Below are positions 1 to 64,000 of a DNA stretch of 64,000 nt, one piece after another; the stretch's first letter is position 1, and each line of letters begins with the position of its first letter. The stretch lies in NCBI GenBank assembly GCA_002269645.1, contig NIVC01003576.1, positions 1-64,000 of the forward strand. Direction: 5' to 3'. A program made the position numbers and the translations under genes. The stretch is from Macrostomum lignano (taxonomy: Eukaryota). The notes beneath the pieces were generated by a model that had not been told where the DNA came from, made no database searches, and worked only from the letters and a program-made list of their open reading frames with translations.

Positions 1-154
1 TTTCGTGATATATAAATCCTAGCGTTAAAAAATCTTGTTATAATTCTAAGCGATAGAGAGCAAGATCTACGACCTCAAGATAAGCCTCAGATACATATAT
101 AGCCGACTTTTTAGCTGAATTGCAAACGATATATAAATTCAACAAAAGGTAGCC

Positions 155-3100
155 ATGTGCCACTGCATCAACAAGCTGGTCCTGGTGATTGTCAACATCG
201 TATTCCTACTAGCTGGAGCGGCTATTGTTGGCGTCTCCATCTGGGTGATCGTGTCTGCGGACTCAATGTTTAAACTCGTTCACCTGTGGCCACTCAGGGC
301 TCTGACAATATTAATAATGAAACCCTGATGAGGCTATAAGAGTTCGACTCAACACTGGTGGCAGCGGCTTACGTTATACTGGTATTCGGTGCCCTGTCAT
401 TCTTAATCGGATTCTGCGGCTGCTGCGGCGCCATCAGGAGAGCAGCTGCCTTCTCAGCATTGTGAGTCCAACTGTTAATGCCTAATGCTTGTAAATATGC
501 AAAATAACTCGCCACTTTTTAAGTACAGGTTTCTTCAGAATCTTGACCTTGATCCCCTTGGAGAATATTTCCGACCTCTGACTTCGACTAATTCCCTGGG
601 AGAATGTCCTTGACCTCTGACCGATCCCCTTGGGAGAATATCCTTGACCTTGACCCCTGGAAATTCCCTGACGATCGATGGGAGAATATCCTTGACCTCC
701 CAATTCCCTGGAAAATATCCTTTACCTCGGGCCAGTTTCTTGAACCTTGGGAGACTATTCACTGACCTTTGACCAAACCCTGGAAATTAGCTTTGGAATT
801 TAACAGATTCGATCGATGGGGGAAAATATCCTTGACCTTTAACTAATTCCCTAGGAAAATATCCTTGACCTTTAACCAATTCCCTGGGAAATATCCTTGA
901 CCTTTAACCAATTCCCTGGGAAATATCCTTGACCTTTAACCTATTCGCTGGGAAAATATCCTTGACCTTTAACTAATTCCCTGGGAAAATATCCTTGACC
1001 TTTAACTAATTCCCTGGGAAAATATCCTTGACCTTTAACCAATTCCCTGGGAAATATCCTTGACCTTTAATAATTCCCTGGAAAATATCCTTGACCTTTA
1101 ACTAATTCCTGGAAAATATCCTTGACCTTTAACCAATTCCCTGGGAAATATCCTTGACCTTTAACTAATTAATTCCTGGGAAAATATCCTTGACCTTTAA
1201 CCAATCCCTGCGAAAATATACTTGACCCATTCATTCATTCATTAGTACTCATTCAGTAGAGCGAGCGCGCCAGGCCTAACCGGGCTCTTACGCTAATTTT
1301 TATTTGAGTTCCAGTTTTGACGAAATAAAAGAGTATTTTCCAGTGATACCGTGTTCTAGTACAAAATATTGAGGGATAAAAAGGATCGAGGAAAAAGGGT
1401 GATGAAGAAATAGAAGCAGTATGACTTGAGAGTTTTAAATATATCGGGCAGTTAAAACAAATTAAGTCTCAATTAAATTTCAATTAAAGCTGAAAACAGA
1501 TAATAAAACTAAAAGAAATATTCAATGGTGTAAAATTATGTACAGTGCAAGAGGATTTAAATCTGAGAAGTATTGATTTCGTGGGCAGGGAGGAGGCTCT
1601 CTCTGCAAGGTCCTGGAGTCTCTATTTTAGTCTGCAATGGCATTTCTAAGTCTGGTGGTAACAGGAACTTTGTGACCTGGTCTGCGCTAATCTTTTAAAT
1701 CGAGGTCAAAACAGTGCACCCCTGTTAGGATAGCTTTTTTACACCATCTCTTGCCCAGGATCCAGATTCCCTCCTTGAACCTGGGCGTCTTAGAGATGTC
1801 GTGCAGACCTAACTAATTTTTGTGTACCTGGGCGCGTCAAGGGTTATTCTAAGCGCTTGGTTTTGAAGGACCTGGAGTTTCTGCACGAGCGAGTCCGAGG
1901 CATTAATTAGAACAGGAGCAGCATAAGTCATGCTACTTTCGATGTACGAGATCTACCCAGAAGTCTCAGCGCAAGTTGAGAAATCCTAGTGTTGCGTGCG
2001 ATTCTTCTGGGAGCATCGAGTTTGGACATTGTGATACCAGTTCTTTATCAAGCGTGATTCCAAGGAATGTGACCGAGTTGAAGTACTTGATTTCATCCTT
2101 GGCTTTCGTCGGATTGATGCTAATACCAATGTCGTCAAGCCATTGTTTCAAGATAGTTTAGATACTCATAAGGCGCTTGGTTGACATGCCGGATTTCCTG
2201 GCGCTTGCCCACACGGCAAGGTCATCTGCGAACTCGCTGATTTTGACCCGACTACCCAGAGGCCTAGGAATCGAACTCACGTAGACAATGAGGAGTAGAG
2301 GGGAAAGGACACCACCATGCGGAACACCAGCTGCCAGTTTGAAGCCTTTGCCCTGCCCACGAAGTCACACACCATCAAAAGCACCATTAACGTCGAAAAA
2401 GACACCTAGTGTATAGTTCTTGAGCTGGAGCATTTTAAGTACGTCATCTGTTAGCCGCACAATTTTATCAAATGTGCAATGGTCTTGTCGGTACGCACAT
2501 TGGTCTTCATTTATTATACCTTTGTTTTCAAGTATACTGCACAGGTTTCTTGCAATTACCTTTGCATATAGTTTCCCCAAACATGATGTTAAACTTGTAG
2601 GTCTGTATAGCTGCTGATTCCATTTTTATGATGGGTTTCGACCTTTCGGCCCATGATTCATCACCCGAGCCGCTTAGCTAACCTAGAGTGCACAGTGTAC
2701 ACCTCTGGAGCCGATTCTGCACTATTGGCAATTTCGCTCACTGATTTGATAGATTGATCGACTCACGACTGAGAACCGCCTTGCCATTGGTCCACTGTAA
2801 CCGGTAGCTAATAGTGGACCTAGTGGACCTAGGTAGCTAATAGCTACTAGCTTAGCTATTCATCTGAGCCATCGGCGAACAAAGAAATAAAACCGATAAA
2901 AATAACTGTCAGATTTAACCTTCTCCTCAGATCACTTCACACTTCAGATTGAATTGGAGTTTTAGACTACTAGCAGTATTATTGAATGACTTCTGCCTCA
3001 GCAACAGCACTACTGAACAAAAAGAGCAAAAGTGTGCGCCTAATCCAGCTACTGAAACAGGGGACAGATAAGGAATCACCCAATCAAGCAAGTCTAGGCA

Positions 3101-6100
3101 GCCTCTCACCCAACCAATCAGAAACTCAACAGCCGGAGACCAGGTAATCCACAGTGACCGAATCGGCTTAGTGCTTCGCAGCTGTAGACCCGGGATGGTG
3201 CTGATGTCACGGTCTTCGCAGATAGCTAGCAGGTGATGCTCTTAACTTTGATGTTCGCTGCTGATGACCGGGGACTCGTCCTTGATGATGATGGGGGAGG
3301 TCGCAATCCGGGGATCAAGAAACGACGGTCGCGCTCCGGGACGTCTCAATCTAGGCTAAGGTCCCAGGAGGAGTTGGTCCAAGCGGGCCAAAAACACCGG
3401 TTTAAATAGCCGCCAACTGGACCGCAGTTTGTTATAATGGAACACGTCGATTCTGATTGGCTGAGCCGATTTGTTAAAATGCGCGGCGAATTTTCTGATT
3501 GGCTAAGCTTGTTGCTACCCAGAATCACGTGACCGGGAGATCCTATCAGTTCCCACAAGGTTGTAAAAAGATGACAGGTGCGGCCATAAATCAATCAAAA
3601 TCGCAACAAAATGATTTATGACTTTTCGCGTAGGATTGACAGAAGTTAATGAAAAAATATACATTGGAAAGCTCTTATTAAATAGAAAGTGAAGATAATG
3701 AAGAGAAACCGCTAATCGCTAATCCCAAAGTACTTTTAGGGGTAAAACGCTTAGCTGTCAAAGCTGTCACACGCTTGAGTGAACATGAACAATAGGCTCT
3801 CATCTCATAAATCTTGATGGCCTGTCAAAATGATGAGAAAAGAGCTACCGCCCGCGTCCTCTCAGACCATTTGGCGCCCGCCTCAACACTGAGTGAGGCG
3901 CAGGTGGCTGTCAGACCAGCTTCGAAAGCGATGATTTATGACCCAAAAAGCTGCGCCTATGTTATTATGACTACTAGTATGACCAGACATTGTATCTAGT
4001 ATAGATTCTATGACAATTCGCAGAAAAAGGATAAAAATGCCTATTGCCCACTGTTAGTAGGCTAGTAAGTTTAGAGCCCATGTGCTAGCGCGGGATTTGG
4101 AAAAAAGTGCGTCCTCATCATTTAGCTTAACTTAATGATGGCCCTCCTCCAAGCTTTGGGAAAATAGCCCAGAAGAAAGCTATCCTAGCATTGAAGATTC
4201 TTGCTAAAAATTTGATAGAGTCGGGCTGAGCCCGAGCATAATTATAAGCAATGCAATTATCAGGACCAGGGGCCCATCCCGATCTGAGCTTTTTGGTTTC
4301 CATGAGGACATTGATGTTGAGGAGTTCGGATTCTGTGTCTTCCCTGTCTGGGTAGCTTGGATCTGCTCTAGCCCGGTACGAGAGAGCTCTAATATATAAT
4401 GCTGTCGTGGGGGCGGAATGTTTCATTAGACTCAACGTCCTTAATTTATCCTGATAAAAATTCGAGTTCTTATCCAGATGGGGCTGCATTTTATCATTGA
4501 GAAAGTCTTCAAAAAGGTTAGCCGTATCTTCCTCTGTTTCAGCTGTGATTCCCTTGTAACTAAGGTTGGGAAAGATAACCAATTCCCGGGAACAATAATA
4601 CCCTTGACCTCTGGACCACTTACTTGTAGGAACATCCTTGACCTACGAACTACTAGGTGAACTACTAAGAGTAGTCTAAAAGCGTATGTGCTTTTATATA
4701 AAACCTTATTATAATATTCCAGTATGCTGGCGCCGTCAGCATTGTGCTGATCGTGGAAATCGCCGGTGGAATCGCTGCCGGAGTCTTCAGGGCCCAGATT
4801 GGCACAGAGATGCTGCCTACACTCAAGCGGCTGGAAGCCACCCGCTACCTGCCAATTAACCTGGCCGTCAGCAACGACAGCAATCCTAACGCTGTGTTTT
4901 CCTCGCTAGTTAACTACGCTCAGGTGTCGGTAAGTAAAAATACCAACTTAATAAACTTGAAAAAATATAAAATTTTATTGTAATAAAAAGTCAGAATAAT
5001 AAAAATCTAGTATTTTACTATTAGTAAAGTACATAATATTTTAGATCGTTAAGTTTTAAAATTGCGCTAACTATTTTCCCTATATTTCTACTTAAAGTAC
5101 TGTAGTTAGTAAATTCTAATTATTATTAATTTTATACAAGCAACATTCTATAATTATTACTACAAGTAAGGTATAATGAAAATGCTAGATATATATATTA
5201 TGAGTAAATTGTATTTTAACTAATATTACTGTTTTCTCGGCCTATTAGAAAGTAGATGTAAGCATTTGTAATTTGTTGCGGGTAATAAGACTATAAATAG
5301 CTCGTATAAAATTTACACAAGTTTTCTGCACATATTCAACTAAATGTACAAGGCTGAAAAACATGTACTACTCAGAATTTATGCGCATGTCCTACATTCC
5401 AGATGTCTTGCTGCGGTGTCTCCAGCATGTCAGACATAACTGGCGTCAACACGCTGTGGACCAACTCCAGTCGGCAGTACAATGGCAAGACCATCGTTGT
5501 GCCGGTCACGTGCTGCAAGATGAACAAAAAAGACGAGCTGCTGTCCCACCAGAATTGGACTCGGATTGATGACTATCTGATTGATAGGAATTGTCCCTAC
5601 AATGCTAGCAGCTCGCAGATTAATAAGGAGGTAAGTTCACGGGTCGGGTTGCTCGCAGTCCCATAGGGAGGTGGGGCTACGGGGCGGTGAAACTACGGGT
5701 GGTGGGGCTACGGTGGTGGGGCTACGGGGTGGTGGGGCTATGGGGTGTTGGGGCTATGGGGTGTTGGGGCTACGGGGTAGTGGGGCTACGGGGGTGGGGC
5801 TATGGGGTGTTGGGGCTAAGGGTGTTGGGGCTATGGGGTGTTGGGGCTATGGGGTAGTGGGGCTATGGGGTGTTGGGGCTAATGGTGTTGGGGCCATGGG
5901 GTGGTGGGGCTACGGGTGGTGGGGCTACGGGGTGGTGGGGCTACGGGTGTGGGGCTACCTGGGTGGTGGGGCTACGGGGTGGTGGGGCTACGGGATGGTG
6001 GGGCTACCGGGGTGGTGGGGCTACGGGGTGGTGGGGCTACGGGGTGGTGGGGCTACGGGGTGGTGGGCTACGGGTGGTGGGGCTACGGGGTGTGGGGCTA

Positions 6101-9100
6101 ATGGTGTTGGGGCCATGGGGTGTTGGGGCTATGGGTGGTGGGGCTACGGGGTGGTGGGGCTACGGGGTGGTGGGGCTACGGGGTGTGGGGCTACCTGGGT
6201 GGTGGGGCTACGGGCGGTGGGCTACCGGGGTGGTGGGGCTACGGGGTGGTGGGGCTACGGGTGGTGGGCTACGGGGTGTGGGGCTACCTGGGTGGTGGGG
6301 CTACGGGGTGTGGGGCTACCGGGGTGGTGGGGCTACGGGTGGTGGGGCTACCGGGGTGGTGGGGCTACGGGGTGTGGGGCTACCGGGGTGGTGGGCTACC
6401 GGGGTGGTGGGGCTACGGGTGTGGGGCTACCGGGGTGGTGGGGCTACCGGGGTGGTGGGCTACCGGGTGGTGGGGCTACGGGTGTGGGGCTACGGGTGGT
6501 GGGGCTACGGGGTGGTGGGCTACCGGGGTGGTGGGGCTACCGGGGTGGTGGGGCTACGGGGTGTGGGGCTACCTGGGTGGTGGGGCTACGGGGTGTGGGG
6601 CTACCGGGGTGGTGGGGCTACGGGTGGTGGGGCTACCGGGGTGGTGGGGCTACGGGGTGTGGGGCTACCGGGGTGGTGGGGCTACCGGGTGGTGGGGCTA
6701 CGGGGTGTGGGGCTACCGGGGTGGTGGGGCTACGGGGTGGTGGGGCTACGGGGTGGTGGGCTACGGGGTGGTGGGGCTACGGGGTGGTGGGGCTACGGGG
6801 TGTGGGGCTACCGGGTGGTGGGGCTACGGGGTGTGGGCTACCGGGGTGGTGGGGCTACCGGGGTGGTGGGGCTACGGGGTGTGGGGCTACCGGGGTGGTG
6901 GGGCTACCGGGGTGGTGGGGCTACGGGGTGGTGGGGCTACGGGTGGTGGGGCTACGGGTGGTGGGCTACGGGGTGTGGGGCTACCGGAGTGGTGGGGCTA
7001 CGGGGTGTGGGGCTACCGGGGTGGTGGGGCTACCGGGGTGTTGAGGCTACGGGGTGGTGGAGCTGTGATCGGATTTTGGGGTAGTAGGTAGGTTATAAAT
7101 CATTTTTAAATTACGAGAGTAATTCACTAAAAAGTTTTGAGCCTGACACATGATCTGATGGTACATGTACATTGTAAGTGCTGAAAATCAATGCTCTAAA
7201 CACCGTGTGTGCACTGACGAAAGGGTGCCGCATCCTCCCGGCCCCCAATTCACCGGATCTGTCCGAGCGACTTCCACAGCTGTTTCAACACCTGCAGGTT
7301 TGAGGGATGATGAGCGCTGATCAAGGATGTCACAAGTGCAGAAAAAACTAAGCAAGCCTGCCTGATTTGCTCAGAACTTTTTAATCAGTGATACTAGGCC
7401 CAATCAGATTCGAAATTTCTATGCCAACTTTCAGGGCTGCTACGATAAACTGAATTCCTATATCGATCGCTACACCTTAGCCATCATAGTGGTTGGAATT
7501 CTGGTTGGAATGTTTGAGGTAAGCGACATCTATAATAACCATATAGGATGCCAAGTTTGATGCATTCTTGATGCAGCAAAAAACCTGCCACAAGAGTTGA
7601 CAATCAAGTTTTGTGACGGCGTGCAACTCCAAAGATAAAATGGACACATCAATATCCACCCTGGGCATACCCTATCATGAAGTAGACACACTCAGTCATG
7701 AAGTAGACACACTCAGTCATGAAGTAGACACACTCACTCATGAAGTAGACACACTCAGTCATGAAGTAGACACACTCACTCATGAAGTAGACAAACTCAG
7801 TCATGAAGTAGACACACTCACTCATGAAGTAGACACACTCAGTCATGAAGTAGACACACTCACTCATGAAGTAGACACACTCAGACATAAGATATAGACA
7901 CACTCAGACATGAGGTATAGACACACTCAGACATGAGGTATAGACACACTCAGACATGAGGTATAGACACACTCAGACATGAGGTATAGACACACTCAGA
8001 CATGAGGTATAGACACACTCAGTCATGAAGTAGACACACTTAGTCATGAAGTAGACACACTTAGTCATGAAGTAGACACACTTAGTCATGAAGTAGACAC
8101 ACTCAGTCATGAGGTATAGACACACTCAGTCATGAAGTATAGACACACTCACTCATGAAGTATAGACACACTCAGTCATGAAATATAGACACACTCAGTC
8201 ATGAAGTAGACACACTAAGTCATGAAGTAGACACACTCAGTCATGAAGTAGACACACTTAGTCATGAAGTAGACACACTCAGTCATGAAGTAGACACACT
8301 TAGTCATGAAGTAGACACACTTAGTCATGAAGTATAGACACACTCAGTCATGAAGTAGACACACTCAGACATGAGGTATAGACACACTCAGACATAAAGG
8401 TATAGACACACTCAGTCATGAAGTAGACACACTCAGTCATGAGGTATAGACACACTCAGACATGAAGTATAGACACACTCAGACATGAGGTATAGACACA
8501 CTCAGACATGAGGTATAGACACACTCACTCATGAAGTATAGACACACTCAGTCATGAAGTAGACACACTCAGTCATGAGGTATAGACACACTCAGTCATG
8601 AAGTAGACACACTCAGTCATGAGGTATAGACACACTCAGTCATGAAGTAGACACACTCAGACATGAAGTAGACACACTTAGTCATGAAGTAGACACACTT
8701 AGTCATGAAGTAGACACACTTAGTCATGAAGTAGACACACTTAGTCATGAAGTATAGACACACTCAGTCATGAGGTATAGACACACTCAGTCATGAAGTA
8801 TAGACACACTCAGACATGAGGTATAGACACACTCACTCATGAAGTATAGACACACTCAGTCATGAAGTAGACACACTCAGTCATGAGGTATAGACACACT
8901 CAGTCATGAAGTAGACACACTCAGTCATGAGGTATAGACACACTCAGTCATGAAGTAGACACACTCAGACATGAAGTAGACACACTCAGTCATGAGGTAT
9001 AGACACACTCAGTCATGAAGTAGACACACTCAGTCATGAGGTATAGACACACTCACTCATGAAGTATAGACACACTCAGTCATGAAATATAGACACACTC

Positions 9101-12100
9101 AGTCATGAAGTAGACACACTAAGTCATGAAGTAGACACACTCAGTCATGAAGTAGACACACTTAGTCATGAAGTAGACACACTTAGTCATGAAGTATAGA
9201 CACACTCAGTCATGAAGTAGACACACTCAGACATGAGGTATAGACACACTCAGACATAAAGGTATAGACACACTCAGTCATGAAGTAGACACACTCAGTC
9301 ATGAGGTATAGACACACTCAGACATGAAGTATAGACACACTCAGACATGAGGTATAGACACACTCAGACATGAGGTATAGACACACTCAGTCATGAAGTA
9401 TAGACACACTCAGTCATGAGGGATAGACACACTTAGACATGAAGTAGACACATTCAGTCATGAAGTAGACACACTTAGTCATGAAGTAGACACACTCAGT
9501 CATGAAGTAGACACACTTAGTCATGAAGTAGACACACTTAGTCATGAAGTATAGACACACTCAGTCATGAGGTATAGACACACTCAGTCATGAAGTAGAC
9601 ACACTCAGTCATGAGGTATAGACACACTCAGTCATGAAGTAGACACACTCAGTCATGAGGTATAGACACACTCAGTCATGAAGTAGACACACTCAGACAT
9701 GAAGTAGACACACTCAGACATGAGGTATAGACACACTCAGACATGAAGAAGACACACTCAGTCATGAAGTAGACACACTTAGTCATGAAGTAGACACACT
9801 TAGTCATGAAGTATAGACACACTCAGTCATGAAGTAGACACACTCAGTCATGAAGTAGACACACTTAGTCATGAAGTAGACACACTTAGTCATGAAGTAG
9901 ACACACTCAGTCATGAGGTAGACACACTCAGACATAAAGGTATAAACACTCAGTCATGAGGGATAGACACACTTAGACATGAAGTAGACACATTCAGTCA
10001 TGAAGTAGACACACTTAGTCATGAAGTAGACACACTTAGTCATGAAGTAGACACACTCAGTCATGAAGTAGACACACTCAGTCATGAAGTAGACACACTT
10101 AGTCATGAAGTAGACACACTCAGTCATGAAGTAGACACACTCAGTCATGAAGTAGACACACTTAGTCATGAAGTAGACACACTTAGTCATGAAGTAGACA
10201 CACTTAGTCATGAAGTAGACACACTCAGTCATGAGGTATAGACACACTCTGTCATGAAGTAGACACACTCAGACATAAAGGTATAAACACACTCAGACAT
10301 GAAGTATAGACACACTCAGTCATGAAGTAGACACACTCAGACATGAGGTATAGACACACTCAGACATAAAGGTATAAACACACTCAGACATGAGGTATAG
10401 ACACACTCAGACATGAGGTATAGACACACTCAGACATGAGGTATAGACACACTCAGACATAAGATATAGACACACTCAGACATAAGGTATAGACACACTC
10501 AGACATGAGGTATAGACACACTCAGACATAAAGGTATAGACACACTCAGTCATGAAGTAGACACACTTAGTCATGAAGTAGACACACTCAGTCATGAGGT
10601 ATAGACACACTCAGACATAAAGGTATAGACACACTCAGTCATGAAGTAGACACACTCAGTCATGAGGGATAGACACACTTAGACATGAAGTAGACACATT
10701 CAGTCATGAAGTAGACACACTTAGTCATGAAGTAGACACACTTAGTCATGAAGTATAGACACACTCAGTCATGAAGTATAGACACACTCAGTCATGAAGT
10801 AGACACACTCAGTCATGAAGTAGACACACTTAGTCATGAAGTAGACACACTCAGACATGAGGTATAGACACACTCAGACATGAGGTATAGACACACTCAG
10901 ACATAAAGGTATAAACACACTCAGACATGAAGTATAGACACACTCAGTCATGAAGTAGACACACTCAGACATGAGGTATAGACACACTCAGACATAAAGG
11001 TATAGACACACTCAGACATAAAGGTATAGACACACTCAGACATGAGGTATAGACACACTCAGACATGAGGTATAGACACACTCAGACATAAGATATAGAC
11101 ACACTCAGACATAAGGTATAGACACACTCAGACATGAGGTATAGACACACTCAGACATAAAGGTATAGACACACTCAGTCATGAAGTAGACACACTCAGT
11201 CATGAGGGATAGACACACTCAGTCATGAAGTATAGACACACTCAGTCATGAGGGATAGACACACTTAGACATGAAGTAGACACATTCAGTCATGAAGTAG
11301 ACACACTCAGTCATGAGGGATAGACACACTCAGTCATGAAGTATAGACACACTCAGTCATGAGGGATAGACACACTTAGACATGAAGTAGACACATTCAG
11401 TCATGAAGTAGACACACTTAGTCATGAAGTAGACACACTCAGTCATGAAGTAGACACACTTAGTCATGAAGTATAGACACACTCAGTCATGAAGTATAGA
11501 CACACTCAGTCATGAGGTATAGACACACTCAGTCATGAGGTATAGACACACTCAGTCATGAAGTAGACACACTCAGACATGAGGTATAGACACACTCAGA
11601 CATGAAGTAGACACACTCAGACATGAGGTATAGACACACTCAGACATAAAGGTATAAACACACTCAGACATGAGGTATAGACACACTCAGACATGAGGTA
11701 TAGACACACTCAGACATAAAGGTATAGACACACTCAGTCATGAAGTAGGCACACTCAGTCATGAGGGATAGACACACTCAGTCATGAAGTAGACACACTC
11801 AGACATGAGGTATAGACACACTCAGACATGAAGTAGACACATTCGGTCATGAAGTAGACACACTCAGACATGAGGTATAGACACACTCAGACATAAAGGT
11901 ATAAACACACTCAGACATGAGGTATAGACACACTCAGACATGAGGTATAGACACACTCAGACATAAAGGTATAGACACACTCAGTCATGAAGTAGACACA
12001 CTCAGTCATGAGGGATAGACACACTTAGACATGAAGTAGACACATTCAGTCATGAAGTAGACACACTTAGTCATGAAGTAGACACACTTAGTCATGAAGT

Positions 12101-12479
12101 ATAGACACACTCAGTCATGAAGTATAGACACACTCAGTCATGAAGTAGACACACTCAGTCATGAAGTAGACACACTTAGTCATGAAGTAGACACACTCAG
12201 ACATGAGGTATAGACACACTCAGACATGAGGTATAGACACACTCAGACATGAGGTATAGACACACTCAGACATGAGGTATAGACACACTCAGTCATGAGG
12301 TATAGACACACTCAGTCATGAGGTATAGACACACTCAGTCATGAGGTATAGACACACTCAGTCATGAGGTATAGACACACCACTGATCAATCATACAATA
12401 AAACCGATTGCAGATCATTTGCGTAGTCATGGCTTGCAGCATGGTTCAGAAGATTCGCAGCGAAAGGCAGAATGTGTAA
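155..12479 (+). CDS. Tetraspanin, 5 exons (155-461, 4723-4929, 5403-5630, 7435-7518, 12414-12479); exon 1 has frame disruptions as given
   Basis: TM1 NKLVLVIVNIVFLLAGAAIVGVSIW and TM2 LIGFCGCCGAI are in exon 1. Exon 2 has TM3 YAGAVSIVLIVEIAGGIAAGVF. The large loop carries CCG (MSCCG), PVTCC and the distal GC (GCYDKL). TM4 is AIIVVGILVGMFE|IICVVMAC, with TAA at 12477-12479. All four introns are GT-AG. Confidence 0.9.
540..1225 (+). repeat. ~31-33 bp minisatellite (GGAAAATATCCTTGACCTTTAACYAATTCCCT) in tetraspanin intron 1
   Basis: About 20 degenerate tandem copies are visible directly, with irregular 1-nt indels. Confidence 0.9.
1560..2635 (-). mobile_element. Degenerate non-LTR retrotransposon, 3' part of reverse transcriptase ORF (Jockey/I-group-like)
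   Basis: Minus-strand motifs include YRPTSLTSCLGKL, LGVFFDVNGAFDGV, AGVPHGGVLSPLL, ISEFADD and FLGITLD, with frameshifts. Confidence 0.85.
2636..4130. mobile_element. ~1.5 kb unclassified insertion interrupting the LINE RT
   Basis: The LINE reads GYFPKAWRRAIIK up to 4131 and resumes PIIK...YRPTSL at ~2635. The intervening DNA has no RT motifs. Confidence 0.55.
4131..4660 (-). mobile_element. Upstream part of the same LINE (linker before RT: APGPD ... GYFPKAWRRAIIK)
   Basis: ORF 4127-4582 contains KKLRSGWAPGPD and FLARIFNA, the usual pre-RT region of APE-type LINEs. Confidence 0.75.
5668..7065 (+). repeat. G-rich ~15-17 bp minisatellite (GGGGTGGTGGGGCTAC) in tetraspanin intron 3
   Basis: Direct tandem copies start ~37 nt after the donor at 5631. 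Confidence 0.95.
7675..12380 (+). repeat. 21/23 bp minisatellite (TCATGAAGTAGACACACTCAG / CATGAGGTATAGACACACTCAGA), 4.7 kb, in tetraspanin intron 4
   Basis: Direct tandem copies end ~33 nt before the acceptor at 12412-12413. Confidence 0.95.
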
Positions 12480-13309
12480 CTAATTCGGCAGAATGTGTAC
12501 AAAAAGGGAGAAATAAACAAAATGTTACAGTGTTTGAGTTTTTTAAAGCCTGTTTACATAAACCATTTGGCTATTTAAAAGCTGACGGAATCCTTTCCTT
12601 TTATTGAAGAATAATAAATTTAAATCGCGGGTAATGTTTTGTTTTAACTCAACGCAATTAATTAATAAAATCATTTATATAGCTACTAGCCATTTAAAAC
12701 ATAATTTCGTTATTGTTATTGATTATACCTGAACATGGTTATTCTGTAGAACTCAAACATTTTTTAATTAAAAAAACTGATGAATATTTGCGACCGTTTC
12801 GTGACGCTTTAACTTTAATTTGTTTTTTTCTCAACTTTTAACTCTTTAATTTGTTACTAGCTGATCTGTATAATCAATTAATATTATTGACTGCATAATT
12901 AAAACAAGTAGTTATTGATATTAAGCCAAAATATATTTTGCTTTGTACTTTGACATGACTGGTACATATTAAATATGAACGTATTGCTAATTAATCTCAT
13001 TTTTATCAGCTTCGCAATGAAAAATGTCAAAACCATTTTGCTTTGCTAAAGTTTGCTTGTATAACAATAATTGAACTATTTTTTATCAAGCGTATAAAAA
13101 TAAAACAAAAAAGCTACTTGTAATATTTCAAAGTTAATAATATGGCTGACGTCTAATTTGCTTTTAGTCCACGATGATAAATATATTAAAACTATAGCTA
13201 ATGATACTTTAATTTGCTATAGCCAGAAAAACTGCATCTGATCACACTCATTTTATATGAAGGCATTAGATGATTAGAGCGATAGAAAATCTACTTTAGG
13301 CTATTAAAA

Positions 13310-14560
13310 ACAACAACAGTGACCGGGGCGCCGGCATCAGCCAGCAGGCAGTCAACGAAACGCCGAGTACGCGCCTGCTCCGGCCGGTAGGGTGCTGCAA
13401 GGTCAGCAGCAGCACCTCCTGCACCGGCTCTGGGCAGTACGACTCGGTGCGGATGATGTGGCCTGCCAGCTGGAGTCGCCGACGGCCCAACAGTTCGCTG
13501 GGACGGGACAGGCCGGTGCCGCATTGGTGACTCGCTCGTAGCCGATCTTGAAGGCGGCGCGCAGCAGGCCAGCGTGCGCCGCATCGACCAGCTGTTCGAG
13601 CATCCGTCAGCGTCCAGGTCTCGGCGTTGTACAACAGGACGGTCTCGATCACCGCCTGGAACAACGTCGCCCTCTGGCGGCAGGCAGGGCATCGGACTTC
13701 AGGAGAGCCCTCTCGGAACGAAAGGCAGCCCAGGCAAGCCCGCGGCGACGCCGCAAATCCTCGCGGACGTCGGGAACCAGACCGCGGAGGTAGACGAACT
13801 GCTGACAACGCGGAAGCTCTTTCATCTGTCCACCAGGGCCTCGGCACAAAATCGCAGCCTCGATATCGTCCGGCACGCAGAGCACGACGTTCTTCTGCGT
13901 GTTGACCACCAGGCCGACACTTGCCGACACTTGACACGAGCATCGCTCGTGCCATGATACAGCGCCATGACGGCGGAACTCAGCTGCTCTGGCACGTTGG
14001 TACGCACGAAGCACCATTGGGAGCACGGCCCTCATGACCGAGTCGAAAGCCTTCCTGAATTCAACAAAGAGAGCAACAAAGAGATCTACTGGCGTGTCCG
14101 CGCTTCCTCGATGACTCGGCGAAGAGCCAGGATCTGCGCCACTGTGCCGCGCAAATAGGGATCCAGCACGGGCTGCACCCGCGATAGCAGCATCGCAGCG
14201 CAGGACTGCAGGCAGATACCTCGGTGCTCCTCAAGCCGTGTGGTGCCCGGCTTCTTAGGAACTGCGACGATGTGCGCTGTGGTCCATTCGTTAGGTGCCT
14301 CCTCACCGAAGAGCACGCGGTTCATCACACTGACGACCTCGCTGGCCACACAGTGAAGTCGCAGCGCCTCGATGGGCAACTCGTTTGGACCCAGCGCTTT
14401 GCCGCCCGGAGTCCTCAGGGCGAGCCTCACAACGTCGGCTGCGCTGACTGGAGCTACATTGAGACTCTCCTCTGCCGACAACGTCGTCCGCGACGGCGGC
14501 CTCAGATCGTTTGGCAGCGGGGGGGGGGCGGCGCGTTGACGATGGCGGCAAAACTCACGC
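13310..14560 (-). mobile_element. RTE-like non-LTR retrotransposon fragment with degenerate RT
   Basis: Motifs include KALGPNELPIE, EWTTAHIVAVPKKPG, HRGICL, LFVEFRKAFDSV, LLYNAETWTLT and RRLQLAGHIIR. There are frameshifts and internal deletions. Confidence 0.85.
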
Positions 14561-15802
14561 AGCTCATTTCATAAAATATTCATAAATGATTTATTAAATG
14601 ATTCATATTTCCTAAAAGCCCATACATGTATGAGTCTATGTCTTAGGTTTTCTGTAGCTTTGGGACCAATGCAACAAGTGCGAATATAACTATGGTATCA
14701 CGTGCAAGCACGAGGAATTCAAGCATAAACTACTAAACAACATGTACTTTAATAAATTGGCGCTATAAAAAAGCCTAGCTAACTTAATTGAGCGGTGTGT
14801 CGTCGCTGCGTAAACTGTGTGCCATCGATAAAACCATTACAGTGCTTAAATTAGACACAGTTTAACAACCGGCCCAATGGCTGCTAGGATTTGATAAATA
14901 AAATTACTTGTATATTCAAAAATCACGTGACTTCAATCGATAGCTATATAAACGACAGCTGTCTTGTCGTCACATGGCTATAAAATCACGTGATGGTTTT
15001 AAAAAAATAAAAATAAAAAAAGCCAAAATTACAATTTACCGAAATAAGTTTTTTTCTTCAAAAAATCGTTTAAATAAAATTACTTAGAAATCTGTTTTCG
15101 AAAAGTAATAACGTTTTTATTATAATTTCCAAATTCAAAGCAGAAAAAAATCTGTAAACGAATACACATGCATAAAAATTAATTTTCATTCCAAATCTGA
15201 ACACAAAAGTATGTTTGATCACGGGCATAAGTTATAATTTATGAATCCGGAAAAATGCGAAAAAAAAGTGTGAACCACATCGCACACGTGGGAAGCAAAA
15301 ACCGCTGTCTTATGGAATTCTCAGCTGATGAAAATTGTTTTAAATTGTTCAAGTAGTGAAACAAACAATTTTCAAAAAGGTTAGACTAACATGCAGCACT
15401 TGTCTCTCAGATTACTAAAATTTTTGTTGCATATCACTAAAATTCATAATTAAAAAATAAACAATATAAAAAAATGACAAAAAACGGTATCTCATTAGCA
15501 ACCTGAAATTTAATGATCATCTATCGGCAAGTTATAACAAAAAAGTAAAAATTAGTGCGTTAGAGTACACGCTACTGTAAAATGGGCGATGAAATTGTTA
15601 TAAAAACCGGATGCATCGAAACAGTTGTAGATAAGATCTCGAATAAATTTACAAACAAACAAGTTTTGATTGAATAAATGAACATTTTAAGTAAGAAGAT
15701 AGGATAACTTTAACGGGTAGTTTCTATGAATTTCAAGAATCAAGCATCGTTTTCAGGAAAAAAAACTTCGCAAAAATTGTCACTCTTTTACCTCAAGTAA
15801 TC

Positions 15803-16038
15803 TTAGAGGCTAGTGTATAGGTCGACCGTATACCCTCTAACTCTTCCCTTTAGTCTTTCTATCCAAGTTCCAAAATTGTCTATGGCTAATCCTTTGAGAC
15901 AATTATAAGCGGTACGCAATGATCGCGGGACTCGTTTAGGCCATAGAATAATGAGCGTGTGTAGTATGTATTAGCCTTGAATAATGATGGCTCCACTCGT
16001 GACAGCGATCACTATTCAAGGCTAATACATACTACACA
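15803..16038. other. Two adjacent hairpins (15803-15840; 26-bp perfect stem 15958-15983/16013-16038), probably a small non-autonomous element
   Basis: TGTGTAGTATGTATTAGCCTTGAATA is the exact reverse complement of TATTCAAGGCTAATACATACTACACA. TTAGAGG...CCTCTAA encloses GTATAGGTCGACCGTATAC. Confidence 0.6.
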
Positions 16039-16237
16039 ATCTACCATTGTGCTGACGTCTATTGCTTGCCTTTTCCGTTAATGTCTATGGGCAAGACCGA
16101 ATCGACTGCCAAGGAATTCTAAATCTAGCTTTAGAATTCCCTGCTACTGCTGTTAAAAATGGGAACTTTCAACTTGGCTGGGAAAAGCAATGCAGTTATC
16201 TATGAAGAAATAAGTCCGTCAGATCATTACACCGCAT

Positions 16238-19200
16238 TCACATCGAGTGCCGCAGGGCCGTGAGTAGCCATCGAAAGGCAACCCATTCTTTCGGCTCAAC
16301 AAACGGTATTAAGCTCAGGCTGCTGGAGGCAAGATCTGGCAGATCGAGTTTCTGAATCCAGGACAGCAACTGGCCTCTGGCAATACCCTGGGTGACGATC
16401 AGCAGGATTAAATCGCTGCTGGACTGCTGATGCACCATCCGCCACACGTGGCACAATAAATTGGCTTCTGCGGTCAGCGGCGCCGAGGCGTCGAAAATGT
16501 TGGTGACAATGTCCGCGCTCAGGAACAGCAGGACGGCTTGGATTGGCTGGCGGTGGCAGCGGCTGACAGGGAAATCCGGCTGCAGTTCGGGTTGGACCGC
16601 GAGATTGTAGAAAGTACATGTAAGTAATTTCACGTATCGCGTTTTATCTTGAACACTGTCTGGCCTTAAATCCCTTCAGGTCACCCCCACTAAATACTGA
16701 AGCATCTTCCCCTTCTATTCTCCCATCAGTCTCTTGTATTCACTAGCTGCTTCACTCTCCCCTTCACTTTCTCCCTTTCACTCTCCCCTTCAATCGCCAC
16801 TTCATTCTCCACTTCATTCTCCCCTTCACTCTCAACTTCACTCTCCATTTCACTCTCTCCCCTCCACTCTCCCCTTCACTTTCTCCCCTTCACTCTCCCT
16901 TTCACTCTCCCCTTCAATCGCCATTTCATTTTCCACTTCATTCTCCCCATCAATCTCCCCTTCACTCTCCCCTTCACTCTCCCCGTCACTCCCCTTCACT
17001 CTCCCCTTTTCCCTCTCCTTCACTCTCCACTTCACTCTTCCCCCTCCACTCTCTCCCCTTCACTCTCCCCGTCACTCCCCTTCACTCTCCCCGTCACTCC
17101 CCTTCACTCTCCCTTTTCCCTCCCCTTCACTCTCCCCTTCACTTTCCTTCATTCCCCCCTTCACTCTCCCCTTCACTTTCCCTTCACTCTCCCCTTCACT
17201 CTCCCCTTCACTTTCCCTTCATTCCCCCCTTCACTCTCCCTTCATTCCCCCCTTCACTCTCCCCTTCACTTTCCCTTCATTCCCCCCTTCACTCTCCCCT
17301 TCACTTTCCCTTCATTCCCCCCTTCACTCTCCCCTTCACTTTCCCTTCATTCCCCCCTTCACTCTCTCCTTCACTTTCCCTTCACTCTCCCCTTCACTCT
17401 CCCTTCACTCCCCCCGCTTTATTTTTCCCTCACCCTCTCTCCTTCACTCTCCCCTTCACTCTCTCAAGTAAAGCAGTGGTCACCAAGCCGCCAGCTCTCA
17501 CCAGCTCAATGCGATCAGCCGCAATGCTTTCAAGTTGAATCTCGCAGAAATCAAACTTGGCCATCCAGTTGCCCTCTTGAGCTTGGAGCAGGCGGAGCAG
17601 CTCAGCCCGGGACTCGTTCCTGCCCGCCAGGCTGATGCACAGAGTCTGCCTGACTGTCGCCAGAAATCGTTGATGACGCTTCAGCGTTCTCCGTCCCTGT
17701 AAACAGTTAATGAGCAGCAGATCGCGAAGCAGCTCGTTCTTGGGTGGGTTTAAAGAAAGAAGTGGTCGATGACGCGTCAGTTGCGGCTGAGCCAGCGCCA
17801 GCAGCACCAGACGGCCGCACATTCGAAACGGGCCTTTGAATAAGGCGCGAAGTAGATCCACTACGGTGTTGCTGGCGGAGACGGCCGCGTGGAAAGCCTC
17901 CCTGAGAGTGACCTTTTGTCCGTTCTGCGGGAGCGTGTGACCGGCGTGATTATCTAATCTGCGACCGAAATACCTTCGCAACGTAAAGAGAAATGAGCAA
18001 GAAAGGAGAGAGGAGTAGGAGAGAGGTAGAGAAGAAAGATTGAACAGGAGAGTGAAGGGGGAAAGTAAAATGATGAGTGAATGGAAGAGCATAAAAAGGA
18101 GAGAGTTAAGGGGAGAGCGAAGGGGAGAGTGAATGGTAAAAAGTGAAGGGGAGATTGAAGGAGAGAGTGAGGGGGGACGAATGAAGGGGAGAGAGTGAAG
18201 GGGAGAGTGAAGGGGAGAGACAGCAGGGTAGAGTGTAGGAGAAAGTGAAGGGGAGAGTGAAGGGAGACAGTGAAGGTGAGAGAGTGAAGGGCAGAAACAG
18301 TAGGGTAGAGTGTAGGGGAGAAAGGGAAGGTGAGAGAGTGAAGGGGAGAGTGAGGGGAGAGAATGAAGGGGAGAGCGAAGGGGAGAGAGTGAAGGGGAGA
18401 GTGAGGGGAGAGAGTGAAGGGGAGAGTTAAGGGGAGAGAGTGAAGGGGGAGAGTAAAGGGGAGAGAGTGAAGGGGAGAGAGTGAAGGGGAGAGGGGGAAG
18501 GGGAGAGAGTGTAGGGGAGAGTGAAGGGGGAGAGTAAAGGGGAGAGAGTGTAGGCGAGAGTGAAGGGGAGAGTGAAGGGGAGAGTGTGTAGGCGAGAGTG
18601 AAGGGGAGAGTGAAGAGGAGAGAGTGAAGGGGAGAGAGTGAAGGGGAGAGAGTGAAGGGGAGAGAGTGAAGGGGAGAGAGTGAAGGGGAGAGTGAAGAGG
18701 AAGAGTGAAGAAAGGAATTCCACCAGCTCTTACCCGTTCACTAGCAGGTAGGAAGCTAAAAACTTCCGAATAGCCAAGTCGGTAGACTTCAGCAGCAATA
18801 TTCCAGTGCTCGGCTCCGCTCAGGTACCTGTCCAGGTAGCTCCACAGTCCCGTGTAGTCATTGTTTCTAGGAAAAATTCGGCTAGGCCTTGCTTTGCGGA
18901 GCCCGCTAGGCAGGCAGGCTGCAGCCTCATCACTGTTATCCACGCGAAGAGCGATGTGCTTTAGAGGACTAAAGCAATGAGACTGCGAGAGTTCCTCAAG
19001 CAACACTGATATTCTCTTGAGGCAATCAATGCCTTGGACATTTGGGCATTGTTCCACAGCCAATTCTAAAGCTTCATCAACGGCTGTCTTTATCTGTCCA
19101 ACGGTAAAGTCGGATTCGACTAGCAGCACCAGCCTGGGCTCCGAGTGACTGTTGTCTAATCTAGCAGGCAGCTCGCCATACTGCTTTGCATTCAGCGCCT

Positions 19201-19369
19201 CGATTGGGCAGTCAAGACCATGCTTGGTTGTTGTATTGCTGCACAGGCACTGCAAGAAACCTTGGTTCCAGTACGAATTTATCTCTGCATGGAATTTATA
19301 TAAAATTTCCTGCAGTTTAGGGTTGCTATCTATCAGATAGTGCAACCCAATGGTTAAATTGCTTGACAT
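16238..19369 (-). CDS. ~465 aa protein, putative death domain plus C-terminal SEFIR/TIR-like domain (Act1/CIKS- or MyD88-like adaptor); exons 19369-18734, ~17924-17502, 16579-16238
   Basis: Three non-repetitive open segments are joined by phase-0 GT-AG junctions; the exon 2 acceptor is uncertain (17924 vs ~17958). The gene itself is well supported. Domain calls rest on motif resemblance only: LDRYL..EHWNIAAEVYRLGYSEV...TVVDLLRAL and LCISL...KFDFCEIQLESIA...QAVLLFLS. Confidence 0.7.
16720..17465. repeat. Pyrimidine-rich (CACTCTCCCCTT)n repeat in intron 2 of the minus-strand gene
   Basis: Direct degenerate ~12-14 bp tandem copies. Confidence 0.9.
18000..18712. repeat. Purine-rich (GAGAGTGAAGGG)n repeat in intron 1 of the same gene; reverse complement of the intron 2 repeat
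   Basis: Direct degenerate tandem copies. Confidence 0.9.
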
Positions 19370-20847
19370 TATTCATAAATAGTGTTTAATAGTGTTCTGA
19401 ATTAGAGAACAAACAAATTAAACAATGATAGAGTAAATAGCATTATTTAAAAAGTTCAAGTTAAATATTGTTAAGAGCCATTATTTTTATTTAAGCTTCG
19501 AATTTGCCATATTTAAAGTCAGAATATTATTTAGATTAGAATTATAACAAACATAAGAATAAATACTCTTTTTTCAATCTAATCAACTGCTAAAAGTATT
19601 TCCTGTATTAACATAAGAATATCAATAGCTGATTGAATCCTATATACTATAAGCTTCTGAGCCCTAAATGAGTTGCAATATATACCATGTATAGTTTAAT
19701 ACTTAGATTGTAATTATATAAACAAGGCATAGATTTCAATTTTACGATTTGCGATGCGATCAAAAATGACCAAAAAAAGGAATAGTCGAGATATTTTAAA
19801 TTAAAAATGTAAACTTAAAAAGCATACAGAAGCAACATGGAACTAAAATAGTATTATTACAACAGTACCTTGTTGGGACGGAAAGCAAATTAATCAGGTT
19901 TGTTACGAAAGTTAAATCTGTGGTTGTTATTGCTAGAGAAAGTTTAAACAATTTTTTGCTTTAAAAAACTGTATTAAATTTTATTTATAACATTGTTGGT
20001 AAAAACAAATAAGTTGTACAATTTTTTAAGATTTGCTTATTCTCGTAGAGAAAATAACTCAAGATTTTTTGCGCCTAGATGGGATTTATCCGTTTAACAT
20101 CACAAAAAATTCTACATTGAGCTTCCATTTCCATAAGTTCGTCGTTAGGTATAACTTACACTGGAGAATAAAACTGTCGCAGAAAGCGTTCCTTATTTTA
20201 GTACGTTTGACTAAAATTGCAGATTTTAAGGTCAAGTTTTTACATCTACATGATGATGATATTTAGTTTGTTTGAATAATAAGAAAGTCTAATGAATTTA
20301 AAAACTCAATTATCTAACGGTACATCATTCACCTTAAGTGCGTATTCGTCAGCCGGCTTGAGCGTGGTTGGTTGAAGCTGCAACCCTTGTTAATTGGCGG
20401 CAAGATTGATGAGAAGGGCGGCCGTGCTATGAAGTTTTTTAGAGTGCTAGTTCGAGAGGCCGCAGATTACATGTGAATATACATGGTGTTGCGTATAGGG
20501 GATTGCGTTAACAATTACAAACTTTTGTCAGATACATATATGTGGTTATTTCATTTTGGTGTACTCGTACATGTTTTTGAAAAATCACGCGTATGCCATT
20601 AGGTACGTGTACGATCGTAAATTCAAATCAATGCTATCAAATAATCAAATTAGCGATCAAGTTGAATGTGGGAGTTTCATGAATAGATTATTTGCGGATG
20701 TGACTCCAAATCTACCTGGATAGATTTTTATATATAAAGCTTCAATTTACATTCTGAATTCCTGTACAATTGATTGTTACTGCAGTTATTAGTACTTTAA
20801 TCCATAAATGCTTAAGTGCGTATGTCTTGAAAAATTGTTACAGCATC

Positions 20848-22126
20848 AGGGGCTTTAGCACCATTGGCCTTTGGCACCAGGGGCTTTAGCACCAGCAGGC
20901 TTTAGCACCAGCAGGCTTTAGCACCAGGGGGCTTTAGTACCAAGGACGCCTGCACCAGGGACTTTAGCACCAGGGGCTTTAGCACCTGCAGGCTTTAGCA
21001 CCAGGGGCTTTAGCACCAGGGGCTTTAGCACCAGGGGCTTTAGCACCAGGGGCTTTAGCACCAGGGGCTTTAGCACCAGGGGCTTTAGCACCAGGGGCTT
21101 TAGCACCAGGGGCTTTAGCACCAGGGGCTTTAGCATCAAGGACGCCTGCACCAGGGACTTTAGCACCAGGGGCTTTAGCACCTGCAGGCTTTAGCACCAG
21201 GGGCTTTAGCACCAGGGGCTTTAGCACCAGGGGCTTTAGCACCAGGGGCTTTAGCACCAGGGGCTTTAGCACCAGGGGCTTTAGCACCAGGGGCTTTAGC
21301 ACCAGGGGCTTTAGCACCAGGGGCTTTAGCACCAGGGGCTTTAGCACCAGGGGCTTTAGCACCAGGGGCTTTAGCACCAGGGGCGCCAGCACCAGGGGCT
21401 TTAGCACCAGGGGCGCCAGCACCAGGGGCGCCAGCACCAGGGGCGCCAGCACCAGGGGCGCCAGCACCAGGGGCGCCAGCACCAGGGGCGCCAGCACCAG
21501 GGGCGCCAGCACCAGGGGCGCCAGCACCAGGGGCGCCAGCACCAGGGGCGCCAGCACCAGGGGCGCCAGCACCAGGGGCTTTAGCACCAGGGGCTTTAGC
21601 ACCAGGGGCGCCAGCACCAGGGGCGCCAGCACCAGGGGCGCCAGCACCAGGGGCGCCAGCACCAGGAGCGCCAGCACCAGGGGCTTTAGCACCAGGGGCT
21701 TTAGCACCAGGGGCGCCAGCACCAGGGGCGCCAGCACCAGGGGCGCCAGCACCAGGGGCGCCAGCACCAGGGGCGCCAGCACCAGGGGCGCCAGCACCAG
21801 GGGCGCCAGCACCAGGGGCGCCAGCACCAGGGGCGCCAGCACCAGGGGCGCCAGCACCAGGGGCGCCAGCACCAGGGGCGCCAGCACCAGGGGCTTTAGC
21901 ACCAGGGGCTTTAGCACCAGGGGCGCCAGCACCAGGGGCTTTAGCACCAGGGGCTTTAGCACCAGGGGCGCCAGCACCAGGGGCGCCAGCACCAGGGGCG
22001 CCAGCACCAGGGGCGCCAGCACCAGGGGCGCCAGCACCAGGGGCGCCAGCACCAGGGGCGCCAGCACCAGGGGCGCCAGCACCAGGGGCGCCAGCACCAG
22101 GGGCGCCAGCACCAGGGGCGCCAGCA
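20848..22126. repeat. 15-bp minisatellite with two variants (AGCACCAGGGGCTTT / AGCACCAGGGGCGCC)
   Basis: About 85 tandem copies arranged in variant blocks, lying between two divergently oriented genes. Confidence 0.95.
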
Positions 22127-22422
22127 CGTTTAGACGCGCGTAAAGTTCCGACATGAGAGGCACAATTGCAGATTATAGATTTCCATAACTTTGCTATTTT
22201 TATTTTTTATTCCACCGTAAAATAATCACTCGCTTCTGTTTTATTACGCAGGGAATTTAGGGCTACATACAATGCAGATCTCAACCCAGCCAATCACAGC
22301 TCATTGGTTGGTTTCTACATTCGCTCTATATATACACAGCAGTTCAACTGCACTCCGGACTGAATTAGCTGCCTGCGATACTGCAGATTTAATTTACCTT
22401 TCCGTCTATCAGTGCCTCCGAG

Positions 22423-32942
<10,520 letters not shown>

Positions 32943-33064
32943 AATAGAGAACCTAAAAAACGAAAGAAAATGGAATAATGCACCGACTGTCTACTAAAAG
33001 TAGTGCGACTATTATAGACAAAAATGAGAAAACTTGCTCTCGATGTTCTACTGTAATTCTATTG

Positions 33065-34095
33065 TCATGTCTATCAGGCTGTGAATATCATGTCTAACAT
33101 GTTGTGAATATCATGTCTAACAGGTTGTGAATATCATGTCTAACAGGTTGTGAATATCATGTCTAACAGGTTGTGAATATCATGTCTAACAGGTTGTGAA
33201 TATCATGTCTAACATGTTGTGAAGATCATGTCTAGCAGGCTGTGAATATCATGTCTAACAGGTTGTGAATATCATGTCTAACATGTTGTGAATATCATGT
33301 CTAACAGGCTGTGAATATCATGTCTAACAGGCTGTGAATATCATGTCTAACATGTTTTGAATATCATGTCTAACATGTTGTGAATTTCATGTCTAACAGG
33401 TTGTGAATATTATGTCTAACAGGTTGTGAATATCATGTCTAGCAGGCTGTGAATATCATGTCTAACAGGTTGTGAATATCATGTCTAACATGTTGTGAAT
33501 ATCATGTCTAACAGGCTGTGAATATCATGTCTAACAGGCTGTGAATATCATGTCTAACATGTTTTGAATATCATGTCTAACATGTTGTGAAGATCATGTC
33601 TAGCAGGCTGTGAATATCATGTCTAACAGGTTGTGAATATCATGTCTAACATGTTGTGAATATCATGTCTAACAGGCTGTGAATATCATGTCTAACAGGC
33701 TGTGAATATCATGTCTAACATGTTTTGAATATCATGTCTAACATGTTGTGAATTTCATGTCTAACAGGTTGTGAATATCATGTCTAACAGGTTGTGAATA
33801 TCATGTCTAACATGTTGTGAAGATCATGTCTAGCAGGCTGTGAATATCATGTCTAACAGGTTGTGAATATCATGTCTAACATGTTGTGAATATCATGTCT
33901 AACAGGCTGTGAATATCATGTCTAACAGGCTGTGAATATCATGTCTAACATGTTTTGAATATCATGTCTAACATGTTGTGAATTTCATGTCTAACAGGTT
34001 GTGAATATTATGTCTAACAGGTTGTGAATATCATGTCTAACAGGCTGTGAATATCATGTCTAACAGGTTGTGCATATCATGTCTAACATGTCGTG
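33065..34095 (+). repeat. 22-23 bp minisatellite (TGTGAATATCATGTCTAACAGG(T/C))
   Basis: Direct tandem copies downstream of the SLC17 stop. Confidence 0.95.
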
Positions 34096-34554
34096 ACGAT
34101 CAAGTCTAACATTTTGTAAAAATAACGCCTAAGAAGCTATGAAGTTTTTACTTAGTATTTGACGGATTGGTATAGAAGCCGTATCTAACCGGTTCTGTAC
34201 TCCAACAGGGCTGAACCGGAATCCTGGCAGATGCGTGGATCCTTGCCGAAAATTTTCGACTTGCTTGATGCCGCCAAAACAAAACAGCTTCTGATCCAGT
34301 CGGCTAGTTATAAATAATCGTCATTTGTTTGTTTAAGCCTTTCAAAATTTTGCAATGAGGATAAGAGATTCTCGAGCGATCATTGCTTTGTGAAACTGAA
34401 CTTCAACTGTACTTTGCTGGCTCTCCACTGCGTAAGACCGGCATCCGTTTGCCCCAGGTGGCTTAGGACTGTTTTGCGACTGAAGGGAAACGAGCTTGCT
34501 CGTTAATTCAGATTAATCAGTCTTATGAGAAAATCTTTTATGAATGAAGCACAT

Positions 34555-37314
<2,760 letters not shown>

Positions 37315-37644
37315 TATCTATCTATCTATCTGTCTGTCTATCTATCTATCAAAAAATCAAGAAATTCAATGAAATGCGCAGCTTTAAGCCACTGACAAGC
37401 CGGAGTTGGAATCTGGGTTGAATTCTTCTTAGCTCAGGAACCACTTGGCTTAGAATGTATTTTTTTATTCATCTAGTTGCGGATAGAGTGGGGAGGTCCT
37501 GAACGTGTCAGTCTTTGCCAGTTGTCTATTATTGCCGCGAACTGAAATTAATTAATTGAATAAAATCGGATTCCATTCAGGCTCCGATATTTTTCATAGA
37601 AAATCTTCAATGGCTCGAGCCTCCGCCGCCTCACCCAAGCCGGC

Positions 37645-37971
37645 TCATCTCCCGTAGTTTGTGGCGAACCGCAGGCTGTCTCTGAAGCCGCGCTTTCGTT
37701 TAAAATTGGCGCCAACGCGGACTGGCGGCGCCGAATCAGCGCTTGTGTCGACTGGATCGACCATTTCAGCGACGTCGGACGCTGCGTCGGCGGCGTCGAT
37801 CAGAGCGACGCTCAGTCGGCTCAGCAGGAGGGCTTCGGCGATGCGGACTCGGCGGCGAGCCTCCAAGCTGCGGCTGACCGACGGCAGCGCCTGGACGGCC
37901 GGCGCCATCGACTGCAGGACCAGGAGGACGGCCAGAGTGACCGTCAGGCGAATTTTGCTGCTGGCTGGCAT
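37645..37971 (-). CDS. Neuropeptide precursor (108 aa): signal peptide, KRKR cleavage site, GFRDSLRFATNY-G-R (amidated, allatotropin-like)
   Basis: The N-terminus is hydrophobic (IRLTVTLAVLLVLQSMAPAVQA). An acidic spacer precedes a tetrabasic site, followed by a C-terminal Gly amidation donor, Arg and stop. Codon composition is GC-rich like the other exons, and an acceptor-like CAG lies just before the ATG. Confidence 0.8.
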   Translation of the reverse strand: MPASSKIRLTVTLAVLLVLQSMAPAVQALPSVSRSLEARRRVRIAEALLLSRLSVALIDAADAASDVAEMVDPVDTSADSAPPVRVGANFKRKRGFRDSLRFATNYGR

Positions 37972-38003
37972 GCTGGCTGAGTGGTTGAGGGACCGGGGTG
38001 GGC

Positions 38004-38441
<438 letters not shown>

Positions 38442-40926
38442 CAGCCTGTTAAAAATTCAAAGCACTCACTAGTCAAGGATTTAAGTTGAATAAAATCCCG
38501 CGATAAGCATGCAGTGCTTGAGAGCCTTCAATTTAGCAAAAATTGGCTTCGCTTGGCAAAAGGAGTAATTCGCGTTCACCTGCAAAACCGGAGCCTCGGG
38601 CGGACCCAGCTGGTTCGGCTTTTATCTACGCGGTCGAGCAGCCTATTATGGAAGCGAATTGAATTTGCGTGCCGCCGCGTTAACAATTGCGATCGGATCG
38701 GGTCTCCCTAGAGAGCAAGATGTGGAATTTTGTATAGGGGATCGGAGGAGAGACAAAGATAAAGGGAGAAAGGCAAAAAGATGGAGATTGCCCAAAAGCA
38801 GACTTTTTAAAGGTTTGAAGGCTAGTGTGTGCTATTTTTCTGAGCCAAAAAATATGCGCATTGCAGCATACCAAAAATCTTCTTCACGCTGTCATTTATA
38901 GAGAAGATACGTTTCATGGACTCAATTATTCCGCTTCAGCAACCGAATAGAGGCAGCGCTATTATATCATTTCCTGTTCAAGCAATGCAAGACAATACAC
39001 ACTGTATATGCGTAGAATAGGATTTGCTGAGAGGAAAAATTTTACGAAGCAGATGCATGATAAGCTGCGCATGTCACACACTCTCTGTGACAGCTGATTC
39101 TGGTTCGCATAAAATTGCAGCGTTAAGTGGAAAATATCGACAGCAAAACTATTTAACGTGTAGAGTTTAAAGTACAGAGGTACGCTTACAATATCATATG
39201 ACTATTTTGGGTAGCATAACCTATACACGTATACACATGTACACCATTTGAGATCGCCCGCAAGGTCCACAAAAATTCAATGGAATTTTACATCAACTAT
39301 ATATGCTGCAAGGTTTTTACATGGTATTGATAGGAATGAATTAAACTGCATGCTTACAGCCCGAATTCCCATGCTTTTTGGCACATTAGATGCGCTATAA
39401 GCTTTGTATACATGCACGTACATGTAACAGCATGATGGCAAAGATTATATTCAATAAGTAACGTCGTCAATTGTGTCACCCAATGGGACATTCAATTATT
39501 TTATTGAAGCCTGACTTGCGGGAGATTACATTTGTTTTCGAATTTTTTTACCATGAAATAGTTGAGTTATAAATTTTATATTAAAAAAGAGCTTTTTATT
39601 GATTGAGAGTTTTGATTTCTTGTGAACAGTGCAGTGAACTCCAGCCATCTTTTAATATTAGTCGGGGCAGTTGTGTGTTAATTGGTATGCAGTTTTTAGT
39701 AGTAATTTTAATAGCTTTGATACTACAACTGTATTTACGAAGTTTTGTAGCGATACACACATGAATGACTGCTGTTAACGTGCAGTTATATAGTAGTTGC
39801 ACAATTTACCGGATTTTGTAAAATGGTAAAACAAAAATATATACCTTTGCCTAATACTTAATCTTTAAGAATCCTACAAAGCATATTTTTTAGCTCACGT
39901 TCTTGTTAAAAAAAAGTGAAGTAACCTGTAATTGGCTGGCTCTTTGTATTGACTAAGAACCTAGGAAACCAACTTTGTAGTTTACTTGAACTGAACTATT
40001 TTCATAGAAAAGGGAAAAGTTTTGGTTTATATTGGTTGAAGATCGTTGATCAACAAAAAGTTTGATTTATCGCTACGTCTCAATGCTTCAATAATTTGCT
40101 CTGGAACTTTTATTACTTCTTGACGCATGTCTCAGCTTTTGAAATGACATCTTAGACACATGATTCCCTTTTGTATTTCCCGAGATATTTGCTTCCAAAA
40201 TGTGTTTGTAAGGGGTGCCAATGAATTCGTCTTTTGACACATTTTGCATTCATCCCAATTTTTTTTTCTTTGGGAAAGAAAATTTCTGCTTACAAATTTT
40301 TAAAGCTAAGTATGGCGTCAGAGTAAGGAATGCATCCCGAAACATGAATTCATTTTTTGTTTGAATTATCTGCCCGAAGAAAAAAATATCTGTCGGGGTG
40401 AATATCTGTCGGGGAACCCACACATCAGATAGATAGATAGATAGATAGATAGGTAGGTAGGTAGATAGATAGATAGATAGCATCATGCCCATTCTACAAA
40501 AATCTCGAATCTTGTAATAACGAGTTTAATAATACTTTTAACGAGACATTGATTGCGTGAGAAGGTCCTAGCTACTAGTAAAGGAAAATGATACATAATG
40601 CCGAGACATGGCCATGGCTGGCTGGTTAGCTTAGCTAGTAGTAGTAGTAGTCCTGGTCCTGACTGACTGTTTTAAGTACAAACTACAACTACAAAGAAAG
40701 ACAAGTAGACAAGCCCTGTATTGCATATTACCATTATTGGATTTGCGATCGAGTGGTACTTAATAGGCTTATGTATTATGCACTGCATTTTAACATTAGT
40801 TGTTTTAGTCCATATTTCACTATTTTAGCCAAAGACTAAAGAGGTAACTTTTGCAGAATCCAGATGGCTGTCCAGTGCAACTAAAAAATTGGTTCAATGT
40901 AGTGCACTAAGGCTCAAATTTCTACA

Positions 40927-41213
40927 GCAATAGCTAGAGTTCTAGCACCTGAACCCATTTTCTAAAAGCTATAGATCTGGTATACCAGTAGTGCAATTTA
41001 TGGGTACGCCCATAATATAGCTGAAACATTTTACTTTTTTAATAGCTGGTTGATAGTGAGATTTTGTTAAGATAAGATCAAAACAAAATGAAAAGATTCA
41101 AAACAATATACTTCTAATGTTCAAAGACTACATTAGTAGATAATTGCCTGCTGAATACTGCTGGATCCATAGCCATTAGAAAATGGGTTCCAGTGCCAGA
41201 ACTCTAGCCATTG
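40927..41213. mobile_element. MITE-like element with ~50-bp imperfect inverted repeats
   Basis: GCTAGAGTTCTAGCACCTGAACCCATTTTCTAA (40933-) pairs with TTAGAAAATGGGTTCCAGTGCCAGAACTCTAGC (-41208). Confidence 0.55.
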
Positions 41214-43507
41214 CCAATTTCTGCAGCAAAGAAAAAGAGGGCTGGTTTTGCAGTTTTTGTATTTAGCCTAGCTTTTTTAAAGAGCTTATATGGTTTGATA
41301 TGATTTCTTTTATTTTATATTATTTTATTATTTGGCTATAATGCAAGGATTAAAATAATCTCAATTGAAGTTAATTGATAATAAACAATAATTAATACTA
41401 AAATCAGTTCTAAAATCAGAAAAAACAACTTGAACATTAACATTTTAAACTGTGTATTATTTAAGGCCATGGATAGCGGGAACTTGCAGCACTGGGACAT
41501 GTGGGTAATAGTCTACTTTGGTAACAACCATTTTGGTAACAGCCACTTTGGTAACAAAAAATGACTACATAAATTGATAACAGCCACACTTCGATAACAA
41601 GTGAGAATAATATAGTATGTAGGCCCCTATTAATTTATATGCTTCAAAAGAATGTGCAAACAAACTTTAAAGAAAGAACAACAAAACACATGCATACCTG
41701 AATGTGTTTAACTTGTTTAAAAGTATTTTTATTTCCACATGAGTCAGATAAATGTACCAAACAAGACATCTTGTAATTGACCAAATATTGTGTACCATGT
41801 ACATTAAAATCTCTGATCTAGTTAGCAAATAGTGACTTAAAATTATAGAATCTACTTTTTTTTCATTAATTATTTTAAAAAAAAATTTCAATTTCAATGC
41901 ATGCATATGAGCACTCACTTTTAGTAGTAGTAGTAGTAAGTTTGGCTCAGGCATTTAATAATAATTCAAGAGTTTAATTTTCTTTGCCTTTAAATTTTTC
42001 ATAAAGTTAATGTGCAAGTTTAAATAAAATATAATACAGTTTTACTAAAAAGTTTAGCAATATGTGGCAATAAGATATTTGAGATGTTAATTATTGAACT
42101 AATTATTGCCAAATCTAATTATCATAAAAATAATGTGTTGATAGTTGTAAATATGCTTTGATACCAAAGTAGCCGTTACTGAAATCAATATTCAAGTTGA
42201 AAAATATATATGGTTTCTTTTTTGATTTTCCAAAAAATAGAGATCACAAGTTCACACCTTATATGCCATTTTAGACTCCAGATAGTATACATGTATGCCA
42301 GAAAATTCTAGCATATAGAGGGACCTGGTGTACCCCCAGGGGTAAAGAAGCTTGGTGTACAGAGATTGCCAAGACAGTAGTTGGGACCAATTGTTCTTAG
42401 TCCCGACCAATAGACACAGTTGGCATATAAAAATGATCAAGTTAAAGTTAGGCATAGTCTCCATATGCATAAATGGAGTAGCTAATTTTTGATAAGAAAG
42501 AAAATATTTTTTTCAAAATTAATGGAAAACTAAATCAAAAATGGTGTCTAACTTATCAAGAAATTAAAAGTAAAACAAAAATTATTGAAAATTTGGTTTC
42601 TTGCAGCTACGTAAAACTATAAGATAAGTTTTTATTTCTTTTTGCAAATATTAAAAAATTGCAAGTCTAAAATATAATTTGTATTATTTTGTTTCTGTCT
42701 TGGCCTATTTTTGTCTGTTGGTGTACATTGGCATTTGGTGTACAGGAGCTAAAGAAGCAAATTTCATTCTGGCATACACTGGTATATAAATCTGATACTG
42801 GATGTTATTAATTAGTATATTTTGCATTAATTTATATCTTTATCTAATTGGAGATTGTGCCTAGGGGGGTCTCTAGGTATTGTAGATAGGGCATATGTTG
42901 TAATAAATAGTGCATAGGCACAAAGTTTGGTTTGGTAATATTATATGCCAGAGTACCCTTGATAGTTTTGGTATGCATTGTAACATCATTAGAGTCAAAA
43001 AGAATCTAGGCTTTAACTATTTGTATATTGTATATCTATAATTTGTAAAGCAAAATGATTGAAATTTATTTATTCAATAAGAAATAGAAAGTATTATTAG
43101 TTTCAGGTGTGTTGCCACTAGGGGGGGGGGGGGAAACAGAGGCGGACATGTCCCTCCCAGTAAAAGCTATGGGGGGGACATGCCAATGCTTTTGCCCTCC
43201 CCCCACGCCACCTTTGTGACCTGTTGTGGTAATCAATAATTTTTCTTCAGGGCGCCAAATTATAGCGCCTTTGGTGCCAAAATGAGCGCTGACAACACGA
43301 TTCTTAAAATAATGGAAATGTAGGAATTTACTCATGTACATGTACATGTTAAATTCTTGGCTCTGTCCCCCATACCATACCATAAAATCCATGGCGACGC
43401 CCTTGATTAGTTTTAAAATGTTATTTGCTATATGACACACTTGATTTATTGCACTAAATTAATAACTAATATTTGTTAAACTGCATGCTAGACAAGCCGC
43501 ACAAAGC

Positions 43508-45529
43508 ATGGTAGTAATCCACATTAAGAAAGGCGATCAGAGCCAGTTCCTATTTGAAACCACAGTGGCCCAGCCTGTGGACGATTTCATTGCTCAAGCT
43601 GTCCAGGTGTACAATGGTCGACTAAAAATTGGTCGAATTTGCGACGAAATTAGCGAGTTGGAGAAGCACGGCTTGACTTTGCCGCCGAACATGCAGGGCC
43701 TCACAGATGAGCAGGTGACCGAATTGAAACTGCGCGACGAATGGGGCGAAAAGTGCACACCCAGCGGGGGGTTCGTTGAGAGCCGCGATCCCATTGGGCG
43801 ACGGAACGGCCGGGCTCCAACTGAGAATATTGTTCAGGTGAGAATCTGGGGTGGAGCTGCTTGCTCAGGCTACAGGCCGCAAATCTTATATTCAATTGTA
43901 AAGTTTCCAGAGCTTGTGAACCTTCTGGGGACATTGTTAATTGACTGTCAGTGACATTTGACTGTCAGTGACATTTGACTGCCAGTGACATTTTACTGTC
44001 AGTGACATTTGACAGTCAGTGACATTTTGACTGTCAGTGACATTTGACTGCCAGTGACATTTTGACTGCCTGTGACATTTGACTTTCAGTAACATTTGAC
44101 TGTCAGTGACATTTTGACTGCCTGTGACATTTGACTGTCAGTGACATTTGACTGCCAGTGACATTTGACTGCCAGTGACATTTGACTGCCAGTGACATTT
44201 TGACTGTCAGTGACATTTGACTGCCAGTGACATTTTGACTGCCTGTGACATTTGACTGCCAGTGACATTTGACTGTCAGTGACATTTTACTGTCAGTGAC
44301 ATTTGACTGTCAGTGACATTTTACTGTCAGTGACAGTTAAAAAAACACAGAAACCGTAAAAGTTTTCAATTTTTATGTTTGAAAAGGGATCAACTTGATT
44401 GTAAAACCATTACGAAAACAAACCCGCAGGTGCTGTCCAAGACTCGCAAAGAGGCGCGGCAGATGATCAGCAAAGATCTGGTTGCTGCTGGCCAGGCTGT
44501 CAACATGGCCCGCATCCAGGAGGCCTTGCAAATCCTCAGCGGCGCCATGACCATCGCCTACCCAATGGGACTGCCGCCGCACGAGCCAATCAGAATGGAG
44601 CTGCAGAACGAGGAGGATCTCTCTGGGACGCAGGTATGTACTCGTAGCTGCGTTTTGGAGAGACAGGGCAAGTCTCATTGAGATATGGATTAGTCTCATT
44701 GAGATATGGACTAGTCTCATTGAGATATGGACAAGTGTCATTGAGATATGGGCAAGTCTCATTGAGACATGGACTAGTCTCATTGAGATATGAACTAGTC
44801 TTATTGAGATATGGACTAGTCTAATTGAGATATGGACTAGTCTCATTGAGATATGGATTAGTCTCATTGAGATATGGACTAGTCTCATTAAGATATGAAC
44901 TAGTCTCATTGAGATATGGATTAGTCTCATTGAGATATGGACTAGTCTCATTGAGATATGGGTAAATCTCATAGAGATTGGTTTAATGGGGCTCGTATCT
45001 CAAAGAGAAATAGCGCAAGTCTCATAGAGAGACTAAATCTCATAGAGATTTATGTATTACACCTCATATCAGTTGAGGCAAGTCTCATAGAAATTTGGGA
45101 AAAGTTTCAAGCATCAAAAATATTTTATCAAATCTCATAGAATACAGGACATGTTTTTACCCGTCATTCCATCATGCCGCGCCATCGCAGGCGAGTCTGG
45201 GGGTGATCCCACCCGGCGACGCCTCCGCGTGGTTCTCCGGCAAGGAGATGCAGGCTGGCAAACTGCTTAGCGACTATCTTGGCCGCAACGAGAAGTGCAA
45301 AGCCATCGTCAAGTTGGCTAAGCGTGGCCAGGGTCCGCCGGCCCGCGAGCCGGTCGTCTCCGAGCAGGAGCAGAAAGAGATGATGGCATTCTATTATCGC
45401 AAACAGCAGGAAGCTAAAAAGCTGGAGGAGAGTCGAGACGATTCCTACATGGACAGCGAGTGGGCGGACAGCCAGCAGCTTAGGCGGGCTTTTCACGGGC
45501 TGTCCGACATCAAATGGGGACCAAAGTGA
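43508..45529 (+). CDS. CFAP298: Cilia- and flagella-associated protein 298 (C21orf59/kurly); exons 43508-43837, 44430-44633, 45191-45529; 290 aa
   Basis: Recognisable sequence includes MVVIHIKKGDQSQFLFETT, YNGRLKI, HGLTLPPNMQGLTDEQV, DPIGRRNGRAP, AYPMGLPPHEPIR, LSDYLGRNEKCK and YYRKQQE...SEWAD...FHGLSDIKWGP. Both introns are phase-0 GT-AG. Confidence 0.95.
43950..44335 (+). repeat. 17-18 bp minisatellite (TGACTGTCAGTGACATT) in CFAP298 intron 1
   Basis: Direct tandem copies. Confidence 0.93.
44670..44960 (+). repeat. 21-bp minisatellite (TAGTCTCATTGAGATATGGAC) in CFAP298 intron 2
   Basis: Direct tandem copies. Confidence 0.93.
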
Positions 45530-48500
45530 TTCAAGTTCTTTGCTAATTAAATATCTTTGATGTCTTGACTAATGAACACAGCAGTATGACACATTCCGTC
45601 CAAAACACCATTAATTCATTGGTTATTTATTTGTACCAACAACGTAACTGTATAACGCAACGTAACTTAAATAAATGATCACTGCACTCGATCTCTGCCG
45701 TGCTTCAAAAGGTCTTGTACTCGTCATTTAAGTCTCACATGAAAAGAAAGTTTGACTTCATTTATATTTTTTGTTTACTGCATTTTTTAGTTTGATATAA
45801 ACCGTCGATCTCTTTTTCGCACCGCGCTTGCATTCCTAAGAATCCCACGATCTATACTTAACATACTTAAGGTTAAATATTCGATCTACTTCTAATCAGG
45901 TTAACTTAGGAAACGCTTCCCCTAATTTACTTGCCTACTGGCTCGTAGGGCTTAGATCGTCTACACGTAAATGAGCCAAGGACCATTGTATAATATATAC
46001 AACATGTTAATGTCCCGTCATATATAGTGGTCCTTGGTATGCGCACCAGTATTTCATGAAAATTACGCCCAAAGCAATATTTTTCTCTCTTTGTTTATAA
46101 GTCAAGAAAAAGAAGTAACTATGCTGAGATATTTAAAATAGCGCTGTTTAAACTTACATACATTTCCAAGAAAAACACGCCTTTTGGCGCGCATTTCAAA
46201 TTGATAGAGGCTTGCTCTGAAAGTTCTATAGCGGCATAGCGCACTATCTGACATCCTCGACGTATAATTTGGTATATCATATATGATCGAACTCGTATAC
46301 GGGTTATGTATAAATGGCTGCTGATTGTATTCAGTAGCAAATTTGGGGGGGGGCGCAAACTTCTTAATCTAGGCCCTATCAAAATCATGGATTGCCATGT
46401 TACATTCCCGATGCCCATCGAATATAGCCTGGCTATTCCAGTTTAATAGATTTTTTAATTTTAGCTAAGCCTAGGCGTAGGGGCCACAGCTAGGGCCAGG
46501 CGGGTAGGTCTATATCTGTAAATTTTCTATAGTAAAGCTAGTTGGCTATATTTTTAATTTTAACATCTTAAGCATCCGTAAAAAAGAAAAAGGACTAGCT
46601 TTGCATGTTTGGCAATGGCCTACTTAACTTATTCTTTTTATAGCCCAAATAGTAATTAGTAGGCCTAGCCTATAGTTTGTTTGATAGCAAGGCATCATCT
46701 AATTATGAATATATTGCTTTTTCTAGGCCCTTTGTGGGCTATGTCCTATGACTTGTCAATGTCAATAGTTCTAACATTGCTAGTAGTTGTGGTACTGTAT
46801 AGCACCTCCAGTTAGAATTAGGAAGGGAAATGATTATTAACCAGTCATTTCGCCTTTAAACTGTTTTGGCCATAAACATTTTGCCCCTAGACCATTTTAC
46901 CCATAGACTGTTTTGCCCATAGGCCATTTTGGCCATGGACTATTTCGCCTTTGAGTCAATTATACTTAGTTTGGCTAAGGTAGCAATAAATGCCCAAATT
47001 TGCAAAAATTCGACAGATCTTATTCTTTTAGTATTTCTGGTATTACCAAAACCCTTTCTTTTTCTCTTACCCTTTGATTAAAATGGCTTATGCCTTATAT
47101 GCTTGTGAAAGGAAAGACTTTCTTAGAAAATAACTTGTAATAATTCATAACCACAATAGACACAAAGATACAATTTAATAATTAACTTGTATTATACCAA
47201 CAATTCATATTTTATTAGGGTGTCTAGCAAGCCTATTTTTAGCATATGTGCAAAACCGAAAAACGGTAAAAAAGTGGTCTTCTTTAAATGTCTGTAACTT
47301 TTTAAATATTTGAGATATGACCACGTTCTTATATTCATTGAAAAGAAGGCAAACAGATGTTTCAAACGACATATAGTTTACATGTTTAGGACATACGATT
47401 ACAAAGATACAGCCTGTCAAACATCGTGTACATTTTTGTACATTTTCAAAACTGTGCCAAATTTGCTTGAAAATATGGGATCGGGAGGATTCGTTTTTTA
47501 GTAAATGAGTGCATAACTGCTAAGAATGCTTGCACACTGAGTGTAGGTAACTTCCTGGGGGTCATTTTAAGGGAACTTTTTTTGTTCAAAAATATGTACA
47601 TGTACATGTACATGTAAAATTTAAAATGGCCATAACTTTTGAATGGAAAGAGCGGCCACCCTAATTCTTTTTGCTACTTACTTCTAGGGATAAAATGAAA
47701 CTTTTAGGCAAGACAAGATGAGTATAACTCTTGCCGCAGTATGCTTAACAGAAATCGTCAAAATGCATGCAACTCCCCATAAGAGACATTAAAATTGGGA
47801 AATTTTCGAAGCTCGAAAGAATGGCCAGTTAGTTTCTTCGATAAAATGATAGCAAAACAGGCCAAAATCTTTGTCCTAAAGGCACATACTGATAACTTTT
47901 GCCGCACCAAAGTTATTAAGCATAATTGGCACAGGTGTACATGCAAAATACACTACAGAGATAGGAAAAATGTACATTGAGGGGCTGTATATTCGAAAAG
48001 AAGTCATGCATGCAATTTTTCTTTAAAAAGGGATAGCAGGACTTACGATATACTATATCTTTTATGCATTTCTCACTAATCCATCTTTTATTTGCAGATC
48101 TTGCAGATGCCAGACATGCTGCGCCTATACAGTATCTGCTATGAGTGCATGACAAGCTCATGGGTGAAGCTTTCTACACAGTCGCCTCTGATCATTCCAG
48201 CTGGGCCCGAAGATTGCGCGCAGCTTCTCGAAGGCCTGCATTGGTGCCCTCTTCTCTGAAGGGGACCAGGCAACAGCAGCAGCAAAGGTTGGCAAACTGG
48301 CGTGCTAGAAGTTGACTCTGGCTCAGTTGCAGCTGGGACCACAGCAGGAAAGACAAGTGCCTGGCCCATGTAGATGGCCCAGGCCCCCAGACTCTGCTTG
48401 CCAGCAGCTTCCTCGCGCACCTTTGACCTCTACAGGTCCCGCACCTTTTTCACTTTTGTTACTGCCTCCACAGGTTACAAAGTGCGTCTAGTTTAGTGTC

Positions 48501-48778
48501 TGCAGGCAGACTAAGACATTCTGCCAAGCTAATTAAAAATATTAAAGCACTAAAGTGAAGCAGTTGAGTAGAGGCTGAACTGACTAAAAGGGTTCTCAGC
48601 CAATTCGGCTGCTGGGAGACAACTGACTGGGGATGAAAACGGGAGCAGACGAATCGACTGTCATACTCTCATACATGTGCATGTACATACTACATATACA
48701 ATGTAATCACGCTGTGTATTGCTCTAAAGATTGTTAGATTGGCTACGAACAAGTCACAATTCACCAATCACCAACATG

Positions 48779-49030
48779 GTGTCCCATCTCAGCAAACTGT
48801 TGTTGCGCAGTTGGTGACTCCAGTCTCCAGCTGCCAGGCCATGTCATCCAAGCCGGTTCGTACCGCCCGCAGCTGGTGCAGATGCTGCTGATGCTGCAGA
48901 CACCTTAATACTGGAGAGGAAAGGCACGCACACGGGTTTTGTTGACTGCCTGCTGGCTGATTCCAGCACCCTGGACACTGCCGATGGCGACCTACATTCA
49001 TGTCAAGGACCTGAAACCCACCCTGTAACA
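48779..49030 (+). mobile_element. 3' fragment of a second RTE-like copy related to 13310-14560
   Basis: It reads GHVIQAGSYRPQLVQ...ARTRVFVDCLLAD, against GHIIRTESYCPEPVQ...ARTRRFVDCLLAD in the first copy. The 19-mer GTTGACTGCCTGCTGGCTG is shared. Confidence 0.75.
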
Positions 49031-50434
49031 TTGTCTCATGCTTGACTGGCTTGATTGTAGTAGCTACAGTTGTAGTACTGTAGTAGACTCATAGTACGAT
49101 GAGAAGGCCAGCACAGCAGATGAAATATTTGCTGACGAGCTGCACTGACTGCAGATGAATTTGGTAGCAGACAAATTGATTGGATTACCACGAACAGCTA
49201 TCGCGCAGAAAAGTGAACACAGTGAACAAGTAAATGAATCAAATGATGCAGATAAACTGTAAATCTATATTCGATCAATTGCTGAATTTGGGCATGGTCT
49301 CTTCAAACATGAAAGTACATGATTTAGTAACATATTACTTAATACAGTATCGATTCATTACAGCTGCTAAATGGACTACAAAAATATTTTGAATGACTCC
49401 AGCATAAAGATAGTTAAGATTAATATTGACACAAGCTACATAGATTTTTAGACAACATAGACATCCAGAATGGTACTTTGGAAGACCCGTTTTCATAGAA
49501 ATAATAGTCAATCATTTAAATACTACTTACAGTAGGAAGTAAAAAATCTTACTAATTATAGTATACAAGTATTACTTTGACATGGAAGTAATATCAAATA
49601 AGGTAAATAGAAACTATACCATCAAAAAGCCAAAGAATGGTACTCCAGAAAAAAATTTTTCTTCACCTTTTTTGTCCTAATCCCCAGATATCTGCATGTA
49701 TAGAACAGTATATATATAGAAAAAATATCAGAAAACGTTGTAGCAACAAAAATCTACAAAATAAAACATAAAACACTAAAATTGGTTATAAAATAAGAAA
49801 GTTACAGACATTTTACTGCACAAAACATGCTTTTTGCCTAAAAATGGCACAGTTTTTAGTGTATTTGAGATAGGGAAAAAACACCATTTTTTTAAACGAA
49901 AAACTCCATAACTTTTTTATTACTTGATCAATTTTCAAAAGTTTGGTGTCATTTCACTCATAACATCCAGGACTACAACATGGCATGATTAAAAATTTGG
50001 ATTTCGAAAAAAAAATTTTCTCACTGGACCCCCTATATATAGTCATTAAAATGTATAAAAAACAAAACTTTCATTTATTAGATAAAGCAGAAAATTCTCT
50101 AGGTTTTTAAAGTCTTCTATGAAATGAAGAAGTACTTAAAGTATGTAATGATATCATAGCACTGTAGCTAAAACTTGAACTTAAGTTGTTTTTCATCAAT
50201 CAATAGTCTTTTTATACCTTTGCACATATAACATGGCTTCTAGAAACTATAGTCTTATTTTCACAAACTGTAAGAACTTTCTATTTTATCTAATACCATT
50301 TTAATAGTTTAAAAGCTTTTAAATAAGCTAAAAATAGTTCCTTAAGTGGACAAAAAACATTGAGAAAAGAGTTTAACAAACAAGTCAAGACAAATGCCAA
50401 TATATTATAGCTCATATTATAGTAGGCTTTTTTA

Positions 50435-51430
50435 TGAGGGGTGTCCAAAAAGTAGTGATACTTTTAACCGTAGCTCTTGTTCTATAGCTTCCTGTGATTT
50501 AAAATTTTATTAACTGATAGCGGCAAATCTTTTCTACAGACTGCTTTTTGATTTTTTAAAATTGATACCAGAGAACAAAAGTTATACCCACAAAAGTATC
50601 AGTACCTGTACCATAGAGTTACACAAACTATAGGCCTATCAAAATTTATGATAGTCGACTTCTGCACTTATTCATTAAGAAGGCATAGATAAATGTCTTG
50701 TTTAAGCAATACCAAAGCCCAATTGCAAAATGATGCTCACTGTGACTGACTGAAATTTGTTTATGGACAGAATCATGCGCAGAAAAATAAAGCATTAAAT
50801 TCATTACTTTACTTGCAAACAGAGGAGCTTGCATTTTGCAATTGATTTCATTGCCCATATTCGACAATACACATGGATGTGCACTCAGTTGTTGCTCAGC
50901 AAAGTACTATCTTCACTCTTTGGGGTGCTGGCCATAGTGCCTCAGAAATTCATGCAAAACTGCTCTGCGCATGGATCCTCTGTGGTCAGCAAAATGACAG
51001 TTTATTGATGGATGGAGCAGTTCAGCAAGGGAAGGACTGACTTGGCAGATCAGCATCGGATGGGGGCCGGGGCAGCCATATGTTCATCAACCTGATGTAC
51101 TGGCAGACTCCATTCTGAATCTTCTTGATGAGGACTCCCGAATGACCATTAGAGAGATTGCTGACAGGTTGGACAAGCCGAAATCAACAATTCATCGAAG
51201 CTTACTCGGCATGGATCTCGTGAAGCTCAGCCTATAATTTGTGTAACTCTATGATACAGGTACTGTTACTTTCATGGGTATAACTTTTGTTCTCTGGTAT
51301 CAATTTTAAAAATTCAAAAATCAGTCTGTAGAAGAAATTTGCCGCTATCAGTTCATAAAATTTTAAATCACAGGAAGCTATAGAACGAGAGCTACAGTTG
51401 AAAGTATCACTACTTTTTGGACACCCCTCA
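50435..51430 (+). mobile_element. Mariner-family deletion derivative with ~200-bp terminal inverted repeats, TA flanks and a pseudogenised transposase N-terminus (50873-51230)
   Basis: The ends are ta|TGAGGGGTGTCCAAAAAGT and ACTTTTTGGACACCCCTCA|ta. The TIRs span 50435-50635 and 51230-51430. The HTH remnants read SASEIHAKL..VSKMTVY*WMEQFSKGRTDLAD and DEDSRMTIREIADRLDKPKSTIHR. Confidence 0.88.
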
Positions 51431-51728
51431 TAGATGATAAAAAAGAAAAAGAAAAAATATTTATTGAAATATTTATAAGCTATTATTACCTTCTATAAAA
51501 GTATAAAAAGTATTTCATTCATTTTATTTTTAAAGAAATTTTGTCTATTTGAATTTTAAAATTTTCAATAATATTGGACTAGGCCAATTGCCATTGGATT
51601 ATTGGGAAAAATTATATTGGAAGTTACTAGAGTCTAATAGCAATGACTTGATTTAGCCACAAGGGGCTTTGTGTATCCAGATATAGCAAGGTATTGCTAG
51701 CTATTTTGCAATATAATATTATGTATCA

Positions 51729-51834
51729 GATTAAACATGCCTTTTGAGGGAGTTATTTGTATAAATCACGAGGGCCTGAGGCCTGAGGCCCAAGGGATTT
51801 ATGAAAATAACTCCCGAAAAAGGCATGTGTAATC
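51729..51834. other. Palindromic element with 39-bp imperfect stem and GAGGGCCTGAGGCCTGAGGCCC core
   Basis: 51729-51767 is the reverse complement of 51796-51834, with a few mismatches. Confidence 0.7.
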
Positions 51835-52305
51835 TCGTATAAACCATAGACATAAAGACTTGACGGGATATTATTGAATATTATTATTGAATATACCAAA
51901 TAAAATCCCGGGGAACGCAAATATTGTCACCGAAAGTCTTTATTTCTATGGATTATTTAAAAATATTGGTTTTTAGTATTCTAATATCTAAAAGATATCA
52001 CTAATAGTATCAAAGTATTGGATTTGTGCCCAACCAACACTATATAATATATTTAATTCTGCAAGTTTCCTTGTACTTGCAAATAATTTCTAAATTTATT
52101 ATGATTTATGATTAATATTTCTAAGTTTATTATGATTTTTAAACTTCCATTTGAACTATTTATCTACTAGTGGATAAATATTCTACTACCCATTAGATGG
52201 TCACCCCCTTGCAAATTTTAGAATTAGACCAATATATTCATACATGCGCAACCCCCCTGATTTACACTGGCCATGCAACTTACCTGTAAAAAAACCCTAA
52301 CTTTT

Positions 52306-52369
52306 GGGTAAACGGCAGGAGTAACTATGACTGTCTTATAAAGGCTAAATGCCTCGTCATCTAATTAGT
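52306..52369 (+). pseudogene. 64-nt 28S rRNA fragment spanning the R2/I-PpoI target site, inside a 20-bp inverted repeat
   Basis: The window reads GGGTAAACGGCAGGAGTAACTATGACTGTCTTATAAAGGCTAAATGCCTCGTCATCTAATTAGT. The conserved 28S sequence is GGGTAAACGGCGGGAGTAACTATGACTCTCTTAAGGTAGCCAAATGCCTCGTCATCTAATTAGT (56/64 identical ungapped; reference recalled from memory). Confidence 0.85.
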
Positions 52370-53068
52370 ACTACGTCCGTATTCTTTAGGCTGGGAATTT
52401 TTGCGACTTACCCCTGGTCCACCACAATTTACGGTGGCCAGATCGGCCAGGTCGGCCAGCAGTTGCGCATGTATGAATATACTAGGCTAAAAAAATCTAT
52501 AAAAATGTGCATAATAAAAAACTATGGTCACCTAGGGAGGGATAGGAGAATAATCACCCTCTAGGGGGGATGGGAAGAAAGTCACATAGGAGCTACAGCC
52601 TCCTTTGCCCCATCTCATCTGTACCACCAAAAGATTTATTGCAATAAAAATTTTAATTTTTTAATATGTATATTATCATTTTTTTATTTTAGATCAATAA
52701 ATTTAACATCATTTCATGCCCATTAGGGCCCATCCTCAAGGCACAGGAAATGTACATGCCTGATAGTTAGAAAGTCAGGCTTCTGTACACTATTTATGCT
52801 TGTCTGCATAGTGTCAGTAATACCATGCTGGTATGTTCTCAGCAGTCAGATAAACAGGTTAAACTGCCTCACCACTCGTTACTTGACAATTTCAGATTGC
52901 CTGCAATCCATTAAAAACCTTCTATTTAGGTCTTTATAGTTTAAAAGTACTGCAACCAATAAACTAGTTAGATGGCGACTTATTTGCCGAAATAACTAAG
53001 TGCATAGTTACTACCGCCTATATACCCTAATAAAATATATATTTAAAATTCAGGCTCAAACCAAGACA

Positions 53069-55758
53069 ATGCCGAACAAGAACAAGTCGGCAGTGAATGC
53101 ATCTAATAGTGGGCCGCCTCGGCCCGACAGCAATGACAATAAGAAACAGAAAACTAATAAAAAGCCAAAGAAAGATGATGCCAGCTCCATAGTTGGCCTG
53201 AAGCAGCGCCTGAGCAGCATCCGCAACAAGCAGCGCAGGCAGGCCGCCTACCAGCAGGTCCGACAGGCCGAGCGTAAGGCCAAGGAGGCCGCCGTGAAGC
53301 TTCGCCGACGAAATGGTGCCGACAACGGCGCTGCCGGCCCAGCCAAGGAGCCACACACGCTGGAATCGCTGCGCCTGCCGGATGCCACCATGACTGGCCC
53401 GGCTGGGGACGCTGAGGTCGATGCTGAGGAGGCAGCCGACGAGTTTGCCGACATTCTTGACGCTGCTGGCGCTGGAGGCGAAGGTTGGCTACCGGATAAT
53501 TGCGGCTTATTCTTTCGCGTTGCTGTTTTTACCTAGGGGTGCCATTTTTACCTAAAGGTGCCATCTTTACCTAGGGGTGCCATTTTTACCTAAGGGTTGC
53601 CATTTTTACTTGGGGTGCCATCTTTACCTAGGGGTGCCATTTTTACCTAAGGGTTGCCATTTTTACTTGGGGTGCCATCTTTACCTAGGGGTGCCATTTT
53701 TACCTAAGGGTTGCCATTTTTACTTGGGGTGCCATCTTTACCTAGGGGTGCCATTTTTACTTAGGGTGCCATTTTTACCTAGGATTGCCATTTTTCCTAG
53801 GGGTGCCATTTTTACCTAGGGGTGCCAGTTTTACCTAGAGGTGCCATTTTTACCTAGGGGTGCCATATTTACCTAGGGGTGCCATTTTTCCTAGGGGTGC
53901 CATTTTTATCTGTGAATGCCATTTTTACCTAGAGGTGCCATTTTACCTAGAGGTGCAATTTTTACCTAGAAGTGCCATTTTTACTAAGGGTGCCATTAAG
54001 GGTTGCCATTTTTACCCAGAGGTGCCATTTTACCTTGGGAGGGGTGCCATTTTGTCACATTGGTACTGCCTTACGCATGGGTTTCCATATTTTTACCCAA
54101 GAAGCCATTTTTCTGCAATCGGTCAAATCTCAAAAAAATTCGATTTCCCCACCCCCAGGCCAAGCCCGCCTGCCCCGCCTGCTGGTCACTCACGCCGACG
54201 AGGTCGGCCGACGCACAGCCGCCTTCTGCCGTTGCCTGGCGCGCACCGTCCCCAACGCCGTGTTCTGCCGGCGTCGCCGACTGCCTCTCGGTCGGGTGCT
54301 CGCCGCCGCCAAGGCCAAGGAGTTCACCGCTGTGATGGTGCGCGATAATTTATCTACACGTTTTTGAAATTTAGCAGCCTGTCTTTATTAAGCTACTGTT
54401 AGTAGAGCGAATTGCATTTTTTTATCTTGTATTTGTGATAACACAGAGCTTGCATATTTATGCCTTTAGTGTTCAAAGTTACCATGGACTCATTTCGATA
54501 ATTGATGCTTTATTTAAATCATTAATTTTTAATCTTCAATGGGTTGTAGCCTAGTGATTGGAGCGTCGGATACACGACTGAAAGGTCGGGGGTTCGATTC
54601 TCGACCCACTCGAAACAATTTGTGTCCTTGAGCAAGACGCTTAACTCTGCATTGCTTCAGTTCACCCAGCTGTAAAATGGGTGCCAGCATTAGCTGGGGT
54701 AAATTGAGGGTGTGTGTGGCGACCCTCCCAGTCCTTGGACTGAACAGCCGTACGCAGCCTTCAGATGCGCCGCGCAATAGCTGCGGCTGAGCTGTCGGTT
54801 GCACATCTGGCCATTAGGGCAGGTGTAATCAATTATTAATATTCTTTAAATGCACTTCTTGAATTCGGAATCAATTGCAGCTCGAAAAATCTTACGCTTA
54901 ATTCAGTGTTGAAAGTTAATTAATTTCGATACATATCGGCAGTCGATCTTTTTAACGCCTTCTTAAAGACAGACAAATCAGAAAAATCTCCAGTGTTTAA
55001 ATGTACTTTTCGATACATATCGTTAAATCATTTTTCAATCTAATCTTGATTTAATATATCGCAGATTTAATAAAAATCCCCATTCCGAAAAAAGTTCTTT
55101 TCGATACATGTCGGTAATCGATCCTACCTAGGTTAGCAATGCCTCAGATCAGAAAAATCCCTGATTCTATTTGATGTACTCCCAAAGTCTTAATCGTAGG
55201 TCGGAAATCATCCTGTGTTTAAATTTAATTTCGATACATATCGGTAACTTTGGTCTAACGCAGATAATTGGCGAGCACGACAAGAAGCCGTGCACCGCCC
55301 TGCTAACCCACCTACCGGCTGGGCCCACCTTCGCCTTCCGCCTGTCGAGCGTCCGGCTGCCCCGCGAGCTGCCCCGACCGCCCGAGGACGACAAGCCGGA
55401 GACCGTGGCGCCGCAGGTGCTCTGCAATCGATTCCACACCCGTCTGGGCCGTCGGGTCGCCCGCGGCCTGGCCGCCATCTTCCCAGGCGCCAGCGGTGTG
55501 CGCCGGCACGCCCGTGTGGTGACTTTTCACAATCAGCGCGACTACGTGTTCTTCCGGCACCATCGCTACATCCTGCGCCAGCCTGGGTCCGGCGCCAAAC
55601 CAGGCGCCAAGCCGCGCTGCGCTCTGCAAGAGGTCGGGCCCAGGTTCACCCTGAAGCTGCGCTCGCTGCAAACCGGACCGCTTGGCGCCGGCGGCGGCTA
55701 CGAGTGGCTGCACAAACGGCACGAGATGGACCAGAGTAGGAGGCGCTTCTTTCTCTGA
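53069..55758 (+). CDS. RPF1: Ribosome production factor 1 (Brix domain); exons 53069-53483, 54159-54337, 55264-55758
   Basis: Recognisable motifs are IRNKQRR, EPHTLESLR, DEFAD, PRLLVT, THLPAGPTFAFRLSSV, NRFHTRLGRRV, VVTFHNQRDYVFFRHHRY, LQEVGPRFTLKL and the C-terminus YEWLHKRHEMDQSRRRFFL. Both introns are phase-consistent GT-AG. Confidence 0.93.
53528..54050 (+). repeat. ~19-20 bp minisatellite (TTTTACCTAGGGGTGCCAT) in RPF1 intron 1
   Basis: Direct degenerate tandem copies. Confidence 0.9.
54541..54830 (+). mobile_element. tRNA-derived SINE with CORE-like central domain, in RPF1 intron 2
   Basis: It has an A box (TAGCCTAGTGA) and a B box (GGTTCGATTCT). These are followed by TGTGTCCTTGAGCAAGACGCTTAAC...CAGCTGTAAAATGGG, which resembles the MIR/CORE consensus. 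A second copy lies at 61939-62142. Confidence 0.82.
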
Positions 55759-55849
55759 TTTTGGCGCCACCTGGCGTGTCTCACACCGGTTTCTGCTGGC
55801 TAACTGACTGCCTGCCATTGTGCTTCCTCACGCGATCTCGTCTCGATAC

Positions 55850-56230
55850 CGCCCTTCCGTCTCTTCCGCCCCTCTTCCCGTCTCTTCCGCCCCTCCTCCC
55901 GTCTCTTCCGCCCCTCCTCCCGTCTCTTCCGCCCCTCCTCTCGTCTCTTCCGCCCCTCCTCCCGTCTCTTCCGCCCCTCTTCCCGTCTCTTCCGCCCCTC
56001 CTCTCGTCTCTTCCGCCCCTCCTCCCGTCTCTTCCGCCCCCTTCTCCCGTCTCTTCCACCCCTCCTCCCGTCTCTTCCGCCCCCTTCTCCCGTCTCTTCC
56101 GCCCCTCATCCCGTCTCTTCCACCCGTCCTCCCGTCTCTTCCGCCCCTCCTCCCGTCTCTTCCACCCCTCCTCCCATCTCTTCCGCCCCTTTCCCGTTTC
56201 TTCCGCTTTTTTTTCAGTCTATTCCCCCCT
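55850..56230. repeat. 21-bp C-rich repeat (CCCGTCTCTTCCGCCCCTCCT) downstream of the RPF1 stop
   Basis: Direct tandem copies. Confidence 0.9.
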
Positions 56231-56934
56231 CCTCCCATCTCTCTCTCCCATCCCCTCCTCCCTTCCACTCAATTAAAACAATTAAATCAGCGTTCTCTTG
56301 CAATTTGGCCGAAGCGATTAAGTCTATACGAGTGTTATTTGACTGATAAAATATAATAACTGTTAATATAATATGATGTGCATTTCGTTGGCGCATTTTG
56401 TTTAATAAAAAATAATTCAACGCCAAGTTGATAGTTATATTAGCAAGTAGCTTCCTAAAAGAAGCGTCGCTTTTCACAGAACGGTGAAGCAGCGGCGAGA
56501 AAGGGGGAGAGAGAGAGCGAGAGCGAGAACATGCTGTTTAAATTTATAGCTACCAGCTGTGCAGTTCGAGAGTGCCGCCAAAATTCCACTTTTCTTAGTC
56601 TCTCTTAGCGTCTTGTTGTACCCTGAAGCCAAAGCTTATTTTGTGTCGGGTATTTGTTTTTGCCTCGGGCAAATTTATCTCGGATGGCTTCGGCCATAGA
56701 CTATAAAACGGCGCGGCTGGAATTGCTTCGGCCATAGACGAATATATCTAAACTCATTTGTCATTTCAAGTATTGCCTTAATGGCCCTGGAAGCGACGCT
56801 GGGTTGCCCAATCCCAAATTTTATACATTGGCTGGACGAGCTTCAGAGCACAGCAGCACGCTCTCACACAATTAGGCTTGACTTCGGTCTTGCTTCAACT
56901 GCGGAAGATTGCTGGATGGTGAATATGTTGGAGT

Positions 56935-57255
56935 CTAGAATCGGTTGCTAAGGCTGCTTAAAATGTGTTGTTGCTAGGAAGGCTTGCTACTAGAGTCTAG
57001 AATCGATAATCAGTTGCCAAGGACGCCAAGAATGGTAAATCGGTTGCTAGGGACGCACAGAATCGAAAACCGGTTGCTAAGGACGCCTAGAATCGACAAT
57101 CGGTTTCTAATGACACCTAAAACCGGTAATTGGTTTCTAAGATCGCCTAGAATTGATAATCGGTTGCTAAGGACGCGTAGAATCGATAATCGGTTGCTAA
57201 GGACGCGTAGAATCGATAATCGGTTGCTAAGGACGCGTAGAACCGGTCGCCAAGG
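56935..57255 (+). repeat. ~30-bp degenerate repeat (TAGAATCGATAATCGGTTGCTAAGGACGCG)
   Basis: About 10 copies, most homogeneous at the 3' end. Confidence 0.85.
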
Positions 57256-57736
57256 AGCCTCCAAATGCATTTAAATTGTCCATAATTCTTACTACATAAC
57301 TTTGCAGGGCCAATACTGTACATGTGTAGCTCGCATATCTGGAATTTCCTTCCTTCATATAACTGGTGCAACAATCGCTTTATCAATTTCCGTCTTTGCA
57401 CTTATGAAAGCAGACGCGCGTGCATCCATGGATGCATTATCTGCACTTTTCCATTATCCATTATCTAATTGAAAGATATTGTTCGCTATAGCTATGGTCG
57501 TCAGCCTGAATTGGCTGTGGCAATATATTTCCTGCAGCGGGTTCGTCTACGCAAGGCACAGGACCAGCAATAACCAGGAAATGGTGCGGATAGCAGCTGC
57601 TGCTTTTGCTTTTAATGCTTTCCTGTTACCGCGTTGCTGGATGCTGCGGCTCGAGTTTAGGGGGTTGGACCGGGTACGCAGAGGAGAATTATCCCAAAAA
57701 CGTTAGTTTCAATTATTTTTGTCAGAGGCTGGTCTC

Positions 57737-60700
57737 ACATGTAATCAGTATGGTGTGCTAGTGTTTTACATGTAATCAGTATGGTGTGCTAGTGTTCTAC
57801 ATGTAATCAGTATGGTGTGCTAGTGTTCTACATGTAATCAGTATGGTGTGCTAGTGTTTTACATGTAATCAGTATGGTGTGCTAGTGTTCTACATGTAAT
57901 CAGTAATGGTGTGCTAGTGTTCTACATGTAATCAGTATGGTGTGCTAGTGTTCTACATGTAATCAGTATGGTGTGCTAGTGTTCTACATGTAATCAGTAT
58001 GGTGTACTAGTGTTCTACATGTAATCAGTATGGTGTGCTAGTGTTCTACATGTAATCAGTATGGTGTGCTAGTGTTCTACATGTAATCAGTATGGTGTGC
58101 TAGTGTTCTACATGTAATCAGTATGGTGTGCTAGTGTTCTACATGTAATCAGTATGGTGTGCTAGTGTTCTACATGTAATCAGTATGGTGTGCTAGTGTT
58201 CTACATGTAATCAGTATGGTGTGCTAGTGTTCTACATGTAATCAGTATGGTGTGCTAGTGTTCTACATGTAATCAGTATGGTGTGCTAGTGTTCTACATG
58301 TAATCAGTATGGTGTGCTAGTGTTCTACATGTAATCAGTATGGTGTGCTAGTGTTCTACATGTAATCAGTATGGTGTGCTAGTGTTCTACATGTAATCAG
58401 TATGGTGTGCTATGTGCTAATGTTCTACATGTAATCAGTATGGTGTGCTAGTGTTCTACATGTAATCAGTATGGTGTGCTAGTGTTCTACATGTAATCAG
58501 TATGGTGTGCTAGTGTTTTACATGTAATCAGTATGGTGTGCTAGTGTTCTACATGTAATCAGTAATGGTGTGCTAGTGTTCTACATGCAATCAGTATGGT
58601 GTGCTAGTGTTCTACATGTAATCAGTATGGTGTGCTAGTGTTCTACATGCAATCAGTATGGTGTGCTAGTGTTCTACATGTAATCAGTATGGTGTGCTAG
58701 TGTTCTACATGTAATCAGTATGGTGTGCTAGTGTTCTACATGTAATCAGTATGGTGTGCTAGTGTTCTACATGTAATCAGTATGGTGTGCTAGTGTTCTA
58801 CATGTAATCAGTATGGTGTGCTAGTGTTCTACATGTAATCAGTATGGTGTGCTAGTGTTCTACATGTAATCAGTATGGTGTGCTAGTGTTCTACATGTAA
58901 TCAGTATGGTGTGCTAGTGTTCTACATGTAATCAGTATGGTGTGCTAGTGTTCTACATGTAATCAGTATGGTGTGCTAGTGTTCTACATGTAATCAGTAT
59001 GGTGTGCTAGTGTTCTACATGTAATCAGTATGGTGTGCTAGTGTTCTACATGCAATCAGTATGGTGTGCTAGTGTTCTACATGTAATCAGTATGGTGTGC
59101 TAGTGTTCTACATGCAATCAGTATGGTGTGCTAGTGTTCTACATGTAATCAGTATGGTGTGCTAGTGTTCTACATGTAATCAGTATGGTGTGCTAGTGTT
59201 CTACATGTAATCAGTATGGTGTGCTAGTGTTCTACATGTAATCAGTATGGTGTGCTAGTGTTCTACATGTAATCAGTATGGTGTGCTAGTGTTCTACATG
59301 TAATCAGTATGGTGTGCTAGTGTTCTACATGTAATCAGTATGGTGTACTAGTGTTCTACATGTAATCAGTATGGTGTGCTAGTGTTCTACATGTAATCAG
59401 TATGGTGTGCTAGTGTTCTACATGTAATCAGTATGGTGTGCTAGTGTTCTACATGTAATCAGTATGGTGTGCTAGTGTTCTACATGTAATCAGTATGGTG
59501 TGCTATGTGCTAATGTTCTACATGTAATCAGTATGGTGTGCTAGTGTTCTACATGTAATCAGTATGGTGTGCTAGTGTTCTACATGTAATCAGTATGGTG
59601 TGCTAGTGTTTTACATGTAATCAGTATGGTGTGCTAGTGTTCTACATGTAATCAGTAATGGTGTGCTAGTGTTCTACATGCAATCAGTATGGTGTGCTAG
59701 TATTCTACATGTAATCAGTATGGTGTGCTAGTGTTCTACATGTAATCAGTATGGTGTGCTAGTGTTCTACATGTAATCAGTATGGTGTGCTAGTGTTCTA
59801 CATGTAATCAGTATGGTGTGCTAGTGTTCTACATGTAATCAGTATGGTGTGCTAGTGTTCTACATGTAATCAGTATGGTGTGCTAGTGTTCTACATGTAA
59901 TCAGTATGGTGTGCTAGTGTTCTACATGCAATCAGTATGGTGTGCTAGTATTCTACATGTAATCAGTATGGTGTGCTAGTGTTCTACATGTAATCAGTAT
60001 GGTGTGCTAGTGTTCTACATGTAATCAGTATGGTGTACTAGTGTTCTACATGTAATCAGTATGGTGTGCTAGTGTTCTACATGTAATCAGTATGGTGTAC
60101 TAGTGTTCTACATGTAATCAGTATGGTGTGCTAGTGTTCTACATGTAATCAGTATGGTGTGCTAGTGTTCTACATGTAATCAGTATGGTGTGCTAGTGTT
60201 CTACATGTAATCAGTATGGTGTGCTAGTGTTCTACATGTAATCAGTATGGTGTGCTAGTGTTCTACATGTAATCAGTATGGTGTGCTAGTGTTCTACATG
60301 TAATCAGTATGGTGTGCTAGTGTTCTACATGTAATCAGTATGGTGTGCTAGTGTTCTACATGCAATCAGTATGGTGTGCTAGTGTTCTACATGTAATCAG
60401 TATGGTGTGCTAGTGTTCTACATGTAATCAGTATGGTGTGCTAGTGTTCTACATGTAATCAGTATGGTGTGCTAGTGTTCTACATGTAATCAGTATGGTG
60501 TGCTAATGTTCTACATGTAATCAGTATGGTGTGCTAGTGTTCTACATGTAATCAGTAATGGTGTGCTAGTGTTCTACATGTAATCAGTATGGTGTGCTAG
60601 TGTTCTACATGTAATCAGTATGGTGTGCTAGTGTTCTACATGTAATCAGTATGGTGTACTAGTGTTCTACATGTAATCAGTATGGTGTGCTAGTGTTCTA

Positions 60701-61916
60701 CATGTAATCAGTATGGTGTGCTAGTGTTCTACATGTAATCAGTATGGTGTGCTAGTGTTCTACATGTAATCAGTATGGTGTGCTAGTGTTCTACATGTAA
60801 TCAGTATGGTGTGCTAGTGTTCTACATGTAATCAGTATGGTGTGCTAGTGTTCTACATGTAATCAGTATGGTGTGCTAGTGTTCTACATGTAATCAGTAT
60901 GGTGTGCTAGTGTTCTACATGTAATCAGTATGGTGTGCTAGTGTTCTACATGTAATCAGTATGGTGTGCTAGTGTTCTACATGTAATCAGTATGGTGTGC
61001 TAGTGTTCTACATGTAATCAGTATGTAATCAGTATGGTGTTCTACATGTAATCAGTATGGTGTGCTAGTATTCTACATGTAATCAGTATGGTGTGCTAGT
61101 GTTCTACATGTAATCAGTATGGTGTGCTAGTGTTCTACATGTAATCAGTATGGTGTGCTAGTGTTCTACATGTAATCAGTATGGTGTGCTAGTGTTCTAC
61201 ATGTAATCAGTATGGTGTGCTAGTATTCTACATGTAATCAGTATGGTGTGCTAGTGTTCTACATGTAATCAGTATGGTGTGCTAGTGTTCTACATGTAAT
61301 CAGTATGGTGTGCTAGTGTTCTACATGTAATCAGTATGGTGTGCTAGTGTTCTACATGTAATCAGTATGGTGTGCTAGTGTTCTACATGTAATCAGTATG
61401 GTGTGCTAGTGTTCTAGATGCAATCAGTATGGTGTGCTAGTGTTCTACATGTAATCAGTATGGTGTGCTAGTATTCTACATGTAATCAGTATGGTGTGCT
61501 AGTGTTCTACATGTAATCAGTATGGTGTGCTAGTGTTCTACATGTAATCAGTATGGTGTGCTAGTGTTCTAGATGCAATCAGTATGGTGTGCTAGTATTC
61601 TACATGTAATCAGTATGGTGTGCTATGTGCTAATGTTCTACATGTAATCAGTATGGTGTGCTAGTGTTCTACATGTAATCAGTATGGTGTGCTAGTGTTC
61701 TACATGTAATCAGTATGGTGTGCTAGTGTTCTACATGTAATCAGTATGGTGTGCTAGTGTTCTACATGTAATCAGTATGGTGTGCTAGTGTTCTACATGT
61801 AATCAGTATGGTGTGCTAGTGTTCTACATGTAATCAGTATGGTGTGCTAGTGTTCTACATGTAATCAGTATGGTGTGCTAGTGTTCTACATGTAATCAGT
61901 ATGGTGTGCTAGTGTT
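57737..61916 (+). repeat. 31-bp satellite (TACATGTAATCAGTATGGTGTGCTAGTGTTC), ~4.2 kb
   Basis: About 135 highly homogeneous tandem copies. Confidence 0.98.
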
Positions 61917-61938
61917 CTAGCACACCAATGGGCACAGC

Positions 61939-62142
61939 TACCTCAATGGGCAGATGTGCAACCGACAGCTCAGCCGCAGCTATTGTGTGGCCCATCTAAA
62001 GGCTGCGTACGGCTGTTCAGTCCGAAGACTGCAGAGTTAATTGTCTTGCTCAAGGACACAAATTGTTCCGAGTTGGTCGGGAATCGAACCCTCGACCTTT
62101 CAGTCGTGAATCCGACGCTCTAACCACTGGGCTACGGCCCCC
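61939..62142 (-). mobile_element. Second tRNA-derived SINE copy with internal deletion
   Basis: The minus strand reads GGGGCCGTAGCCCAGTGGTTAGAGCG...GGTTCGATTCCC...TGTGTCCTTGAGCAAGAC. It jumps directly to the 3' segment (GGACTGAACAGCCGTACGCAGCC) shared with the copy at 54541. Confidence 0.82.
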
Positions 62143-62317
62143 TAGTTATGATAACATAGATGGGGAGAGCAGGGGGACATGTCCCCTCTCCAGTGAAACC
62201 TTTGGGGGGGACATACCAATGCTTTGTCCCCCCCCCAACCCCACCTTGTAACCCGTTTTGGGAATCAATAATTTTGCTTCAGGTCGACAAAACGTAGCGC
62301 CCGTGTTCTTTTATTAT

Positions 62318-64000
62318 TGACTTACTTTGACTTACTTGACTTAGCTGCAGGAGGCTCCGTGCGTCCGGAAACAGCGAGGAGGCGTTTCCGCCCATTTCGC
62401 TAGCCCCTGGCGACCACGGGCAGCTGGTGCTGCGGTGTTGCGCAGGGAGTTCCGGTGGCGCCGGTGTCCGCAGCGCGGTCCCCCTCCGGAGAGTTCAGGA
62501 GGTGGATTGTCGCTCGCCCGGTAGCCCTTAGATAGCGGACGAGCTGGCCGAGATTCTCGGGCCTGAAAACGTCGGAGAGGTCCGGGTTTGGGCCGAGGTA
62601 GGTGAGCCTGTCCTGAGTAAAGGCGGGGCATTCACAGATGAAGTGCTCCGCATTCTCGACACCGGAGAGGCAGAATGGGCATTCCTCACTGTGGATTTTC
62701 CCCTGGAGGTGACGATGCCTGGCAAAGCAGCCATGACCCGAGAGGGCCATGGTCACCGTCCTGATGTCCCTGCGGTTGAGTCCAAACAGGGCCCGGCAGT
62801 CGGGGGCGTTAGCCCACCTCTCCCTGTGCTTAGAAGCCACCCACTGGTTGATCCGAGTGGTGACAACGGCGATGGGGGTGGGGGCCACGGGCAGGGGACC
62901 AGTGAAAGAACCGGTCGAGCCAGCCTTGGCCAGGCGATCGGACAACTCGTTGCCGGGGTGGCCCGAATGCCCGGGGATCCACCTTAGGGACACCTTGTTA
63001 GAGGTGCCTAAGCGGTTGAGCTGCCCGATACAGTCGAGGACTGTACGCGAGCAGGTGGTGGCGCGCTCAAGGGCGTGAATCGCCGCTTGACTGTCTGAGT
63101 GGAGGGTAATCTCCTTCAGCTCCATGGCGCAGGAGCTGATGGCGAGAATCGAAGACGGTGGAGTAGGTGCCGGTGTGTTGGGAGAAGGTCACCACAGTTC
63201 TCCCTCCAGACACGATGCAGTAGCCGACAAGTGCGACACGCGCAATAGCACGACAAGCGCGGCCTTGCACCCTATTTAGTGCCTCAAGAACCCCTTTCAC
63301 CTCTAGGGCACTATTCCAAACTATTCCAAATGAAGCCGGCGAAGGAGATGGCCGGTCTAACAATGACAGTGTAAATCCACCAGAGGCGGACACCCAACCA
63401 ATCACCCATGAAAGCATCCAACCCCCGTCGGCGGGGGGTGAGGCCCCAGGTAGCACCGAAAGCTCTGCGGATCTGCGCGAGAGTCGCGAGAGCTTTGCGG
63501 GCTTTGGTTTGGCCGTGCGGGGTCCAACTCAACCTGTGGTCGAGAGTGACGCCCAGACATCTGGTTTGTTTCTCTATGGCAACGGGTTTGCCATAGAGGG
63601 AGAGCGGTTCGATCCTCCAGTTTCGGCGGCTGGTGAACATGATAGCCACGGTTTTAGACTCAGAGAACCTGAGACCGCAGGTATGTGCCCAGCGCTCGGC
63701 ACGGTGGATGAAGGCTTGAAGGAGGTCCCTGAGGACCGCGGGTGATGGTCCAGCCACAGTGGCGGTAACATCGTCCGCATAGCCGACCTTCTGAACTGGG
63801 TCCGGATTCGGGCTGCAAAGCAGCTCGTCCATGACTAAATTCCAGAGGATCGGGCTGAGGACTCCACCTTGCGGTCGCCTTTCTGGACTTCCACGGAGCG
63901 TGAGTGTCCCAGGAGGTGCGAGGTGGCAGTACGATGGGAGACCATGTACATGATCCAGCGAGTGAGGTGCTCGTGCGTGCCCCAGGATTCCAGGGCCCGC
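62318..64000 (-). mobile_element. Non-LTR retrotransposon of the R1/LOA group with RT, RNase H and CCHC zinc knuckle; degenerate and running off the window
   Basis: Motifs include [72 protein letters not shown] and [18 protein letters not shown]. The 3' tail is (TAAGTCAA)-like repeats at ~62318-62345. Confidence 0.9.

Follow-up and report, generated by a model that had tools for sequence, protein, structure and literature searches.

A lineage-restricted orphan gene of Macrostomum lignano with a marginal death-domain resemblance and no demonstrable SEFIR or TIR domain

The minus strand of the window (by which we mean the whole 64-kb stretch of DNA analysed) carries a three-exon gene, the features of which are collected in Table 1. 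Its reading frame opens with an ATG at 19369 (codon 19369-19367), with an in-frame stop two codons upstream, and closes on a TGA stop at 16238-16240. The three exons are joined in phase 0 and encode a 466-aa product that includes LWSYLDRYLSGAEHWNIAAEVYRLGYSEVFSF, LREAFHAAVSASNTVVDLLRAL, TLCISLAGRNESRAELLRLL, KFDFCEIQLESIAADRIE and QAVLLFLS; the spliced gene proposed in the initial annotation was exact in its coordinates, and the peptides quoted there all lie within the product. Exon 1 carries the start codon and encodes an N-terminal module predicted to be alpha/beta (aa 1-172) together with death-domain-like helices 1-3; exon 2 supplies death-domain-like helices 4-6 and the beginning of the C-terminal alpha/beta module, a stretch that had been read as betaA/alphaA/betaB. 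Two other exon 2 acceptors, AAG/GTATTTC and CGCAG/ATTAG, were discarded because they break the reading frame, and CCCGCAG/AAC is preferred since it keeps the phase and yields the protein deposited in GenBank, described below. The GT..AG boundaries of intron 1 are conserved in both of the other genomic copies of the gene (L001 and L002), and the satellite array that fills most of this intron is reverse-complementary to the array of intron 2, the two forming an inverted repeat pair.

Table 1. Coordinates of the gene, its exons and introns, and the death-domain-like segment (slash, splice junction; residues numbered on the 466-aa product)
Feature	Position	Strand	Residues	Details	Basis
Three-exon gene	16238-19369	-			ORF, splice sites
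Exon 1	18734-19369	-	1-212	donor CGG/GTAAGAG	ORF, splice donor, PAA50723.1 identity
Intron 1	17925-18733	-		809 nt	GT..AG boundaries, TRF
Intron 1 satellite array	18096-18710			+ strand unit GGAGAGAGTGAAGG; most of intron 1	TRF
Exon 2	17502-17924	-	213-353	423 nt; phase 0/0; acceptor CCCGCAG/AAC, donor CTG/GTGAGAG	
Intron 2	16580-17501	-		922 nt	TRF; conserved in homeolog
Intron 2 satellite array	16750-17463			+ strand unit CTTCACTCTCCC; most of intron 2	TRF
Exon 3	16238-16579	-	354-466 + TGA	acceptor CTGCAG/CCG; remainder of predicted alpha/beta C-terminal module	
Death-domain-like part 1	18734-18853	-	173-212	predicted helices 173-184, 189-206, 209-212; W189, L198-G199	AF2 DSSP, hhalign
Death-domain-like part 2	17790-17924	-	213-257	predicted helices 219-229, 233-241, 243-257; SNTVVDLLRAL motif	AF2 DSSP, hhalign

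The first Met aside, the product matches GenBank PAA50723.1 (hypothetical protein BOX15_Mlig018140g1, Macrostomum lignano) at every residue, and it shares 96% identity with UniRef A0A1I8H839, so that the earlier guess of a flatworm origin was right. Because the GenBank annotation of the assembly behind PAA50723.1 was derived from RNA-seq transcripts (PMC5730564), a spliced transcript exists, and the identity with PAA50723.1 also settles the exon 2 acceptor. The locus is Mlig018140.g1, a genuine protein-coding gene of three exons, its annotation built on transcripts from RNA-seq. A search of a small set of M. lignano papers returned no expression data for Mlig018140 or Mlig030177. Judged from its sequence, the product is a soluble 466-aa protein without signal peptide or membrane span, there being no membrane span or hydrophobic stretch in it (the maximum Kyte-Doolittle 19-residue mean is 1.52). 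Smith-Waterman scores did not exceed those of shuffles significantly, whether for a duplication linking the N- and C-terminal modules or for a second death-domain-like copy.

Three genomic copies of the gene were found, namely the locus itself, its homeolog L001 and L002, as fits the known redundancy of the DV1 assembly (PMC5730564). All three have a 466-codon ORF and canonical splice sites, the ORFs of L001 and L002 being intact and their splice sites identical to those of the gene described here. Compared with L001, exon 1 is 95.3% identical (dN/dS 0.33), exon 2 99.5% (and 100% identical to L002) and exon 3 98.2%. Over the whole gene dN/dS against L001, the more distant copy, is 0.40, with 13.5 synonymous and 16.5 nonsynonymous changes where ~22% synonymous would be expected under neutrality, and the gene is evidently under purifying selection. 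A transposable-element origin was considered and dismissed, since the flanks are syntenic at L001 and L002 and a tetraspanin gene lies downstream at both.

No homolog outside M. lignano was found in large protein databases. The M. lignano paralog cluster alone was returned by a protein search at E<=0.01, by phmmer at E<=1e-3 against 1.84e9 representatives, and by a two-sequence profile at E<=10 against 5.8e9 proteins. In Pfam at E<=10, Death, TIR, TIR_2 and SEFIR were all absent whether the whole protein, three segments of it or a chimeric UniProt model was used as query, and NCBIfam and PADLOC returned no matches, TIR-type PADLOC matches included. A sequence search of the PDB with the whole protein and with the death-domain-like segment gave chance matches only (caspase-3 small subunit at E 0.15, canavalin and beta-lactamase). 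Within the 64-kb window Rfam and tRNA scans gave no matches, and the window holds no immune-related content; no IL-17-pathway context was found there. A lineage-restricted orphan, with a possible diverged death-fold module and without demonstrated Act1- or MyD88-like architecture, is the description that suits the gene best. It shares with the taxonomically restricted (orphan) genes of M. lignano the lack of a homolog beyond the species in very large databases, expression, repeat-rich surroundings and duplicated copies as expected of the redundant DV1 assembly (PMC5730564), and we found nothing that speaks against placing it among them.

The death domain proposed by the initial annotation for the middle of the protein has evidence both for and against it. 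When aligned in domain-global mode with hhalign, two death-domain profiles settle on aa 150-269 and aa 173-272, respectively, with their helices in the expected register: W189 is matched to the Trp of helix 2, LGYSEV to helix 3 and NTVVDLLRAL to the ATVxxLxxAL motif of helix 5. Sequence shuffles equalled these scores in 0/100 and 2/100 trials, and permuting the template in blocks did so in 4/100 and 2/100 (p ~0.01-0.04 overall). On the other hand, Pfam Death gave no match at E<=10 to the whole protein or to the isolated segment, a profile built from 120 real death domains gave -1 bit with HMMER --max, and that at aa 312-333 rather than at aa 173-257, and local hhalign remained at noise level, its scores being reached by 16/200 and 22/150 shuffles (p ~0.08 and ~0.15). 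In global mode a column-reversed real death-domain profile scored 9.8 versus 10.5 for the native order, and six held-out genuine death domains scored 18-71 globally and 30-82 locally, as against 10-12 and 15-16 for the segment here. Of the core positions, W189 and T232-V233..L236..A239-L240 are retained. The helix-4 Trp, also conserved in death domains, is replaced here (F223/H224), and the paralog has Cys where the 'LG' motif of this protein has G199. UniProt automatically names A0A1I8I8J1, a chimeric model that contains this sequence, 'Death domain-containing protein', and no better death-domain resemblance occurs elsewhere in that model.

We consider the death-domain resemblance at aa 173-257 to be marginal. 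With the Death domain (Pfam PF00531, PROSITE PS50017; death-fold superfamily: FADD, MyD88, IRAK/Pelle, TNFR1, CRADD) the segment has in common a length of ~85 residues, six predicted helices, the helix-2 Trp, an LG turn, the helix-5 motif T-V-x-x-L-L-x-A-L and the in-register global profile alignment. It differs in falling below all standard thresholds and far under the held-out members, in its want of the helix-4 Trp, and in having an unassigned alpha/beta module on either side of it, not DED, CARD, TIR, kinase or receptor parts.

Structure prediction gave models of low confidence. The full-length AF2 model has a pLDDT of 35.6 (~30 over aa 173-257) and a model of aa 165-265 alone reaches 52.6; in these two independent runs six helices of death-domain-like lengths were predicted at aa 173-257. 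The death fold itself is a Greek-key antiparallel bundle of six helices and ~80-90 residues. At these confidence levels Foldseek against the PDB returned no match at E<=1e-3 for either model and recovered none of the death, TIR and SEFIR folds, death-fold chains being absent even at E<=10 for the aa 165-265 model. The top weak matches of the full-length model were RecA/KaiC-type cores (E 0.2-1), and we rejected a relationship to these as generic alpha/beta matching by a poor model. Strand and helix alternate over aa 306-464 of the full-length model, where pLDDT is 30-54; the STIR fold for comparison is flavodoxin-like, with a parallel sheet of five strands.

The C-terminal SEFIR or TIR domain that had been proposed received no support. 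In addition to the absence of any Pfam match, hhalign scores did not rise above the shuffle background, either against SEFIR (PF08357; local 13.5, reached by 22/60 shuffles; global 3.6, reached by 25/80; from a test alignment of two sequences only) or against TIR (PF01582/PF13676; local 14.9, 18/60; global 5.3, 15/80). The SEFIR alignment fell outside the proposed betaA-betaC region, and TIR never aligned to it. The positive controls were strong, with a score of 155 for the held-out TLR4 TIR, and 33 local and 19 global for Act1 versus IL-17RA SEFIR. By reading, TIR box 1 (F/Y-D-x-F-I-S-Y), a SEFIR box 1-like k-V-F-I-x-Y-S and TIR box 2 (RDxxPG) are absent from the protein. Near the C-terminus AFRWLLTAL bears a loose resemblance, by reading only, to TIR box 3 (FW).

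There is thus no support for a demonstrable SEFIR or TIR domain in the C-terminal module (~aa 262-466), and the protein should therefore not be filed as Act1/CIKS- or MyD88-like. The general statement on architecture was correct, in that non-amniote ACT1 is built as DD-SEFIR, which parallels the DD-TIR of MyD88 (PMC7190641). With non-amniote ACT1/CIKS (C. elegans ACTL-1; death domain plus SEFIR) the sole likeness is the proposed order of a helical and then an alpha/beta module of ~160-200 residues, whereas here there is no SEFIR signal of any kind and an extra 170-residue N-terminal module is present. The likeness to MyD88 (death domain plus TIR) is again one of loose order, a helical module followed by an alpha/beta module; the protein differs in having no TIR signal and no boxes 1 and 2, and its death-domain-like module is not N-terminal. 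The assignment of the quoted motifs to Death and SEFIR appears to be not more than chance.

The predicted layout of the protein, then, is an alpha/beta N-terminal module, an all-helical central module of six helices and an alpha/beta C-terminal module. We give not quite an even chance to the reading in which the six-helix module is a death-fold domain that has diverged very far and the protein serves in the cytosol as a scaffold or adaptor. It would assemble with other death-fold proteins by homotypic helix-bundle contacts, and the two flanking modules may supply partner binding or some activity. A substantial possibility, though one that we would stop short of calling probable, is that WxxxA..LG and TVxxLLxAL are a chance resemblance within an ordinary helical linker or bundle, and that this taxon-restricted protein has a different fold and role, e.g. 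as an enzyme or binding protein of alpha/beta type that carries a helical insert. The failure of every standard significance test (Pfam, HMMER profile, local hhalign and Foldseek), the distance to every held-out true death domain and the near-equality of the reversed profile all argue for chance, and since shuffling a sequence abolishes its helical periodicity, any helical segment may look better than it should by the global-mode p-values. Yet two profiles pick out the same 85-100 of 466 residues in the correct register, only 2-4% of block permutations, in which the helical character is kept, score as high, the predicted helices are six in number and of the right lengths, and an independent automatic annotation names a model with this sequence death-domain-containing.

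Very unlikely, in our judgement, is a death domain joined to a SEFIR/TIR (STIR) domain, which would make the protein an adaptor resembling Act1/CIKS or MyD88 in an IL-17- or Toll-type pathway. The documented DD-SEFIR of non-amniote ACT1 and its parallel in MyD88 (PMC7190641) provide a precedent, the strand/helix alternation at aa 306-464 is of a size compatible with a flavodoxin-like fold (in a low-confidence AF2 model), and AFRWLLTAL is loosely like box 3, by reading only. These points are outweighed by the lack of TIR, TIR_2 and SEFIR in Pfam at E<=10 and of TIR-type PADLOC matches, by background-level hhalign scores where controls reach 155 and 33, by the absence of boxes 1 and 2, by weak top Foldseek matches that are RecA/KaiC-type and not TIR or SEFIR, and by the position of the death-domain-like segment in mid-protein after a 170-residue module, unlike that in MyD88 or ACT1. 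It is likewise improbable that the gene is a transcribed ORF without function, whether a duplicate in decay or an artefact of annotating repeat-rich DNA. Homologs are wanting everywhere, the surroundings are satellite-rich with satellite filling both introns, and the nucleotide conservation of exon 1 (95.3%) is no higher than that of its 5' flank (95.0%); however, the 466-codon ORF and canonical splice sites are kept in 3/3 copies, synonymous changes are in excess over nonsynonymous ones (dN/dS 0.33-0.40), and the gene model comes from RNA-seq transcripts. Although a long shot, one might also imagine a flatworm-specific death-fold adaptor too diverged for sequence methods. The alpha/beta module at its C-terminus would then be either a STIR-like (TIR/SEFIR) domain in cryptic form or a new effector domain, and the protein might be a lineage-specific stand-in for death-fold adaptors, FADD and CRADD being reported as lost from the phylum (PMC11463336).

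In its present state the finding gives no means of testing for an IL-17 or Toll-type pathway in flatworms. Should the central module not be a death fold, Mlig018140.g1 would be one more expressed orphan gene, and a caution that short helix and beta-alpha-beta patterns matched by eye are insufficient for calling a Death plus SEFIR architecture. If the death fold is genuine, a taxon-restricted three-module death-domain protein would be added to the flatworms, a phylum reported to be without FADD and CRADD, and it would offer a handle on the assembly of death-fold signalling complexes in Macrostomum.

The minus-strand gene at 16238-19369 of the window is as the initial annotation described it. 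It opens with an ATG at 19369, two codons downstream of an in-frame stop, and the same ORF left unspliced runs into satellite sequence. All three exons connect in phase 0 with no frame break, and the resulting 466-aa product contains every peptide quoted in that annotation. Two other exon 2 acceptors lying closer to the satellite (AAG/GT and GCAG/AT) were rejected because they lose the reading frame. Minus its initial Met, the product is identical to GenBank PAA50723.1 ('hypothetical protein BOX15_Mlig018140g1'), which bears out both the splice model and the guess of a flatworm origin. Moreover, a spliced transcript exists, since genome-guided RNA-seq transcripts underlie the annotation of assembly Mlig_3_7 (PMC5730564). 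The protein has neither a membrane span nor a signal-like N-terminus, and no immune or signalling gene cluster lies near the gene within the 64-kb window.

Exons of the gene and other coding features of the window
Feature	Window position	Strand	Splice sites and remarks
Exon 1	19369-18734	minus	donor CGG/GTAAGAG
Exon 2	17924-17502	minus	acceptor CCCGCAG/AAC, donor CTG/GTGAGAG; 423 nt, phase 0/0
Exon 3	16579-16238	minus	acceptor CTGCAG/CCG, stop TGA
MFS transporter exon/fragment	23640-24014	plus	
CFAP298	45095-45529	plus	
Brix-domain protein	55171-55758	plus	
Retroelement with RNase H and reverse transcriptase	62400-63832	minus	

The protein's sole match among 5.8 billion clustered proteins is one Macrostomum lignano cluster, to which PAA50723.1, PAA76258.1 (g2) and PAA60454.1 (Mlig030177g1) belong, as does a 96% identical paralog (UniRef A0A1I8H839) whose odd name, 'Protein SSH4', has no basis visible in the sequence. 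A further member, A0A1I8I8J1, is a 1078-aa model that is chimeric: upstream of the gene it carries a translated period-15 satellite (PLVLKPLVLK...), and downstream of it LINE reverse-transcriptase fragments (window 20920-22127, 13291-14481). A phmmer search of 1.84 billion representatives (E<=1e-3) returned the paralog alone, a two-sequence profile search (E<=10) found no further relatives, and neither Pfam (run on the whole protein and on three segments, E<=10) nor NCBIfam, PADLOC and PDB sequence searches gave a meaningful match.

Two other genomic copies, L001 (on NIVC01002151) and L002 (on NIVC01000834), retain an ORF of 466 codons and share the gene's splice sites exactly. As the flanks are collinear at 88-95% identity and a tetraspanin gene lies downstream in both, the three loci are homeologous or allelic copies in a redundant assembly, and a mobile element is ruled out as their source. 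Relative to L001, 16.5 of the gene's differences are synonymous and 21.5 nonsynonymous (dN/dS 0.40); for exon 1 alone, where about 22% of changes are expected to be synonymous under neutrality, the figures are 13.5 and 16.5 (dN/dS 0.33). That the gene is a functionless ORF we regard as improbable. Across window 15638-19969 the gene and L001 have not diverged evenly. Identity is 95% over the 5' flank and exon 1, rises to 96.5-99.5% from exon 2 through intron 2 to exon 3, and drops to 88% in the 3' flank; synonymous divergence is 0.10 in exon 1 but 0.009 in exon 2. The pattern points to a tract of gene conversion or to constraint on the nucleotide sequence of the 3' half.

With a G+C content of about 40-45%, the window is eukaryotic; satellites are extremely abundant (47 TRF rows), with exceptional loads at 5666-7064, 7675-12380, 28873-32612, 34556-36980 and 57737-61919, among others. 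Examples are a 21-23-nt unit in 213 copies (4.7 kb), a 23-nt unit in 160 (3.7 kb), a 31-nt unit in 134 (4.2 kb) and (TATC)n in 600 (2.4 kb), and many such arrays give long spurious ORFs. Introns 2 and 1 (16750-17463 and 18096-18710) are filled by a single 12-14-nt satellite (CTTCACTCTCCC), found nowhere else in the 64 kb, in opposite orientations on either side of exon 2; the arrays form 216 inverted pairs, whose arms reach 95 nt in length and are 81% complementary, and the opposed arrays are conserved in L001 (10709-11177 and 11839-12448). Their predicted duplex (200 x 200 nt) reaches -302 kcal/mol versus -219 +/- 7 for shuffles, so that the arrays could pair very stably in the pre-mRNA. Such pairing would loop out exon 2, and we infer a geometry favouring in-frame exon skipping or back-splicing. 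In layout it recalls the kind of inverted repeat that promotes skipping of an exon or formation of circular RNA; the arms of foldback elements, which consist of tandem repeats, are another parallel.

The initial annotation had read the protein as a death domain joined to a SEFIR or TIR domain. Its premise was correct, in that ACT1 of non-amniotes is DD-SEFIR, parallel to the DD-TIR of MyD88 (PMC7190641). The death-domain half, at aa 173-257, was compared with a profile of eleven aligned death domains, and with a profile of 120 real death-domain proteins retrieved with that alignment, each either carrying PF00531 or named FADD, CRADD, MyD88, Fas, Pelle or IRAK4. Standard tests did not support it. 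HMMER (maximum sensitivity, single target) gave -1 bit at aa 312-333 (AGRNESRAELLRLLQ), outside the segment; this second 'ATVxxLxxAL'-like string (NESRAELLRLLQ, window ~17563-17628, minus), the preferred site in local mode, shows how readily the motif arises in Leu-rich helices. Local hhalign scores were 16.5 with the eleven-domain profile (reached by 16/200 shuffles) and 15.4 with the real one (22/150), the latter's aligned stretch being down to SNTVVDLLRALF. Marginal support came from domain-global alignment, which scored 12.0 on aa 150-269 (0/100 shuffles) and 9.8 on aa 173-272 (2/100), respectively, and for both profiles fell in the expected register, with W189 as the helix-2 Trp, LGYSEV as helix 3 and NTVVDLLRAL as helix 5. 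Permuting six template column blocks is a stricter control than sequence shuffling, because helical character is kept while domain order is lost; native order scored 10.9 (reached by 4/100 permutations) with the eleven-domain profile and 10.5 (2/100) with the real one, whose column-reversed version scored 9.8. Six held-out death domains in shuffled context (TNFR1, TRADD, RIPK1, p75, PIDD and IRAK1) scored 18-71 globally and 30-82 locally. The segment lacks the conserved helix-4 Trp and the glycine of LG is Cys in the paralog; should it be a death domain, its divergence exceeds that of each of those six.

The full-length AF2 model, from the only alignment obtainable (two sequences), had a pLDDT of 35.6, and the model of isolated aa 165-265 one of 52.6. 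Both predicted six helices at 173-257, whose lengths resemble those of death-domain helices 1-6, and neither gave a Foldseek match in the PDB at E<=1e-3 or any death-fold chain; the structural comparison is therefore uninformative and does not count as a negative. That UniProt names A0A1I8I8J1 'Death domain-containing protein' hints independently that a curated death-domain signature fires, and no part of that model outside the shared region is more death-domain-like.

The SEFIR/TIR half found no support. Pfam TIR, TIR_2 and SEFIR gave no match at E<=10, and hhalign profiles scored at shuffle level: 14.9 locally (18/60) and 5.3 globally (15/80) for TIR (5 sequences), and 13.5 (22/60) and 3.6 (25/80) for SEFIR (2 sequences), on short stretches outside the proposed betaA-betaC region. 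These tests have power, since a held-out TLR4 TIR scored 155 and Act1 against IL-17RA SEFIR alone scored 33. Reading the sequence shows neither TIR box 1 nor box 2; AFRWLLTAL (aa 455-462, window ~16253-16276, minus), at the last-helix position, loosely resembles box 3 (FWxxLxxAI) with one residue out of place and is picked up by no profile test. The beta/alpha alternation that AF2 predicts over aa 306-464 fits many alpha/beta folds, and the best Foldseek matches, which were weak, were to RecA/KaiC-type cores.

The full DD plus SEFIR/TIR reading is thus very improbable, and the protein should not be filed under ACT1 or MyD88, from which it also differs by an extra 170-residue N-terminal module. 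That the death-domain resemblance is due to chance, leaving an unclassifiable orphan, is a serious possibility somewhat below an even chance; the standard searches speak for it and the in-register global alignment against it. FADD and CRADD are reported missing from flatworms (PMC11463336). The reading that we tentatively favour, at just under an even chance, is that the central module of this M. lignano protein is a diverged death fold, which would serve as a homotypic interaction scaffold.
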